A stretch of 64,000 nucleotides of DNA. Origin: an uncultured virus (IMG/VR IMGVR_UViG_3300020595_000014). Taxonomy: Duplodnaviria > Heunggongvirae > Uroviricota > Caudoviricetes. Shown here in pieces: positions 1-64,000 of this stretch. A program made the position numbers and the translations under genes. Location: the IMG/VR virus record IMGVR_UViG_3300020595_000014; one strand, given 5' to 3'. Numbering within the stretch: the first letter of the stretch is position 1; each line of letters opens with the position of its first letter. The notes below the pieces were generated by a model. The model was not told the origin of the DNA and ran no database searches. It saw only the letters and a list, made by a program, of their open reading frames with translations.

Positions 1-379
1 TAAGCATCTCCTGGATAGTATGCATGCAATAGTGTGGAGCCAGCGCTATATAACTGTCTCCAATATCAATATCCCATAACTTACTAATACATGTATATGC
101 TAGAGTATCACTATCCAGGAAGATACATTTATCAGAATTAATCAACTCCGGTATATACATACGCTGCCACAACAACGGTATATCCTTATGAGGCGAGATT
201 ACATTCTCAATAAATGGTGGTAATCCTTCCAGCTCCATTTCACTTAACGCATAGATCTTTAGGTTATGATCCTCAGATCTAAAGAATTTTTTCAGTTGTT
301 TAGCAGACTTAATAGTAAGGTCTATAAAATCCTTGTTATCGTTAATAACATAACAAACATGTATATCAGTCACCTTCAT
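1..379 (-). CDS. GT8-like glycosyltransferase, truncated by window edge
   Basis: Manual translation from ATG 379: MKVTDIHVCYVIND...QRMYIPELINSDKCIFLDSDTL...LWDID, a GT-A DxD motif; start overlaps stop of upstream ORF (ATGA). Confidence 0.75.
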   Translation of the reverse strand, partial: MKVTDIHVCYVINDNKDFIDLTIKSAKQLKKFFRSEDHNLKIYALSEMELEGLPPFIENVISPHKDIPLLWQRMYIPELINSDKCIFLDSDTLAYTCISKLWDIDIGDSYIALAPHYCMHTIQEML

Positions 380-1170
380 ATCTTATATTCAGAGTCCTCT
401 AAATTTATCCAGCTACCTAGATTCCAGTGCATACCGTATAAATTTTCTTTATTAAAAGCCTCTTGATTTAATAGAATTTCTTTACGCCTGGTGTGTTTGT
501 ATGGTTCAAAGAAACCGTAACTATAATCCTTTACATCAAAAACCCTACCATATTTAAAAAACATTCTTGTTAAAAATCCACTACCGGCTGACATCGTTAT
601 GTGTGTATTGCATACACACGACTTATTTAAAAAGTCAAATTCTGTAAATCTATACCGTTTACTTTCCTCGTAACTCTTCTCTAAGCCCTCTATACACTTC
701 TTAAAAAATTTATGACCACCATTACTGTAAAAAATACTATTAGTTAAAAAATACCCCTTCTTAAGTTTATGTAACGGGAAGTGTTTACGAAGTGGGTGCT
801 CTCGGTTATCTGCATCTATTATTGCTTTCATTTGGTGCTCCGGGTATGTCTGAAATATTATACAATTGTCCGTTAAAAGGGTGTCTAATGGTTTAAAGCA
901 TTCAATATCAAGATCAGCATATAAGCCACCATATTCATAAATGATAAAGTATCTGAATGAATCAACTCTCTGTATTTGCTCCGGATATGCCTCAAATGTA
1001 GGTAGAAACCAACTATATTTGGTTGAGATAAAGTCATGCATATCTTCATCAGTCCATAATTTATACTCCCAAGTTGGGTTTAAGTTCTTCCACGACTCAA
1101 CCCAATTTCTCTTAAAAGTATCGTTAGGAATATTCTTATTTTTCCATGTTTGGTGTATTATTTTATTCAT
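376..1170 (-). CDS. GT32/OCH1-like glycosyltransferase
   Basis: KIIHQTWK, W..LNP.WEYKLWTD, D.FRY..IYEYGGLYADLD motifs. Confidence 0.85.
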   Translation of the reverse strand: MNKIIHQTWKNKNIPNDTFKRNWVESWKNLNPTWEYKLWTDEDMHDFISTKYSWFLPTFEAYPEQIQRVDSFRYFIIYEYGGLYADLDIECFKPLDTLLTDNCIIFQTYPEHQMKAIIDADNREHPLRKHFPLHKLKKGYFLTNSIFYSNGGHKFFKKCIEGLEKSYEESKRYRFTEFDFLNKSCVCNTHITMSAGSGFLTRMFFKYGRVFDVKDYSYGFFEPYKHTRRKEILLNQEAFNKENLYGMHWNLGSWINLEDSEYKI

Positions 1171-1931
1171 TTAAACCTCTCGTTATACTTACATATACTA
1201 TCACCTGACCACATATAAGAATCATCATTGAACTCTCTATCCTTATAGGTATTATCCAGATAACCTACTCTCAGATCTTGCCTCTTCGCGAAGCACCTGT
1301 CAAGAGCTTCAGAATCTATATTCCACTCAAAATGTCTACCACTATTAAAAATAAAGTTTTCAACATCTTTAAAGAATAGAACTGATTGAGGTGTATTACC
1401 TATATGCAAAAGACCCTCGTTATACCATAATTCAATCTTATTGCTCGTATAAGTAGGTACTATAGACACATCATATGTATGATTATTAAACATATGATTT
1501 ATATCCTTTATAACAACAGTATCTACATCTAAACTCAATACATTATTATAACCTCTATTCAATAGCATACTAATCGTCTTAAAGCGGCTATGACATGTAT
1601 ACACACTACGCTTACTATACAGTAACTTTTTAATATTTTTACTACCGTTTCTACATACATCAACCCCATATACATAATGCATTGCAGAATCAACGTCTTT
1701 TAATATATCCTTTCGATTACTAAGATTAGGTTGATCGATGATATACTCTACTTTATTACTTGTTATTTTTGATCTCACCTCCTCAAATTGATCCGGCGTA
1801 AAATCAACAATACGTATAAAAATATCAGCATCCGTATTATTTGCATGTAGACTATCTACTAGTTTATACAGGTAGTGAATATAGTTGTAATCAGTAGAGC
1901 AAGTTATTGCGTTATTCGAAGTAGTTTTCAT
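1167..1931 (-). CDS. GT-A fold glycosyltransferase-like protein (paralog of 8301-9110 and 31868-32710)
   Basis: LSLDVD DxD motif; shared YKD...WSG C-terminal motif. Confidence 0.65.
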   Translation of the reverse strand: MKTTSNNAITCSTDYNYIHYLYKLVDSLHANNTDADIFIRIVDFTPDQFEEVRSKITSNKVEYIIDQPNLSNRKDILKDVDSAMHYVYGVDVCRNGSKNIKKLLYSKRSVYTCHSRFKTISMLLNRGYNNVLSLDVDTVVIKDINHMFNNHTYDVSIVPTYTSNKIELWYNEGLLHIGNTPQSVLFFKDVENFIFNSGRHFEWNIDSEALDRCFAKRQDLRVGYLDNTYKDREFNDDSYMWSGDSICKYNERFK

Positions 1932-3024
1932 ATTTGCTCTTTCGTCTTACATCCAGGGTAGTGCAATGGTGTGCTCCAGCAAAAATCTCACAATGCCGGA
2001 ACGGAGTACCCATTGCTGTTATACCATACTTAGCTAAAACCTTATTTAACTCCGTCTCATACTGGGAGTGACATATAATAAGCTCCGGTGAGATTGAGAG
2101 TACATTTAATTCTATCCTCGGAGACGCCAGCTTAATACCCTGCGCTTCCTTTTCAGATTGAGTCCGGTTTCTAGTAGGTATATGCACCAGATCCCATGAC
2201 TGTAACTCAGCAGGAAGCCGTGGCCTTACATACTCAGGCTCCTTCATAACAATAGCTAGACCTGGTCGTAATGGTAGAAATGATGAATCAATATGAGAAT
2301 CTGTGAGCGGTGTTGTGATTACTTTATACTTGTCACCTACGGCCTGCTGTAACCATTTAGCGCCTAGTTCCTGATTCTCGTTTGATACATTCATTAATAT
2401 ATGACTACCCATCCTAACACAATTAGCGGCATCAAACATTATCTCAACACCGCAATCCATATAATGTTCTTTTTGCCTGACGTCTATATAATACTTCTTA
2501 CCATTATCTTCATTAATTCCGGATAAATCAAAACTATGATCTGTCATTATGGGCTTAGGGGCCTGGATCCATTTACCGCCCTGTTTAAAGTACTCTAAAA
2601 ATAGGTGATGTAGGTAATCGTTCTCAAAATATCTATATTTACACGTCGGAGGAGACTCAATGATAGTATCACCTACAACCATCGCCATATCCCTTACATT
2701 AAGAGCGGGGTGGTTAGTACTGCTCCATAGCGGAGTTTTAGTCTTGCTTATTCTTTTAGGTGTCTTAGGTCGCCTAACCTTTACATTAAGTGACTGTAAA
2801 AGATCACAAAACTTATTTAAGTCTTCTGCATGCTCTTCACAATGCCGTTTTTGAATGGTCTGTTCACCAAATTCATAGTCTCTCCCGTCCGGACAGCCGT
2901 CCCAGAGATTTTCATGAAAAAACAATTTAAACGAATAATCCAGTAGGGGTAGTTCACTCGGGAAACCATCACCTACTATAACTTCTTCTAGTTGATCCCA
3001 TTCATTGTGACTATTTACTATCAT
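1912..3024 (-). CDS. Amidinotransferase (glycine / inosamine-phosphate amidinotransferase family)
   Basis: VNSHNEWDQLEEVIVG N-terminus, RD, FDAAN, HIDS, GAHHCTTLDVRR with catalytic Cys; start taken at second Met. Confidence 0.9.
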   Translation of the reverse strand: MIVNSHNEWDQLEEVIVGDGFPSELPLLDYSFKLFFHENLWDGCPDGRDYEFGEQTIQKRHCEEHAEDLNKFCDLLQSLNVKVRRPKTPKRISKTKTPLWSSTNHPALNVRDMAMVVGDTIIESPPTCKYRYFENDYLHHLFLEYFKQGGKWIQAPKPIMTDHSFDLSGINEDNGKKYYIDVRQKEHYMDCGVEIMFDAANCVRMGSHILMNVSNENQELGAKWLQQAVGDKYKVITTPLTDSHIDSSFLPLRPGLAIVMKEPEYVRPRLPAELQSWDLVHIPTRNRTQSEKEAQGIKLASPRIELNVLSISPELIICHSQYETELNKVLAKYGITAMGTPFRHCEIFAGAHHCTTLDVRRKSKYENYFE

Positions 3025-3826
3025 ATAATTTAAGCTCTTTAAGCTGCTGCTTAAAAGTAGGTACATATGGTAAGCGCTGCGTACTCGCTAGCGTTCTATC
3101 TAGCTTATTACCTACACCTACTCTTGTACCACTTATATCAGTAGCTTTTACTTGGTTAATATTAATATTTAAACTGTAAATATTACTAATCAATCTACAC
3201 AGATCATATTTTGAAATGGCGCCGGGTGTATGGAAGTGCCGAACCCCGTCCCAGAAGTCATCTGCATCAATAATTAAAGCGATATATTTACATAGCTCTA
3301 GAGTTGTAACACCATTCCATATACAGTTATCATAACCGGTGATCTCTTCGGCTCCGAGCTCATAGCTATCTAATACCCATTTAAGTAAGCCGCCATATTT
3401 ACCTATAAATGACGTACGTATAATAGTACCTTCTGTTACTTGGCTTTTTGATATACCGTAGGCTTCGTTGCAGTCAGGCTCATCAATTTCTAGGTACTTA
3501 CCTCTATCTCCTTTAAAGACGCAATCACTGCATATATGTATAAAGTTGGCATTATTATCTTCACATATGGATTGCATAATTTGAGGAAATACAGCATTTA
3601 CCTCCCATGCAGCTTCCTGTGACTTAATATTTGGTTTTAAGAGACCTACACTATTAATTACTACATCACCTGATTTAATATTACGTCTAAAAAACTCTGA
3701 ATCAGAAAAGAACATAGCATTAAAATGCCTTCTATCATACACTGTAACTGAGTAAAGCTTACTCAAATACCGCTCTAAATATTTACCTAAATTACCGTTA
3801 CCTAAAATTATAATTCTTTTATTCAT
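3011..3826 (-). CDS. dTDP-4-dehydrorhamnose reductase (RmlD)-like SDR
   Basis: ILGNGNLG, HICSDCVFKG, YGISK (YxxxK), IRTSFIG, WNGVTT. Confidence 0.8.
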   Translation of the reverse strand: MNKRIIILGNGNLGKYLERYLSKLYSVTVYDRRHFNAMFFSDSEFFRRNIKSGDVVINSVGLLKPNIKSQEAAWEVNAVFPQIMQSICEDNNANFIHICSDCVFKGDRGKYLEIDEPDCNEAYGISKSQVTEGTIIRTSFIGKYGGLLKWVLDSYELGAEEITGYDNCIWNGVTTLELCKYIALIIDADDFWDGVRHFHTPGAISKYDLCRLISNIYSLNININQVKATDISGTRVGVGNKLDRTLASTQRLPYVPTFKQQLKELKLYDSK

Positions 3827-4439
3827 GGAATGCTTTTAATGTAGAGAGATCGAGATTATAATCTCTATACCCCATTTTATCAGGGTTCCTGTCCGGTAAT
3901 CCGTAGAAGTTTTGTATACCAATAACAGCTTGTTCCGGGGCCATATACATATGATAACCTAGTTGATCAATATCAGTATTTTCATTATAAAATATAGATG
4001 TACGACCATCATACTTCATTATATCCAACCATTTTTTTGCATCGATATCATCTGTTAAAATCATACCACCCTTACCTGTTGATAGGGTTTTTTTATGGTT
4101 AAAAGATAAACAATATAAAGACCCCGGTATATACATACCCTTTGTGAATCTCTGAGCGGAATCATATACAGATAGAGGGCTTAATTTATATGCACCTATC
4201 CATTCAGCTGTTGTGAACTTTACTCTATATCCTGCATGCATTACTTGCATGGGTACTGATATATAAGTCTTCTTAGGCACCTCAATATAATCTACATCTT
4301 CCCTCAATACATCCTTAGCATACTTAAGAGAGAGAAAGATAGCGTTTGTGCAACTATCAACCGCAACAGCATATTTACTACCTGCGTAGTCTGCTATTAA
4401 TTCTTCAAATTTTGAGACATTATCCCATGGTGTATTCAT
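3819..4439 (-). CDS. Short DegT/DnrJ/EryC1/StrS-family PLP aminotransferase
   Basis: YAVAVDSCTNA, DSA, LSFNHKKTLSTGKGGMILTDD. Confidence 0.85.
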   Translation of the reverse strand: MNTPWDNVSKFEELIADYAGSKYAVAVDSCTNAIFLSLKYAKDVLREDVDYIEVPKKTYISVPMQVMHAGYRVKFTTAEWIGAYKLSPLSVYDSAQRFTKGMYIPGSLYCLSFNHKKTLSTGKGGMILTDDIDAKKWLDIMKYDGRTSIFYNENTDIDQLGYHMYMAPEQAVIGIQNFYGLPDRNPDKMGYRDYNLDLSTLKAFHE

Positions 4440-5068
4440 AAGTCTTTTGAGTATATTAAGTTAAAGTATTCAGCATATTCAGCATCACACTCCATACCTC
4501 TAAATTTAGCGTAAGTGAGAAGGCCCTCGCTACTTCTAGGATTAGGGTACACTCTCACTTCATGTATATATGATGTGAGTAAATCTATCTTAGTGAGAAT
4601 GTCATTGCGGGTCAGCGGTATATACACATTACCTTTAAAATTATTATCAAAGGACTGAGTAGTTGAAGAAGGTATTTCGTACTCGAAAATCTTAACTGGC
4701 GCATGTTCTTGATACCGTCTAAGAACTACTTCACACGCTCTATGTACCGCTCTATGATCTAGATTAAGGTCATTCTCACGAGGTATAAAAGTCCAATCTG
4801 GCTTTATAACCGTATATACCTCCTCGATACTCTTTAGTAGAGGAGTTACTTGTGCCTCTAGAGACTCGTCTTCAAAAGGTAAGCGAAATGTTTGCTTAAA
4901 GTGTGTAGTACATTCTTTATATTCTTCAATGTCTTTTTCGCGTGTACAACATATAATAAGATATACATCATGACCTTCTCTGATAAGCTTTTGTGTAGTG
5001 CCACCGACACCTAATACCTCATCATCCGCATGCGGCGCTATTATTAATATCTTTTTTGATGTACTCAT
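4436..5068 (-). CDS. PIG-L/LmbE-family N-deacetylase
   Basis: IAPHADDEVLGVGG, DH, YEIPSST, YAEYF; start taken at MSTSKK. Confidence 0.88.
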   Translation of the reverse strand: MSTSKKILIIAPHADDEVLGVGGTTQKLIREGHDVYLIICCTREKDIEEYKECTTHFKQTFRLPFEDESLEAQVTPLLKSIEEVYTVIKPDWTFIPRENDLNLDHRAVHRACEVVLRRYQEHAPVKIFEYEIPSSTTQSFDNNFKGNVYIPLTRNDILTKIDLLTSYIHEVRVYPNPRSSEGLLTYAKFRGMECDAEYAEYFNLIYSKDL

Positions 5069-5981
5069 AAAGTGTTTTAGAACCTGTTTTAAAATCAATT
5101 GTAGGTTTCCAGCCTAGTATAGCTGCAGCTTTCTTATTATCAACTACCTTGCCTATATAGTCACCATGCCGTTTCCCTGTAAATTCAATAATAGTATCAC
5201 CTGAATGCAGCTCTTTGACCCTTTCTGCGACTTCAGTGAGTGTTATTTTTTCAGGACCTTCAAGATTGATAGTCTCATTTTTTGCTTCATCACATAAAGC
5301 TAGGCAGTTCCCCTTAGCGTGATCATTTACGTTCAAGAAGTTCCTGTAAATGTTCCCATCCCCGGTTATAGTGAGCGGAACACTGGTAATTGCGTTGGTT
5401 ATAAACCGAGACATAACGGTATCTGGGTGACAACCAGGGCCGTATGCAATACCATACCGTAATATAGTGTAATCTATGTCCTTAACAGCACAAAAATTAC
5501 GCACTAGAGCCTCACACGCTACCTTACATGTTGTATAAACATGGTCAGAGCTGTTCATATGTAGAGGAGACTCCTCATTCACTTGAGTATCTGGTGATAT
5601 ACTGTACACCCACACAGTAGATGAAAATATAATTCGCGGTATCTTTAGACTATTTGCGGCTTCTAACGTATTTGCGAGGCACATAATGTTAGTACTAACT
5701 GCATGAGGTATATCAGCTAGATTTTCCTTACTATCTGATATAGCTGCAAGCATATATACGGCGCTAAACCCGTCACCGTATGATAACATACTCTTAAGCA
5801 TACGATAATCCTGAGCCTCACAATACACAAACTGTAAACTCAGAATTTCTGCCTCACTAAAGAAGTCATGACAGTTAGCTAAGTTATTATCAAATATTGA
5901 TACGGTATGCCCGTGCGATATAAGTTCACGAGCGGTGTGTCTGCCGATAAAGCCAGCGCCTCCTACGATTGCTATGTTCAT
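5022..5981 (-). CDS. NAD-dependent nucleotide-sugar epimerase/dehydratase
   Basis: GGAGFIG, SST, YTTCK (YxxxK), LRYGIAYGPG, GDG..YRNFL; start taken at MNIAIVGG. Confidence 0.88.
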   Translation of the reverse strand: MNIAIVGGAGFIGRHTARELISHGHTVSIFDNNLANCHDFFSEAEILSLQFVYCEAQDYRMLKSMLSYGDGFSAVYMLAAISDSKENLADIPHAVSTNIMCLANTLEAANSLKIPRIIFSSTVWVYSISPDTQVNEESPLHMNSSDHVYTTCKVACEALVRNFCAVKDIDYTILRYGIAYGPGCHPDTVMSRFITNAITSVPLTITGDGNIYRNFLNVNDHAKGNCLALCDEAKNETINLEGPEKITLTEVAERVKELHSGDTIIEFTGKRHGDYIGKVVDNKKAAAILGWKPTIDFKTGSKTLYEYIKKDINNSAACG

Positions 5982-5982
5982 A

Positions 5983-6525
5983 TTAACCTTTTTTATATTC
6001 TGGGGTCTTAATATCCTTAAGATACTTTGATAATACTCTATATCGCTCACACACTAAAACAACCCTCGGTTTATCTGTTTCTTCAATCGCTGTAACTGCG
6101 TGAGGCGTATTCGGTGATATTATTACTGCAGCGTTTTCTATTGGCTTGAACGTATTCTGGTCAATCACTAATTCACCCCCCTCCATATTAGGATCAATAG
6201 TTTCATAATAGACAACCGTCTCTGGCTTGCTAATAAGCATCCCGGGTTGTTTGTGTATTAGTACTTCTCCTAGAGCGAAGTCGGCGTGCTCTTCAATACT
6301 ACCACTTTTATATGTTCTTATAGCGACGAAGTGATATAGGTTATGCTTTGGTGTTTTAAATTCTGAGAGGAAATCAGGTAGTTCGTCTGCCTTTAATGTA
6401 AAGTTAAAGGCGTCTCTTTCTGTATGTTTACTGTCACTAAAACTCTCCCAGTACGAAGAGTTTTCTAAAAATACAGAGAGTGCATCCTTTTTCTCTTTAG
6501 TAAGAAACTCTCTACAAACTTTCAT
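5983..6525 (-). CDS. 2OG-Fe(II) oxygenase superfamily protein
   Basis: HAD (HxD), EGGEL, PHAVT, distal Arg. Confidence 0.75.
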   Translation of the reverse strand: MKVCREFLTKEKKDALSVFLENSSYWESFSDSKHTERDAFNFTLKADELPDFLSEFKTPKHNLYHFVAIRTYKSGSIEEHADFALGEVLIHKQPGMLISKPETVVYYETIDPNMEGGELVIDQNTFKPIENAAVIISPNTPHAVTAIEETDKPRVVLVCERYRVLSKYLKDIKTPEYKKG

Positions 6526-6575
6526 TATTAAATATTTTAGTATATATTCTCATAAATGCAATTGTAAATATCAAT

Positions 6576-6989
6576 GTGTACGACGATATTAATAAAAGAG
6601 TTTGTAGTATATTAAACATACTTAAATTTACGCCAATTAATAGAGAAGGTATTAAATCGGCAACAGATATCTTTATGGCTCTAAATTATCTGATCCAAGA
6701 AACTAACAATAGTGATTTTAAGAAAGTAGTATATGAATATATTATAGTAATGTATCTTGTTATGGATAAGAAATTTATGAGTAATCCGAGTCACTCATGT
6801 CTTCATGAGCTCATGATAGTGCCTGGAGGCGCGTATAGTATTTTAAAAGAAAAAATAGATAGACAATTACCTATTCCTAAACTAGAGAAAAAAGATGTAA
6901 TTGATATTACAACTACTGATATCCCTCTATTGAGGCACTTATATATAGCTAATCGATCCGCTGTTGATAGTATTTTTCGACAAAGCTAG
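6576..6989 (+). CDS. Hypothetical protein
   Basis: 137-aa ORF with GTG start 5 nt after TAAATA. Confidence 0.6.
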   Translation: MYDDINKRVCSILNILKFTPINREGIKSATDIFMALNYLIQETNNSDFKKVVYEYIIVMYLVMDKKFMSNPSHSCLHELMIVPGGAYSILKEKIDRQLPIPKLEKKDVIDITTTDIPLLRHLYIANRSAVDSIFRQS

Positions 6990-7326
6990 GGTACGGTAAA
7001 AAAAGTGTCGGCCAATACGTTAAGACATCTTTGATGCTTTGAAATTGCCTTTCTTCTTCATAGGGTGTTGTTTTCTCAATAAGATTTTTAGTAAATAGTA
7101 ACTCCTTCCTTAGTCTATCTCTATCACCTTTATATTCTGAGCCTTGATATTCATAGCCAGGTACAGGTATATCTAGAGTATCAGCAAGATCTCTGTCCAT
7201 TTCTTGTAATATTCTTTCCTTATAGGTCAGTATAAATTCAAACCATATACGAGTAGCGACACTTATATTCATATTCATAAGCTCTTCTTCTGACTCAACT
7301 TTAAAAATTTTAAGTAATTCATTCAT
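6949..7326 (-). CDS. Hypothetical protein sharing C-terminal WP.L.LP.P motif with 12382-13272
   Basis: KDVLTYWPTLFLPYP; coupled to upstream ORF. Confidence 0.6.
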   Translation of the reverse strand: MNELLKIFKVESEEELMNMNISVATRIWFEFILTYKERILQEMDRDLADTLDIPVPGYEYQGSEYKGDRDRLRKELLFTKNLIEKTTPYEEERQFQSIKDVLTYWPTLFLPYPSFVEKYYQQRID

Positions 7327-8314
7327 TATCTATCTTATTTTCTAGCTTGTATATATTGCCTATAACATTGGTGACCAGGTTTAATATATTTGATGCCGCG
7401 CAGTTTTCAATAATTTTTAGATTTGTATTATTTGAACAAACATCGCGCCAGCAAGAAGCTTTACCACCGTAATAAAGTTCTGGATCTTCGCTGTAATTTT
7501 TTATGTTGCCCTTATACTGTATTTCAGGATATATCGCGTCTAAAACAAGATCGCGATCCACGCCTTTAATATTAGAATTATTAAAATGAATAAACTGTTT
7601 TGATATTATAGGTATAGTATATGAATTTAAATCCGGTAAAGCACCGCCATTAAAATGTAGTGTATTAGAATATAAGCAAGTCTGAGTAATAAAATTATTC
7701 CCTGTTTCAAAACTATGATTAAGTTTTAAATCATCAAATATTTCAAATCTTTCATGCAGTGGCGCTGCTCTGACGATTAAAATATTATTAAAATATTTAA
7801 AATTATTATTATCTATGTATTTTTCAATAATTTTATAAATTAAAATAGTATGAAATATATCCATACTAGCTGTATTTTCCAAATCTCTCCACGGCCCACG
7901 GAAATATATAACAAGTGTTCGCTTACCAATATTAACAATGTTCGGGTCTAATACTGCTGTCTTAATATCACCTACCTTCACTTTAAACGCTCCGGTACCA
8001 TAATCAAAACGCGGCACAGAGCTATACTCTATTTTGAAGTTATTCTTTTTTAGTTTCGTGTATTGCTTGCAATTTATACGATAACCGTTCCTTACAATAT
8101 CACTCTTTTTAAATTTTTCTTTATATAACTCAGAATAAAGATAGTCTACTAAACTATCTAGAGTGAGTTCATGTAAATTTAAACCTTTAATATAATTCCT
8201 GGTTTTTAAAAAATTTAAATGACAATGATGAAACTTTAAAAAAGTAGATACCTCATCGTCCGGTAATGTTTCATAATATTTCGGGAGATAGCTATGTTTA
8301 TTATAGATCACCAT
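7319..8314 (-). CDS. Hypothetical protein
   Basis: 331-aa ORF overlapping both neighbours; no family recognised. Confidence 0.65.
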   Translation of the reverse strand: MVIYNKHSYLPKYYETLPDDEVSTFLKFHHCHLNFLKTRNYIKGLNLHELTLDSLVDYLYSELYKEKFKKSDIVRNGYRINCKQYTKLKKNNFKIEYSSVPRFDYGTGAFKVKVGDIKTAVLDPNIVNIGKRTLVIYFRGPWRDLENTASMDIFHTILIYKIIEKYIDNNNFKYFNNILIVRAAPLHERFEIFDDLKLNHSFETGNNFITQTCLYSNTLHFNGGALPDLNSYTIPIISKQFIHFNNSNIKGVDRDLVLDAIYPEIQYKGNIKNYSEDPELYYGGKASCWRDVCSNNTNLKIIENCAASNILNLVTNVIGNIYKLENKIDNE

Positions 8315-9110
8315 ACTTTTTACATTCTTCTATATATCTGTCGTGCGTAAATTTTGTATTCCCGGAACCAGACCAAATTATAGAACCACTCTCTAAATCC
8401 TCGTCTTTATATTTTTTATCTATATTCTTTATACTTTTAGATAACTCTAAGAACTCAGTAATTATTCTCTCATCCACATCCCAGTCAAAAATTTCTGCAT
8501 TAACAACACTACAAGCCCATTTAATTATATCTCGTGTATCTTTATTATTATGGACACCTATTAATCCACCGTGATACAAAAAATCCTCATCAATAAGTCT
8601 TTTAGTATCTAATTGCTCGCTATATGGCTTATCTTTGAAAAAGCAAAAGTCATGTTTACTTAAATCAGCAAATAGTCTATATACTTCGCCTCTTACTATT
8701 GAGTCAACGTCAAGATAAATTACACTCCCTACCTGAAGTTTAAGCAGCCTCTTCAAGGTATCAAATTTTATATTTGAGCAATAAGCTATAAGCTCGCTAT
8801 AGAACAATCTCAGCGGTTTAATCGTAGTTTTATTTTTAAGAACAAGATCCTCTTTATCTACCGCGTACAGACCCTCTTTTGTTTTTAAATTACGTACCGT
8901 GGATAGTTCTGTTTTATCTGAAATAATACTAATGCTATCAAAACAAGCTAGATCTTCGTCTTCGCAATTGACAAATCTCCCAACAATTTCTACGTTTGGA
9001 GAATTTTTTTGAATTGAATTGACTAATATTTTTGCGAACGGTATGTAGTTTTTATCTGATGTAAAGGTAATTACATCTTTACCTACCAGGTCTCTGTACA
9101 ATTCTCGCAT
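8301..9110 (-). CDS. GT-A fold glycosyltransferase-like protein
   Basis: TSDKNY, YLDVDSIVR, GGLI, YKDE...IWSGSG. Confidence 0.7.
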   Translation of the reverse strand: MRELYRDLVGKDVITFTSDKNYIPFAKILVNSIQKNSPNVEIVGRFVNCEDEDLACFDSISIISDKTELSTVRNLKTKEGLYAVDKEDLVLKNKTTIKPLRLFYSELIAYCSNIKFDTLKRLLKLQVGSVIYLDVDSIVRGEVYRLFADLSKHDFCFFKDKPYSEQLDTKRLIDEDFLYHGGLIGVHNNKDTRDIIKWACSVVNAEIFDWDVDERIITEFLELSKSIKNIDKKYKDEDLESGSIIWSGSGNTKFTHDRYIEECKKYGDL

Positions 9111-10027
9111 ATACCTGTATATTTATCTTGCTTATGCTCAGTAACAACTCTCTTCCAACCGTCACTATTATATATTTCCTCTAAGGACTGTTTAAAAAGA
9201 TTACCAACAACACCGGTATTATTAAGATCATTAAACGGGCAGAATAGAAAATCACCATTAGGTAAAACACCTCCACCTACACCTGGTCCGAAGGGGCAAA
9301 TACCTGACCTAGGCCTCTTTTCCGTTTCGAAATCCTTTAAATTATCTCCTCTATTATGGTTGTATATATCCTCTTGATTTATTTTAACGTTCTTTAACTT
9401 ATTAAGTCGTAAAAGCTTAATATAGAGATCGTTCTTAGGAAATTCAGTTAAGTGTCGACCACATCTTATGTTTATTTCAACTAAAAAATCAACACCTTCA
9501 TTTAGGGTATCAAATAAGGTATTAAATTTTTCTTCAAACACCTTAAAGTTATCTTTATTGGTATTTGCGCTAAAAGACTCGCTATCGTACCCGTATAATG
9601 ATACCGTTAAAATAAGTTTTTTTAAGTTCTTAAGTAATTCGAAATGCTTAGGCTGAAGTATTGTTAAGTTAGTCGTTACGAGATAATGATCAATCTCTTT
9701 TTTTGATTCTAAATATTTTAGCTTTTTATCAAACTCCTTATCTAAAAAAGGCTCACCAATCGCCGGTGTTAACTCAATATACTTTATACCATAATCAGCA
9801 AATTTATTAACAAATATCTCGAAATTAGTTTGCGTCATTGTCTTTACCCTTGATAATTCCTTTATATTAGGTATAGATCCTCTACAAAAACAGCAATTCA
9901 GGTTACAATTAAAAATAGTCTGCATATTAACCATCTTACCAAATTTCTCATTAAGAGTGTGGGGTTTAAATGCACCCTCATCTACTTCTCTATCATGGTT
10001 ATTTAAAAAATTATCTAGATATCTCAT
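9083..10027 (-). CDS. Radical SAM protein with SPASM/twitch domain
   Basis: CNLNCCFC (CxxxCxxC), GEPFL, TN, C-terminal CPF...FC...GNL...CENC. Confidence 0.88.
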   Translation of the reverse strand: MRYLDNFLNNHDREVDEGAFKPHTLNEKFGKMVNMQTIFNCNLNCCFCRGSIPNIKELSRVKTMTQTNFEIFVNKFADYGIKYIELTPAIGEPFLDKEFDKKLKYLESKKEIDHYLVTTNLTILQPKHFELLKNLKKLILTVSLYGYDSESFSANTNKDNFKVFEEKFNTLFDTLNEGVDFLVEINIRCGRHLTEFPKNDLYIKLLRLNKLKNVKINQEDIYNHNRGDNLKDFETEKRPRSGICPFGPGVGGGVLPNGDFLFCPFNDLNNTGVVGNLFKQSLEEIYNSDGWKRVVTEHKQDKYTGICENCTETW

Positions 10028-10694
10028 TATGTATTGCTTTCCAAATCTTATTATAGGAGCAGTTCTTATGTTGGTTCAACCACGGACCACCATCAGTATA
10101 ATGGAGGGCTTTGGGTTTGAAGCTCTCTGTCTCCGTATAGTAATCAACTAGCCAGTTCCACTCCACAGGTATTGAGCCAATTTCACTATCTTGAAGCCAT
10201 TCGAATCTATGCAAGTGTGCACCTGTATATGTATTTAAAAATATAGGACATAATGCATCGTTTGCTAGATATGAATTGTTAAAAATAATTAAACTACTCC
10301 AATTCTTCCTCGGGTACTTAGATTGTAATTTACCTCCCATCTTAACGTCGCCTTTAGGTTCGTAATCTTTATGCTTACAACACATTACAGCATATCGATC
10401 ATCATATAGATCAATAAGATTATCTATGGACTCCAAGAAGACGAAATCGCTATCCACAAATATACTTACCCCTGTTCGGTTGCTTTCCCATGGAGTCCAG
10501 AAACGAGCGAACGAGAATTGAGTAGATTCTGTTTCATTCCTAGCTCTGTAATAGTCTGAAACAGTATTATAATTAATAGGTTTAATATTAAGCTCATACT
10601 TCTTATTACCTTTTAATATGCTTTCACGACATACATCATATGCTTCGGGATGCGCTTCATCTAACCCGATAAAAATATTAATGCACTCTTTCAT
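10011..10694 (-). CDS. Phage-type glycosyltransferase (GT8-like)
   Basis: STQFSFARF, FVDSDF, YPRKNWSS, WNWLV, LHYTDGGPW. Confidence 0.85.
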   Translation of the reverse strand: MKECINIFIGLDEAHPEAYDVCRESILKGNKKYELNIKPINYNTVSDYYRARNETESTQFSFARFWTPWESNRTGVSIFVDSDFVFLESIDNLIDLYDDRYAVMCCKHKDYEPKGDVKMGGKLQSKYPRKNWSSLIIFNNSYLANDALCPIFLNTYTGAHLHRFEWLQDSEIGSIPVEWNWLVDYYTETESFKPKALHYTDGGPWLNQHKNCSYNKIWKAIHNEISR

Positions 10695-11535
10695 GATATT
10701 CGGTATACACCTCTATTGATTCAGCTCCTCTTAATAATCCACCAACAGAGCAGTTCTTACATGGATCGCAATGCGATCTACTACACATCAGCTTATCTCT
10801 ATGAGCATTCAACTCATCACCAAACCAAATTTTATCAAAACTTACTTCGTTTATATTGCCATATATTTTACTTCTCTTCCAATCATTATTACATAACAAT
10901 ACATCGCCATTCCAATCAATCATGGCTTTATAAAATGGAATATGGCACGGTGTATCGAAATAAGCTGTGGCATCGCCTTTTAGTAATTCTGACCTATTAA
11001 CTATATTCAGATTATAATTATTACTCTTATCGTAGTGATGTCTGAATATGAAATTAATAGGTATATCCTCCTTCATCGCTGTTAGTCTATCAGTTATATC
11101 CTCGTCGTACATACTTACTGCAATGTGAGAGCAACCTGCTGTATGAAGGTTCTCTAAGGTCTCTCTATCTAATAAATCGCCGTTCGTATTAATCTCTAGC
11201 CACTTTAGACCAGGTAGTATATCTCTAGTGACTCGGATACATTCGTATATATCTTCATGTAATAAAGGCTCACCAAAACCAACGAACCCTACTCTATTAT
11301 TAAAATTAATATCTCTTAAGCTGTTACATAGACTCTTAACTGTATCTACACTTATATGGTTATTAGTGTTTGGATATAGTTTAGAATCATGTCTAGGGCA
11401 AAATGAGCACCGCCGGTTACATAGCTCAGTTGGGTTAATCTCAACAGCACGTAGCATAGAGTATATATTACTAGCTTTATCTATATTAGATTGAGCATCC
11501 CTATGATCAGATATATTTAACCCATCCGTAGACAT
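10678..11535 (-). CDS. Radical SAM protein with SPASM domain
   Basis: CNRRCSFCPR, GFGEPLL, NTNG, CHIPF...LLCNNDW...CDPCKNC. Confidence 0.9.
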   Translation of the reverse strand: MSTDGLNISDHRDAQSNIDKASNIYSMLRAVEINPTELCNRRCSFCPRHDSKLYPNTNNHISVDTVKSLCNSLRDINFNNRVGFVGFGEPLLHEDIYECIRVTRDILPGLKWLEINTNGDLLDRETLENLHTAGCSHIAVSMYDEDITDRLTAMKEDIPINFIFRHHYDKSNNYNLNIVNRSELLKGDATAYFDTPCHIPFYKAMIDWNGDVLLCNNDWKRSKIYGNINEVSFDKIWFGDELNAHRDKLMCSRSHCDPCKNCSVGGLLRGAESIEVYTEYHERVH

Positions 11536-12389
11536 TCCTTTAATAATCTTTTATTTGTTAATGCTATCCTCAAGTAATCGCCGCGCGTGGAGAATTTACA
11601 AAATTTACTAAATGTATCGGCATACTTAGTATCCAATAAAACATAATTACCATCAGATTTTATATGATTAAAATTCTGTTGTAAAAAATCCTTACCTTGC
11701 TTCATTCTATCAACAATTAGCGGTATCTGATCAATTTTTTCGTTTAAGATATGATATGCTAAACTTGTAGAGTTATACAGTAAATCACGTTTTCTTAGCT
11801 TATTAATATTTGACTCTGATGATACTGCAAAACCGCACCTAATACCAGGCATACCTAAACTCTTACTAAATGTTCTCAATACTATTAACTTATCACTTAC
11901 ATTAGTTATAAGTGACTCACCACCAAACTCAATGTACGCTTCATCTAGGATAGTTAACTTACTACGTTTAATGATCGCGAGTAGGTCTTCTCTTTTAAAA
12001 CTGTGACCGTTATTACCGTTCGGGTTTGCTATATAAATAATACCATTGGTGGGGAGTGATGATAGTTGTACTTCGTTAAATGTAGTGTAATGTAACGGTC
12101 TGTATGATATGCCTTTATTACGAGCGTATACCATCGCACCTCTAAACGTCGGTTCAACAACATATAAGTGATCTACTTCTGGTAAATCTATAATTCTCTT
12201 CAATACATCTCCAGACCCAAAACCTATCGATAAATTTTTCTTATCAATATTATAGTAGCTAGATATAATATCTATAACACCATCATCCCTCAGCAGTTCA
12301 TTACTACCAATATTAAGGCTACTCAAACATATTTGAAGTTGACCTAAAAAAATCTCATCATAGTGTATGTTCTTAGATAGATCAATCAT
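11517..12389 (-). CDS. Class I/II PLP enzyme (HisC/CobD-like aminotransferase or decarboxylase)
   Basis: NPNGNNG, LDEAY, RTFSKSLGMPGIRCG; start taken at MIDLSKN. Confidence 0.85.
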   Translation of the reverse strand: MIDLSKNIHYDEIFLGQLQICLSSLNIGSNELLRDDGVIDIISSYYNIDKKNLSIGFGSGDVLKRIIDLPEVDHLYVVEPTFRGAMVYARNKGISYRPLHYTTFNEVQLSSLPTNGIIYIANPNGNNGHSFKREDLLAIIKRSKLTILDEAYIEFGGESLITNVSDKLIVLRTFSKSLGMPGIRCGFAVSSESNINKLRKRDLLYNSTSLAYHILNEKIDQIPLIVDRMKQGKDFLQQNFNHIKSDGNYVLLDTKYADTFSKFCKFSTRGDYLRIALTNKRLLKECLRMG

Positions 12390-13272
12390 AAAGCTTCCAT
12401 TCGATCTGTTTTTCGAGTGCTGCGAAAACATTTACTCCCGTTTTTGGATCAATAATAAACTGTGGCGCTGGTAGTAATAGCGGTGGCCATGCTTCGAGCA
12501 GGTCTTTATATGTTGTGCACTCATCTAGGTCATCTCTAAACTCCTCGGGAATCTCATCAAGTAAGTTTTTTATAATTTCAATCTCTTCTAAATCGTATTC
12601 ATATGTATCTGCTTTACCGTCTAGTGAGGCAGCCTCATTATCGAGCTGAGCCTTAGCTTTTTCAACATGACTCTTAATTACAAATAACCACTGATCTTTT
12701 GCTCTCTCAAAATCCTGCATATCCATCGGCCCTCTTAGGAGCTTATAGGGTGTGCTTTTGAGTAGCATACACAACTTGATCAGGTATGCATGCCTACCTG
12801 GCTCGAACTCCGCAAATCGGTGTGTATTAATAAGATTTATATAGCACATTGTATCTTCTTCTGTAAATACCATATTATACTCAGCACTTAATTCAGTTTG
12901 TATATCTATAATGACCTGACGTCGCTTATTGTGTATATTAATAATTTCTTTATTATGCTCATCTATGATCTGCTGATCCGTGATGTTTAGAAGCTCAGCG
13001 ACATCATCACCAGGTAATAGGTGCAAATTATGGAAGGTGAAACTAATATCACCTTCCGCAGTAGGCAGGCGTAATATTTTTTTCCTAAACAAATCCCAAA
13101 AGACAAATTCCTTGAGTTCTGTAATGCTGTGTACTTCAGACACCACCTCCTCCGGAGCTATATCAGGTGATGTTGTTACTAGCGCGTATAACCGTTCTCC
13201 GGAATCATCCGTGTAATTTATAGTATATAAAAAGCGCTTGCTTACTTCCTGTAATACATATTCAAAGTGCAT
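12382..13272 (-). CDS. Hypothetical protein, first gene of the cluster; possible tail-fibre assembly-like C-terminus
   Basis: TAAATA 5 nt upstream; C-terminal LDEIP...KDLLEAWPPLLLPAP. Confidence 0.55.
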   Translation of the reverse strand: MHFEYVLQEVSKRFLYTINYTDDSGERLYALVTTSPDIAPEEVVSEVHSITELKEFVFWDLFRKKILRLPTAEGDISFTFHNLHLLPGDDVAELLNITDQQIIDEHNKEIINIHNKRRQVIIDIQTELSAEYNMVFTEEDTMCYINLINTHRFAEFEPGRHAYLIKLCMLLKSTPYKLLRGPMDMQDFERAKDQWLFVIKSHVEKAKAQLDNEAASLDGKADTYEYDLEEIEIIKNLLDEIPEEFRDDLDECTTYKDLLEAWPPLLLPAPQFIIDPKTGVNVFAALEKQIEWKLYD

Positions 13273-13320
13273 ACGGTTATTTAGTACTGTCGCTTAAAAC
13301 ATCAACATAAAGCCACTTCA

Positions 13321-13905
13321 CTAGACGCTAAGATTATCTTGATTCTGCACGCACCCGTATAGATTCTGACCACCAGCATAAGTAACGCGAGCAGTTTGTC
13401 TAATATTTGCACCTAATGTATTATCTTTCAGCTCGACACAATAGTCTCTAAATCCACCACTTGCAGTACCTCCAGCTCCTGTACCACCGCCCTCTAAACC
13501 GGTCCACGTTTTAACATTATTGTTTGTACATATTTGAAACGGACCAGAGCCGTTGATCCGGTAACCATAATACCTATTACCACCGTCTGTGTTGATAGTA
13601 TCAGGTCTAATACACGCCTGAATCCGACCATCATTGATGGTACCATATGTACCTCCGTTACTTTCAGGGAATGTACGAATACAAGCTGTCAGTACTTGAG
13701 CACCTCTAAATTCAGAAAAATACAGACCGTTATCTTCTCCATTAAACCCGCGCATGGCAGCCCGATTTCTATAGAAGTTTTGACTACCGGTAGCGTAAGT
13801 ATTTGGATTTTCGACAATACGGGATTGCTGATTAGTCTTGCACCTTCTTACCGAATTGATGCACGATATACTTACTTGGCCTGCTCTTGGTACAACTCCA
13901 CTCAT
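13321..13905 (-). CDS. Putative virion/tail-associated protein
   Basis: Gly/Asn/Thr-rich, late-promoter motif, FSEFRGA motif reminiscent of phage fibre-associated proteins. Confidence 0.45.
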   Translation of the reverse strand: MSGVVPRAGQVSISCINSVRRCKTNQQSRIVENPNTYATGSQNFYRNRAAMRGFNGEDNGLYFSEFRGAQVLTACIRTFPESNGGTYGTINDGRIQACIRPDTINTDGGNRYYGYRINGSGPFQICTNNNVKTWTGLEGGGTGAGGTASGGFRDYCVELKDNTLGANIRQTARVTYAGGQNLYGCVQNQDNLSV

Positions 13906-13943
13906 AAGATTATTTATTTACTTCTTTCTTTTTCACAACTAAC

Positions 13944-14831
13944 CTAATTATCTACTAAGATTATATTAAACGTAGTGTTGACAGGTATGCCAGTTGCGCC
14001 GTTATATGCTCTGATTTCGATATCGGTTTTCTCCTCTAGAGGTAGTGGTACTTTATAATCTTTTATTGTATTACCGATAAAGAAGACATTATCTAATATA
14101 GATGTAGTACCATTCCCGTTAATTGGTCTTACATAAATAAAGGCATTTACCCCTTCATTATATCGGCTACATCCCATGGTCCACTGCGTTAAATACCCCG
14201 TCTTACCTGCAGGTATAGTGTATACTCCTGTCTGTGATTGACCAAAACCTTCTTCATTGGCACCGGTACCATGCGTGCCTATTGTAACTACCGTTATACC
14301 ACCTGATTTCATCGTTATAACACTATCATTGGTACCAGTTGAACCTGCTTTAGTTACTCTAGCTCTGTAGAGTCTTAAAAAGTTTTGAGTAGATACAGGA
14401 CCACCATTCCGGCCATCAGTCGCATTAGTTGAAATCAGCTCAGTTATAGTTTCATAATTCTCATCAAGACCTAAAATTTCTATCTCACGTGCTCCTGTAC
14501 CCGCTTGATTATCTGTAGCATCTGTACTTACCGCTGAAATTGGACCAGCAGTAGTTAAAAAGGTATATAGACCACCTGTCTCCCATATAGTTTCTAAGTT
14601 ATTCCCAAGTTCTAAATTAGCACCAAATTTTTCAACATAATCAGTACCTGATTGACCACCGATATCTAACCCGAGCGGGTCGATTTGCTGTACTAAAATT
14701 GCAGACTTATTAAAAACATCTTGACCCGATCCACCAGTTACTGCTGGGTAGCGAGTATCATTTTCAATCTCAACATACTTCATGTAGTTGAGAGTATTTT
14801 CTGGGGTATTTATGGTTGTCTTAATACTCAT
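13944..14831 (-). CDS. Putative virion structural protein
   Basis: Gly/Thr-rich beta-type composition; VEKFG.N, GTGAR, YTIPAGKTGY, EKTDIEIRA; late motif upstream. Confidence 0.5.
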   Translation of the reverse strand: MSIKTTINTPENTLNYMKYVEIENDTRYPAVTGGSGQDVFNKSAILVQQIDPLGLDIGGQSGTDYVEKFGANLELGNNLETIWETGGLYTFLTTAGPISAVSTDATDNQAGTGAREIEILGLDENYETITELISTNATDGRNGGPVSTQNFLRLYRARVTKAGSTGTNDSVITMKSGGITVVTIGTHGTGANEEGFGQSQTGVYTIPAGKTGYLTQWTMGCSRYNEGVNAFIYVRPINGNGTTSILDNVFFIGNTIKDYKVPLPLEEKTDIEIRAYNGATGIPVNTTFNIILVDN

Positions 14832-14865
14832 CGTATAATTATTTAATATATAGCTTTATACTCTA

Positions 14866-15291
14866 TTACCACTTCTTACATGACCAGTAACCTGCAGTGG
14901 TTCTATCTTTTTTTTGATCACACTTGTGTCTAGCTCTAAAAGATTTACGAGCCTTTGGATTACTCTTACGAATCTTCATTGTCTTCTCACCTCTCTTCTT
15001 AGCAGACGTACCACCATGTCCGAAATTAACCTTCTTAACGTTACCAGTCTTAGGATCCTTTACATATACCTTAAACTTCTTAACATCACCTCTGGTGGGC
15101 TTATTAAGAGTTACCTTCCTGCCTCTATACTCAGCATCTTCTTCAGGTACTTCTTCACCTTCAGTTTTTTTCTTGCATGAGCCTTGCTTACTACGCGGAA
15201 TACCCGGAACCTTTTCATACCCGTCCCAACACTTCTTTGCATCCTCTTGTAAGGATTCCATGAGCTGGTTATATAACTTATCAAATTCCAT
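14866..15291 (-). CDS. Conserved T4-like phage hypothetical protein
   Basis: KKCWDGY, AEYRGRKVTLNKP, VKKVNFG, RKSFRARHKC, AGYWSC motifs familiar from marine T4-like phages. Confidence 0.7.
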   Translation of the reverse strand: MEFDKLYNQLMESLQEDAKKCWDGYEKVPGIPRSKQGSCKKKTEGEEVPEEDAEYRGRKVTLNKPTRGDVKKFKVYVKDPKTGNVKKVNFGHGGTSAKKRGEKTMKIRKSNPKARKSFRARHKCDQKKDRTTAGYWSCKKW

Positions 15292-15310
15292 ATAATTATT
15301 TAATACATAG

Positions 15311-15318
15311 TATAAATA
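15311..15318 (+). promoter_or_regulatory. T4-type late promoter TATAAATA
   Basis: Exact T4 late consensus 5 nt before ATG 15324; divergent TAAATA on minus strand at 15297-15302. Confidence 0.8.
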
Positions 15319-15323
15319 TTATT

Positions 15324-15983
15324 ATGGCTAAGGTAGAATCTGAACTCATATATGAGGCGTACATGGAAGCAAAAGAAGCTCCAAAAGGTAAACACTATAC
15401 AAAGGGCGGTCATCTCCGTAAAGGAGATGCAGATTCAGATGGTAGAGGTGGTCCGAAGTTTAGATCAGACCCGACTTATGTCAATCCTAATGATGAAGAG
15501 ATTCCTGAAGAGGACGATCTTGGTTTAGGTCACGGTACACCCTCTATGATTAGAGTAACATCAATTGGTAGTACTACGCCCCATTCACGGGTACGTCATA
15601 TACCAAATGTTCGTGGTGTTGCTGAAGATGAGACAGTATATATACAAGCTGGTGAGATAGATGATGACTGTGATCACGACCACGACCAGGACGATTATGA
15701 TGGTGAGGTTGATATGGCGAGAGCTGACCTACTTAAAGCCGCTGAATATTCATCGAAATTATTCGACCATATAGCCAATGTAGACTCTCTAGATGGTTGG
15801 GTTGCAGCAAAAATTACAAAGGCATCAGATTATCTCTCTTCAGTATTCCACCACCTCGATTATCAGGATAATCATGAGCAAGTAGAAGATGCAGAGGATG
15901 AAGATGGAGGTATCAGGACTTTGAAGTTCGATGATATCAGTGAAGACCCCGCCGCTAGAGATACAGGATTCGAAGGAGCTTAG
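15324..15983 (+). CDS. Acidic hypothetical protein, putative head-internal
   Basis: LIYEAY N-terminus, acidic linkers, WVAAKITKASDYL module. Confidence 0.6.
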   Translation: MAKVESELIYEAYMEAKEAPKGKHYTKGGHLRKGDADSDGRGGPKFRSDPTYVNPNDEEIPEEDDLGLGHGTPSMIRVTSIGSTTPHSRVRHIPNVRGVAEDETVYIQAGEIDDDCDHDHDQDDYDGEVDMARADLLKAAEYSSKLFDHIANVDSLDGWVAAKITKASDYLSSVFHHLDYQDNHEQVEDAEDEDGGIRTLKFDDISEDPAARDTGFEGA

Positions 15984-15987
15984 TTAT

Positions 15988-16299
15988 ATGATAAAATTTA
16001 AACAATATTTTGAAGAGAGCAGTGCTGTTATTTATGATGATGTTCTCGCGAATAATATCGGAGAAGAACTAGACCTTACAATTTCCGATGTTTACCAAAC
16101 TCAAAGATCACCTGGTAGATTTGGTAAAGTATGGGTTATGACTTTTAAGGGTCACGATGCTAAAACCAAATGGGGAATGAAAGATGAGTTTGGTTTTGAT
16201 CCTAAGCTCAGTAAAGACTTCAAGCCCGGTGATGAAGTCAAAGTAGTGTTAAGTAATACACCATATTACGCAAACATTGCTTCAATAGAAAAAATTTAA
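15988..16299 (+). CDS. Small protein with capsid-targeting-like N-terminus
   Basis: Starts MIKFKQYFEE, resembling T4 internal-protein leader MKTYQEFIAE. Confidence 0.55.
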   Translation: MIKFKQYFEESSAVIYDDVLANNIGEELDLTISDVYQTQRSPGRFGKVWVMTFKGHDAKTKWGMKDEFGFDPKLSKDFKPGDEVKVVLSNTPYYANIASIEKI

Positions 16300-18116
16300 A
16301 CTAGCTTATTATCAAAGATATTCTTTATCTTCCGGTCCTTAGAACCGTATAAACTATGGATAAGATCTTCTCTTTGACTATCATCAGCATTCTTATACAT
16401 ATCTCTGATTTCTGAAGCACTTCTTACGCTTCTATCGTTAATCTTGAAGTCCATAGTCGGTAGTACATCAACATAGCCGTGCTTTGACATATACTCACTC
16501 TCACCTACACTCTCAAAAGGTTGAAAGTAGCTAGGTGTACCGTCTCGCTTAGTGCCAAATTTGAATCTAGCTGATGAACCCTCCATATCTTTCTGAGATA
16601 CTACGTAGATGATTTTAGTATTATCTCCATCATATCTTTCAGTTATCTCTTTAGCAATATAAGGAGATGCTACTTGAACGATCTTATCAGCATCGACACC
16701 AGCTGATATCATCATCTCTTTCTTTTCGTCAAACGTAAATGGTGATGTATCTTCATCAGTTTTACCAGAAGTAGTAATATATACGTCGGCATAAGGAAAT
16801 TTTTGCGTCAATTTATTGTATATTGATGAATGACCCTTATGAAACGGATGAAATCTACCGGGGTATATAACAACAACGCGCTCATTGTCAGGCTCTTCAA
16901 ACTCTCTTAGCATTATACTGTTGTAGACAGCATCAAAGCTCTCACCTATTGCATCAACACTTTGTTTAAAGCGACCTCTACCGAAGAAATCTCCTCTGAC
17001 TGGTGGTTCCGTGACGTAATTAGAATAGTAAGGCGTCACTTCTTCATCTTCTTTTCTAAACTGTGATGACATACCGCCAATAATGAATTCACCGGTAACC
17101 TTGACTGGTGAGCTATGAAATTTTGGGTCTCTTATAACAATACCTTCGTGGTACTTAACGTCACCCATGTCGGATGTTAAGGTTGTTAGCAGCTCGTCAC
17201 CTAAAAGTCTAGTAGCGTGGTATATTGCCGCTCCATCAATAGCCTTTTGGTGATCAGCTTCATCTTTTATAAATGTATCGAGTGGTACACCGTTAAGAAT
17301 CTGTAGATAGACGAACTTACTAAGAGCTCCTACCTTTTTACCATCCTGTAATGTGATCTTATCCCCGAATGGGTTATTAGCATCATTTAAATAATCGCGC
17401 AAGGGCTTTGAAATTCTTTCTGTACCTACATTAACGTTAAAGTTCTTACTAAGCACGTGTGCGTAGTTAGGCTGCTTAGTTAAAGTGGCAGGTACACTAC
17501 CATATACTTTAAAATTATATTCTGCTGCAGTCTTATCAAGCTTTTCAATAAGTGAATCAAGTACCTTTGGATTGTACTCAACCTCTTTACTGGCTCTTCT
17601 CTTAGGAGTCGCTTGATAGAACTCGTTAATACCATGGATCGCGAGGAAATCATTATCATACTGTAGTACATTAGTAGTACCTTGCACGAACTCTGTATTA
17701 AAAAATCTATTTGCATTATCCCACATACCTAATTGCTTGAGTTCGGGTGTAATTTCATCTATAGACTCATTCATAATGGTCAATAGTGTACGGCCTGCAT
17801 TAACCATTCCATGTCCCTCGCCGAATCTAGCTACAAGCTTATCGATTGTGATACCTTCAAGGTCTAGAGGCTTCATACTACCTCTGTCGAGTGCGAATTC
17901 CTTACCTTCAGGTGTATCAATGAGTCTAAAACTAGCATTCACACCGTCAATCTTAACAGAAGGTGGGTTTGTCTTAATAGAACTAACAGCTCTATCGAAG
18001 AAGCTCACTAAATCCTTACCTGTCTTAACTTGAGGTAGGTCAAATGGATGAGCCATATGACCTGCGGCACCACCTTCATTTAGGATAGTGTTATAGTATT
18101 GCTTGAATGTTTTCAT
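16296..18116 (-). CDS. Fusion of N-terminal ligase-like (KxDG) domain and C-terminal HIGH-type (cytidylyltransferase/NMNAT-like) nucleotidyltransferase
   Basis: SVKIDG, EGIVIRD, VKVTG; YPGRFHPFHKGH, SPF, SASEIR. Confidence 0.7.
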   Translation of the reverse strand: MKTFKQYYNTILNEGGAAGHMAHPFDLPQVKTGKDLVSFFDRAVSSIKTNPPSVKIDGVNASFRLIDTPEGKEFALDRGSMKPLDLEGITIDKLVARFGEGHGMVNAGRTLLTIMNESIDEITPELKQLGMWDNANRFFNTEFVQGTTNVLQYDNDFLAIHGINEFYQATPKRRASKEVEYNPKVLDSLIEKLDKTAAEYNFKVYGSVPATLTKQPNYAHVLSKNFNVNVGTERISKPLRDYLNDANNPFGDKITLQDGKKVGALSKFVYLQILNGVPLDTFIKDEADHQKAIDGAAIYHATRLLGDELLTTLTSDMGDVKYHEGIVIRDPKFHSSPVKVTGEFIIGGMSSQFRKEDEEVTPYYSNYVTEPPVRGDFFGRGRFKQSVDAIGESFDAVYNSIMLREFEEPDNERVVVIYPGRFHPFHKGHSSIYNKLTQKFPYADVYITTSGKTDEDTSPFTFDEKKEMMISAGVDADKIVQVASPYIAKEITERYDGDNTKIIYVVSQKDMEGSSARFKFGTKRDGTPSYFQPFESVGESEYMSKHGYVDVLPTMDFKINDRSVRSASEIRDMYKNADDSQREDLIHSLYGSKDRKIKNIFDNKLV

Positions 18117-19165
18117 TTTGGTTGAGTTCTATCTAGTGACCAACCGGAACCATCCCGGTTAACACCAAATTTATAGAATGTGTCTCTTGTAATTAGCTTA
18201 TGCAGCCCTACTAGATTATTGATACTCTTCATATTTACTGGCTTGAAGAGTATTCTACCATCTTTTTGTGTGGAGAAGGACATAAAGATGTCAAATCCCT
18301 GTACTTGCTTATATGCATATAATTGAGCTAAACCCCCTATATAGACGAGCTCGTTACCTGGTCTCATCTTTCCGCGTTCTCTGAAGTAGGCATGCTCTTC
18401 AATCATTGATTCTTTAAATAATGCTACCATTTCGCGAATCAATGATTTATGTGGCGCAGTTTGTGATAGTTTAGCAATATATTCAGTAATATTATCTAAT
18501 AATTCATCTTCATCTTTATAATCTTTCTGCAGGTCGCTAAAATCATTAACTATTTTTGGTGTCTTAAAAATACGACCACCTGGCCCTTTAAGTTCAATTT
18601 CAACTCCGCCTACACTCAAATCACCTTTCTTAGGCTTACTGCCATTTGCAAAATAAGCTAAGTATAATTCACCTGCGCCCGGGCTGCCAAAAACTGGAGC
18701 TTGTGGCATACTGGTAAATGCAGATTCATAGTATTTGTTTACTACATCTGCAGCAGGCCAGTTGGCTTTTATAAAATCAGTTAGGTAAAACGGTGTACTC
18801 TGCTCAACTAGAGATAGTAAATAGTCTTCACTACTATCAAAATTATCAGCTGACATATCGAAAGCACCTTCTAACATATAATTTTGCCATATGTCAGCAT
18901 TGTTATCAATATTACCGTTACATTTATCTAAACGCTGCTCTACTACCTTACGTAAGCTAACATTTTCATGCGAACCTAGCTCAACTCTATTTTTGAGAAC
19001 ACTATCATAGTACTCTCTACTCACGTCGCCTATATGCTCTGTTTTATCGTTTTCTTTAGCGTATATTGAGACGTCCTCACCGACTAGTTGTTGCCGTGTT
19101 AGTTTAGTAACATTCTTTAAGGCAGCCTCTTGTAAGTATACTTGTGTTAATGATTTCCAGCTCAT
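18113..19165 (-). CDS. Hypothetical protein with possible PD-(D/E)xK nuclease motif
   Basis: GAGE...KGDL...EIELKG. Confidence 0.5.
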   Translation of the reverse strand: MSWKSLTQVYLQEAALKNVTKLTRQQLVGEDVSIYAKENDKTEHIGDVSREYYDSVLKNRVELGSHENVSLRKVVEQRLDKCNGNIDNNADIWQNYMLEGAFDMSADNFDSSEDYLLSLVEQSTPFYLTDFIKANWPAADVVNKYYESAFTSMPQAPVFGSPGAGELYLAYFANGSKPKKGDLSVGGVEIELKGPGGRIFKTPKIVNDFSDLQKDYKDEDELLDNITEYIAKLSQTAPHKSLIREMVALFKESMIEEHAYFRERGKMRPGNELVYIGGLAQLYAYKQVQGFDIFMSFSTQKDGRILFKPVNMKSINNLVGLHKLITRDTFYKFGVNRDGSGWSLDRTQPK

Positions 19166-19167
19166 AT

Positions 19168-19503
19168 TTAAATTTCTATATCGATTTCAGTTGAGTAACT
19201 CTTTATAATTCTAAGGATATCTCCTAGCACCTGCTTAGCATTTTCTTCGTTAACCTCCGCTAAGCTATTAATATTGTCAATATCCTCAGGGTCAAGATCT
19301 ACAACTAGAGCCTTCTTTAGTAATCTAACGTACATTACCTCGCTCTCTGGAGATAACGTACCAACCTCAGCTTCTACTTCAGGAGCATCATCAATCTCTT
19401 GAGGCGTTACATCATTGACATCAGCAACACCTGGAGGAGGTGGTGCTTGATCTTCTTCATTGATCAAATCGAGTTCGTATATTCTTCTTAAAAACTTATT
19501 CAT
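19168..19503 (-). CDS. Acidic hypothetical protein
   Basis: ORF in tight operon; LINEE near N-terminus. Confidence 0.6.
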   Translation of the reverse strand: MNKFLRRIYELDLINEEDQAPPPPGVADVNDVTPQEIDDAPEVEAEVGTLSPESEVMYVRLLKKALVVDLDPEDIDNINSLAEVNEENAKQVLGDILRIIKSYSTEIDIEI

Positions 19504-19505
19504 AA

Positions 19506-20321
19506 TTACATCTTCTTAGCTACGTTTTTCATTTGCTTGGATATCTTGGTAAGCATCTTACCATACGCTTGTTGTATTTGTTTTTCAGGATTGCTAAAAA
19601 GGCCTCCATCTGCTTTACCGCCTGCTAGTGCTTTGACAGTCTCTAGAGTTTTTAAATCATCAGCAGTTATAGCATTTTGATTATCTTCAACGTGCTCGGC
19701 ATCATTAAACACACCCAACTCATCTAATTTAGCATGTACCCACTCATATGGATCCCCTGTTCTAGCTTTTGCTACACCATAAGGCATCTCACCACTATCA
19801 AGATAAAATTCAAATAGCTCATCATACAGCTCATCAGCAAACTCTCCACTATTTTTGAGATCCTCTACTTCACTTGGATATTTCTGCAAGATAGCTTGTA
19901 GTCCGTCTGATGGAGATTCATTATCTTCAATATAACTCTTTACAGGCGGGGCAATAAACTTACCATCAACTATTTTACCATATGCACCGGACGGATAAAA
20001 TTCTACAGCGTCACGGAATGTAACATTGTGTGGTCTAACGCCGTTTTCATCCTTATAATCATCCGAATGTGCGCCGTGCAGATCTGGATCGATAAGATGG
20101 ATAGGGCCGTCTATCCCAAACTTGTCGATGGCTTGAGTTCTTAGAGCTTCATATCTATTAAGCGCCTTTTCGTGAGCCGCTTTATCTCCTGCGTCTACAG
20201 CACTGAAAAGTTCATCATCTAGTGCGATCATTTCATCTCTTAATGCTGTATCACTGCTAAGTCTCGAGCTATCCATACTCTCGTTGAGAATTTTATTTGC
20301 AAGTTGGGTATAATTATCCAT
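19506..20321 (-). CDS. Acidic modular hypothetical protein
   Basis: KILNES N-terminus, GEMPYGVAKARTGDP module, late motif 5 nt upstream. Confidence 0.6.
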   Translation of the reverse strand: MDNYTQLANKILNESMDSSRLSSDTALRDEMIALDDELFSAVDAGDKAAHEKALNRYEALRTQAIDKFGIDGPIHLIDPDLHGAHSDDYKDENGVRPHNVTFRDAVEFYPSGAYGKIVDGKFIAPPVKSYIEDNESPSDGLQAILQKYPSEVEDLKNSGEFADELYDELFEFYLDSGEMPYGVAKARTGDPYEWVHAKLDELGVFNDAEHVEDNQNAITADDLKTLETVKALAGGKADGGLFSNPEKQIQQAYGKMLTKISKQMKNVAKKM

Positions 20322-20329
20322 GTTATTAT

Positions 20330-20887
20330 TTATTTAATTAGAAGAAACTTAGTTGATAGTCTATTAAAGTACTCTTCATTAAGCCAAGTTAATCCGTATT
20401 TTTTAGTGTATTGCTTAATTTTACTAAAAGTAAATCGTGTATTATCATGATCTGCAGTACTTCTTACCTCATTTAGTAGTAAATAACCTTTACCTTGGTT
20501 AGATTCGAGTAGATGATGGAAGTAATCCAGACTATATCTACTAATGTATACTTTTACTGGTAGCATAACCTTAACTTTCCTAAGGACGCTGCATATAGAC
20601 TTAATAATATCACTTTCATTGTGAAATTTAGCTAACGAAACATCATTTAGCTGTGTATTATTAAAGAATAGAATATTTTTCTTGTTAGACTTACTCTTTA
20701 GGATAGCTTCACATAAATGGAGTATAGTGTAATGTAGGAATAGGCGTCTTACAGTAGTATTATTCAGAGATTTCTGAAGTAAATCAAACTTGTATAAGTC
20801 ATCTACAATACTATCACTAGCCTTTTTAAAAACCTCATTACAGTTAATAAGGTTTATATTGTATATTCCTAGATCTACATTATTCAT
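20330..20887 (-). CDS. Hypothetical protein
   Basis: 185-aa ORF with TATAAT 7 nt upstream of ATG. Confidence 0.6.
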   Translation of the reverse strand: MNNVDLGIYNINLINCNEVFKKASDSIVDDLYKFDLLQKSLNNTTVRRLFLHYTILHLCEAILKSKSNKKNILFFNNTQLNDVSLAKFHNESDIIKSICSVLRKVKVMLPVKVYISRYSLDYFHHLLESNQGKGYLLLNEVRSTADHDNTRFTFSKIKQYTKKYGLTWLNEEYFNRLSTKFLLIK

Positions 20888-21314
20888 TAACCTTATTATA
20901 ATACTGTTCCTTTAGAGCTTTAGGTGGTCTACCTATTCTACAGTTTATAATACCATTATAATAATCTTCACTTAATAGAACATCACGTTCAAATTGCATC
21001 TTAGATTCAAAATAACTTAGTTCAAATTTACTACCACAAAATCTTAAAATTTGGAATGTAAAAGTCTCCTTACCAAGCTCTTCAATATCAGCATTAAGTC
21101 TATCTGAAGAGCCTGTATAGGACTTCCAATCACTCTCTACAAAATCAATTCGTTTACGCTTCTTACCTTTGAGTGGTGCTCGTTTAATACGCTTTACCAT
21201 CTGTTTTTTACCTATATACTTCCTTTGATTTACTGTATTAGTAATTTCATATATAAAACCGAAAGCATCCGCAGGTATCGTGCCATGTATTGTCCAGTGA
21301 CCTGTTTCCATCAC
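20880..21314 (-). CDS. GIY-YIG-like nuclease-domain protein
   Basis: FGFIYEITN...KYIGKK...ESDWKSYTGSS...E...YYN. Confidence 0.75.
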   Translation of the reverse strand: MMETGHWTIHGTIPADAFGFIYEITNTVNQRKYIGKKQMVKRIKRAPLKGKKRKRIDFVESDWKSYTGSSDRLNADIEELGKETFTFQILRFCGSKFELSYFESKMQFERDVLLSEDYYNGIINCRIGRPPKALKEQYYNKVNE

Positions 21315-21320
21315 ATGTAC

Positions 21321-21707
21321 TTACTTTTTCTTTTTCTTTTTTCTACGTTTCCGGCCAATCGTCCCGCGCCGAGTCTGAATGCCGCCTAATATCTGAGGTA
21401 CTCTAGCATCGCCGGGAGCGTACCAATCGCCTGATTGTGAATGACCTACTGCAGCTGCTGGTCCAAGAGCACCTCCACCTACTGTATTACCTTCATCCTC
21501 GTCATGAATTGTCTTAAGCTTACTATAATATGCAGGATCTTCAGCGAGATGCTGTTTGGCTATAGTTGTTGCAACATCTTTATCATCAGTATGTTCTAAC
21601 TCTACCTCAATACCCATTTTAAGTTCATTTTCATCATAATCAATATCTTCCACCCCTTTGAGTAGTTTATCTATTGTACGTTCAAATAATCTCTGTGTAT
21701 CCCTCAT
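21321..21707 (-). CDS. Conserved phage protein (DUF5661-like)
   Basis: ELKMGIEVELEHT...IAKQHLAEDPAYYSKL; poly-Lys C-terminus. Confidence 0.7.
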   Translation of the reverse strand: MRDTQRLFERTIDKLLKGVEDIDYDENELKMGIEVELEHTDDKDVATTIAKQHLAEDPAYYSKLKTIHDEDEGNTVGGGALGPAAAVGHSQSGDWYAPGDARVPQILGGIQTRRGTIGRKRRKKKKKK

Positions 21708-21800
21708 ATTAATATTTATTTATGTATTACGTCTTAGGCTTTCTATGTTATATCACTAGTTAGTAGTTGCAAGCCGTGTAAATACATGTATAATAAGGAT

Positions 21801-22202
21801 GTGAATGCGGAAATAATTGAAAGATATAGTAAAGAGATTGAGACTGAGCTACATATCGATGAGTTTAATATCAAAGAGATGTCACTTAAGACTCCAGCTC
21901 GTAAACACTACTGGGTCTGCAGATTGATTCAGCATAAAAAGTCACTCCTTAATCTAAAAGCTGAGAGGTATTCCTTAAGAGAAGATATAGTACAAGCTAT
22001 ACAACGTGAATCTCCAGTAAAGGTGACTAGACCTATAGCAGAGAAAAGCTCATATCAACATGAGGGAATGATAGAATTGCAAAATCGTATCGATGAGCAA
22101 GAACTAATTGTTGATTATCTAGAAAAGGTTGAAAGAACATTTACAAGCTTAGGTTTTGACATCAAGAATATCATCGAGATAATGAAGATGGAAACTATAT
22201 AG
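21801..22202 (+). CDS. uvsY: UvsY-like recombination mediator
   Basis: Helical ~134 aa directly upstream of uvsW; C-terminal FDIKNIIE; GTG start inferred from promoter position (ORF track starts at 21786). Confidence 0.7.
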   Translation: MNAEIIERYSKEIETELHIDEFNIKEMSLKTPARKHYWVCRLIQHKKSLLNLKAERYSLREDIVQAIQRESPVKVTRPIAEKSSYQHEGMIELQNRIDEQELIVDYLEKVERTFTSLGFDIKNIIEIMKMETI

Positions 22203-22204
22203 GG

Positions 22205-23638
22205 ATGATTAAATTTGAACTAGTTAATAATAAGATTAGAATAGCAGGCGAACTCGTGCCCGCTATTCGCGATTTTTTTAGTGAAACCGATGCAACAGCT
22301 CGATTTAGGTTGAAGGGTAGAGCTAGACATTTTGCTGATATCAGAAATTATTGTATTACACCAACCGGTCTCTTCGAAGCTGGATTATTTTTTGATATAT
22401 TAAGATACATTAAGGAGGTTTATCCTGATGAGGAATTACATATTGATAGTAATGTATCTGATATTATAAAACCTACGTTAGCAGCCACAGACGTATATGA
22501 TGAGTTAACACTACCATTGAGAGACTATCAGTTAGCTGCTTGTAAGAAAGCAATTCAATTTGGTAGAGGTATTCTAAAAATGGGTACAGGTGCCGGTAAG
22601 ACTCTAACAATATGCTCTCTACTATCGAGTATGTTTAAGAGTACGGGTGATACATTTAAATGTCTTTTGATTGTACCAGATTTAGGCTTAGTCAATCAGA
22701 CGTTTAGCGACTTTAGTGAATATGATGCACCCTTTAAGTATACTAAATGGTCCGGTAAGAATAAACCAGACTTTACTGCTAATGTTATTATAGCTAACCT
22801 AGGTATACTTCAGAGTCAATTTAAGGATAATGACTGGTTAGAAAAGGTAGATGCGTTAGTTATAGACGAGTGTCATAAAGTCAAAAAAAGTAATAAGGTA
22901 AGTAAGATGGTACAACAAATTAGAACTGTTCATAAGTTTGGATTGACTGGCACAATGCCTGATGGTAAGGTTGATGAATGGAATATTATCGGTAAGATAG
23001 GGAGTATCATATATGAGAAAGATAGTTTTCAGTTACGTACCGAAAAACACCTTACCCCAGCAAGTACAACTATTATTGAGTCTGAATTTTTAAAATCACC
23101 AGCATATAAAACAGGTGCAGACGCTAAACTGAATTACAGGCTCGAATTAGATTTCATATATGAGAATCAATTTCGAAATAATATGATAAATCAGATATGT
23201 GCTAACTTTAACAACAACATTCTAGTATTAGTAAATCACCTGAAACATGGTGAAACACTTTATGATCTAATGTCAACCTTAAAAGATAAGCGAGTATATT
23301 TTGTTCAGGGTGAGCTAGAGGTCGAAGAGCGCGAAAATATTAAGAGAATAATGGAGGTAGAAAGTAATGTAGTTTGTATAGCTATGAGTTCTATTTTTAG
23401 TACCGGGGTTAATATTAAAAATATACATATGATTGTATTTGCTGCTGGTGGTAAAAGCTCCATACGTACTATTCAGACTATAGGCCGTGGCTTACGTTTA
23501 CATGATAGTAAAGACAATCTTAGGATAATTGATATAGCGGATCAGCTTAAGTATGGTCAAAAGCATGTTGCCCGTAGAAAAGAAATCTACGAGCAAGAGA
23601 GGATACCTTATAAAATAGTGCAGGTTACTGAAAAATAA
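22205..23638 (+). CDS. uvsW: UvsW-like SF2 DNA helicase
   Basis: LRDYQ, GTGAGKT, DECH, GLTGT, STGVNI, QTIGRGLR. Confidence 0.9.
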   Translation: MIKFELVNNKIRIAGELVPAIRDFFSETDATARFRLKGRARHFADIRNYCITPTGLFEAGLFFDILRYIKEVYPDEELHIDSNVSDIIKPTLAATDVYDELTLPLRDYQLAACKKAIQFGRGILKMGTGAGKTLTICSLLSSMFKSTGDTFKCLLIVPDLGLVNQTFSDFSEYDAPFKYTKWSGKNKPDFTANVIIANLGILQSQFKDNDWLEKVDALVIDECHKVKKSNKVSKMVQQIRTVHKFGLTGTMPDGKVDEWNIIGKIGSIIYEKDSFQLRTEKHLTPASTTIIESEFLKSPAYKTGADAKLNYRLELDFIYENQFRNNMINQICANFNNNILVLVNHLKHGETLYDLMSTLKDKRVYFVQGELEVEERENIKRIMEVESNVVCIAMSSIFSTGVNIKNIHMIVFAAGGKSSIRTIQTIGRGLRLHDSKDNLRIIDIADQLKYGQKHVARRKEIYEQERIPYKIVQVTEK

Positions 23639-23679
23639 GTTGAAAGTTACATAGTCATATACTATACTATAGTTATATT

Positions 23680-24192
23680 ATGCCTAGAGACAAAGAACCT
23701 AAGACCGATAAGAAGCCTAAGACTGATGAGGCGCCTGCACTCGAGGAGAAGCCTAAGCCTAAGAAGAGAGGGCCTAAGCCTAAGATTGACCAGTATTATG
23801 TTAATCCTGCTGTGTTTAAGCAGCAGATTAGAGAGTATTATGTAACTGAGGATTGTATTTTCGAGCTTGCAAACTCACTTAAGAAGATTGCTTATGGTCT
23901 TGGTAATAAATCAAATTTTATAAATTATACCTATAAAGAAGATATGATAGGTGACGCTCTAGTTAAGATGTATACAGCTCTGCAGAACAAAAAGTTTAAT
24001 GTAGATTCAGAATACAATCCATTCTCTTATTTTACTACTATTGCATTTCACGCTTTCATTAATAGAATTAAAAAAGAGAAAAAGCATCATCAAACTCTAT
24101 GTGATTATAAAGAAGTAGTTTATGAAAAAGAGATGATGGATTCCGGAGGAGGTCATGTTTATGTAAAACCCACCAACCCTGACGACTATTAA
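23680..24192 (+). CDS. gp55-like late-transcription sigma factor
   Basis: YYVN, NFINYTYKEDMIGDA, NPFSYFTTIAFHAFINRIKKEKK. Confidence 0.9.
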   Translation: MPRDKEPKTDKKPKTDEAPALEEKPKPKKRGPKPKIDQYYVNPAVFKQQIREYYVTEDCIFELANSLKKIAYGLGNKSNFINYTYKEDMIGDALVKMYTALQNKKFNVDSEYNPFSYFTTIAFHAFINRIKKEKKHHQTLCDYKEVVYEKEMMDSGGGHVYVKPTNPDDY

Positions 24193-24193
24193 T

Positions 24194-25243
24194 ATGGGTA
24201 AAAAGGTAGCCATATTTTCTGATATACACCTCGGCGTTCACCAGAATAGTGACTTCTGGCTAGGTGTAGCAAATCAATGGAGCGACTGGTATATTGAGGA
24301 CTTGAAGTCCAAAGGTATTTCTGATATTATATTTTGTGGAGATTTCTTCCACTATAGAGACGAAATAAGTGTTAAAACATTAAATTTCGCTAAAGACTTT
24401 TTAGATAAATTTAGCGACTTTAATATTACGATGATTACTGGTAATCATGATGCGTGGTATAAAGATACTAGTGAAATTAACAGTCTGAGTATATTGAGAG
24501 GTTATAGTAACCTGACGGTTTATGATAAAATGACGCAATGTAATATACACGGCGTTAATACAGTCTTCTGCCCATGGGGCACTCAACTAAAAGACATTCC
24601 GGATTGTGATTTAGTATTCGGTCACTTTGAGTTAGTTAACTTTAAAATGAACTCCTTTAAGGTATGTGATCACGGCGACAATCCGGAGGCTCTAGCTAAT
24701 AAAGCACCTCTAGTATTCTCAGGTCACTTCCACTTAAGAGCGAGTAGAAAGTTCGATAATAGTGAAATCATATATGTAGGTAACCCTTATGAAATGGATT
24801 TCGGTGATTCAGGGCAGACCAAAGGATACTATGTTTTAGATCTAGAGGATTTAAGTTATGAGTTTTATAAAAATACTGTAACACCTAAACATGTTAAGAT
24901 ATTTCTATCTAAGCTTATAACACAAAAAGATCCTGAAGCATACTTTAGATCTGAAGTAACCGGTAACATTATTAAATTTATTGTAGATAAAAATGTTAAT
25001 TCAGCAGATATGGATTTACTAGTTACAAAACTTGCTAGTTATAAGCCTAGTGACATTAGAATTGATTATGATGCTAATTATAATAAAGTACAATTCGCAG
25101 AAGATAATGAGTTTGATCTTTCTGGAGTAGATATGTCGGAAGCTATTACTGAATTTATTAACATGTTAGATATTGATAATAAGAGTGAAGTTGCAAAATA
25201 CACTACAGAACTATATAACCGATCAGTAGATAGACCAAAATGA
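24194..25243 (+). CDS. gp47-like (Mre11/SbcD) recombination nuclease
   Basis: SDIHLG, GDFF, GNHD, GHFE, SGHFH, YVGNP. Confidence 0.92.
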   Translation: MGKKVAIFSDIHLGVHQNSDFWLGVANQWSDWYIEDLKSKGISDIIFCGDFFHYRDEISVKTLNFAKDFLDKFSDFNITMITGNHDAWYKDTSEINSLSILRGYSNLTVYDKMTQCNIHGVNTVFCPWGTQLKDIPDCDLVFGHFELVNFKMNSFKVCDHGDNPEALANKAPLVFSGHFHLRASRKFDNSEIIYVGNPYEMDFGDSGQTKGYYVLDLEDLSYEFYKNTVTPKHVKIFLSKLITQKDPEAYFRSEVTGNIIKFIVDKNVNSADMDLLVTKLASYKPSDIRIDYDANYNKVQFAEDNEFDLSGVDMSEAITEFINMLDIDNKSEVAKYTTELYNRSVDRPK

Positions 25244-27045
25244 AATACGTAAATTTTAAAGAGTTAAAAATTAAGAACTTCTTATCAGTCGGTGAAGAAG
25301 TAGTGAAGGTAAACTTCGAGACTGGCTTGCATATTGTTACTGGTATAAATCGCGATAAGGAGGATAGAAGAAATGGTGTGGGTAAGAGTACTATTGCTGA
25401 TGCTCTATACTTCTCAATATTCGGTAATACATTACGTGAGATTAAGAAGACCTTTATACCTAATAATTTAACAGACGGTAAGACATCTGTCGAGCTATTG
25501 TTTAGTGTTGATGATCCGCAATATGGTATAAATGACTTTAGAATTGTACGTACCTTAGGACCTTCAAAATGCACAATATATAAGAATGATATCGATAAGA
25601 CACGTGATACTATTCAAAATACAAACCAGTATATTGAAACCGTATTATCATCATCACCAGAGATATTTCAGAATTGTGTTATTATGACTCTCAATAACCA
25701 TATACCTTTTATGGCTAAGAATAAGGTCGAGAAGCGTAAATTTATTGAAAAGATTTTTAATCTAGAAGTATTCTCTAAGATGCTAAACGATGTTAGAGGC
25801 GATCAGAGTGAGGTTAAGAAAGACTTTGATATTAATGTTACTCGGTTAGAAGAAACGTCCGGTTATTTGCAACTACAGCAGAACCATAAGAATAATTTTG
25901 ATATTGACCATGGCAGGAAGATCAATACATTAGAGTCAACCCGCGACCGACACTCAGCTGATCTTAAAGCAGCTAATGAGCGACTGGACAGTATTAATAA
26001 TTTAGATGCTACTCCTTTTGAAAAAAAGAAAGAGGAAGTAAGTCAGAAGAAGAATGCAGTACGAGATGAAATAGATGCAATTAATCATGATTTAATTGAG
26101 TGTAAGCTAACGCTAAGAACTGCAGCTGAGGACTATAAACAGATAGGTACATCAGAAGCCGATTGCCCGGTATGTCTCCGGCCAATTGCTGATCATGATA
26201 TAGAAGCTATCAATGAAAAGAAGCTTCATATAAAGGCTGGTATAAACAAACAGAAAACAAAACTAGATGAACTTACTAGTGACTTAAATGGTAAGAAGAC
26301 TCTTGAAGAGAAAATTAATAATGCAATTCAAACTCTAGCCGATAAAATTACTAACATTGAGAGAGAGAAATATAGTATCAGTCAAGTTAGTGACTCTGTT
26401 AATTATATACAAAAATGTATAACCGAAATTGAGAGTGAGTTAGAAGGAGTAAAGAATGAAACTAATACTTTCGATAGTGTAGTTAATGAGTATCAAGATA
26501 AGGTTGATACTATTAAGGCTGATATTAACAGTCTTAAAAATAGATTAGACTTCTTAGATGTTGCAAAGTTTGTCGTCTCAGAAGAAGGAGTAAAGAGCTT
26601 TATCGTTAAGAAAATTTTACGCAACTTTAACTCTAAACTTACGCACTATCTCAAGAAACTAGATAGTAATAGTATTTGCGTCTTTAATGAGTATTTTGAA
26701 GAGGAGATTATTAATGAAAAAGGTAAGGTATGTCTTTATAATAACTTCTCTGGAGCTGAAAGAAAAGCTATTGACCTCGCATGCCTCTTCTCATTTATGG
26801 ATATGCGAAAAGCTCAAGGAGATGTTCATTATAACCTTAGTTTTTATGATGAGCTATTTGATAGTAGTTTCGATGAAAAAGGTGTTGATCTAGTTTTAGA
26901 GATCTTAAATGATCGGGTAGAGACGCAAAAAGAGTGTATATTTGTAATTAGTCACCGTAAGGAAAGTATTAAAGCTGCTACCGGTGATATTGTATTTTTA
27001 GAGAAGAGTAACGGTATTACTAAACGCGTAGAATTTGTGGATTAA
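25240..27045 (+). CDS. gp46-like (Rad50/SbcC) ATPase
   Basis: KNFLSVG, NGVGKST, coiled coil with CPVC hook, FSGAE, DELFD, VISH. Confidence 0.93.
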   Translation: MKYVNFKELKIKNFLSVGEEVVKVNFETGLHIVTGINRDKEDRRNGVGKSTIADALYFSIFGNTLREIKKTFIPNNLTDGKTSVELLFSVDDPQYGINDFRIVRTLGPSKCTIYKNDIDKTRDTIQNTNQYIETVLSSSPEIFQNCVIMTLNNHIPFMAKNKVEKRKFIEKIFNLEVFSKMLNDVRGDQSEVKKDFDINVTRLEETSGYLQLQQNHKNNFDIDHGRKINTLESTRDRHSADLKAANERLDSINNLDATPFEKKKEEVSQKKNAVRDEIDAINHDLIECKLTLRTAAEDYKQIGTSEADCPVCLRPIADHDIEAINEKKLHIKAGINKQKTKLDELTSDLNGKKTLEEKINNAIQTLADKITNIEREKYSISQVSDSVNYIQKCITEIESELEGVKNETNTFDSVVNEYQDKVDTIKADINSLKNRLDFLDVAKFVVSEEGVKSFIVKKILRNFNSKLTHYLKKLDSNSICVFNEYFEEEIINEKGKVCLYNNFSGAERKAIDLACLFSFMDMRKAQGDVHYNLSFYDELFDSSFDEKGVDLVLEILNDRVETQKECIFVISHRKESIKAATGDIVFLEKSNGITKRVEFVD

Positions 27046-27074
27046 ATAAAAAATCCCTATAATTAATAGTATAT

Positions 27075-28289
27075 ATGCTCAGCCAATCTCCCTTCCAGAC
27101 TTCACCTATGCGAGGCGCTCTCCCTATGGGACTAGCTAATCAAGTGCGTAACGTTCAACAACCAGCAACGCCAAAGCCTCAAGAGCTCGGTCTGCCACGT
27201 TTTATGAACTACTACGCTGATTACTCCGGCTGTGGTCACTGGAGAATGATATGGCCTGAACAGGTTATGAATGCTCATAATAAAGCTGTAGTGCATGGTA
27301 CAACAGTAATGAATGGAGATACGAGACAGTATGTAGGAGTGAAGGGTGTGCGTATACAGAGACAAGCAACGCCACAGCAATTAGAGTTTATTAAATTTGT
27401 GCGCAATATTGCAGACAAACAAAATTTTAGGCTTATATATGAAATTGATGACATCTGCTTCGCGGAGGATATACCTGATTATAATAAGTTTAAGGGGGCA
27501 TTTACTGATCCTCAAATTAGAAAGAGTGCTCAGGAGATTATGGCCATGTGCGACGAAATTACTGTTACATGCCCATTCATGCGCGACTACTATAAAGAGA
27601 AAACGGGTAATGAAAATGTAACTGTTATACCTAATTTTATGCCTAAGTTTTGGTTAGGTAATAGAAGCGACCTGAGTCGCACGATGAAAAGTTTTGAAGA
27701 TAATAAAAAGAAGCCAAGAATCTTATATGCTGGTTCCGGTGCTCATTTTGATGTTGATAATAATGTAGGCCAGAAGGATGATTTTGAGCATGTAAATAAT
27801 GTTATTGCTAAAACAGTTGATAAATATCAATGGGTATTTTTAGGAGCTTTTCCGCTGTCACTTAAACCATTAGTTATGTCCGGTAAGATCGAATTTCACC
27901 CATGGGTGAGACTTTTTGAATACGGCGACAAATTACGTGATTTGAACATTAATATGGTTGTTGCACCTTTACAAGATAACGTATTTAACCGTTCAAAGTC
28001 AGATTTAAAATATATAGAAGCATGTGCACTTGGCTTACCTATTGCATGCCAGGATATGTGTACATACGAGAATGCACCCATTAGGTTTAAAACAGGAGAT
28101 GAGATGATTGCTCAGATCGAGAGGACTTTAGGCGACAGACAGCGTTACAAGTCTTTATGCAAAAAAGCTTCAGTATATGCTGATACACGCTGGCTAGAGA
28201 GCGATATTAATGTCGACTGTTATACGGAACTTTACCAGTATAACGTCGGTGATCCTAAGAGAGTTAATCTAGCTAGATACAATAAGTAG
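27075..28289 (+). CDS. GT-B-like glycosyltransferase
   Basis: GCGHWRM, IQRQ, YEIDD, VIPNF, APLQDNVFNRSKSDLKYIEA. Confidence 0.75.
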   Translation: MLSQSPFQTSPMRGALPMGLANQVRNVQQPATPKPQELGLPRFMNYYADYSGCGHWRMIWPEQVMNAHNKAVVHGTTVMNGDTRQYVGVKGVRIQRQATPQQLEFIKFVRNIADKQNFRLIYEIDDICFAEDIPDYNKFKGAFTDPQIRKSAQEIMAMCDEITVTCPFMRDYYKEKTGNENVTVIPNFMPKFWLGNRSDLSRTMKSFEDNKKKPRILYAGSGAHFDVDNNVGQKDDFEHVNNVIAKTVDKYQWVFLGAFPLSLKPLVMSGKIEFHPWVRLFEYGDKLRDLNINMVVAPLQDNVFNRSKSDLKYIEACALGLPIACQDMCTYENAPIRFKTGDEMIAQIERTLGDRQRYKSLCKKASVYADTRWLESDINVDCYTELYQYNVGDPKRVNLARYNK

Positions 28290-28290
28290 G

Positions 28291-28318
28291 TTGATACTAA
28301 GCGGAACTACATTATAAT
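28291..28318 (+). promoter_or_regulatory. Sigma70-like promoter for DNA polymerase
   Basis: TTGATA-N16-TATAAT, 6 nt before GTG 28325. Confidence 0.65.
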
Positions 28319-28324
28319 TATGAT

Positions 28325-30883
28325 GTGAGTTATCGAAATATAGTATATAATGGTAAGGAGAGTTCAATTAAGCTCTTTACGTGGGATGAAGATGGTAAGC
28401 GTATATCTTATGAGGTGTCTCATGAACCGTATCTATTTGTTGAAGGTAACGGTAAGTACGAGTCTATTTTTGGTACTAAGCTAATTAAGAAGAAGTTTCA
28501 GAATCAGTATGGCCGGTATAAGTTTATTAAAGATACTGGTATTAAGAGAGTATTTGAAAACTTACAATCACATCAACAATATCTTGTAGATCGTTACTGG
28601 GAGGAGAACGAAGAAGAGGACTTCAATAAGCATCCTATTAAGACGATGTTTATTGATATTGAGACTTACTCCCCCGACGACTTCCCAGATATTCAAACTG
28701 GTAATCATAAAGTAACTGTTATAACTGTATACGATACTATAGCAGATCACTTCACGACGTTCGGGCTATATGACTACAAAAATCATCAAAGTGACGTAAC
28801 TTATATAAAATGTGATGATGAGAGGGACCTCTTTAAGAGGTATATTCAACATCTAGAGCAGGATTTTCCTGATATACTGTCTGGTTGGAACTCTGAGTTC
28901 TTCGATATACCTTATATTATTAACAGATGCCGCCGTATCCTTGGGGATGAATGGGTTGCTCGTATGTCCCCTACAGGTAATGTAACTAGTAGGATCATTA
29001 AGGGAGCCTTTGGGAGAGACCAGGTGAAATGGTCTATAGAAGGTATATCACTACTTGACTATCTTGATGTGTATAAAAAGTTCTCTATGGGTCTCCGTGA
29101 GAGTTATAAGCTCGATGCTATCGGTGAATTAGAGCTCGGTGAGAAAAAGGTTGAGTATGGTAATATGAATCTTGCTACTCTATCTGATGAGGATTGGCAG
29201 ACGTTTGTTGACTACAACATTCAAGACGTTAGACTTCTTAAGAATTTAGATGTTAAACTGAAGTATATTGATTTAATTCGTATGTTAGCTTATTCCGGCC
29301 TAACTTCGTTTGAAGCAGCTATGGGGTCATTGTCCGTCATTAACGGTGCTACTGCTATTAGAGGTAGACGACGTCAGCAATGTATACCTACGTTCATTCG
29401 CAATGAGGATACTGGCAAGAATCCAGGCGCATATGTAGGCGAACCGTTAAAGGGATTTCAGAAAGATATTATTTCGTTTGATGCTAACTCACTATATCCG
29501 AACGTAATGATCTCTCTTAATATGTCTCCGGAGACAAAGGTAGGTAAAATTGAAGATAAGACTGACGAGGAGGTTACGATTAGGCACGTCAACGGTAAAA
29601 CATTTACAATGCCTATCGAGAGCTTTGGTAAGTTTGTCAAAGACGAAGAGATCGGTATAAGTCGGGCTAATGTACTGTTTACACAGAAGCGTAAAGGTGT
29701 AATGCCTGAGATTCTCGATGAGTATTATAACAAGCGCGTTGAGGTTAAAAAGATACTTACTAAACTAAAGCATGAGTATGCTGCTAACCCGACACCTGCT
29801 CTAAAGGTACGTATTGATCAATTAGACTCGAAGCAGCTCTGTATCAAGATCTTTATTAACTCGATATATGGATACTTCGGCAATAAGCATGCCCCGTTCG
29901 GCGATGATGATATTGCCGCGTCAATTACCCTGACCGGACAGGCAGTAATTAAGACCTCTAACGAGTTACTCAAGCAGTATATAACTAAACGCGTAGGTAT
30001 AGATGACGAGAAGAAGCTTAATGATAGTGTTATATACAACGATACAGATTCGTCATATATATCCCTTAAGCATATTATTGATAATACTGATATTGATTTT
30101 GTAGGACCGGATGGTAAGATAACTGACGAGTTACATAAAGAGGTTCAAAAGATTGAAGATTTCTTGAATGATAAAATTAAGATATGGGGAACGCGTTCCC
30201 TCAACTCTATGGACTGTAGGTTTGTTTTTAAACGTGAAATGCTCGCTGATGTAGGCGTGTTTCTGCAGAAGAAACGTTACGTTATGCATGTACTAGATGA
30301 CGAGGGAATTGCCATGGATAAATACAAGTATACCGGTGTAGAGGTCGTTCGTAGTACTATGCCGGCAGCTATTAAACCTTATGTTAAGAATATTATTGAG
30401 ACGATGCTGAGTACTCGCGATATTAATAAGACTAATAGTGTACTGAATGAAGCTTATAGGATCTTCAAGAGCCTACCTATTGAGGATATTGCTTTTGTGT
30501 CGGGTATTAAGAATTACGAGAAGTATTCGACTCAATGCAATGGCTTTACTACATGCAAAGGTATGCCTAGTCATGTTAAAGCTGCGTATTATCACAACAT
30601 ACTTCTCAAGAAGTTTAATATTGATAAGGAATATGAAGAGATTGGTAGTGGGGATAAGGTTAGATTTTTTTACGTGCAGAAACCTAATCCATATAACATA
30701 GGTAATGTGGCATATAAATACTACCTACCTAGCGAATTTAAGGAAAAGCTCAAGATAGATTATGAATTAATGTTTGAGAAGATTATCTACTCTGCTATTG
30801 AGCGCTTTTATGATAATGTGAGTTGGTCTATTCAACGACCCGGAGCTGCAGTTCAGACAGATTTATTTGATTTACTTAGTTGA
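28325..30883 (+). CDS. Family B DNA polymerase (gp43-like)
   Basis: DIET, WNSEFFDIPY, YNIQD, DANSLYP, KIFINSIYG, YNDTDS, KKRY. Confidence 0.95.
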   Translation: MSYRNIVYNGKESSIKLFTWDEDGKRISYEVSHEPYLFVEGNGKYESIFGTKLIKKKFQNQYGRYKFIKDTGIKRVFENLQSHQQYLVDRYWEENEEEDFNKHPIKTMFIDIETYSPDDFPDIQTGNHKVTVITVYDTIADHFTTFGLYDYKNHQSDVTYIKCDDERDLFKRYIQHLEQDFPDILSGWNSEFFDIPYIINRCRRILGDEWVARMSPTGNVTSRIIKGAFGRDQVKWSIEGISLLDYLDVYKKFSMGLRESYKLDAIGELELGEKKVEYGNMNLATLSDEDWQTFVDYNIQDVRLLKNLDVKLKYIDLIRMLAYSGLTSFEAAMGSLSVINGATAIRGRRRQQCIPTFIRNEDTGKNPGAYVGEPLKGFQKDIISFDANSLYPNVMISLNMSPETKVGKIEDKTDEEVTIRHVNGKTFTMPIESFGKFVKDEEIGISRANVLFTQKRKGVMPEILDEYYNKRVEVKKILTKLKHEYAANPTPALKVRIDQLDSKQLCIKIFINSIYGYFGNKHAPFGDDDIAASITLTGQAVIKTSNELLKQYITKRVGIDDEKKLNDSVIYNDTDSSYISLKHIIDNTDIDFVGPDGKITDELHKEVQKIEDFLNDKIKIWGTRSLNSMDCRFVFKREMLADVGVFLQKKRYVMHVLDDEGIAMDKYKYTGVEVVRSTMPAAIKPYVKNIIETMLSTRDINKTNSVLNEAYRIFKSLPIEDIAFVSGIKNYEKYSTQCNGFTTCKGMPSHVKAAYYHNILLKKFNIDKEYEEIGSGDKVRFFYVQKPNPYNIGNVAYKYYLPSEFKEKLKIDYELMFEKIIYSAIERFYDNVSWSIQRPGAAVQTDLFDLLS

Positions 30884-30913
30884 TTAGATAGGAACACCTG
30901 TATAATTATACGT

Positions 30914-31288
30914 ATGACAGATAAGAAATATACCACATTTATTGATAACGCAGGCCGCACCGTTTTCGGTGAGGAAGTATCAAAAGGCGATTGCATTCAG
31001 GTAAAGAATCCTGTAATGATCACCGTTCAGCCTCAGCAGGATGGCCAGATGGCCGTGCAGCTTTTTCCACTATTCTTCCCAGAGTTTATTCAACCAGTAG
31101 GTGAAGATGCAGAGCGATCTACTGTCTTCTCCTGGAGTGTTCAAAACATCGCTCTAGGTAGTGAGTTTACAATCGAGCCACGTATTGTTGAGCAGTACGA
31201 GAAGGTTGTTAACCCGGTACTAGTACCGGTTGAGGCATCATCAGACGAAGCAGAGGATGCCGAGGTAATTAAGCTCTTTGATGAGTAA
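30914..31288 (+). CDS. Hypothetical protein
   Basis: 124-aa ORF, TATAAT 7 nt upstream; acidic C-terminus VIKLFDE. Confidence 0.7.
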   Translation: MTDKKYTTFIDNAGRTVFGEEVSKGDCIQVKNPVMITVQPQQDGQMAVQLFPLFFPEFIQPVGEDAERSTVFSWSVQNIALGSEFTIEPRIVEQYEKVVNPVLVPVEASSDEAEDAEVIKLFDE

Positions 31289-31301
31289 TATTTATCTGCT
31301 C

Positions 31302-31337
31302 GCCAGGTTACGCCTCTGAATGTATGTGTAACCTGGC
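31302..31337. other. Intergenic hairpin (12-bp stem, 12-nt loop)
   Basis: GCCAGGTTACGC-ctctgaatgtat-GTGTAACCTGGC, followed by an A-run rather than a T-run. Confidence 0.65.
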
Positions 31338-31367
31338 AAAAAATCTAAAAGATAAGTAAGTATTTTT

Positions 31368-31871
31368 ATGTCAAATTGGTCAACACAATCATTCCGGCCT
31401 CCGTCTGATGACTCGTCATACTTCGGTCATGTGAGACAGGACGAAGCCGAAAAAATCCGTAATGAGATTAATCAGCAAGTACGGGCAGAAGCTAATGCAG
31501 CCATACATAATATTGTTACACAAAAAGACGCTGAAATTGCTAAATTGGAAGCGAGGATTGACAAGCTCAAAGCAGCTCCGAAAAAAACAGAGCCGGCAAT
31601 AATTGAGCCTGGTCCTCCGCCTGAATATACAAAAGGTGTAATATCAGCAACATTTTCAGAGTCCGAGGATATACAGACTATTAATAATGCTTTATATAGA
31701 GCAATAAGATATGGTCAGCTGACTGAAGACGATTTAAAAGACGATAATCTCGAAAGATTGAGGACGATTATTCTATCATGGAAGGCATTCTTCGAAGAAT
31801 ATAAATGGAAGAGTAACCATATATCTGTAAAGATTAAAAAATTACTAAAAGAGACTGATGAACTACTATGA
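31368..31871 (+). CDS. Hypothetical coiled-coil protein
   Basis: 167-aa ORF; TAAGTA 5 nt upstream. Confidence 0.6.
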   Translation: MSNWSTQSFRPPSDDSSYFGHVRQDEAEKIRNEINQQVRAEANAAIHNIVTQKDAEIAKLEARIDKLKAAPKKTEPAIIEPGPPPEYTKGVISATFSESEDIQTINNALYRAIRYGQLTEDDLKDDNLERLRTIILSWKAFFEEYKWKSNHISVKIKKLLKETDELL

Positions 31872-32710
31872 CTATAGTATGTACGAGTGATGAAAAATAT
31901 CTACCCCTATTTAACGCTTTTGCACAGTCTGCATTAGATAATAGTCCAAATGTTAAAATTATATGTAGATGCGTCAATGTTGATGAATCCGCTCTCATAA
32001 ATTTTAATAACGTTAAATATATATTTGATAATATAGAGTTAAATACGAAGCCTACTATATTATACCCTGATTGGGCAGACAAGCATTATATTACTGATGA
32101 ACATTTAAGAAACTTACCTAAGATTCATGATTATCAAATTTTTAAACGAGTATATAGTGAGCATGCAAGTTATTGTACAGGTATAAAATATGATACCCTC
32201 AATACGTTGATGGTAGATGAGGTGGATGAAGTTTATATATATAGTGACGTAGATGCAATAGTACGTAAAGATATTAATGATCTCTATGATGCTATGCACG
32301 AGTATAAGTCGGATATTGGTGTCGTGACAGATGTCGCGGTCAAGGTTGACGATAATAATTTTAATCGTTTTGAAAAAGTTAAACTCGGCGAGGATTTTGA
32401 ACTCGAAACAGGTGGTTTAATTGTTGTTAGAAATACAGAGGTAAGCCGTAAATTTATAAAGTTTTGTGCTGAAAAAATTGATTTATTTAATGTATCATCA
32501 GACGAGTCTGTATTTAATGATGCGTGCAAGTTATTTAACCCTACGTGCTTAAAGGTGCCATTAAGATATAAAGATGAAGGTGGTCCAGATAATACAGAGT
32601 TTAGAGTAGATGCGTGTATATGGTCTGGTCAAGGTGGCATTAAAAACTTTGTACCCGTATATACGAAAGAGCTAAACTATTACTTGAACAAGGCGAAAGG
32701 TATACTATAA
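31868..32710 (+). CDS. GT-A fold glycosyltransferase-like protein (paralog of 8301-9110)
   Basis: TSDEKY, YSEHASYCTGIKYDTL, YSDVDAIVR, YKDE...IWSGQG. Confidence 0.7.
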   Translation: MTIVCTSDEKYLPLFNAFAQSALDNSPNVKIICRCVNVDESALINFNNVKYIFDNIELNTKPTILYPDWADKHYITDEHLRNLPKIHDYQIFKRVYSEHASYCTGIKYDTLNTLMVDEVDEVYIYSDVDAIVRKDINDLYDAMHEYKSDIGVVTDVAVKVDDNNFNRFEKVKLGEDFELETGGLIVVRNTEVSRKFIKFCAEKIDLFNVSSDESVFNDACKLFNPTCLKVPLRYKDEGGPDNTEFRVDACIWSGQGGIKNFVPVYTKELNYYLNKAKGIL

Positions 32711-32718
32711 TTAGGTAT

Positions 32719-33837
32719 ATGAGTAAAGAAATTGACGATATTTTATCTGTAATTGATAAGTCTAATCCTTACGCGTCCTTCTTAAATGAGAGCGCTATTA
32801 GCAACGTAGACGGTTGGATCGATACTGGTTCTATGGTACTTAACGGTATTGTATCAGGTTCACTCCACGGCGGTATTCCAAAGAATAGAATGACCCTACT
32901 AGCTGGTCCGAGTATGACCGGTAAATCGTTTATTCTGCAAAAGATTCTAGCTAATGCTCAAAAGGAAGGTTTAATTCCAGTTATCTTTGATAGTGAGAAC
33001 GCTATCGATAGGGATGGTGCTGAAGCGTTAGGTCTAGATGTTAGTAAGGTGAAGTATGTACCAGTCTTTAGTATTGAAGAATGCCGCAACACGATTTTCG
33101 ACTTCTTAACTAAAGTAAAGGAGAAGGGTCAGGAAGGTAAATTTATAATCGCTATTGACTCTCTAGGTAATATGGAAAGTCAATTGCAGATCAATCGTCA
33201 GACAAAGGGTAATGTAAGTGCTGATATGGGTAGTAGAGCTAAAGCAATGAAGTCGCTATTACGTACACTTACTCAACTATCCGGCTTAACTAAAACTACT
33301 ATTCTTGCCACTAACCACATTTATGAAGACCCATCAGCAATGTTTCCGTCGCTTGTAAAAGCAATGCCAGGTGGTACTGCTACTGTATATCTACCTTCTG
33401 TTACTATACAGCTAGCTCGTAAACCGGTTAAGGAAGACAAGAACACTGACGGCAAATTAGCTGTAGGTCAAAAGAGCTACTCTGGTGTTATTCTACGAGC
33501 ACTGACCGTTAAGAATCGTTTCGTTAAGCAGTACTTGCAAGGTGAGATGTACCTGTCATTTGATCGTGGCCTGCACAAGTACTTTGGCTTATTGGATCTC
33601 GCGGTAGGTCTTGGAGCAGTTATACAGACTGGCGCAACATATCAATTACCAGATGGTAAGAAACTCGGCTATTATAGTAAGTGGAAAGATGATACTGAAC
33701 TATGGGATAAGACTATTATACCGGTTGTAGAAGAGAAGATTAAGAAAGAATGGAAGTACAGTAATAAAGATGTAGGTGATACAGATGAGATTATTCCAGA
33801 CGAAGTAACTGAGGATGCTGTGATAGCAGTTGAGTAG
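32719..33837 (+). CDS. uvsX: UvsX/RecA-like recombinase
   Basis: IDTGS, AGPSMTGKS, FDSENA, IDSLG, ADMGSRAK, KNRF. Confidence 0.92.
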   Translation: MSKEIDDILSVIDKSNPYASFLNESAISNVDGWIDTGSMVLNGIVSGSLHGGIPKNRMTLLAGPSMTGKSFILQKILANAQKEGLIPVIFDSENAIDRDGAEALGLDVSKVKYVPVFSIEECRNTIFDFLTKVKEKGQEGKFIIAIDSLGNMESQLQINRQTKGNVSADMGSRAKAMKSLLRTLTQLSGLTKTTILATNHIYEDPSAMFPSLVKAMPGGTATVYLPSVTIQLARKPVKEDKNTDGKLAVGQKSYSGVILRALTVKNRFVKQYLQGEMYLSFDRGLHKYFGLLDLAVGLGAVIQTGATYQLPDGKKLGYYSKWKDDTELWDKTIIPVVEEKIKKEWKYSNKDVGDTDEIIPDEVTEDAVIAVE

Positions 33838-33858
33838 TAACTAGTATATAATTAAAGA

Positions 33859-34599
33859 ATGAAAAGAAAAATTGTTGTAACTCTCAGTGGTGGGATGGAT
33901 TCTGCTGTACTGTTGTTTAAAGCTGCGAGGCTAGCTGATGAAGTACATACTATTAGCTTTGATTATGGGCAGCGTCATAAACGAGAACTAGAGTGCGTTG
34001 AAAAGCAGCTAGCTGATATTAAGAACTTATACCCAGATAAAGTATTTCATAATAAATTACTTGATACAACTTTTATACGTGAGATGGCGCCAGTATCGTC
34101 ACTCACTAATGATAGTATTGATACCCCGAATGTAAATGATATGATGGGTGAAGCTCAACCTAAGAGTTATGTACCATTCCGTAATTTAATGTTCTTGAGT
34201 ATGCTTTGCTCTTATGCTGAGGCTGTAGGTGCCGGTGAGGTATGGTACGGGGCCGCGCAAGCAGATAGTTTAGCCGGTTACTGGGATGGATCTGAAGAGT
34301 TTGTAAATCAGTTAAATGACGTAACAGCACTTAATAGAGAGAATAGAATTACAGTAGTTGCTCCTCTTATTGAAATGTCTAAAAAAGATATCGTCTTAGA
34401 CGGCGTCTCCCTTGGGGTAAACTTTAGTAATACATATACCTGCTATTCAGGCGAGTACCCTTGTGACGTTGAGTCTGCTAGCAGCAGCTTAAGGCTACAA
34501 GGCTTCGTTGAAGCTAAGCTGAGGGACCCTTTAGATTATATACAGCAGGATAAGTTAGACGCTATATATGAGAAGAATGGTTGTAAGTCTATCAACTAA
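33859..34599 (+). CDS. queC: 7-cyano-7-deazaguanine synthase QueC-like
   Basis: LSGGMDS, FDYGQRH..E, SSLT, YVPFRN, TYTCY. Confidence 0.9.
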   Translation: MKRKIVVTLSGGMDSAVLLFKAARLADEVHTISFDYGQRHKRELECVEKQLADIKNLYPDKVFHNKLLDTTFIREMAPVSSLTNDSIDTPNVNDMMGEAQPKSYVPFRNLMFLSMLCSYAEAVGAGEVWYGAAQADSLAGYWDGSEEFVNQLNDVTALNRENRITVVAPLIEMSKKDIVLDGVSLGVNFSNTYTCYSGEYPCDVESASSSLRLQGFVEAKLRDPLDYIQQDKLDAIYEKNGCKSIN

Positions 34600-34868
34600 T
34601 CTTTTTTACCCCACGATAGCTTACCAATAAGTCTAACTGAGATATAAAACAACGTAGCTATAACTTCCCAGAATATAGAGCTCTTTGCCTGTCTTATCAT
34701 ATGAAGTAAAAATCTAGTATCTGCCTCTTCTCTACTAAACCTCGTAGTATCATAATCTAGATCATGTACTTTACAACTAGCGTTAAACCTAGTACTTAAA
34801 ATCCTACGAACCCATTTCGGCGTCCACCACGCACCGCAATAGTATTTATTTTTCTCGTACTCACTCAT
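34596..34868 (-). CDS. Small protein with phospholipase A2-like motif
   Basis: YCG...CKVHDLDY...ADTRF; hydrophobic C-terminal helix. Confidence 0.5.
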   Translation of the reverse strand: MSEYEKNKYYCGAWWTPKWVRRILSTRFNASCKVHDLDYDTTRFSREEADTRFLLHMIRQAKSSIFWEVIATLFYISVRLIGKLSWGKKD

Positions 34869-35233
34869 TCCCCGTATGGGACAGCTAAGCCCTCGCTAAT
34901 TAAATGTTGATTAACATTTAGAAATCCACTCTCTTGAGTTTCGTCTGGTATAAACACCTCTACCAGCCACCTACCATACTTACCGTACTTGTCCTTTATA
35001 GTGGTAATTATAATTTCTTTATCTGATAATAAATCTCTCATGTAATCCCTCGCAGCTATACCAGATTCACGCTCCTCACCCCTCACTTCCGGTGTATCTA
35101 TTCCGAGTAATCGAACGCGCTGGTTTTGCATAACGACTTTGAATCCGAGATCAATATCCAATCTCAAGGAATCACCATCATATATGGATACTACTTTTGC
35201 CTTATAAGTGTATAGTGTATTTGCTATTAACAT
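34865..35233 (-). CDS. Thermonuclease (SNase)-family nuclease
   Basis: IYDGDS, IDLGF, VRLLGIDTPE, GKYGRWL, N..LI.EGLA..Y. Confidence 0.88.
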   Translation of the reverse strand: MLIANTLYTYKAKVVSIYDGDSLRLDIDLGFKVVMQNQRVRLLGIDTPEVRGEERESGIAARDYMRDLLSDKEIIITTIKDKYGKYGRWLVEVFIPDETQESGFLNVNQHLISEGLAVPYGE

Positions 35234-35243
35234 GTGTTATGAA

Positions 35244-36881
35244 TTAATATCCTTGAGTATGCAGTCTTTGTTGAGCGTAAAGGTTTTGAACTCTTTCTCT
35301 CTCTCGGTTAGCGAGCATTTGGTTAATCTCTTGTTGAGACATTCTCGCTTCTTCAGACTCTTCACGTTTTTCGACAGGGGCCTTGGACATATATTGAGCA
35401 GTTGATTGCTCTTGATCTTCACCACCTTCTCTTTTTCTAAAGTATAGCTTCTGTGACGGGCTAAAGAACCATTCACTAGCATCAAAGTCTGCCATTCCTC
35501 GAGCTTTTTCATACTGCTCTGGGGAAAGATGGTATTCATCTTTAATGCTCTTCTGCTCTTCATCCGAGGTACCATATCTTGCATTATCAGCACAATCCGG
35601 ACACATGCCACAATCACACCCATTTTCGGCATCTTCACATGCAGCGTGCTTATCTTTAGCAGCTTTCTTCATCGACTCTTCTTTGTCACCATCGCCGTCC
35701 ATATCCATATAGTCCGGCTTTGCCTCTGCATCTTCATCAAACTTTGATTGTACAGTGAAGTGATTAACGAGTGACTTAGTGATACTAGCTCTTTCTTGAT
35801 CACCCTGTCTGCTATATTGGTCATGAAGCTCTTTAGCTGACTGAAGCATACCAGCTGCTTTATGAGCAAACTCACCAGCACCTTGTTTAACAGCGTTAAG
35901 TACTTCTTGCTTTACACTGACACCTTCAGCGTCTTCTTCTGTGTCGTAAACGGGTGCATAAGATGTATCATAATCAACTACCTTTCTCTTCTTCTTCATA
36001 CCAGGAAATTTACCAGCCCTCATCGCATGCAAGTCCTCTAAATATTCCGGAATATCTTCATCTGAATGACGACTTGTATCAAAATCATCAAGCTCTTCGT
36101 CTTCCTTACTAGCCATTTCCCTTTCAAGAACTGCGATCATATCACGTAAGTATGCTTCGGCGAGATGGTACTCTTCGAACTGGTGCATGTAATCTAAAAA
36201 CTGCTTGAACTTATCAATGCTGTCTACTTTTGCGCCAGTGTCAGCGATATTGACAAGCACCTTAGGGTCAAGCTCGTCAAGCTCTTGGAGTTGAGCAAGT
36301 ACCTTAGTGAATGCTACTTTCAGTAGAAGCTTCTCATCCCCAATATCAGGATCTACTCCTTTTTCAACTGGAGCCTTTTCAATTGCATCCATTGTTGTGT
36401 TTTTGATCTCCTCAGCTGATAAGTTGCTATATTCCTTTGTCTTATAACCTTCATGTTTTTTAGGCCGAACGTTTTTGCCAGTTCTAAGTATCATCGCGAT
36501 TCTAAGAAACTCTGATACTCTATCCTCATCTGGATTTTCGTCATCCTTGCCGGTGGCGTATGCTTCGAATTCGTTTGCAAACGTATCGAGCATTTCTGGG
36601 CGATCAATTGCAATCTGACCTACCATTGCATTAACATCTTTTGCTGATGGTTTTCTTTTTGAATCTTTAAATTCAGCTGGAATAACTTCAGGGTGCTGAT
36701 CTTGAAGGTAATTGAAGAAAAATAAGCGAGCATCACGGTATGGTACACCTATGTTTAGTTTCTTCATTTTATTAACTACTGGCTTCAGTGTCTTAGCAAT
36801 ACTTTCCTCTAGAAGCTCTTCAGCAAAGTAATGTTCACTGCTCTCATTAATTACTCGGTTTGTCCATGTAGCGAAATTCAT
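35244..36881 (-). CDS. Large acidic modular late protein, putative head-internal
   Basis: VINES N-terminus, repeated EDAE linkers, AKPDYMDMDGDGDKEESMKKA module, late motif 5 nt upstream. Confidence 0.6.
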   Translation of the reverse strand: MNFATWTNRVINESSEHYFAEELLEESIAKTLKPVVNKMKKLNIGVPYRDARLFFFNYLQDQHPEVIPAEFKDSKRKPSAKDVNAMVGQIAIDRPEMLDTFANEFEAYATGKDDENPDEDRVSEFLRIAMILRTGKNVRPKKHEGYKTKEYSNLSAEEIKNTTMDAIEKAPVEKGVDPDIGDEKLLLKVAFTKVLAQLQELDELDPKVLVNIADTGAKVDSIDKFKQFLDYMHQFEEYHLAEAYLRDMIAVLEREMASKEDEELDDFDTSRHSDEDIPEYLEDLHAMRAGKFPGMKKKRKVVDYDTSYAPVYDTEEDAEGVSVKQEVLNAVKQGAGEFAHKAAGMLQSAKELHDQYSRQGDQERASITKSLVNHFTVQSKFDEDAEAKPDYMDMDGDGDKEESMKKAAKDKHAACEDAENGCDCGMCPDCADNARYGTSDEEQKSIKDEYHLSPEQYEKARGMADFDASEWFFSPSQKLYFRKREGGEDQEQSTAQYMSKAPVEKREESEEARMSQQEINQMLANRERERVQNLYAQQRLHTQGY

Positions 36882-36927
36882 AATAATATTTATGGATTCT
36901 ACACTGGTTTTATACTATAATAAGAGT

Positions 36928-37608
36928 ATGTGCGGAATATATTGTAGTGATGATAGTAATACCTTCGAGGTGTTAGAGGAAGCTAACCAATCTAGAGGCA
37001 ACTTTGCTACTGGATTATTGTATGCATCTGTTAAAGGTGATAAGGCACATTACGGCATTATACGTAAAGAAGGTTCTTTCTGTATGGAAGATATGGGTGT
37101 ACCTGCAGATTGTAAATTATTCCTAGGGCATAACCAAGCTCCTACTAGCAGTCAGAGGTATTTCCAAGACGATACATCACACCCATTCGAGGTAGGTGAC
37201 TGGGTAGTAGCTCATAACGGGGTATTGACTAACTTTAAGGAGTTACAACAAGAATGTAGAGCTGTACCTCATAATCCGGTAGATAGTTATATTATACCAT
37301 ACCTTCTAGCCGAGAATGATTATAAAGATGGCCCGTGTGAAAGTGTAATAGAAGGTGAAATTAATAATATTACAAGAGTGCTGCAACGACTTGAGGGTAC
37401 CTATGCTGTTTGGATGTATAATACCTGGAGTAATAACTTATATGTAGCTAGACAGGGTAGTACTTTATTCTATAAAGGAACACATGTATCATCTATTAAG
37501 GGCAATGGTTATATAGAGGTAGCGGAAGGTACCATATACAAATATACCCCCACTGGGTACGAGATAGTATCCACATTCAATCATAAATCACCGTTCTTAA
37601 CACTATGA
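36928..37608 (+). CDS. Class II (Ntn) glutamine amidotransferase domain protein
   Basis: MCGIY start (Cys2), RG, GHNQAPT, HPF, AHNGVLTN, VDS; TATAAT 6 nt upstream. Confidence 0.85.
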   Translation: MCGIYCSDDSNTFEVLEEANQSRGNFATGLLYASVKGDKAHYGIIRKEGSFCMEDMGVPADCKLFLGHNQAPTSSQRYFQDDTSHPFEVGDWVVAHNGVLTNFKELQQECRAVPHNPVDSYIIPYLLAENDYKDGPCESVIEGEINNITRVLQRLEGTYAVWMYNTWSNNLYVARQGSTLFYKGTHVSSIKGNGYIEVAEGTIYKYTPTGYEIVSTFNHKSPFLTL

Positions 37609-38126
37609 GACATATAGCACTATTTTCACAAACTGGTTCAGAGATAGCGAGCCTGGTAGAACGAGGAGTTAATCCATCCTCTATATTTTTTGATCAGAAA
37701 GATGATACTAAGATTGACCGTAGACTTAATATTAGTGATGTAGGTCATCGAATTGCAAAGAGGCACGTTAAGGATGTTCAGTACTTGAGAGATTGCTTTG
37801 GTGACCCATCCACATGCTTTATTACGTTACATGGATGGCTTAATATTATACCTAAGGAGATATGCGAGGAGTATAAAATTTATAACGGCCATCCCGGACT
37901 AATAACATCCTATCCACAACTTAAAGGTAAAGATCCGCAAGTACGTGCCTTTGAGGGCTGCTACTCTACTATAGGCTCAGTTATTCATCACGTTACACCC
38001 GGTGTTGATGAAGGTAAGGTAGTGTTGTCACATGGTGTAAAAAATGAATGTGCCTCATTAGATGAAATGTTTACTACACTTAAGGACATATCACTTAATC
38101 TATGGCTTGATTTCTTTACTAAGTGA
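37605..38126 (+). CDS. PurN-like formyltransferase (candidate DpdN-type)
   Basis: ALFSQTGSE, LHGWL.I, YNGHPGL, GSVIH.V..GVDEG. Confidence 0.8.
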   Translation: MRHIALFSQTGSEIASLVERGVNPSSIFFDQKDDTKIDRRLNISDVGHRIAKRHVKDVQYLRDCFGDPSTCFITLHGWLNIIPKEICEEYKIYNGHPGLITSYPQLKGKDPQVRAFEGCYSTIGSVIHHVTPGVDEGKVVLSHGVKNECASLDEMFTTLKDISLNLWLDFFTK

Positions 38127-38135
38127 TATTATAAT
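38107..38135 (+). promoter_or_regulatory. Sigma70-like promoter
   Basis: TTGATT-N17-TATAAT, 6 nt before ATG 38142. Confidence 0.7.
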
Positions 38136-38141
38136 TTCTAT

Positions 38142-38480
38142 ATGGATGATCTGAAAACAACTGGGAAGCCTCGTCAGTTTGAAACTGGCGCACAACGTGA
38201 TAACTGTGAAGGTAAGGTACGTATGAGTTTAGTACCACACAAAGCCTTAGAATCGGTTATGGTGAGATACTTGCAAGGTGCTGAGGCCTATGGAGAAAAT
38301 AACTGGCGGAGAGGTATGAAGCATTCTGTACTATATGACAGTGCAATGAGACATCTAATGCAAGACTTCAGAGGTGATGAGAGTGAAGACCACCTAGGGG
38401 CGGTATTGTGGAATGTAATGGGTATGATTTGGAATAGAGATAACAAACCAGAACTGGATGATCGCAAAGATTATGAATAA
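38142..38480 (+). CDS. DUF5664-like dATP/dGTP diphosphohydrolase domain protein
   Basis: FETGAQRD, GK.R.SLVP, GA..YGENNWRRG, SAMRHL, EDHLGAVLWN. Confidence 0.8.
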   Translation: MDDLKTTGKPRQFETGAQRDNCEGKVRMSLVPHKALESVMVRYLQGAEAYGENNWRRGMKHSVLYDSAMRHLMQDFRGDESEDHLGAVLWNVMGMIWNRDNKPELDDRKDYE

Positions 38481-39141
38481 TATTAAAATTTATAGCGCGA
38501 CTAAAGGCAATAAGGAGGACTGCGTACTCTATAAATGTTTAGAGAGTTACGGGCTAGATCACCTAGGAGTTTCAGTACAATACGAGGATAAAAATACTAA
38601 AAGCCTTCAACAGTGTTACAATAATTTTATTGACGATGCACGGAAAAACAATATTGATATTGCAGTTATGGTACATGATGACGTACATATTAATACCCGT
38701 GATTTATACTCTCTTATATCTAAAGCTGCAGATCAATACACCGTATTCGGGCTCGCCGGTGCTACTTCTTGTAAAGTTGGTAGCCCTGCTTTATGGCATA
38801 TTATGTCAAAAAGGGAAGATCAAAGAGGGTGTGTAGCTCATGGAGATAAAGATTCATATATGTATACCTCCTTCGGACCTGTACCGAGCAGATGTTTAGT
38901 TATTGACGGAGTCTTTATTGGCATCAATATTAAAGAGTTACCTGAAAATGTGAGATTTGACGAATCTTATCCATCTAAGTTTCATTATTATGATTTAGAC
39001 TTCTCACTTGAATGTAATAGGAACCACGTTACAATAGGCGTAGTGGATATACCGATCATTCACAGTAGCCCAGGACTAACTAAACCTGATAAAGAATTTT
39101 ACGACGGCGAGACATACTTTATTAAGAAGTGGCGAAAGTAG
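38473..39141 (+). CDS. GT2-like glycosyltransferase
   Basis: YN, MVHDDV, GLAGA, IDGVFI, FDE, FHYYDLDFS, HSSPG. Confidence 0.78.
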   Translation: MNNIKIYSATKGNKEDCVLYKCLESYGLDHLGVSVQYEDKNTKSLQQCYNNFIDDARKNNIDIAVMVHDDVHINTRDLYSLISKAADQYTVFGLAGATSCKVGSPALWHIMSKREDQRGCVAHGDKDSYMYTSFGPVPSRCLVIDGVFIGINIKELPENVRFDESYPSKFHYYDLDFSLECNRNHVTIGVVDIPIIHSSPGLTKPDKEFYDGETYFIKKWRK

Positions 39142-39157
39142 TACAACATAAAATATA

Positions 39158-40474
39158 ATGGAAAAAATTGATTTAGATTATTTTGAGAAGGTTTTAATAT
39201 ATAAAAGCTTAACTGATGAGCAGTACCTTGCGGAGATCATCGGTCATGTAGACCCTAAAATTATTGCCGATAAGAATATTAAGGTACTCTTTACCATCAT
39301 TAAGAGCTTTTATGATAAGAGAGGTGTGCCTCCGACTCTCACTGAACTAAAGACATATCTAGTCAATGATGATGTTAAAGCTGCTCTTAAGACTGTTGCT
39401 GGTAGTTTCGATGAAATAGATAAGAATCTTAATAAAGATGAGTTATTAGATAATACTGAAAGATACCTTAAGGAAAGAGCTATCTACCATACAATGATGG
39501 ATGTAGCTGAAGACATTACTAACGGTAAGGTTGATACTAGTTATATTCTCGAGAAGTTTGAAAAGAGCTGTAGTATCGAGTTGAAGGACGACCTTGGTAT
39601 TGATCTATTCGGTGATATTGATGAGGTGGCCCGTGAGTTGAGTGTAGATGAACCGACGCTATCTTCTGGATGGGACTGGCTTGACGAAAACTTAAATGGT
39701 GGCTTCTTAGCGAATGGAAGAGCGTTTTATGTATTCGCGGGCCAGACGAACGTTGGTAAGAGTATTTTCCTAGGTAATATTGCGACCAATCTAGCTAGAA
39801 AAGGTAAGAACGTATTAGTACTATCTCTTGAGATGAGTGAAATTATGTATGCTTGTCGACTTGCATCCGATATTACTAAAATACCTATTGCAGATCTTAG
39901 ATCTCAAACACCTACGTTAAAGCATAGTATGGATAGCATGGAAGGTATGGGTAAACTTATTATCAAAGAGTTTCCTCCTAATACTATTACTGCTCAGCAG
40001 ATTGCCTCCTATGTCAAGACCGTTCAATTAAAAGGTATTCAGATTGACGCTATTGTACTGGATTACATTAACCTGTTGAGAGGTTCACTTAACAGTAATC
40101 TATATGAGCGTATTAAGTGTGCTACTGAAGAAGTGAGAGCGTTGAGTTATAAATTCAACTGCCCTATTATTAGTGCTACTCAGCTTAACCGTACAGGTTA
40201 CGATACAGAGTCACCGACTCTTGATACTATTGGTGAGAGTATTGGCTTAGCCGCTACAGCTGATGTTATTGTTGGTATTACTCAGAGTGATACAGATAAA
40301 GAACTTAATATCATTAACCTGCATATGATGAAGAATCGTTTCGGTGCTAACTTCGGTAGGAATGAAATGAGAATTGATTATGGTACTCTTACCGTATCAG
40401 AGGATGATACTCTCAATAACGACGATGGTGACTTTGGCGAGATGACAGATAAGCTCGATAGGATGAGCCTATAG
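39158..40474 (+). CDS. gp41-like DnaB replicative helicase
   Basis: AGQTNVGKS, SLEMSE, IIKEFP, LDYINL, SATQLNR, ESIGLAATAD, KNRFG. Confidence 0.93.
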   Translation: MEKIDLDYFEKVLIYKSLTDEQYLAEIIGHVDPKIIADKNIKVLFTIIKSFYDKRGVPPTLTELKTYLVNDDVKAALKTVAGSFDEIDKNLNKDELLDNTERYLKERAIYHTMMDVAEDITNGKVDTSYILEKFEKSCSIELKDDLGIDLFGDIDEVARELSVDEPTLSSGWDWLDENLNGGFLANGRAFYVFAGQTNVGKSIFLGNIATNLARKGKNVLVLSLEMSEIMYACRLASDITKIPIADLRSQTPTLKHSMDSMEGMGKLIIKEFPPNTITAQQIASYVKTVQLKGIQIDAIVLDYINLLRGSLNSNLYERIKCATEEVRALSYKFNCPIISATQLNRTGYDTESPTLDTIGESIGLAATADVIVGITQSDTDKELNIINLHMMKNRFGANFGRNEMRIDYGTLTVSEDDTLNNDDGDFGEMTDKLDRMSL

Positions 40475-40518
40475 ACTGTATAAGTTGAGATTTTAAAAAG
40501 GAGCAGTAAATAGTTTAT

Positions 40519-41412
40519 ATGGGTAAAATACACGTATTTACTGACGCAGACTTAGATGGGGCTGGATGCGTCTTCTTACTCAGACAAGCCTTTCCAGCTC
40601 ATGAGATATCTTATAAGGTAACTACAGAAAGAAGCTTCAGGCAGGACATTCTCAACTGGCAATTAACCGACAGTTTTAAGAACTATGATAGAGTATTTGT
40701 ATGTGACCTCAATATTAAGGATGAGACATCCCTTGTCGACGTAGAGAACGTTATAGTATTTGATCACCATAAAGATCACGTAGAGGTAAAGAACGAATAC
40801 GTTAAAGCTAAGCCGGTTGTTGAAGACTATACATCATGCACACGGCTTATCTATGATAAGCTAAAGCTAAAATCTAAGCTAAATGATTACCAGTTACTCT
40901 TAGTTAAACTCATCGATGATTACGATAGCTATACTTTGAGTATACCTTACAGTAGGCAGTTAAATCATATTTTCTGGAACTATACAGGCGATAGAGTCCT
41001 AAAATTCCTTACTGATTTCAGCGCTGGCTTTAATGGTTTCAATACATATCACAAAAGCGCACTTAAATTAGTTGAGAGTAGATTAGAAAAATACTTTAAG
41101 ACTGAAAAGCTATACATGAATGATGTAGAGTTAAACGGTACCGAATATAAACTGATTGGAGGTTTCTTTTCCTTTTCGCCGAACGAAATATGCGAAAGAG
41201 CTCTTAAGGATCATGATGCTGATATCTGTATGTTAATGAGCACTAAAAATAAGACGGTAGTCTTTCGACGATCAAGTAAATGTACGTTGAGTATGAGAAA
41301 GCTAGCTAGTCAATTATCGGATGGCGGTGGGCATGACGATGCTGCCGGAGCAACGTTAAACGACAATATTATTAACCTTACAAAGCTTTTAAAGGAGATT
41401 AGCAATGAGTAA
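40519..41412 (+). CDS. DHH/DHHA1 phosphoesterase
   Basis: TDADLDG, CDL, DHH, GGGHDDAAG. Confidence 0.85.
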   Translation: MGKIHVFTDADLDGAGCVFLLRQAFPAHEISYKVTTERSFRQDILNWQLTDSFKNYDRVFVCDLNIKDETSLVDVENVIVFDHHKDHVEVKNEYVKAKPVVEDYTSCTRLIYDKLKLKSKLNDYQLLLVKLIDDYDSYTLSIPYSRQLNHIFWNYTGDRVLKFLTDFSAGFNGFNTYHKSALKLVESRLEKYFKTEKLYMNDVELNGTEYKLIGGFFSFSPNEICERALKDHDADICMLMSTKNKTVVFRRSSKCTLSMRKLASQLSDGGGHDDAAGATLNDNIINLTKLLKEISNE

Positions 41413-41686
41413 GTCACCTTCCCAAAACATGGAGGATGCAGAGTTTGAACACGCGTTCTACTCCTTTTGTACTTTTGTATCTCTCCTGCACGGTAAGAAA
41501 ATGAATTTCCCTACTGTCTTTCTCAAGATTTTAGAGAACGAAAAGATCCGAAAAATGTTTATTGATCTTATAGGTGAAGAAAGTGATTTTGGAGCAATTC
41601 AGAAATTTATTGAGACAGAGCCCTCTATAACAAAGAGTAAATATGTGACAAAGTACTTGAATAAGAACAAACAGGTACTATCATAG
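41405..41686 (+). CDS. Hypothetical protein
   Basis: 93-aa ORF coupled to upstream gene. Confidence 0.6.
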   Translation: MSKSPSQNMEDAEFEHAFYSFCTFVSLLHGKKMNFPTVFLKILENEKIRKMFIDLIGEESDFGAIQKFIETEPSITKSKYVTKYLNKNKQVLS

Positions 41687-41692
41687 TCATAT

Positions 41693-42331
41693 ATGACTCA
41701 ACTAGAGAAAACCATCTATAATCAATGGTTGATAGTTTCGAGAGCTGTAGATAGTAAACCGTTCAAGGTACGTCAGAATTTTGATAAGTTTGAAGATAAT
41801 AAATCCTATCCGGCTGTTGTTAAGCTAGCCAACTTTTTTAAAAGGCATCCTTCACTAGATATAAAGACTTTTTTCGAGGCTCCTTATTTCGTATACGACG
41901 ATAAGTTCTTCCCTTTAGAGTTCTATAGTAGTATGAGAGCTATTAAAGCTTATACTAGATACCACGATGATTATCTATTGAGCAACCCAGATGAGAAGGT
42001 GGCATTAGACTTCGTTAAGAGTAGTCTAGTTTTTATAAATGACTTCTGTAAAAGCGTAGGAGTACCTATTGGACAGTATCCAGATTATATGGAAAATAAC
42101 TTACCGGTGTTTTTTAAACATTTAGGCGAGCGTAAAATTTCTTTGTACATTCTATTTGCCTTTGATGAAATAGACTGTAAAATAAGAGAGTATAGAGGTA
42201 GTTTATATGTACAAGCGAAATGCTGCGCCTTGCAGAGAAGCAATTACATTAGAACGAAACTTTATGCTTCAACTAAACAAAAAACAAATATCGAAAATAT
42301 TAAAAAATTCGTAAAAACAAAAAGGAACTAA
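41693..42331 (+). CDS. Hypothetical protein, possibly gp59-like helicase loader
   Basis: ~210 aa, basic and helical, directly upstream of gp32 as gene 59 is in T4; motif support weak. Confidence 0.35.
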   Translation: MTQLEKTIYNQWLIVSRAVDSKPFKVRQNFDKFEDNKSYPAVVKLANFFKRHPSLDIKTFFEAPYFVYDDKFFPLEFYSSMRAIKAYTRYHDDYLLSNPDEKVALDFVKSSLVFINDFCKSVGVPIGQYPDYMENNLPVFFKHLGERKISLYILFAFDEIDCKIREYRGSLYVQAKCCALQRSNYIRTKLYASTKQKTNIENIKKFVKTKRN

Positions 42332-42345
42332 ACTATAATTAAATT

Positions 42346-43215
42346 ATGACAAATATATCAAATTCAATGTTCGAATCTATCCGCGGCGCTCTTGCGAGTA
42401 CTGAAGAGAAGTCTTCCGGACCTACTAATATCTTACGTACAGAGCCTGGTAATACCTATACTGTACGTCTATTACCGTTTGCTAGTGACGCTAGTAAGAC
42501 CTTCTTCCATTATTACCAGCATGGCTGGAATAGTTTTGCGACCGGTCAATATGTAAATGCTATTTCGCCTCAGACTTTTGGTGAGCGAGACCCTATCGGT
42601 GAAGCTCGTTATAAGCTTTATCGTGGTAATGACGACGAAAAAGCCATGGCTAGTAAGATTAATCGTTCCGAAAAATGGCTGGCGAACGCATATGTAGTTA
42701 ATGATCCTGTTAACCCTGATAATAACGGTAAGGTAATGATCCTTCGTTATGGTAAGCAATTGCATAAAGTTATTGCTAGCGCTATTGAAGGTGAAGATGC
42801 AGCTGATCTTGGTGCTAAGATCTTTGATGTATCTCCTAACGGCTGCAACCTCAAGATCGTTGTAGAGAAGCAAGGCGATTATCCTACCTATGTGTCGTCC
42901 AAATTTAGTTTCCCATCTGAGATTCCTGGTATGGATGATACTAAAGCTGAAGCAGCGATGAGTAATCTATATAAGCTAGATGAAGTGTTTACTATTAAGG
43001 GTTACGATGAGCTAGTTCAGATGGTGCATGAGCATATCGCTGGTACTGGTGACTCTGCAGAGTCTTCACAGCCGAGTGTATTACCAGCAGCTACTCATGC
43101 TGTACCTGCTGTTGAAAGTGTGCCGACACCTGCTGCGCCGGCTGAAGCTCCTGCTCAACCAGCTAATGACAGCGACGCTGAAATCAAAGACCTACTCGCA
43201 GGCTTAGACCTCTAA
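42346..43215 (+). CDS. gp32-like single-stranded DNA-binding protein
   Basis: VRLLP, YQHGW, DPI, NAYVVNDPVNPDNNGKV..LRYGK, Y..SKF, acidic tail. Confidence 0.88.
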   Translation: MTNISNSMFESIRGALASTEEKSSGPTNILRTEPGNTYTVRLLPFASDASKTFFHYYQHGWNSFATGQYVNAISPQTFGERDPIGEARYKLYRGNDDEKAMASKINRSEKWLANAYVVNDPVNPDNNGKVMILRYGKQLHKVIASAIEGEDAADLGAKIFDVSPNGCNLKIVVEKQGDYPTYVSSKFSFPSEIPGMDDTKAEAAMSNLYKLDEVFTIKGYDELVQMVHEHIAGTGDSAESSQPSVLPAATHAVPAVESVPTPAAPAEAPAQPANDSDAEIKDLLAGLDL

Positions 43216-43227
43216 TTAGACCTCTAA
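43204..43227. repeat. 12-bp tandem duplication at the gp32 stop codon
   Basis: TTAGACCTCTAA x2. Confidence 0.85.
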
Positions 43228-43230
43228 TAT

Positions 43231-43818
43231 ATGGACCCAGAACTACCATTACCTGAGGTAAGCTCTCAGATGCCTGAACAGATACCGATGCCAGCTCCGT
43301 TGCCAATGGACGATAAAGAGGCACAACCGGCTTCGTACACTAAGGAATTAAGCCCCGTAGAAAAGAGCAATGCATTAATTCAATTTATGGGTGCGCAATA
43401 TGGTGCACTTAATCAATTAGATGGTCAAATTGAAGGTCATGGCGCCCTCGGTAAAGGTAGTTCTGCAAAGGTAAAGCAGCAGGTAGCACAGGTACTTGAA
43501 CGTACACATGCCACCGCGCCGGTAGATATCCCGCCACCAGTAGTACCACAACAGCAGCAGGTTCAGCCTGCTGCTGTCCCGGTGCTTAATGTAATGGAAC
43601 CTGACATTCCGGTAGATACTAATCAGTTGGAGTTCAACTTCAACGTTGACGAGAAACAAGAATTACTATCGATGGTACGCACTCTTGTTAATAGTGTTAA
43701 AGCGCAGCGAAAAGAGATAGATCTATTAAAAGATAAAATTGATAGTCTTATTAAGACATCAAAAAAAAAATCTCCCGGTAGGCCGAGAAAAGCCGTTGAT
43801 ACGACGTCCAAGGTATAG
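43231..43818 (+). CDS. Pro/Gln-rich hypothetical protein
   Basis: 195-aa ORF, NQLEFNF motif, C-terminal coiled coil. Confidence 0.65.
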   Translation: MDPELPLPEVSSQMPEQIPMPAPLPMDDKEAQPASYTKELSPVEKSNALIQFMGAQYGALNQLDGQIEGHGALGKGSSAKVKQQVAQVLERTHATAPVDIPPPVVPQQQQVQPAAVPVLNVMEPDIPVDTNQLEFNFNVDEKQELLSMVRTLVNSVKAQRKEIDLLKDKIDSLIKTSKKKSPGRPRKAVDTTSKV

Positions 43819-43835
43819 TATAATCAAAATTGTAA

Positions 43836-44573
43836 ATGGCTTATTTAAGAGTAAAAAATAAAAAGGACTTCGTTAATAACTTTATTGGACCTATTTCCAA
43901 TCTACATAATATGTGTGTAGTTCATCTTTCAAAGGATGAAATTAGTTGTATCGTAGCATCAGAAGACTCTACTATTGTATGTAGGACGTCAATTGAAGTT
44001 GAGAGCGATGTAGAGGGAACAGTAACACTTAATATCCCAGATATTAAGAAGTTGCATAGAGTATTAGATATCATACCTAAAGAAGATATTACTATTAAAA
44101 TTAACGAGAATAGCATCTCATATAATGAGAGTGGTTTTAAATTTAAATACCATCTACTCGACGATGGTATTATCAGGCAGCCTAATATTAATATTAATAA
44201 AATTAATGATTTAGAGTTTAGCAGTACCTTCTCCGTAAAAGAGAGTAGCCTAGCTACAGTATTTAAGGGTAGTTCGTTTACTACTGAGACGTCTAAGCTA
44301 TATCTATATACTGAAGATGGTAATATTGTAGGTGAGTTAGGTGATAGAAGCCGACATAATACAGATAACTTTGTTTGTGTTATGAGTGAAGATTGTGAAG
44401 GCTCTGGGATTACAACACCTTTAGCTCTTAACTTCGAAAGCTTTCGACTAATAAGCTTTAACAATAGTAGGGAAGTTCAATTTAGGGTTAATCAAGATAT
44501 GGGTGTTATAGTTTGCGATATGAAAAAGAGTAATACATCATTGATTTATGTAATTTCAGCCCTAATTAATTAA
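43836..44573 (+). CDS. gp45-like sliding clamp
   Basis: ~245 aa alpha/beta pattern, LNIPDIKKL..VL, KFKYHL, YVISAL end; replication-core context. Confidence 0.7.
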   Translation: MAYLRVKNKKDFVNNFIGPISNLHNMCVVHLSKDEISCIVASEDSTIVCRTSIEVESDVEGTVTLNIPDIKKLHRVLDIIPKEDITIKINENSISYNESGFKFKYHLLDDGIIRQPNININKINDLEFSSTFSVKESSLATVFKGSSFTTETSKLYLYTEDGNIVGELGDRSRHNTDNFVCVMSEDCEGSGITTPLALNFESFRLISFNNSREVQFRVNQDMGVIVCDMKKSNTSLIYVISALIN

Positions 44574-44574
44574 T

Positions 44575-44937
44575 ATGGCTAATAGACATGAGAAGGTACG
44601 AGTTAAGCGCATCAGTAATAAGCTAAAAACAGCAGGTTATGTTATTAAGCGGCTTAAAGATAACGGGTTTGTTGTATTTAAAATGTTCAATGCATACAGT
44701 GAAGTTGATTTCCGTAGATGGACGATACTGATAGATCCAGGTAGATCTTCTGTATTCTTGACCTGTTATCATAATAAAGATAATATTAATGAAATTATGT
44801 TTGAGTTTGATGATGGAGGAATTAACTTTCCTCGAGGCTTTTACATACAAACTGAAAGTGTTGAAGTTTTAGTATCTCATCTAATTCAGAAGGGTATATC
44901 TAATGATCCAGATGGAAATCGTTTCGCAAAAGTATAA
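44575..44937 (+). CDS. Hypothetical protein
   Basis: 120-aa ORF in operon. Confidence 0.65.
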   Translation: MANRHEKVRVKRISNKLKTAGYVIKRLKDNGFVVFKMFNAYSEVDFRRWTILIDPGRSSVFLTCYHNKDNINEIMFEFDDGGINFPRGFYIQTESVEVLVSHLIQKGISNDPDGNRFAKV

Positions 44938-44945
44938 GTACTTTT

Positions 44946-45311
44946 ATGAAACGAGACGGTACCCCTAAAAAGAGGTCACGAGCGCCATTGAAGCATAAGA
45001 TTGATAAAGTAGATAGCGTATCTATCGCACTATCCGATCAACAGGACATCGAAACTCTCATAAGGGATGCGTTATCTGGTATGCTAACGGATATCACTCC
45101 AAGAGGGAGTGAGGGTGTACCTGTTAAGGATAATCTTGATGCAATGGTGGCAACGTGTTCTGAGTTCATGAATAACTTTATCATTATGGGGTACGACCTG
45201 GATGGCAATCCGATTCAACCGGTAATACATGCCAAAAACCAACTCGAGGTCGATGCCCTAGGGCAGTATCTGCAGCAATACCTTCACACAATTGTTTCAT
45301 ACATGGATTAG
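44946..45311 (+). CDS. Hypothetical protein
   Basis: 121-aa ORF; TAAGTA 5 nt upstream. Confidence 0.6.
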   Translation: MKRDGTPKKRSRAPLKHKIDKVDSVSIALSDQQDIETLIRDALSGMLTDITPRGSEGVPVKDNLDAMVATCSEFMNNFIIMGYDLDGNPIQPVIHAKNQLEVDALGQYLQQYLHTIVSYMD

Positions 45312-45354
45312 ATTGAATAGTTGATTATCGGAGTCTGTCATATAAAATACCTAT

Positions 45355-46221
45355 ATGAATATACTCGTACTATCAAAAGGCTTTATTGCCTCTCGCTTGA
45401 CTGAATACTTGATTCGCGAGAAGCATACAGTATACAACTTCTCTAGAGAAGAGCTAGACTACGGCGATAAAAGTCGCTTTTTTAATTTTTTAGATAAGAC
45501 AGCTATTGATGCTGTTGTTAATTGTGCAGGGTTCACCGGTAAGCCTAATGTTGATGAATGTGAGGTTCGAAAAGAAGAATGCTTTATTCAGAATTCAATT
45601 CTACCTCGAGATATTGAAGAGGTTTGCAAGATTAAAAGAGTGAACCTAATTCATGTTAGTTCTGGCTGCATTTACACCGGGTATGATAAAGAGTATACTG
45701 AAGATGATGAACCTAACTTCGGAATGTTTGATAGTGATTCTAGTTTTTATAGTAAGACAAAGCATGCCGGTGAACTTAACCTCGATACCAACTTTACTAA
45801 CATCATTAGAATTAGAATGCCAATTGAAGGTACTCTAGATTCAAAAAACCTGTTACATAAACTAAAAGGCTATAGTAAGCTGATTGATTATAGGAACAGT
45901 AAGACAGATGTAACAGTTCTGTGTGAGTTTATTGAGACTGTTATCGATGATTTTGAACCTGGTATATTTAATGCGGTTCATAGTAACGCACTCACTACAA
46001 AAGAAGTAATAGAGATATCTAAAGAATATCCACTCACAGTTAACCCAGAGTGGGAGTTTGTGGATTTTGAAGACTTAAACACGAAGTGTGGTAGAAGTAA
46101 TTGCGTCTTGAGTAACGATAAGAGTAAACTAGTATTTGATTTTGATTGGGGTGATGAAGAGTATTACATTCGAAAAAGCTTTCAGGCGATGACAGAGATA
46201 TTGCAAGAAGAAGAGAAATAA
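45355..46221 (+). CDS. NDP-4-keto-6-deoxyglucose 3,5-epimerase/4-reductase-like SDR
   Basis: AGFTGKPNVDECE, SSGCIY, PNF, SFYSKTK, RIRMP. Confidence 0.78.
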   Translation: MNILVLSKGFIASRLTEYLIREKHTVYNFSREELDYGDKSRFFNFLDKTAIDAVVNCAGFTGKPNVDECEVRKEECFIQNSILPRDIEEVCKIKRVNLIHVSSGCIYTGYDKEYTEDDEPNFGMFDSDSSFYSKTKHAGELNLDTNFTNIIRIRMPIEGTLDSKNLLHKLKGYSKLIDYRNSKTDVTVLCEFIETVIDDFEPGIFNAVHSNALTTKEVIEISKEYPLTVNPEWEFVDFEDLNTKCGRSNCVLSNDKSKLVFDFDWGDEEYYIRKSFQAMTEILQEEEK

Positions 46222-46233
46222 GCATAAAAAAAT

Positions 46234-46755
46234 ATGGATAATTACCAATTACAACGACTTATCGACCAGCATAAAAGTGAGGTATATAAGCGTATCAAAA
46301 AATACAAACCGACCGGTGACATTACAGCCTTTACAGCTGGTAACTTTGATATAATTCACCCGGGTTATACTGCAACGTTTGAAGAAGCTAAGCGACATTG
46401 TGATAAGTTTATTGTCTTCCTACACGGCGACCCTTCTGCTACTCGTAATACAAAGTATAAGCCTGTCGTACCGTATTACGATCGTTATAAAATGCTTATG
46501 TCTATTAAGCATATTGATGAGGTATATATGTACCAGACGGAAGAAGAATTATACGAGCTAATGAAGACATTCGATTGCGATGTTCGTATATTAGGTGAAG
46601 ATTATTTAGGTAAAGATTTTACAGGTAGCGAGCTCAGAGCAGAAGTTATATATACTACTCGGTCACATGAATGGTCTACTACAAAATTTAAAGACCTAAT
46701 TACAAAACAAACAATTAAGCAGAACCCAAATATTCGCGATGACGACGGCTATTAA
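46234..46755 (+). CDS. TagD/RfaE-like cytidylyltransferase
   Basis: TAGNFDIIHPGY, KP...R, IDEV, GEDY, RSHEWSTT. Confidence 0.85.
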   Translation: MDNYQLQRLIDQHKSEVYKRIKKYKPTGDITAFTAGNFDIIHPGYTATFEEAKRHCDKFIVFLHGDPSATRNTKYKPVVPYYDRYKMLMSIKHIDEVYMYQTEEELYELMKTFDCDVRILGEDYLGKDFTGSELRAEVIYTTRSHEWSTTKFKDLITKQTIKQNPNIRDDDGY

Positions 46756-47713
46756 TAGACCTAAAATACTTGTCACAGGAGGTTATGGGTTTATTGGTGG
46801 TAATTTTATACAATACCTACGTGAGACTTTTCAGCAGAGTGTATACATTGTTAATATTGACAAGAACGGTTACGCGTCAAACAAAGAGTATGCTAGCCCG
46901 TACTGTGATGAGACTTATGATATTGATATTACGGATGTACCGGCGCTTGAGATGCGATTCGATGAAGATGAGCCATATGATTATATCTTTCACTTTGCTG
47001 CTGAGTCTCATGTAGATAATAGCATTTCCGGACCTACTGTTTTTGTCGAATCGAATGTATTAGGTACTCAGAATCTTCTAGAATGTTACCGTGTCCGGAA
47101 TAAAGGTCATGGCAGATTCATTCATATATCTACTGATGAGGTGTATGGTCACTTAGATCTAACTGACCCTGCCTTCACTGAGGAGACCCCGTTATCCCCA
47201 CGCTCTCCCTATGCTGCTAGTAAGGCATCGAGTGACCTGATGTGTATATCATATATGAAGACGTATGGCTTAGACATTGGGATAACACGTTGTTGTAATA
47301 ACTTCGGACCTAATCAATATAAAGAGAAATTTATACCGACTATTATTGACTCCTTAAAGAATGGTAATAAGATTCCGGTATATGGTAAAGGTAATAACGT
47401 TCGGGAATGGATTCACGTTACATCTCATAATGAAGCCGTCTGGAACGTCGCTATTAAGGGTGATGCCGGGGTATACAATATTGGTAGTGGTGTAGAGTTA
47501 ACAAATTTAGAGCTTGTTAAGCTAGTCTGTGAGATTATGGGTAAAGAACCTGTCGATAATATAGAGTTCGTCGCGGATCGCCTGGGTCATGACTTTAGAT
47601 ACGCCATCGATTGCAGTAAGGCTAAGAAAATTGGCATGCAACAAGGCACATATAATGACTTTGTAGTTGAATTAACTGACTACATAGGTTATTATATTAG
47701 TAATGACCGATAA
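46739..47713 (+). CDS. rmlB: dTDP-glucose 4,6-dehydratase
   Basis: TGGYGFIG, HFAAESHVDNS, ISTDEVYG, SPYAASK, DRLGHDFRY. Confidence 0.92.
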   Translation: MTTAINRPKILVTGGYGFIGGNFIQYLRETFQQSVYIVNIDKNGYASNKEYASPYCDETYDIDITDVPALEMRFDEDEPYDYIFHFAAESHVDNSISGPTVFVESNVLGTQNLLECYRVRNKGHGRFIHISTDEVYGHLDLTDPAFTEETPLSPRSPYAASKASSDLMCISYMKTYGLDIGITRCCNNFGPNQYKEKFIPTIIDSLKNGNKIPVYGKGNNVREWIHVTSHNEAVWNVAIKGDAGVYNIGSGVELTNLELVKLVCEIMGKEPVDNIEFVADRLGHDFRYAIDCSKAKKIGMQQGTYNDFVVELTDYIGYYISNDR

Positions 47714-47963
47714 GCCGAAAGAGAAAGAGATATACGCGTGTCATCACGGTGATTACGCTGGTCAATCGTTCGTCTTCATTAAGGAAGAGGAACTGTCGTA
47801 TAATTTTCTTAGAATACCTGATATGGCAAATATATCTGTACCTCATGAGGATTTCTATAATGGAGTCCATAAGGAGATATTACAGTTGATGAAAACCGTT
47901 CCAGGAGATGTTTATAAAGTAATACAAGCACAATATAAGAAAAATGAAAATACTGACAATTGA
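47703..47963 (+). CDS. Hypothetical protein
   Basis: 86-aa ORF overlapping neighbours. Confidence 0.55.
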   Translation: MTDKPKEKEIYACHHGDYAGQSFVFIKEEELSYNFLRIPDMANISVPHEDFYNGVHKEILQLMKTVPGDVYKVIQAQYKKNENTDN

Positions 47964-48828
47964 TGGCAATAACCTAGTACATAGGGTATATTGGGTAGCG
48001 GATAATATGAAGCATAAGGCTGATAATATGCATGTTTATATGTTTCTAAATAGCGTCCGTAGCTATGTAGATCAGTTTAAGCCTGATAAAGTCTTCTGTG
48101 CATGGGATGAAAAGCCTGACGGCTTACCTAATAAGCGAAAAGAATTACTAAAGGAGTATAAGGGTAATAGAGACCAGGAACGCAATCAAGTGGTTCATAC
48201 TAAGAACGATATAATTAAAAAGCTCCTTACCAGTATGGGTGTACCGTCTATCTTTCCGCAGAGATACGAGGCAGATGATGTTATTAAAATAATTGACCAG
48301 TATATGGACAAGGAGGCTCGTAGTCAATTTTATAAAACTAGACAACACTACAAGCACGTTATCGTTACTGTAGACAAAGACCTGTGTCAGCTAATATCTA
48401 ATAAGGTGTCTGTGTATGATCCTATTAAAAAGATCGAGATTACAGAAGATAACTTTAAGGAGGTATTAAAGTACTCACACGCCGATTTCATAAAGGTAAA
48501 AGCTCTTACAGGAGATAAGAGCGATAATATACCCGGCATTAAGGGCATGGGTAAGGTTAAGGTAGGTAACTACCTTGCTGGCAGATATAAACTAACTGAT
48601 AAAGAGCAAGAACTCTACGAGAAAAACGTACAATTAGTAACACTTACATCGGATAAGGATGAGGTGGCGTACGTAAGGTCTCAGCTAGCACGTCAGAATT
48701 ATAATACTAATTGGGAGACTTTTTTATCTACTTGCAAGGAGTTAAAGTTTGAGCAAATAATCAAACATGAAGCAAAGTGGTATAGTGCCTTCTTTCAAAA
48801 GAATAGATTAGAGGAGATTTTGTCCTAA
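47944..48828 (+). CDS. rnh: T4 RNase H-like 5'-3' exonuclease
   Basis: IDGNN, YKGNR, EADD, DKDLCQL, GDKSDNIPG. Confidence 0.9.
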   Translation: MKILTIDGNNLVHRVYWVADNMKHKADNMHVYMFLNSVRSYVDQFKPDKVFCAWDEKPDGLPNKRKELLKEYKGNRDQERNQVVHTKNDIIKKLLTSMGVPSIFPQRYEADDVIKIIDQYMDKEARSQFYKTRQHYKHVIVTVDKDLCQLISNKVSVYDPIKKIEITEDNFKEVLKYSHADFIKVKALTGDKSDNIPGIKGMGKVKVGNYLAGRYKLTDKEQELYEKNVQLVTLTSDKDEVAYVRSQLARQNYNTNWETFLSTCKELKFEQIIKHEAKWYSAFFQKNRLEEILS

Positions 48829-48836
48829 ATAAATAT

Positions 48837-49097
48837 ATGAATGATTATAATCCAAACGACTTCGTTAACCCGATGCAAGTAAGAAGCCCATACTCCGGAG
48901 AAACAGCGCGCCCGGTTATTAGTCAATATGACCAGGGTGGTAATACCTATGAACAGGCAATTTTTACAGACCCAGTAACTGGGCATATAATTAAAAAGGG
49001 CATAACCTCTATTAAGTCTAAAGAGACTGGAGAGACTCTTGTTGATTGGCAAACAGTACATGCAGTTGCATCAAATACAACTCAGAGTAGATCTTAG
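48837..49097 (+). CDS. Hypothetical protein
   Basis: 86-aa ORF; TAAATA 5 nt upstream. Confidence 0.6.
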   Translation: MNDYNPNDFVNPMQVRSPYSGETARPVISQYDQGGNTYEQAIFTDPVTGHIIKKGITSIKSKETGETLVDWQTVHAVASNTTQSRS

Positions 49098-49122
49098 TAA
49101 ACTATATACTATAATCAGGTAG

Positions 49123-50160
49123 ATGATACCCATACCTGAACAGTATATAATTCAATTTCTTTACGAGAATATATATAAGATCTCGTATAATAAATTTAAT
49201 AAGACATATAATGGATGCTGCCCTATTTGTCGTGAAGGTGATTCATGGGGTAGAAAGAAACGATTCTATTATATTGTCGATAAAGAAGTCGCTTACTGCC
49301 ATAACTGTGGCTATAGTAAGAAGCCTATCGCTTTTATCTCAGAGATAGCTAACAAACCTTTACAGGTTATTATCTCTGAGATAAAAGACTTCGATACCGA
49401 GATATCTCTCGAAGCTCCGAAGCAGGAGAAGCCTGAACAGGTAATTAAGACTGAGAGTCTACCTAAAGACTGCATTAATTTAACTGATGAGAGTCAGGTC
49501 GAGTACTATAAAGATAACCCGTTTGTTAGAATGGCTCTACATTGTATCAAGACACGTAAACTAGATAAAGGCGTCAATAGCCCTAAGACATTTTATATAT
49601 CTCTTACTGATCCTGTTCATAAAAATAGATTGGTGTTACCGTTCTATGATAGTAATAATAATATAGTCTTCTATCAGACGAGAGGATTAGATAACAAAGA
49701 CTTGCGAGACAGGCCAAAGTATCTATCTAAGGTAGGTGCTGAGAAGACGTTGTATGGTATACAGAACGTTAGTGCTGATCTCGATGCTGTGTTTATATTT
49801 GAGGGGCCTATTGACAGTTACTTCGTACAGAATGGTCTAGCTACATGCGGTATTACGGAGAGAGGTTCAAAAGTATTTACTGCCCTACAACAGCAACAAA
49901 TTAATAGTTTGTATCTACACGATAAGGTATTCGTACTAGATAATCAATACATAGATACTGCAGCGCTTAATAAGAGTATCATACTCGCTGATAATAACGA
50001 AAGAGTCTTTATATGGCCAAAGGAGTTGAGAAAGTTTAAAGACTTTAATGATATATGCGTGGCAGGTAATAGAGACAAAATAAAACCTGAATTCATATTA
50101 AAAAATACTCATTCAGGTCTTAAAGCTAAATTACTATTAACTGCAATTAAGAATAGTTAG
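49123..50160 (+). CDS. gp61-like DNA primase
   Basis: CPIC...CHNCG zinc finger, RLVLPF, PKY, FEGPID, LDN, KDFND. Confidence 0.9.
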   Translation: MIPIPEQYIIQFLYENIYKISYNKFNKTYNGCCPICREGDSWGRKKRFYYIVDKEVAYCHNCGYSKKPIAFISEIANKPLQVIISEIKDFDTEISLEAPKQEKPEQVIKTESLPKDCINLTDESQVEYYKDNPFVRMALHCIKTRKLDKGVNSPKTFYISLTDPVHKNRLVLPFYDSNNNIVFYQTRGLDNKDLRDRPKYLSKVGAEKTLYGIQNVSADLDAVFIFEGPIDSYFVQNGLATCGITERGSKVFTALQQQQINSLYLHDKVFVLDNQYIDTAALNKSIILADNNERVFIWPKELRKFKDFNDICVAGNRDKIKPEFILKNTHSGLKAKLLLTAIKNS

Positions 50161-50468
50161 TTATGATAATCTGTTCTATCTCGGTAACCGACCTGGTCAC
50201 TGACAACCTCCATTAATAGTTCAAATTGATCTTTACGTAGAGTCGATAAGAATTCTAACTCATCATCTCCAATAGCGTCGACGAACTTCTCAGCCTTTTC
50301 GATAAACTCGTCGAATTCCCCTACTGACTCATCTTCTTCTGGTTCAATTTCTCCAAATTGATCATCTTCAGGAGCATCTTCAGGTGCATATTGATCATTG
50401 TCTTCGGTTAGAGCTTTATTTTTGATATAGCTCTCAAATATTAAATTGATATCTGTTTTGTTTTTCAT
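50157..50468 (-). CDS. Acidic small protein, TDINLIFESY family
   Basis: N-terminus nearly identical to that of 50497-50805. Confidence 0.7.
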   Translation of the reverse strand: MKNKTDINLIFESYIKNKALTEDNDQYAPEDAPEDDQFGEIEPEEDESVGEFDEFIEKAEKFVDAIGDDELEFLSTLRKDQFELLMEVVSDQVGYRDRTDYHN

Positions 50469-50808
50469 ATTATTATTAAATATTATCTAGTAGCTACTAG
50501 AGTCTATGATACTTACCTTCAGCGTTTGGTGCATTAAGCGGCATTTCCATTATACCAACCCAAAACCCAGGTACTAATTCAACCTCCGCTGCATGCTTCT
50601 TAGCTGTTTCAAAATCAGTAAAAACACCATGTGTGTCAGTATCTTCGTGTTCTGCATTTGATTGGACGATATACACAACATCACCCTCACCATCTCTAGT
50701 TGGATCTTCCATTGGATCAGGTGCATATTGATCATTGTCTTCGGTTAGAGCTTTATTTTTGATATAGCTCTCAAATATTAAATTGATATCTGTGTTGTTT
50801 TTCATATT
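50380..50808. repeat. ~92-bp direct repeat (50380-50471 and 50717-50808), one mismatch
   Basis: Visible nucleotide identity covering the first ~29 codons of two adjacent genes. Confidence 0.9.
50497..50805 (-). CDS. Acidic small protein, TDINLIFESY family
   Basis: MKNNTDINLIFESYIKNKALTEDNDQYAP. Confidence 0.7.
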   Translation of the reverse strand: MKNNTDINLIFESYIKNKALTEDNDQYAPDPMEDPTRDGEGDVVYIVQSNAEHEDTDTHGVFTDFETAKKHAAEVELVPGFWVGIMEMPLNAPNAEGKYHRL

Positions 50809-50809
50809 T

Positions 50810-51484
50810 TTAAATGTTAGTAAATGGAGATAATCTATCAAGATGTATGCCTAGATCAACTGCATCTATCTTCTGATCTGGTGCTTCAAGAGCATTAATG
50901 TCAGTCATAATGGCTTCGATCTCATTAAGAAGTGAGCTCAAGTATTCTACTGTTTCGGGATGATACTCCATAAACGCTTGTAGTTTCTCATAGACATTAC
51001 TTTCATATTCCTCCGCGTCTTCTGTTGATACAGGACCGACGTCAGAAATGTACTCGACGCCGATCTCTTCACCACCGTCAATTGTAAACATATTAGAGCG
51101 TGCTAGATCAAAGCCATCGAAATCAAGCACTCCTTGTAATTCACTACCATCGGTAAGAGTAACATAAACTTTTTGGCCTTTTTGAAGAGAAAGAAAATCG
51201 TCACCTTCGGCATCTTCAAACGGGCCTTCAAAAAGATCGTTTTGCTCTCCAAATCTCTCATATGTTGCAACAGCATCCTCACCATACTTACTGATCAGCT
51301 CTGCCTTACTGACACCGTTACTAGCTTCAGCATCGAGTACATCGAACAGAAATGAGTCTGACTCATCCTGTGACTCTGGTAACCTGTCATACACCTTATT
51401 AAACATGGCATCAAAATCAGGCGCAATTTGCTTAGTCTTAGAGTAGCTCTCAAAAATTAAATCAATATCGGTCTTGTTATGCAT
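50810..51484 (-). CDS. Acidic modular protein, TDIDLIFESY family
   Basis: MHNKTDIDLIFESY; two EDAE linkers. Confidence 0.7.
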   Translation of the reverse strand: MHNKTDIDLIFESYSKTKQIAPDFDAMFNKVYDRLPESQDESDSFLFDVLDAEASNGVSKAELISKYGEDAVATYERFGEQNDLFEGPFEDAEGDDFLSLQKGQKVYVTLTDGSELQGVLDFDGFDLARSNMFTIDGGEEIGVEYISDVGPVSTEDAEEYESNVYEKLQAFMEYHPETVEYLSSLLNEIEAIMTDINALEAPDQKIDAVDLGIHLDRLSPFTNI

Positions 51485-51491
51485 CGGCTTA

Positions 51492-51908
51492 TTAGTTAAA
51501 TCTATACTTAGGATCATTTGCACCAGCAAGATAACCCTTGAGAATTTCACTTAAGGACATTACCTCCATAGCAACTCTAGCAATCTTCTTTGTTTCAGAA
51601 TTACTGATACTATCGAAAATAGTATCTGGTTCTGCCGAGTTAAGAGTAGTTTGTATACTGTCGTCTGTGCCATTTAAGTAAGATGCAAATTCATCCATCT
51701 TAGAGATCCAGCTATTCAACTCATCATACATCTGCTTTTGCTGGTTATTCAAGGGAGAACCTGAAGCATTATCTGGTAGATCTGCGCCTAGCTCGTCAGA
51801 TGTGATGTCACTAAGCTCAGCGTCTAAAGCCTCTGCGTCTGTTAACGCTGGATCTTCATCCTGCTCCCGGAGAACCTTAGTAAATCGGTTATAGTATTTA
51901 TTTGCCAT
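51492..51908 (-). CDS. Acidic hypothetical late protein
   Basis: Start MANKYYNRFTKVLRE, 5 nt after TAAATA. Confidence 0.65.
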   Translation of the reverse strand: MANKYYNRFTKVLREQDEDPALTDAEALDAELSDITSDELGADLPDNASGSPLNNQQKQMYDELNSWISKMDEFASYLNGTDDSIQTTLNSAEPDTIFDSISNSETKKIARVAMEVMSLSEILKGYLAGANDPKYRFN

Positions 51909-51942
51909 ATTTATATTTATAGTCCAAAGCTTAAATATATAC

Positions 51943-52311
51943 ATGAAGCGTAGATTATTTGAAGACCAACAAAAACCAGATACTGACCGCCAAGTATCTG
52001 GCATAGGACCGGGTGCAAAAAATCCAGGTACCCCTGGTGGTATGACGACAGCAGACTATCTACAGCAGCGGAATGAAATACCGCCGACCATGAACGGAGT
52101 ACCTTACCCGTTAGAGGCTATAGAAACTTCCATGGCAGATGTATTTGTCGACCTATCTAACCTATCTAAAATGCTCGATATAGCTAAGCTCAACCCTGTA
52201 CTCTCTAAGAAAGTAAAGCACATTGATAGTCTAAACGAGTTACTCCAGAATATAGCAAAAAAGCTAGTGGATTTTGACGGTAAGTTAGCTATAATAAAGG
52301 GAGATGAGTAA
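51943..52311 (+). CDS. Hypothetical late protein
   Basis: TAAATA 5 nt upstream; MKRRLFED. Confidence 0.65.
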   Translation: MKRRLFEDQQKPDTDRQVSGIGPGAKNPGTPGGMTTADYLQQRNEIPPTMNGVPYPLEAIETSMADVFVDLSNLSKMLDIAKLNPVLSKKVKHIDSLNELLQNIAKKLVDFDGKLAIIKGDE

Positions 52312-52687
52312 CCTATATAAATTATTTAGATCGTTAACTGTAACAGCATTAGTTAGCTTTATATTCGCTTCGATTTTTGCTGAGTACTTCTGGTCCGTGT
52401 TCGGTCTCACGACATTGGGACAGATTATTATATCATCATTTTTTTCACAAATATACAGTAATAGAGTTATCAGAGAGTTTGAAGATGTTAAAACTAATCA
52501 GATAAAGGAAGCTAATAGGAATGTTATTACTATAGCATGTCCTTGTGATGAGAGAACTGAACTAACCGTAGATTATAGATTTGATGAGGTAAATGTTGTT
52601 GAGTGTAGTAAGTGCAAGAAAAATATTAAATGCACTGCTGGTATAGGTACCGCCGTAACAACTGACCCGATATACTTTGAAAGATAA
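52304..52687 (+). CDS. Membrane protein with C-terminal zinc-ribbon-like motif
   Basis: Two N-terminal hydrophobic segments; CPC...CSKC. Confidence 0.6.
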   Translation: MSNLYKLFRSLTVTALVSFIFASIFAEYFWSVFGLTTLGQIIISSFFSQIYSNRVIREFEDVKTNQIKEANRNVITIACPCDERTELTVDYRFDEVNVVECSKCKKNIKCTAGIGTAVTTDPIYFER

Positions 52688-53073
52688 TGAATAAGCTTGA
52701 AGAAATAACTACAGAAATTAGCCCAACAGCGTTCGAGCAGCTTAAATCAGAAAAAGCTCTAGACCGTGACGATATAATCGCTGGTATAGTATCAAGCATT
52801 AGCCGAGAATTAGGTGATGAAGTGCTACGTGGATGTGCTAAGCAAGGTAACGTTAAAAGCGACTCACTCGCGCTTATAAGGTCATTCCTACTTGAAGAGA
52901 TTGATAATCTGAACTTAGCAAAAGATAGTGAAAATACAACGAGAATATCTAATGACAAGTTTAAGGATGGCCTCCGGAAGCAGCTTAATACTATTGTTTC
53001 CATATTAGAACTGTCAATTGAGAGAAAAGACATAAAGCACTTTATGGTAGGTGCTCTCCTTAAATCACTTTAA
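52687..53073 (+). CDS. Hypothetical protein
   Basis: 128-aa ORF coupled via TAATG. Confidence 0.6.
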   Translation: MNKLEEITTEISPTAFEQLKSEKALDRDDIIAGIVSSISRELGDEVLRGCAKQGNVKSDSLALIRSFLLEEIDNLNLAKDSENTTRISNDKFKDGLRKQLNTIVSILELSIERKDIKHFMVGALLKSL

Positions 53074-53098
53074 AAGAGGAACATCGATATAATTACGT

Positions 53099-53368
53099 AT
53101 GAAGAAAAACAAAGTAATTAAAGGCAGAGGTAACGAAGTTCTAGCGGAAAACGATATAGATTATTTAGCTAGATTTGCATGCCTAATGGTTGGCGTGAAT
53201 GTGGCGGCAGAAGCTGCAGAGAGGTTAGGTATGGATCCAGATAAGAATAATAAATGGATTAAGCCTATGGTCTTCCAGAAGTATATCGATGAGAGATATG
53301 AGGATATGAAGTTTAATATTAAAAGAGGAGTATTAGAAGGTAGAGAAGATGCAACATATTCCTGGTAG
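53099..53368 (+). CDS. Hypothetical protein
   Basis: 89-aa ORF; TATAAT just upstream. Confidence 0.6.
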   Translation: MKKNKVIKGRGNEVLAENDIDYLARFACLMVGVNVAAEAAERLGMDPDKNNKWIKPMVFQKYIDERYEDMKFNIKRGVLEGREDATYSW

Positions 53369-53564
53369 TACATTTCTCAATAATACAACTAGATACGGTA
53401 AGTTCTTTAAGAGAGGCACCCGTTACAAGTTGCTTAATATTAAACCTAGCAGAGGCGAAGACAAGAGCTTTATATATGTATTCGATGCTGGCGATGGTCG
53501 AAAGGAAATTACTTTTGCCTCAACGAAAGAGGCTGATGCGTTTTTATCGAACTTCGTTATCTAG
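53349..53564 (+). CDS. Hypothetical protein
   Basis: 71-aa ORF overlapping upstream gene. Confidence 0.5.
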   Translation: MQHIPGSTFLNNTTRYGKFFKRGTRYKLLNIKPSRGEDKSFIYVFDAGDGRKEITFASTKEADAFLSNFVI

Positions 53565-54442
53565 TAATATTCACCATACACGTCTGTATCGTTTTCTGAC
53601 ATATCGAATACTTGCTCCTTACTAAATGAATCAACATCGTATTCATCGTAATTAACTTGCTTAGGCAGCGACTCTGGATTCTCACCACCTGATAGTCTAC
53701 CAGCAAAAGAATCTTCGTAGATCTGATCATTACCGGAGAAGCCGACGCTTAGGGTATCATCACCCGGATGGTCCCCGACGAATAAAGGATCGCCCCCAAC
53801 CTGCTCCCCTTGTTGCGTTATTAAGAACTCCGGCCCTATAGATGTAAAAGGTATACCAGGCTCGAAGCTGTAATCGTAACGTTTAGCTTTTACTAAGAAC
53901 ACGTAATGACCGGCCAGTGGATTTATTTGAGTGATATCCTCATCTAGCTTTTCTGTTATTTCAAAATACTTAGGCTGTCTACTGGATGGCCTATCTTCAC
54001 CAAATTCAGAGAGTTGGAAGATGTCACCAGCTTTCGGCTCAATTATGTCATTCTGAGTACCCCATAACCCTTCGGCCGTTAAAGAGCTGAATGCAGCTTC
54101 GAAGGACTCAATATGTATAAAGCCTGTAACCTCATCATCACTAAGAAAGCCGAACTGACTTAAAGTTATAGCGTTATCGTTTAAGTTTATACCCATTACA
54201 AACTTAACAGGTGGCGCAAATCTCTTCGTAGGTTGCTCACCGTATAGATTATCAGCTGATAATGTATTGAAAGTATTTACATAGTAGGTAGTCTTGACAC
54301 CAAACTGATTAATCAGCTCTCGCCACCAGTTATCAAATAGAATACGTTCACTTTCTTGGTTCGACTTATCAGTAAATCTCCAACATGTTTGATCATTCTG
54401 AACCAATCCAGGGAATGGGTTATTGTTATAATCGACGCTCAT
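53561..54442 (-). CDS. gp14-like neck / head-closure protein
   Basis: ELINQFG, YGE, LSQFG..SDDE, EPKAGD, FEIT, YDYS.E. Confidence 0.7.
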   Translation of the reverse strand: MSVDYNNNPFPGLVQNDQTCWRFTDKSNQESERILFDNWWRELINQFGVKTTYYVNTFNTLSADNLYGEQPTKRFAPPVKFVMGINLNDNAITLSQFGFLSDDEVTGFIHIESFEAAFSSLTAEGLWGTQNDIIEPKAGDIFQLSEFGEDRPSSRQPKYFEITEKLDEDITQINPLAGHYVFLVKAKRYDYSFEPGIPFTSIGPEFLITQQGEQVGGDPLFVGDHPGDDTLSVGFSGNDQIYEDSFAGRLSGGENPESLPKQVNYDEYDVDSFSKEQVFDMSENDTDVYGEYY

Positions 54443-54760
54443 TTACTTTTTTAATACGAATGTGTTGTTTTGCGGATTGTAAGAGATAATAATACCAGTC
54501 TTACCCAGCTTTTGTTCCTTGTCCTTATGCGGCACGATACCGTATGTATCTCTAATATATTCTAAATCTTTATTATTACATACGCATGTACCAGGATGTT
54601 CTTTTAATCTCTCGATATTTTGATTCTTTGCAAGGTCCTTCTTGTATGCATCAGGTACTAGGTTGAGTTTCTTTCTTCTATACGAGTGATGCGTATCTGT
54701 GAATCCATGACCTCTATGTCTTGGTCCACGATTGGAGAAGAAGGTAGCAAAGCTGTTCAT
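54443..54760 (-). CDS. Basic hypothetical late protein
   Basis: TATAAATA 5 nt upstream; MNSFATFF. Confidence 0.6.
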   Translation of the reverse strand: MNSFATFFSNRGPRHRGHGFTDTHHSYRRKKLNLVPDAYKKDLAKNQNIERLKEHPGTCVCNNKDLEYIRDTYGIVPHKDKEQKLGKTGIIISYNPQNNTFVLKK

Positions 54761-54774
54761 ATTTATATTTATAC

Positions 54775-54809
54775 AAAAAAAAGCTGTAACCTAAGTTACA
54801 GCCTTTTTT
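54775..54809 (-). terminator. Intrinsic terminator, possibly bidirectional
   Basis: A8-GCTGTAAC-ctaa-GTTACAGC-c-T6, downstream of 54834-55745. Confidence 0.8.
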
Positions 54810-54833
54810 AGTCTAAGTTTTTTTTATTTGATA

Positions 54834-55745
54834 TTAAGCGAATAGTGACTCACCAGGCTTATTAGCCTTAGTTGCGTGTACCTTATTTGATCCAGCAGCA
54901 ATCTTAGTAGCGTCACCCTTCTTCTGATTTACAAGTGGCTCGCCAAGATCTTCATCTGCAACACCTTGTTGCTTCTTAACTTTAGCATCTGCTTTACCAC
55001 CAGCTGTTTTACCAGTTACTGTAGATTTAACTCTATTTGATCCAGCACTAATCTTAGTTGGTTGACCACCCTTAAGATTTACAAGAGGGTGACCATGGTC
55101 TTCAGCATCAACAGCTTCGTCCATTGTGTCATCTTCATCTTCGTCGCACTCTTCCATTTCCTCATAATCCTCTGCATCTGCATCTGCATCTTCGGATTCA
55201 TCACCCATAGCAGCTTGGAGTAATTCGCAAAGGCCTTCAGCCATATCACGGTCGATTGTAATGGTAATGTCACCAGTATCTTCACCTTCAGCGGTATCTT
55301 CTACCTCATCCACTTCAATACCAAGAGCATCTAGCTCAGTATCATCGCCCATTACTTCTTCAAATAGTTTATCAAATGTTGACTTCATATTATTATTTAT
55401 ATCTACCTTGTACCTTTTTGCAAGCTTTTCGTCAAATTGTTCAGCAGAAAACTTACCCGGTGTATATAGGTTACCCTTCTTATCCTTCTTTTTCATCTTC
55501 TTCGGATCTATGGCTGGCTCGAAACCGTCGATCTCCGCGATGTCTGATGTCATCTTGTTTTGAATATCATGAGCTTGCTTACTATCGGCATCAACTGGAC
55601 CAGGGCCTGCCTTAGTGCCGAAATTCTTAAGACCACCTTGCATGCATCCGGTGGCGGCAGCCTTTTTACGACTATCTTTTGACTCTTTAATTAGGGAGTC
55701 TTTATAGACATCCCAAATTTCAGTTAGATTTTTATGTTTTGACAT
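54834..55745 (-). CDS. Putative prohead core/internal protein
   Basis: LIKES and FDKLFEE motifs, acidic core, duplicated PLVN.K....TKI.AGSN.V repeat. Confidence 0.5.
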   Translation of the reverse strand: MSKHKNLTEIWDVYKDSLIKESKDSRKKAAATGCMQGGLKNFGTKAGPGPVDADSKQAHDIQNKMTSDIAEIDGFEPAIDPKKMKKKDKKGNLYTPGKFSAEQFDEKLAKRYKVDINNNMKSTFDKLFEEVMGDDTELDALGIEVDEVEDTAEGEDTGDITITIDRDMAEGLCELLQAAMGDESEDADADAEDYEEMEECDEDEDDTMDEAVDAEDHGHPLVNLKGGQPTKISAGSNRVKSTVTGKTAGGKADAKVKKQQGVADEDLGEPLVNQKKGDATKIAAGSNKVHATKANKPGESLFA

Positions 55746-55746
55746 G

Positions 55747-55756
55747 TAAATATTTA
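55747..55756. promoter_or_regulatory. Palindromic bidirectional late promoter TAAATATTTA
   Basis: Lies in the 15-bp gap between divergent start codons 55745 and 55761. Confidence 0.75.
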
Positions 55757-55760
55757 ATAG

Positions 55761-57455
55761 ATGGTTGACAAAAATAAACAGATATATATGAATAACCCTA
55801 ATCTACCCAGTAAAGGGTCGGTTTTTGAATATTCACCAGTGCAGATTAAACAGCTTAAGAAGGCATCTAAGAACCTTCTATACTTTGCTGAGACTTTCTT
55901 TCACATCATCTCACTCGATGACGGTAAGCAGAAAATTAAACTACACCCTGCTCAGAAACGAGCTCTGCGTAAGATGAGAGATAATAGGTTCTTTATATTA
56001 CTAGCGTCGCGTCAGATAGGTAAGACTACAATGATGACGATTTATGCGTTATGGATAGCATGCTTTAATAGAGACCAGAAGATACTTGTTGTAGCAAACA
56101 AGGAGGGGACTGCTATTGAGATTATGCAGCGTATAAGAATGGCTTACGAGGAGCTCCCTAACTGGCTTAAACCTGGTGTTGAAGAGTACGGTAAGACTGC
56201 TGTGACATTTGCTAACGGTACTCGAATCGGTATATCTACTACGACAGGTACAGCTGCTCGTGGACAATCCGTAAACTGTCTTGTACTAGACGAGCTTGCC
56301 TTTATTGAACCTCACCTCGTCGACGAGTTCTGGAAATCAGTATATCCTATTATTTCATCATCTAAGAAGTCTAAGATCTTCGTTGCATCGACAGCTAATG
56401 GTACTGGTAACTTATTTCATAGATTATACGAGGCAGCAGATAAAGGCGAATCTAACTGGGCATGTGATAAGATTTTATGGAATGAAATTCCTGGTCGAGA
56501 TGAAAAATGGAAAGATGATACAATCGCATCTATCGGCTCAATGGAAGCCTTTAACCAGGAGTTTAACTGCGAGTTCTTAGACTTAGGCGAGAGTTCATTG
56601 AATGAAGAGCAATATGCCCGTATGGTGGCAGGATGTGAAGATCCAAAATTTATATTTGAAGAGGGTAAATACCGGCTTTGGGAAGAGCCGATTAAGGATG
56701 GTATATATATAGCGAGTGTAGATACAGCTGAAGGGGTAGGTTCAGATAGTTCAGTTATACAGATCTTCGAATACTCTGATCTAACTAAGATCCGCCAAGT
56801 AGCTATATACTCCTCTAATACTATATCACCAGTTAACTTTACAGAGAAGGTTCACGAGATACTAAAACACTGGGGAAGTCCTCTGGCATGTATTGAAAGA
56901 AATAATTGCGGAGCTCAAGTCGTCGATAACTTAAAGAAGATCCATCAGTATGATAATATTGTATCATGGGGCGCATCTACAGCTGGTAGGGCGAAGAATC
57001 AATTAGGTATTGTTGCTCATACTAACACAAAGCAGAAGGGAGTTACAAATATGAGATACTGGCTCAACGATCTCGAAGCAGTTAACTTAAAAGATATACA
57101 TACTGTAAAGGAGTTAAAGGACTTTGTAAGGTATCCAAACGGTACATGGGCAGCTAAAAAAGGTGCCGGGTATCATGATGATAAGGTAATGGCCATGTTA
57201 TGGAACCTAATTATGTTAGATGATGAATTAGTAACTAGATATTTTGAGGTACTACAGACTGATAAAAATAACAAGCCTCTAAAGATTAAGCAATTCGACT
57301 TCGGGATTAAATATTTTATGAACCCAACCTCTATATATAGTGGTGAAGGTAGAGAGGATGGTTATAGTGATACAACGCCTATTATAATAGGCAATGCTCA
57401 AAATACTGACTCTGACCTGGATCAACTAATGGGGATGGGATGGACACCTTTATAA
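55761..57455 (+). CDS. Terminase large subunit (gp17-like)
   Basis: YMNNPNL, SRQIGKT, RGQSVN..VLDELAF, STANG, FNQEFNCEF, VDTAEG, HDDKVMA. Confidence 0.95.
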   Translation: MVDKNKQIYMNNPNLPSKGSVFEYSPVQIKQLKKASKNLLYFAETFFHIISLDDGKQKIKLHPAQKRALRKMRDNRFFILLASRQIGKTTMMTIYALWIACFNRDQKILVVANKEGTAIEIMQRIRMAYEELPNWLKPGVEEYGKTAVTFANGTRIGISTTTGTAARGQSVNCLVLDELAFIEPHLVDEFWKSVYPIISSSKKSKIFVASTANGTGNLFHRLYEAADKGESNWACDKILWNEIPGRDEKWKDDTIASIGSMEAFNQEFNCEFLDLGESSLNEEQYARMVAGCEDPKFIFEEGKYRLWEEPIKDGIYIASVDTAEGVGSDSSVIQIFEYSDLTKIRQVAIYSSNTISPVNFTEKVHEILKHWGSPLACIERNNCGAQVVDNLKKIHQYDNIVSWGASTAGRAKNQLGIVAHTNTKQKGVTNMRYWLNDLEAVNLKDIHTVKELKDFVRYPNGTWAAKKGAGYHDDKVMAMLWNLIMLDDELVTRYFEVLQTDKNNKPLKIKQFDFGIKYFMNPTSIYSGEGREDGYSDTTPIIIGNAQNTDSDLDQLMGMGWTPL

Positions 57456-57456
57456 T

Positions 57457-58080
57457 ATGTCAGTACAGCAATCACAGTTAAATAAAAGTAGGTTAGATAA
57501 ATTTCTATGTGTTATCAACCTGCCTGAAGGTCTTAGAGGTATTAATGATAATAGCATCGGGGCTACAGACAACAATAAGATTAACGAAAATTCATTACAA
57601 TTTTCTGTATATGGTGCTGTTGTGCCAGATGTAACAGTACCGGATGTTATTCTACCCTATGCCGGTCAATCGTATAAAATATCTAGTAATACAAGACCTC
57701 CTTATGCAAATGTAACTGTTAGCTTTACTGTTGATAGTAAATTTAGAAACTATTGGGTTATATACAAATGGTTAGATCTCCTTAATGATGATAAGGAATC
57801 TGTATTTGATGCGGGTAATGTTGCTAACACGGTTAAAGTATCGCCAGAATCTCGTGTTTCAGATACAAAAAGGAATAGATCTTCTACTCCACCAGAGCTG
57901 TATCAATCTCTTATTACCATATACGGTCTTGATGAATTCGATAAACCGATGGTTCAATTTGACTATACAAAAGCATTTCCTGTATCGCTTGGTGGTATTA
58001 ACTATAATTACCGAGAAGCTGGTGAGATTGAAATAGAATTTGAATTCGCATTCTCGCAATTATTAGTGAAGTTACCGTAA
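57457..58080 (+). CDS. gp3-like tail completion / tube-fold protein
   Basis: F.VD..F.NY..IYKWL, AFPVSLGGINY, F.F motifs. Confidence 0.65.
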   Translation: MSVQQSQLNKSRLDKFLCVINLPEGLRGINDNSIGATDNNKINENSLQFSVYGAVVPDVTVPDVILPYAGQSYKISSNTRPPYANVTVSFTVDSKFRNYWVIYKWLDLLNDDKESVFDAGNVANTVKVSPESRVSDTKRNRSSTPPELYQSLITIYGLDEFDKPMVQFDYTKAFPVSLGGINYNYREAGEIEIEFEFAFSQLLVKLP

Positions 58081-58099
58081 TTTTTATCCCGTTGGACCA

Positions 58100-58105
58100 T
58101 AAATA
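58100..58105 (+). promoter_or_regulatory. Late promoter TAAATA for tail sheath
   Basis: 5 nt before ATG 58111. Confidence 0.75.
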
Positions 58106-58110
58106 ATATT

Positions 58111-60528
58111 ATGGCACGTACAATTCAATCACCAGGTGTAGAGATTAATGAGATAGATTTGTCTCTCAGACCTAATATACCAGCTGGTACCACAATATTA
58201 GTCCCAGGTTTCGCAGACAAAGGACCAACAGACGAAGTTATTCAAGTAACGAGCTTAAGTGAGTTCGAGCAAATCTACGGATTGCCCACTACACCAGCAG
58301 AACGCTACTTCTATCATTCGGTTAGACCTCTATTCAATTCACCAGCTAATATTCAAGCGTACAGGTTACCGTATGGTGAACAAACCGGAGCAGGCTTCGG
58401 TAACACTTACGGAGCACTTGCATACCCAGCAGTAGGTATTGCACTATCTGGTACTGGTGAGACCTTAGCAACATACTCTCAGCCGACGTCTGGTGATCAA
58501 AATGTACCTGGTATTTACGTACTCGGTAAACCCTACCACATGGAGTTAACGCAGGAAGAATACTTCCAAGTACTACGACAAGACGAGTTCAACTGGACTA
58601 ACGATTTAACCGCGGTTCCAGACACATTCGCAAAACTAGGAAACGCTGCAGTAGTTGTTCTTAACAAAGGGCAAACGACAGTTAATGGCCGATTTGAAGG
58701 TTATTATCTCGGTCTTGCAGACAATACTAACCTAAACGATGCAACAGACTTTGATGCTATATTAACAGCAGAGACAGTAGCTACTAGCGCAACTGTTACA
58801 TCTAATTACCTAAGACTGCCAACTCAGAGATTAAACTTTACACTATCTGGTGCAAATGATGCAACAACCAATACATTCGGTCAAGAGACTGATAGTATAT
58901 CTGAGATCATGGAAAATCTCACAGATTTCGATATTGCAACACCTCAGTACGATGATGTATTATCAGTCGGTCTATTCAAACTAAGACAATCAGTATTCGC
59001 TGCTGATGTTATTAAACTAGATTACATCTTATCTGAAAATTATGTAGGTTCATTTGACTTCCATAGACAACAGCAAAGTCAGCAAGGTGGAGCTCCTCAG
59101 AGCTTCTTCTTAGGATTCAGAGAAGATGAATCACCTAATATATCAGTCGTGATTAATGACAACTTATCACACAGAAATGGTGATACGTGGCTCGATCTTA
59201 ATGGTAACCCTATTAACAAGATAAGAATTGCTAATAGTAAGTTTACTGCAAATGAAGCTAATGCAATCGATGCTGATCCAGGCTTTGCAAACTTCCAGCT
59301 ACTATCCAGTGGTTATATTCCTGAGACATCAATAGTACCAGCTACTAGTGCTGCTCTTATTAATAACGTCTTTAGTACCTTATCTGGAGCGGTTGATACT
59401 TTAGGAGCAGCTGACTCACTATTCACAGTCGGTGCTTATGCCAATGCTAACTTACAAGCGGAGCAAAAAGATCTAGGTAGTGTACCGAGAAAGGTTGACA
59501 GATTACTCGACACCATTGAGAACCCTGAAGTCTTTGATCTCGATATTACTATTGAAGCTGGTCTTGGTACAATTAACGCTGCCAGAAAAGACAATGGCGA
59601 TGACAAATACTTCGACGATCTAACTAATGTCTCAGCAATGTCCGGTTTCTATAAATCAGATATTACTAAGATATCATCAGAAGCACAGACTTACAGAGAT
59701 AACTGGAAGACAATCTACAATAGGTTTAACGACTTTGCGGAGAAGAGAAGGAAGGATCATATGTTTATTGCCGATTTACCAAGGCCTATATTCGTACAAG
59801 GACGTAACTTCAAGACCCTAGATGATCCTGAAAAGAACTTCTCGTTGAATGTATCAAAGCCCGTGCAAGCCTTTACGACTATTCTTAATTCAAGTTACTC
59901 TACTACATATGCAGCTTGGAATAAGGTTTATGATAGTTCATTAGACGATCAAGTATGGGTGCCATTCTCTGGTACTGCTGCAAGTCAAATGGCTAATACA
60001 GATGCTAACTTCCAACCATGGTTCGCACCTGCTGGATTTACTAGAGGTAGAGTAGGTAGTGTTAATGATATCGCGCTGTACCCTAAGCAGAAGCAAAGAG
60101 ACCAACTTTATAAGAACTCGGTCAACCCAGTTGCATTCTTCCCGGGTGATGGCTTCGTAACATTCGGACAGAAGACTCTACAAGCAGCTCCGACTGCATT
60201 TGATAGAATCAATGTACGTAGACTGTTCTTGAATCTTGAGAAAGCGACAAGAAATACAGTTAAGTACTTCTTGTTCGAGCCTAATACGCTACTCACAAGA
60301 ACGAGAGTTATTAATACACTCACCCCAATATTCGAGAATGCTAAGAATACTGAAGGATTGTATGATTACTTGATCGTATGCGATGAAAGAAATAACACTC
60401 CAGACGTTATTGATCAAAATGAAATGGTGGTAGATATCTACCTAAAGCCAGTTCGCGCTGCTGAATTCATTCTTGTTAACTTCTATGCAACTCGTACAGG
60501 TACAGACTTCAACGAGATTGTCGGTTAA
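58111..60528 (+). CDS. Tail sheath protein (gp18-like)
   Basis: SPGVEINEIDLS, PWFAPAGFTRG, GQKTL, AFDRINVRRLF, FEPN, IYLKPVRAAEFI. Confidence 0.95.
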   Translation: MARTIQSPGVEINEIDLSLRPNIPAGTTILVPGFADKGPTDEVIQVTSLSEFEQIYGLPTTPAERYFYHSVRPLFNSPANIQAYRLPYGEQTGAGFGNTYGALAYPAVGIALSGTGETLATYSQPTSGDQNVPGIYVLGKPYHMELTQEEYFQVLRQDEFNWTNDLTAVPDTFAKLGNAAVVVLNKGQTTVNGRFEGYYLGLADNTNLNDATDFDAILTAETVATSATVTSNYLRLPTQRLNFTLSGANDATTNTFGQETDSISEIMENLTDFDIATPQYDDVLSVGLFKLRQSVFAADVIKLDYILSENYVGSFDFHRQQQSQQGGAPQSFFLGFREDESPNISVVINDNLSHRNGDTWLDLNGNPINKIRIANSKFTANEANAIDADPGFANFQLLSSGYIPETSIVPATSAALINNVFSTLSGAVDTLGAADSLFTVGAYANANLQAEQKDLGSVPRKVDRLLDTIENPEVFDLDITIEAGLGTINAARKDNGDDKYFDDLTNVSAMSGFYKSDITKISSEAQTYRDNWKTIYNRFNDFAEKRRKDHMFIADLPRPIFVQGRNFKTLDDPEKNFSLNVSKPVQAFTTILNSSYSTTYAAWNKVYDSSLDDQVWVPFSGTAASQMANTDANFQPWFAPAGFTRGRVGSVNDIALYPKQKQRDQLYKNSVNPVAFFPGDGFVTFGQKTLQAAPTAFDRINVRRLFLNLEKATRNTVKYFLFEPNTLLTRTRVINTLTPIFENAKNTEGLYDYLIVCDERNNTPDVIDQNEMVVDIYLKPVRAAEFILVNFYATRTGTDFNEIVG

Positions 60529-60547
60529 TACTAAACACTAACAAATT

Positions 60548-60577
60548 AAGCCGGTCCGAAAGGGTCGGCTTTTTTTT
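60548..60577 (+). terminator. Intrinsic terminator
   Basis: AAGCCGGTCC-GAAA-GGGTCGGC followed by T8. Confidence 0.85.
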
Positions 60578-60618
60578 GAACTCATATAAAAAACAACTAA
60601 TCTAGATTAAATAATTAC

Positions 60619-61164
60619 ATGGCAGACGTTAAACAAACGATACAAGACTTTTATACTCAGGCGCAAGCAAGAGATTTCGCAAGAAATAACTTGTTCAGGG
60701 TACTTAACATTGACTTCGGTAGCGGTAGTGATATATCTATTGATGAAGAGGATCTAATATATGCGACTACAGCTACTCTACCTGGTAAGACAATTCAAGA
60801 TGTTGTAGTACCTTACATGGGGTTAGATTTTCATGTACCCGGTACTGTTAAGTATAACAACTCTGGTGGATATTCTCTAACTTTTAGAGCTGATGAATCA
60901 TATAAATTGTATGAGAAGTTCCAACAGGTCATTAATGATACGTTTGATGACTCTACATCTACAGGTAATTACTTTACACCTAAGGCCGATTCTGTCATCG
61001 ACTTAGTGCAGCTAGATAAGGAACTAAATCAACTAGCACAGTATCAATTGGTTGGCGCTAGCATACGTTCAGTCGGTGATCTATCATACGATGTGACAGC
61101 TTCTGGTGACGTACAAACCTTCACTGTTACTATTGCTTACCAGTTTTATAGAAAGACTGCGTAA
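60619..61164 (+). CDS. Tail tube protein (gp19-like)
   Basis: ARNNLFRV, ATLPG, VPYMG, PG, QLDK, VGDLSY, FTVTIAYQ. Confidence 0.88.
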   Translation: MADVKQTIQDFYTQAQARDFARNNLFRVLNIDFGSGSDISIDEEDLIYATTATLPGKTIQDVVVPYMGLDFHVPGTVKYNNSGGYSLTFRADESYKLYEKFQQVINDTFDDSTSTGNYFTPKADSVIDLVQLDKELNQLAQYQLVGASIRSVGDLSYDVTASGDVQTFTVTIAYQFYRKTA

Positions 61165-61183
61165 CACTTATTTTTATAACTTT

Positions 61184-61216
61184 AAGAGCCGTACCTATTT
61201 GGTACGGCTTTTTTTT
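61184..61216 (+). terminator. Intrinsic terminator
   Basis: AGAGCCGTACC-tattt-GGTACGGC followed by T8. Confidence 0.85.
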
Positions 61217-61232
61217 GCTTAAATATTTGTGT

Positions 61233-62051
61233 ATGAGTATTCTTAATGCTGCAGGCAATTTTCTGCAAGGTGTAAAAAGCGTGACGCAAGGTAACCTAGG
61301 CGGTTCTCTAGGTCAACCTAATATACAGTTACTTGGTACTAATATACCTGGGGTACCATTAGTGAGTTTTAGAGATTCATTCTTAAAGTCCATGGAGTCA
61401 TGGATCGGTACCATACCACTAAGAACTCAGTATATTATATTCTTCGATAATTTTCCAAGTGGTTTACGGACTAATGTAATACAAAATCTCGAACCAGTAC
61501 AAGCAGATAAGAAAGGTTTCGATATCGATAGAGCTAGAGCGGTACTAACGTCTTACCCATTTCAGGGTATTAATGGGTGTATGTTTGCGCAAGGTGCCGC
61601 TATTCCAGACGATACATTTCAGACCAGCCATGCTGAGATCGCGAATAATATGGGACTTATACCTGGCCTCATAGGCCAGGGACGTGTAAAATTCTCGCCG
61701 CTTACCATAAACTTTAGAGAGACCAATACATCATTCGTTGATAGTTTAGTCAGACCATGGGTTATCTTAGGTGCACATGCCGGTATGGTCGCCAGGCCCG
61801 AGAGCTCGACACTAAATGTTAAGACTAACGTAACTATAGTACAGTACACGAGGTCATTTCAAAAACTATCACAGGTGCCTAGAAAGGTCTGGAAGTTTTA
61901 TAACTGCGTACCTATGAGTGTAGATACGAGAAATTTATCATACGATAGGGAGGCACTTGAAACATATAACACCAGGTGGGCATACACCCACTATACATTA
62001 GAGGATAATTTATACTTGCCATTACCTGACTTGATTGATAAAATATTTTAA
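61233..62051 (+). CDS. Tail-tube-fold baseplate protein (gp48/gp54-like)
   Basis: LTINFRET, WKFYNCVPMSV, LSYD, WAYTHY tube-fold signature; follows tube gene. Confidence 0.6.
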   Translation: MSILNAAGNFLQGVKSVTQGNLGGSLGQPNIQLLGTNIPGVPLVSFRDSFLKSMESWIGTIPLRTQYIIFFDNFPSGLRTNVIQNLEPVQADKKGFDIDRARAVLTSYPFQGINGCMFAQGAAIPDDTFQTSHAEIANNMGLIPGLIGQGRVKFSPLTINFRETNTSFVDSLVRPWVILGAHAGMVARPESSTLNVKTNVTIVQYTRSFQKLSQVPRKVWKFYNCVPMSVDTRNLSYDREALETYNTRWAYTHYTLEDNLYLPLPDLIDKIF

Positions 62052-62824
62052 TGGTCTCAAGTCAACTATCAATACCTCTTCAACGAGGCCTAGTACGCTT
62101 TGAAGAGCTATCTTACATAGAATATAAAAATATATGTAAGATGCTCCTTTCAAGTGATCTAGAGGAGATTAATAATTGCTTCGAGACAATCACACAGCGC
62201 ATATCATCTAGTTACGATCTCAATATTATCGATAAATTTGAAGCATTAATATATATTAGAAACTCTATACTAGGTAATAATATAACACTCACTCACGACG
62301 ATAGAGATGTTAATTTTTCATTGAAGGAACAATGTATAGGTGTCTTTCGAGAGGATGCTTTTGAGTACGGTGGATGTAAGTTCAAGACACCTAAGTATTT
62401 TCATAGCAAGGATATTACAGCTACTGTAGCGGATTATCTTTATGATGTTAATGGTAATGATGTAGATAGGTTTTCAATACACGATAAGATCTTAATATTA
62501 AATGAAACCGATATACATATTATAAAGGTTGCCGGCATTATAAATAAGATCAAGGATAGGAGTGGCGTGGATATTCTTGAAAATAGAGCAGAAATTAATG
62601 TGTATAATGCATCGATACTATACTTCCTACGTGAAATTTTCACTAGTGATCTAATGGAGATGTATGAATTCGAGTACAATATATCGCAACGTCTAAATTT
62701 AAAAGGACACGACCTACAGTACTATACACTACCGGAGCTTAAAATTAATTTAAACTTCTATACCAAAGAACAGGCTGAGAAAACTGAAGCCGAAAACAGT
62801 AGAACTCCGGACAACGGGGAGTAA
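62051..62824 (+). CDS. Putative baseplate hub assembly protein
   Basis: FEELSYIEYK, LIYIRNSILG resemble gp26-type motifs; position. Confidence 0.4.
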   Translation: MVSSQLSIPLQRGLVRFEELSYIEYKNICKMLLSSDLEEINNCFETITQRISSSYDLNIIDKFEALIYIRNSILGNNITLTHDDRDVNFSLKEQCIGVFREDAFEYGGCKFKTPKYFHSKDITATVADYLYDVNGNDVDRFSIHDKILILNETDIHIIKVAGIINKIKDRSGVDILENRAEINVYNASILYFLREIFTSDLMEMYEFEYNISQRLNLKGHDLQYYTLPELKINLNFYTKEQAEKTEAENSRTPDNGE

Positions 62825-62832
62825 ATATTGAT

Positions 62833-63573
62833 ATGTCCGATGTAAGTAGTATCATTCAAGAGCTTAAAAAAGCAAAAAAGGTTATAAGTGTATTCTCACC
62901 TACACTTAAGAGTAGCATTGATATTGCTCCTATTACACTCGCACAGCAATCTAAGATCATCGAAACTGTAGCAAACATTACATCAAGTGCTGGCAGCCCT
63001 ATTATAGCTATCTTAGAATTTAATAACGTGATGTATTCTATTCTTAAAAAGAATATTAGTGAGTATCAACCCGTCTTTAATACTATTGACCGAACTAACT
63101 TTATCCTCGCGCTTAAAGGATATATTGATGGTATCGTTACTACCGAAGATAGTATAGACTTCGATATCAAAAAGATGCTCACTAGAAATGAGAGTATTGA
63201 GCTTGAAGTTGCACCAGAAAGCGTCACAGTTGACGATATTACATTTCACCTTGCACCACCTTCAATGGATGACGACCATATCGTTAACGGTCTTATTCTA
63301 CGTAAGTATAAGAGTAATTCAGCTAAATCTCTTCTGAGTGACGTGTATCATTTTGAATCATTAAAATTTATTAAAGCCATCTCTATTGGTGACCAGACTC
63401 TTAAAATTAGAAAAGATACTAAGAGCATAGATATTATTAAGGAGCTCGATACAGTGCAGTTACGACCTGTATACGACTATATTGGTAAGGTTAGAGCCGC
63501 TGAAGAAGTGCTAACTAACCACCTCACGGCCGATGAGCAACTAGATATTACCCCAGACCTATTTATATCGTAG
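62833..63573 (+). CDS. Putative baseplate hub assembly protein
   Basis: PTL...I.PITLAQQ.KII, IDR..ILAL, P..F end; late motif 5 nt upstream. Confidence 0.45.
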   Translation: MSDVSSIIQELKKAKKVISVFSPTLKSSIDIAPITLAQQSKIIETVANITSSAGSPIIAILEFNNVMYSILKKNISEYQPVFNTIDRTNFILALKGYIDGIVTTEDSIDFDIKKMLTRNESIELEVAPESVTVDDITFHLAPPSMDDDHIVNGLILRKYKSNSAKSLLSDVYHFESLKFIKAISIGDQTLKIRKDTKSIDIIKELDTVQLRPVYDYIGKVRAAEEVLTNHLTADEQLDITPDLFIS

Positions 63574-63593
63574 TGTGATGTATAAATATATGT

Positions 63594-64000
63594 ATGGCAG
63601 AACCTACTATTGCGGAAGCAATTTCGCTACTAACTAAAGTATCAGCTGATACGGCGAACCAACTAAAAATCCTTCAGAAAGAGGTTGGTAAGGGCGCGCG
63701 CGCATCAACAACATCGCGAGGCTCTACTGCACCGCGCGAAGCTCAAGGGCCACGAGATATTGTAGAAAGGCCTAAAGATGTTGTAATTACTAATTTTGGA
63801 CCTGATGCTGAAGATGATCTTGCTAGAGCTTTCGGTCGCGAGACTGAAGCAGCTTTAGAAAAACAGCAGGAGAAAAATAATAGTGACCTAATGGGCCTAT
63901 TAAAATTAGTAGGAGTCGGTGCAGGTCTTGCGGCATTAGTTGATGGTCAAGGTATTGTAGGTCTTGTATCAGGCTTACAACAAGTTTACAAGAGAATTGA
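63594..64000 (+). CDS. Partial late gene, possibly tape-measure/hub protein
   Basis: TATAAATA at 63581-63588; open frame MAEPTIAEAISLL...LMGLLKLVGVGAGLAAL to window end. Confidence 0.5.
   Translation, partial: MAEPTIAEAISLLTKVSADTANQLKILQKEVGKGARASTTSRGSTAPREAQGPRDIVERPKDVVITNFGPDAEDDLARAFGRETEAALEKQQEKNNSDLMGLLKLVGVGAGLAALVDGQGIVGLVSGLQQVYKRI

What the first reader, a model, noticed from the sequence alone, without database searches (positions are those of the whole stretch)
33859..39141. 7-deazaguanine-type DNA modification module with an unusual enzyme set
Seen: QueC, a class II amidotransferase, a PurN-like formyltransferase, a DUF5664-like dNTP diphosphohydrolase and a GT2-like gene between uvsX and the helicase. 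Known: phages use QueC to make preQ0; Gat-QueC is linked to archaeosine (G+); PurN paralogues (DpdN) have been tied to formylated preQ1 in phage DNA; dNTP pyrophosphatases remove the canonical nucleotide in base-substituting phages. Inference: a deazaguanine is amidinated/aminated, formylated and perhaps glycosylated, possibly incorporated at the dNTP level. No DpdA, FolE, QueD, QueE or QueF is visible in this window.
Basis: partly seen in the sequence, partly recalled or inferred. Interest (0 to 1): 0.82.

Follow-up and report, generated by a model that had tools for sequence, protein, structure and literature searches.

The report
Formyl-deazaguanine DNA genes in marine phage
This stretch is one arm of an already described kind of phage system that replaces guanine in the phage's DNA with a formylated 7-deazaguanine, here in an uncultured marine T4-like phage and with a few unreported helper genes; the neighbouring sugar transferase is probably not part of it.

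Summary
The five genes are real (Pfam). The PurN-like gene is an orthologue of DpdN, the proposed preQ1 formyltransferase of Flavobacterium phage immuto_2-6A (41.5% identity over 97%). FolE, QueD and a QueE-like gene sit 1.5-6.4 kb upstream on a contig 99.98% identical to the window. DpdA3, a kinase-like gene and QueF sit about 29 kb upstream, reached through overlaps of 99.99% and 99.94% identity. This is the gene set of the known fdPreQ1 system. The Ntn amidotransferase is present with QueC in 116 of 116 loci and absent with it in 5 of 5. It is also missing from a complete relative that lacks QueC, DpdA3 and DUF366, so it is probably a glutamine-hydrolysing helper. The GT-A glycosyltransferase stays in that relative, so glycosylation of the base is unlikely. 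The DUF5664 protein belongs to a family shown to hydrolyse dNTPs to dNMPs. Whether replacement happens in DNA or in the nucleotide pool stays open. The scan met this cassette before in at least seven other genomes.

The parts
33859..34599 (+). QueC-family PP-loop enzyme (CDG to preQ0), a variant without the CxxCxxC zinc motif
   Evidence: PF06508 E 2.2e-53 and TIGR00364 above its cut-off. SGGxDS, YxQxHxxE and VPxRN are present. The zinc motif is replaced by ...PCDVESASSSLR (motifs named in PMC13082051).
34596..34868 (-). 90-aa ORF, part of a variable insert, function unknown
   Evidence: phrog_6098 E 4.6e-13. Present in 3 of 60 related loci.
34865..35233 (-). Staphylococcal-nuclease-like endonuclease, part of the variable insert
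   Evidence: PF00565 E 9.8e-10 and phrog_452 E 8.8e-30. Present in 2 of 60 related loci.
35244..36881 (-). Acidic 545-aa ORF with no family, part of the variable insert
   Evidence: No Pfam, PHROG or NCBIfam hit. Homologues in 12 of 60 loci.
36928..37608 (+). Free-standing class II (Ntn) glutamine amidotransferase, likely the ammonia-donating helper of the deazaguanine pathway
   Evidence: GATase_6/7. Invariant Cys2, HNG and Asp119. Closest solved relatives are the GlmS and PurF glutaminase domains. It co-varies with QueC.
37605..38126 (+). DpdN orthologue (proposed preQ1/dPreQ1 N-formyltransferase)
   Evidence: 41.5% identity, 97% coverage, E 2e-32 to YP_010114479.1, which Cui et al. name DpdN. 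PurN-type N, H and D align. It fails the PurN equivalog cut-off, 36.4 against 150.1 bits.
38142..38480 (+). Stand-alone DUF5664 (PF18909) protein, likely a dNTP-to-dNMP pyrophosphohydrolase
   Evidence: PF18909 E 8.1e-20, 71.1 bits against a cut-off of 27 and phrog_18716 E 1.2e-27. A stand-alone DUF5664 enzyme hydrolyses dATP, dUTP and dGTP to dNMPs (PMC12884076 passages).
38458..39141 (+). GT-A-fold glycosyltransferase, conserved neighbour of the helicase gene, probably not part of the deazaguanine pathway
   Evidence: PF13712. AF2 model with pLDDT 93.3. Best Foldseek match is 2qgi/2nxv at E 3e-12, followed by GT-A transferases. Invariant HDD. It persists where the pathway is absent.
32719..33837 (+). 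UvsX recombinase (left flank of the slot)
   Evidence: PF00154 E 4.6e-17.
39158..40474 (+). DnaB-like replicative helicase (right flank of the slot)
   Evidence: PF03796 E 7.8e-25.

Best explanation
The segment is the QueC arm of a complete DpdA3-type 7-deazaguanine system of an uncultured marine T4-like myovirus, most likely yielding fdPreQ1 (7-formamidomethyl-7-deazaguanine) in place of G. The steps are as follows. FolE, QueD and a QueE-like enzyme, encoded just upstream of the window, turn GTP into CDG (genes shown, chemistry inferred from the families). QueC, a zinc-motif-less variant shared with the fdPreQ1 phage immuto, makes preQ0, with ammonia supplied by the free-standing Ntn glutaminase (inferred). 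A bimodular QueF reduces preQ0 to preQ1, and DpdA3, a compact TGT-fold protein, brings the base into DNA (genes shown about 29 kb upstream, activity inferred). DpdN formylates the aminomethyl group (inferred from orthology). The DUF5664 enzyme hydrolyses dGTP and/or dATP to the monophosphate, shaping the nucleotide pool (inferred from a characterised relative). The GT-A glycosyltransferase is a resident of the same genomic slot with another, unknown acceptor.
For: DpdN orthology rests on 41.5% identity over 97% (E 2e-32) to YP_010114479.1; the other 5 of 9 matching phage records had E of 1e-4 or weaker. The rest of the pathway is in the same genome. Contig L205/L212 is 99.98% identical to window 1-11170. 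It carries FolE (E 3.6e-47), QueD (E 2e-19) and a QueE-like Fer4_12 protein 1.5-6.4 kb beyond the window start. A 152-kb contig (L342) overlaps that contig at 99.99% over 10,124 bp and overlaps L312 at 99.94% over 9,541 bp. L312 carries DpdA3 (50.8% identity to immuto DpdA3, E 6e-77), an AAA_28/dNK-like kinase, and QueF_N+QueF (E 3.8e-33 and 2.2e-22). DpdA3 is present in 6 of 6 QueC-bearing relatives that are at least 72% complete. Its model matches TGT structures at E 5e-8. Its only cultured relatives are the published DpdA3 carriers. The amidotransferase goes with QueC: both are present in 60/60, 34/34 and 22/27 loci spanning UvsX to helicase, and both are absent in the other 5/27. It is absent from complete genome G021 while the control G006 scores 1e-99. 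Profile alignments place the amidotransferase and QueC on the N- and C-terminal halves of a phage Gat-QueC fusion (prob 97.4 and 99).
Against: No chemistry was measured. The link from the window to DpdA3 and QueF is a chain of near-identical overlaps, not one held record (could not open the 152-kb record). QueC lacks three of the four zinc ligands that a 2026 preprint calls a hallmark of canonical QueC, so it may not make preQ0 by itself. The amidotransferase is as close to GlmS and PurF (E 4e-11 to 4e-8) as to Gat-QueC, so its pairing with QueC rests on co-variation only. DUF366 co-varies in the same way and could be its partner instead. DpdN occurs in only 6 of 61 and 13 of 54 related loci, so formylation is a subclade trait. 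DpdN itself is a prediction in the literature, not an assayed enzyme. The QueE-like assignment is weak (19% identity, E 1e-5).
Confidence: 0.7

Rival explanations
1. Replacement takes place in the nucleotide pool and not after replication. DUF5664 makes dGMP from dGTP. The base is exchanged on, or attached to, a (deoxy)nucleotide by DpdA3 or by the small phosphoribosyltransferase. The kinase-like protein next to DpdA3 re-phosphorylates the product, and the phage polymerase incorporates it.
For: A DUF5664 dNTP-to-dNMP hydrolase sits in the module. A kinase-like gene directly follows DpdA3 in 36 of 40 loci of this clade (AAA_28 E 2.6e-15 and dNK E 1.3e-4). The same adjacency holds in immuto and in CP220, where an HD-plus-P-loop protein also precedes DpdA3. 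A small PRTase is found in immuto, G003, G006 and G015. Cui et al. report 100% replacement in all three tested DpdA3 phages, free ADG nucleoside in infected cells, and failure to reconstitute DpdA3 in E. coli. DmtZ, which swaps the base on dAMP, gives a precedent for nucleotide-level exchange in Z-genome phages.
Against: Every assayed DpdA acts on DNA, and Cui et al. conclude that all known deazaguanine DNA modifications are post-replicative. DUF5664 is missing from most of the clade (10 of 61 in set A). The characterised DUF5664 prefers dATP tenfold over dGTP. No assay here touches the question.
Confidence: 0.2
2. The amidotransferase and QueC together act like Gat-QueC and make the archaeosine base (G+), so the DNA carries dG+.
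For: Both proteins align to the two halves of a phage Gat-QueC fusion (phrog_10428 is hit by both). Gat-QueC is linked to G+ in phage 9g and in Crenarchaeota.
Against: QueF (nitrile reductase type, QueF_N+QueF) follows DpdA3 in 34 of 40 loci, and DpdN needs an amine. The genes are not fused: 2.3 kb and three opposite-strand ORFs separate them. There is no closer similarity to Gat-QueC than to GlmS.
Confidence: 0.08
3. The GT-A enzyme glycosylates the deazaguanine, giving a sugar-bearing base.
For: The gene sits in the same operon. In relatives its start overlaps the end of the amidotransferase gene, and it is present in 121 of 121 loci spanning UvsX to helicase. Only 1 of 5 long relatives has a ThyA-family enzyme that could make hmC or hmU as another acceptor.
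Against: It stays in place in 5 loci without QueC or the amidotransferase, and in complete genome G021, which lacks the pathway and has a Mom gene in the slot. The closest cellular homologues (51% and 35% identity) are a TPR fusion and a gene in a rhamnose/GT41 cluster.
Confidence: 0.06
4. The genes are ordinary auxiliary metabolic genes (purine synthesis with purN- and purF-like genes, or queuosine supply for tRNA) and do not modify DNA.
For: T4-like marine phages often carry purine genes (recalled). The formyltransferase weakly hits a cyanophage purN PHROG (E 8e-7).
Against: The PurN equivalog score is far below its cut-off, 36.4 against 150.1. DpdN is the best relative. DpdA3 is in the genome chain, and the set co-varies as a unit.
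Confidence: 0.03

Closest known systems
[quoted passage not shown] 2023, PMC10516641; sections 4, 17-19 and 21 read)
   Same: The same seven gene families are present. DpdN is 41.5% identical, DpdA3 about 51% and QueF about 46%. A kinase-like gene lies between DpdA3 and QueF in both. A small PRTase is found in immuto and in relatives of the window's phage (G003, G006, G015), though it was not located in the window's own chain. Both have the QueC variant without the zinc motif.
   Different: The phage backbone differs: T4-like with PolB here, PolA in immuto. DpdN sits in the QueC/replisome operon and not beside DpdA3 (0 of 40 DpdA3 loci have it). The free-standing Ntn amidotransferase, DUF366 and DUF5664 gave no match in immuto (no immuto hit for the GT either).
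Gat-QueC (class II amidotransferase fused to QueC; phage 9g, Providencia phage PSTCR4, Crenarchaeota)
   Same: The same two domain types occur in the same pathway, and both halves align to the fusion.
   Different: Here there are two genes 2.3 kb apart. There is no specific sequence kinship beyond the class. The QueC part has lost the zinc motif, which the fusion keeps. QueF is present, so G+ is not the expected product.
Campylobacter phage CP220 group (T4-like, DpdA3, dADG)
   Same: T4-like phages with DpdA3 (about 45% identity) followed by a kinase-like gene.
   Different: CP220 has QueC* with an intact CxxCxxC motif and stops at the amide. A tblastn with the window's amidotransferase found no CP220 hit. 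QueF and DpdN were not searched for in CP220 here.
Nucleotide-pool enzymes of Z-genome phages (DUF5664, DUF550/MazZ, DatZ, DmtZ; PMC12884076, passages read)
   Same: A stand-alone DUF5664 protein sits in a phage that replaces a purine.
   Different: The replaced base is G and not A. The substrate preference of this copy is unknown, and it is absent from most relatives.

Membership tests
DpdA3/DpdN fdPreQ1 system (Cui et al. 2023) | DpdN: short PurN-superfamily formyltransferase co-encoded with the pathway | tested here: met
   41.5% identity over 97% to YP_010114479.1. N, H and D align to PurN.
DpdA3/DpdN fdPreQ1 system (Cui et al. 2023) | DpdA3 transglycosylase in the genome | tested here: met
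   Not in the window. Found on L312, linked by overlaps of 99.98%, 99.99% and 99.94% identity. It is 50.8% identical to immuto DpdA3 and has a TGT fold. The Pfam TGT model misses it (0 of 5 records).
DpdA3/DpdN fdPreQ1 system (Cui et al. 2023) | FolE, QueD and QueE (GTP to CDG) | tested here: met
   FolE E 3.6e-47 and QueD E 2e-19 on L212. QueE is weak only: Fer4_12 E 3.5e-5 and 19% identity to immuto QueE.
DpdA3/DpdN fdPreQ1 system (Cui et al. 2023) | QueF nitrile reductase (preQ0 to preQ1) | tested here: met
   L312:11362-12297 has QueF_N E 3.8e-33 plus QueF E 2.2e-22.
DpdA3/DpdN fdPreQ1 system (Cui et al. 2023) | fdPreQ1 replaces dG in virion DNA | not testable with these tools
   Needs LC-MS of DNA from an uncultured phage.
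Canonical QueC (PF06508 cluster 1; PMC13082051) | SGGxDS P-loop, YxQxHxxE and VPxRN motifs | tested here: met
   LSGGMDS, FDYGQRHKRE and YVPFRN are invariant in 24 clade sequences.
Canonical QueC (PF06508 cluster 1; PMC13082051) | C(x)8CxxCxxC zinc motif | tested here: not met
   Only the first Cys (with the following Tyr) is conserved, and CxxCxxC is replaced by Ser/Ala-rich sequence. The same loss is seen in immuto QueC.
Gat-QueC | Amidotransferase and QueC in one polypeptide | tested here: not met
   They are separate genes (36928-37608 and 33859-34599). A search for longer forms found one weak hit without a QueC domain.
Class II (Ntn) glutamine amidotransferase | N-terminal Cys nucleophile, Asn-Gly oxyanion hole, Asp for the glutamine amino group | tested here: met
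   C2, H96-N97-G98 and D119 are invariant. The Arg that binds the glutamine carboxylate in GlmS (position recalled) aligns to an invariant Gln, with an invariant Arg four residues later.
PurN (GAR transformylase) | Equivalog-level score and full-length match | tested here: not met
   TIGR00639 scores 36.4 bits against a cut-off of 150.1, and only residues 72-145 match.
DUF5664 / PF18909 dNTP diphosphohydrolase | Family-level match; dNTP-to-dNMP activity | tested here: inconclusive
   Pfam score of 71.1 bits against a cut-off of 27. Activity and substrate were not testable. No solved relative by sequence.
Glycosylated-base system (DNA glycosyltransferase tied to the modified base) | The transferase co-varies with the base-synthesis genes | tested here: not met
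   The GT is kept in 5 of 5 loci without QueC and in complete genome G021.

The most novel reading that the evidence does not exclude
DpdA3-type systems, this one included, may replace guanine before replication. A dGTP-to-dGMP hydrolase (here DUF5664; an HD protein in CP220) would feed the pathway. A compact TGT-fold enzyme or the small PRTase would act on a nucleotide and not on DNA. The dNK/AAA_28-like kinase that always follows DpdA3 would then re-phosphorylate the product. This would explain why only DpdA3 phages reach 100% replacement, and it would make deazaguanine DNA a second case, after Z-genomes, of purine replacement through the nucleotide pool.
Probability: 0.2. Interest if true: 0.85.

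Novelty: new variant of a known kind. Interest (0 to 1): 0.5.

Why it matters
It places the DpdA3/DpdN formyl-deazaguanine system, so far characterised in one Flavobacterium phage, in a large clade of uncultured aquatic T4-like phages: 227 QueC and at least 495 GT relatives were found in one viral collection. It also names three accessory genes that no paper I read ties to the pathway. These are a free-standing glutaminase and DUF366, which both co-vary with the pathway, and a DUF5664 dNTP hydrolase. Together with the kinase-like gene that always follows DpdA3, they give concrete, cheap enzyme assays for an open question: is complete guanine replacement made in DNA or in the nucleotide pool? 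The result also removes the more exciting idea of a glycosylated deazaguanine.

Tried and rejected

(2) The Pfam TGT model as a detector of DpdA found 0 of 6 records across two searches. This was misleading, because DpdA3 is invisible to that model. I replaced it with protein searches.

(3) A megablast and a blastn search of the module against cultured phages found nothing useful.

(4) A search for fused, longer forms of the amidotransferase gave one weak hit without a partner domain.

(5) I tried to open the 152-kb metagenome record to see DpdA3 and the window on one molecule. The record is not held, so I relied on the overlap chain.

(6) I considered the acidic 545-aa ORF as a hidden DpdA. 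It has no family and is low-complexity and acidic, and DpdA3 was found elsewhere, so I rejected this.

(7) I considered a WbpG-like sugar amidotransferase reading of QueC, given the many sugar genes. I rejected it because the QueC-specific motifs and the TIGR00364 score are met.

(8) I considered a split PurF (amidotransferase plus the small PRTase). The genes are not linked, and immuto has the PRTase without the amidotransferase, so I did not pursue it.

(9) Mom was found in only 1 of the 5 QueC-less loci, so swapping of modification modules in this slot rests on one case.

Full report
**What is in the window.** Pfam confirms the five genes of the finding.
- QueC, 33859-34599: E 2.2e-53. It also passes the NCBIfam QueC equivalog model, 156.7 bits against a cut-off of 150.3.
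- A class II amidotransferase, 36892-37608.
- A Formyl_trans_N protein, 37605-38126.
- A PF18909/DUF5664 protein, 38142-38480: E 8.1e-20.
- A Glyco_tranf_2_5 protein, 38458-39141.

They lie between UvsX and a DnaB-like helicase, in a replication block that also holds PolB, gp32, a primase and RNase H-like genes. The phage is a deeply branching T4-like myovirus. Its PolB is at most 32.5% identical to any cultured phage, and the module has no nucleotide match among cultured phages.

Two corrections apply.
- The amidotransferase should start at 36928 (MCGIY). Fifty-seven of 61 relatives start MC[AG]I, Cys2 is invariant, and an AAGAG lies just upstream.
- Three minus-strand ORFs interrupt the block: a 90-aa ORF, an SNase-like nuclease and an acidic 545-aa ORF without family. 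They are a variable insert, found in 3, 2 and 12 of 60 related loci.

**The formyltransferase is DpdN.** Against 50,697 phage records the 173-aa protein matched 9 records.
- The four Flavobacterium immuto records matched at 41.5% identity over 97% of its length (E 2e-32).
- The other five matched at E 1e-4 or worse.

The immuto protein hit is YP_010114479.1. Cui et al. 2023 name this very protein DpdN, the proposed preQ1/dPreQ1 formyltransferase of a phage whose dG is fully replaced by fdPreQ1 (PMC10516641, sections 18 and 19). The Asn, His and Asp that align with PurN structures are kept (the catalytic role of these three is recalled knowledge). The PurN equivalog model scores only 36.4 bits against 150.1, so this is not a purN copy.

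**The missing genes lie outside the window.** No FolE, QueD, QueE, QueF or DpdA is in the 64 kb. They were found as follows.
- A viral contig (L205, extended as L212) is 99.98% identical to window 1-11170 in reverse orientation and runs 18.5 kb further.
- Counted from the window start, it holds FolE at 1.5-2.2 kb (E 3.6e-47), QueD at 3.9-4.5 kb (E 2e-19), a QueE-like Fer4_12 protein at 5.6-6.4 kb, and DUF366 at 14.6-15.1 kb.
- A 41-base pattern from its end found a 152-kb contig. The fetched part of that contig overlaps L212 at 99.99% over 10,124 bp and overlaps contig L312 at 99.94% over 9,541 bp.
- L312 continues into three adjacent genes: DpdA3 (50.8% identical to immuto DpdA3, E 6e-77), an AAA_28/dNK-like kinase, and a bimodular QueF (QueF_N E 3.8e-33, QueF E 2.2e-22). 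DpdA3 lies about 28.9 kb upstream of window position 1.

The 152-kb record itself could not be opened, so this is a chain of overlaps and not one molecule seen whole.

Relatives agree with this picture.
- DpdA3 is present in all 6 QueC-bearing records that are at least 72% complete (G004, G005, G006, G007, G011, G014) and in four fragments.
- The Pfam TGT model finds none of them (0 of 5).
- The DpdA3 model (pLDDT 83.9) matches tRNA-guanine transglycosylases at E 5e-8.
- In cultured phages the protein hits exactly the published DpdA3 carriers: immuto at 52%, the Campylobacter CP220 group at 45% and Cellulophaga phiST at 26%.

The genome therefore has the full gene set of the known fdPreQ1 system.

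**What travels with what.** I examined three sets of related loci, which share some contigs (counts).

| Set | Loci spanning UvsX to helicase | QueC | Amidotransferase | GT |
|---|---|---|---|---|
| A | 60 | 60 | 60 | 60 |
| B | 34 | 34 | 34 | 34 |
| C | 27 | 22 | 22 | 27 |

- In the third set, QueC and the amidotransferase are always both present or both absent.
- One of the five loci without them belongs to G021, a complete 197.7-kb genome with terminal repeats.
- G021 lacks DpdA3, QueC, the amidotransferase (control G006 at 1e-99) and DUF366 (control G006 at 1e-20). It keeps the GT next to the helicase.
- In G021 the slot holds a Mom-family gene instead (E 3.4e-55).
- DpdN occurs in 6 of 61 and 13 of 54 loci that cover the amidotransferase-to-GT interval, and DUF5664 in 10 of 61 and 40 of 54. 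Both are subclade additions inserted between the amidotransferase and the GT.

**The amidotransferase.** It has the Ntn set: Cys2, His-Asn-Gly at 96-98, Asp119, and an invariant C-terminal SPF.
- Its nearest solved relatives are the glutaminase domains of GlmS/GFAT (E 4e-11) and PurF (about 1e-8). Asparagine synthetase is far (7e-3).
- The amidotransferase and QueC profiles align to the N- and C-terminal halves of the Gat-QueC fusion of Providencia phage PSTCR4 (prob 97.4 and 99), and one PHROG is hit by both.
- This similarity is no closer than the similarity to GlmS, so a split Gat-QueC is an analogy supported by co-variation, not by specific descent.
- A split PP-loop enzyme plus separate GATase subunit has a precedent in archaeal GMP synthases (PMC13082051 passages).
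- Because QueF and DpdN both need the nitrile-to-amine route, ammonia supply to QueC is a better reading than archaeosine synthesis.
- DUF366 co-varies equally and could be the true partner. Earlier notes of this scan place it in the same operon in other genomes.
- Co-folding was not available.

**QueC is not canonical.** It keeps SGGxDS, YxQxHxxE and VPxRN but lacks the CxxCxxC part of the zinc motif. A 2026 preprint treats that motif as a hallmark of a zinc-dependent enzyme (passages read). The same loss occurs in immuto QueC, while CP220 QueC* keeps the cysteines. Since immuto DNA is fully fdPreQ1, this variant is at least compatible with the pathway.

**The glycosyltransferase.**
- The model is confident (pLDDT 93.3).
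- It matches the UDP-binding protein Majastridin (E 3e-12, TM 0.68) and then GT-A transferases. An HDD triplet is invariant.
- It has no homologue in cultured phages.
- Its cellular homologues are a Prochlorococcus TPR fusion (51% identity) in a glycan island and a Neiella gene (35%) in a rhamnose/GT41 cluster.

Together with its persistence in G021, this makes a glycosylated deazaguanine unlikely. The acceptor is unknown. A ThyA-family enzyme, which could provide hmC or hmU, is found in only 1 of 5 long relatives.

**DUF5664 and the route of incorporation.** A stand-alone DUF5664 enzyme of Arthrobacter phage Wayne converts dATP, dUTP and dGTP to dNMPs, with a tenfold preference for dATP. The same paper describes an enzyme that swaps the base on dAMP (PMC12884076 passages).
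- A kinase-like gene follows DpdA3 in 36 of 40 loci here, in immuto and in CP220.
- The main text of Cui et al. has no occurrence of 'kinase' or 'phosphoribosyl'. Its supplements were not read.
- Cui et al. argue for post-replicative insertion, but they could not reconstitute DpdA3, and they note 100% replacement only for DpdA3 phages.

The pool-level route is therefore a live minority reading (about 0.2).

**Comparison and verdict.** This is a member of the DpdA3/DpdN kind of system in a new, large lineage. It has unreported accessories (a free-standing glutaminase, DUF366, DUF5664) and a relocated DpdN. Literature searches for DpdA3, for deazaguanine/DpdA since 2023 and for QueC with glutamine amidotransferase in phages listed no paper on these accessories. 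I read only the passages named above. The scan has met the same cassette in at least seven other genomes. The lead that the GT survives without the pathway came from those notes, and it held when I tested it here.

Noticed in passing
window 1-20300 and 45355-47713; L212:10495-14556: The phage carries a very large set of sugar genes. These include at least five GT8/GT-sug/GT-like genes, RmlD-like, DegT aminotransferase, PIG-L deacetylase, two dehydratase/epimerases, two radical SAM-SPASM proteins, a class I/II aminotransferase and two cytidylyltransferase-like genes. Four more glycosyltransferases lie just beyond the window start. The target (virion, host surface or DNA) is unknown.
   Followed up: no
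L089:3897-4442 (G006, complete 184.5-kb relative): A GNAT acetyltransferase sits between DpdA3 and the kinase-like gene, exactly where DpdN sits in immuto. This hints at an acetylated preQ1 in that relative. None of the other 40 DpdA3 loci has it.
   Followed up: partly
L298:4112-4753 (G021, complete 197.7-kb relative): A Mom-family DNA-modification gene (E 3.4e-55) occupies the UvsX-to-GT slot in the relative that lacks the deazaguanine genes. It is seen in only 1 of the 5 QueC-less loci.
   Followed up: partly
L212:15243-15830 (about 14.6 kb upstream of window start): DUF366 (PF04017, E 6.9e-23) is conserved across the clade: 98%, 82% and 61% identity in G015, G003 and G006. It is absent from G021, immuto and CP220, so it co-varies with the amidotransferase. 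Its only solved relative is the uncharacterised 2ddz.
   Followed up: partly
window 34420-34500 (C-terminal part of QueC) and L232 (immuto QueC): The QueC of this clade and of immuto lacks the CxxCxxC zinc ligands, which CP220 QueC* and the Gat-QueC fusion keep.
   Followed up: partly
L230:5865-8358 (Campylobacter phage CP220): DpdA3 is flanked by an HD-domain plus P-loop protein and a 'thymidylate kinase'. The kinase adjacency is the same as in immuto and this clade.
   Followed up: partly
L233:5356-6654 (Prochlorococcus single-cell assembly contig): The closest cellular homologue of the GT (51% identity) is fused to TPR repeats. It sits among chromosomal genes (FtsH, OTCase, LexA, RibD) next to a sulfotransferase and another GT. 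This is a possible hint at gene exchange with picocyanobacteria, not a host assignment.
   Followed up: no
window 20880-21314 (-): A SegE-like GIY-YIG homing endonuclease (E 1.2e-33) lies near the strand switch of the window.
   Followed up: no
L212:9160-9786: An Fe/Mn superoxide dismutase gene lies in the phage genome just upstream of the window.
   Followed up: no
window 34865-35233 (-): An SNase-like nuclease sits inside the module. In a phage with fully substituted G it could degrade unmodified host DNA. It is present in only 2 of 60 relatives.
   Followed up: no
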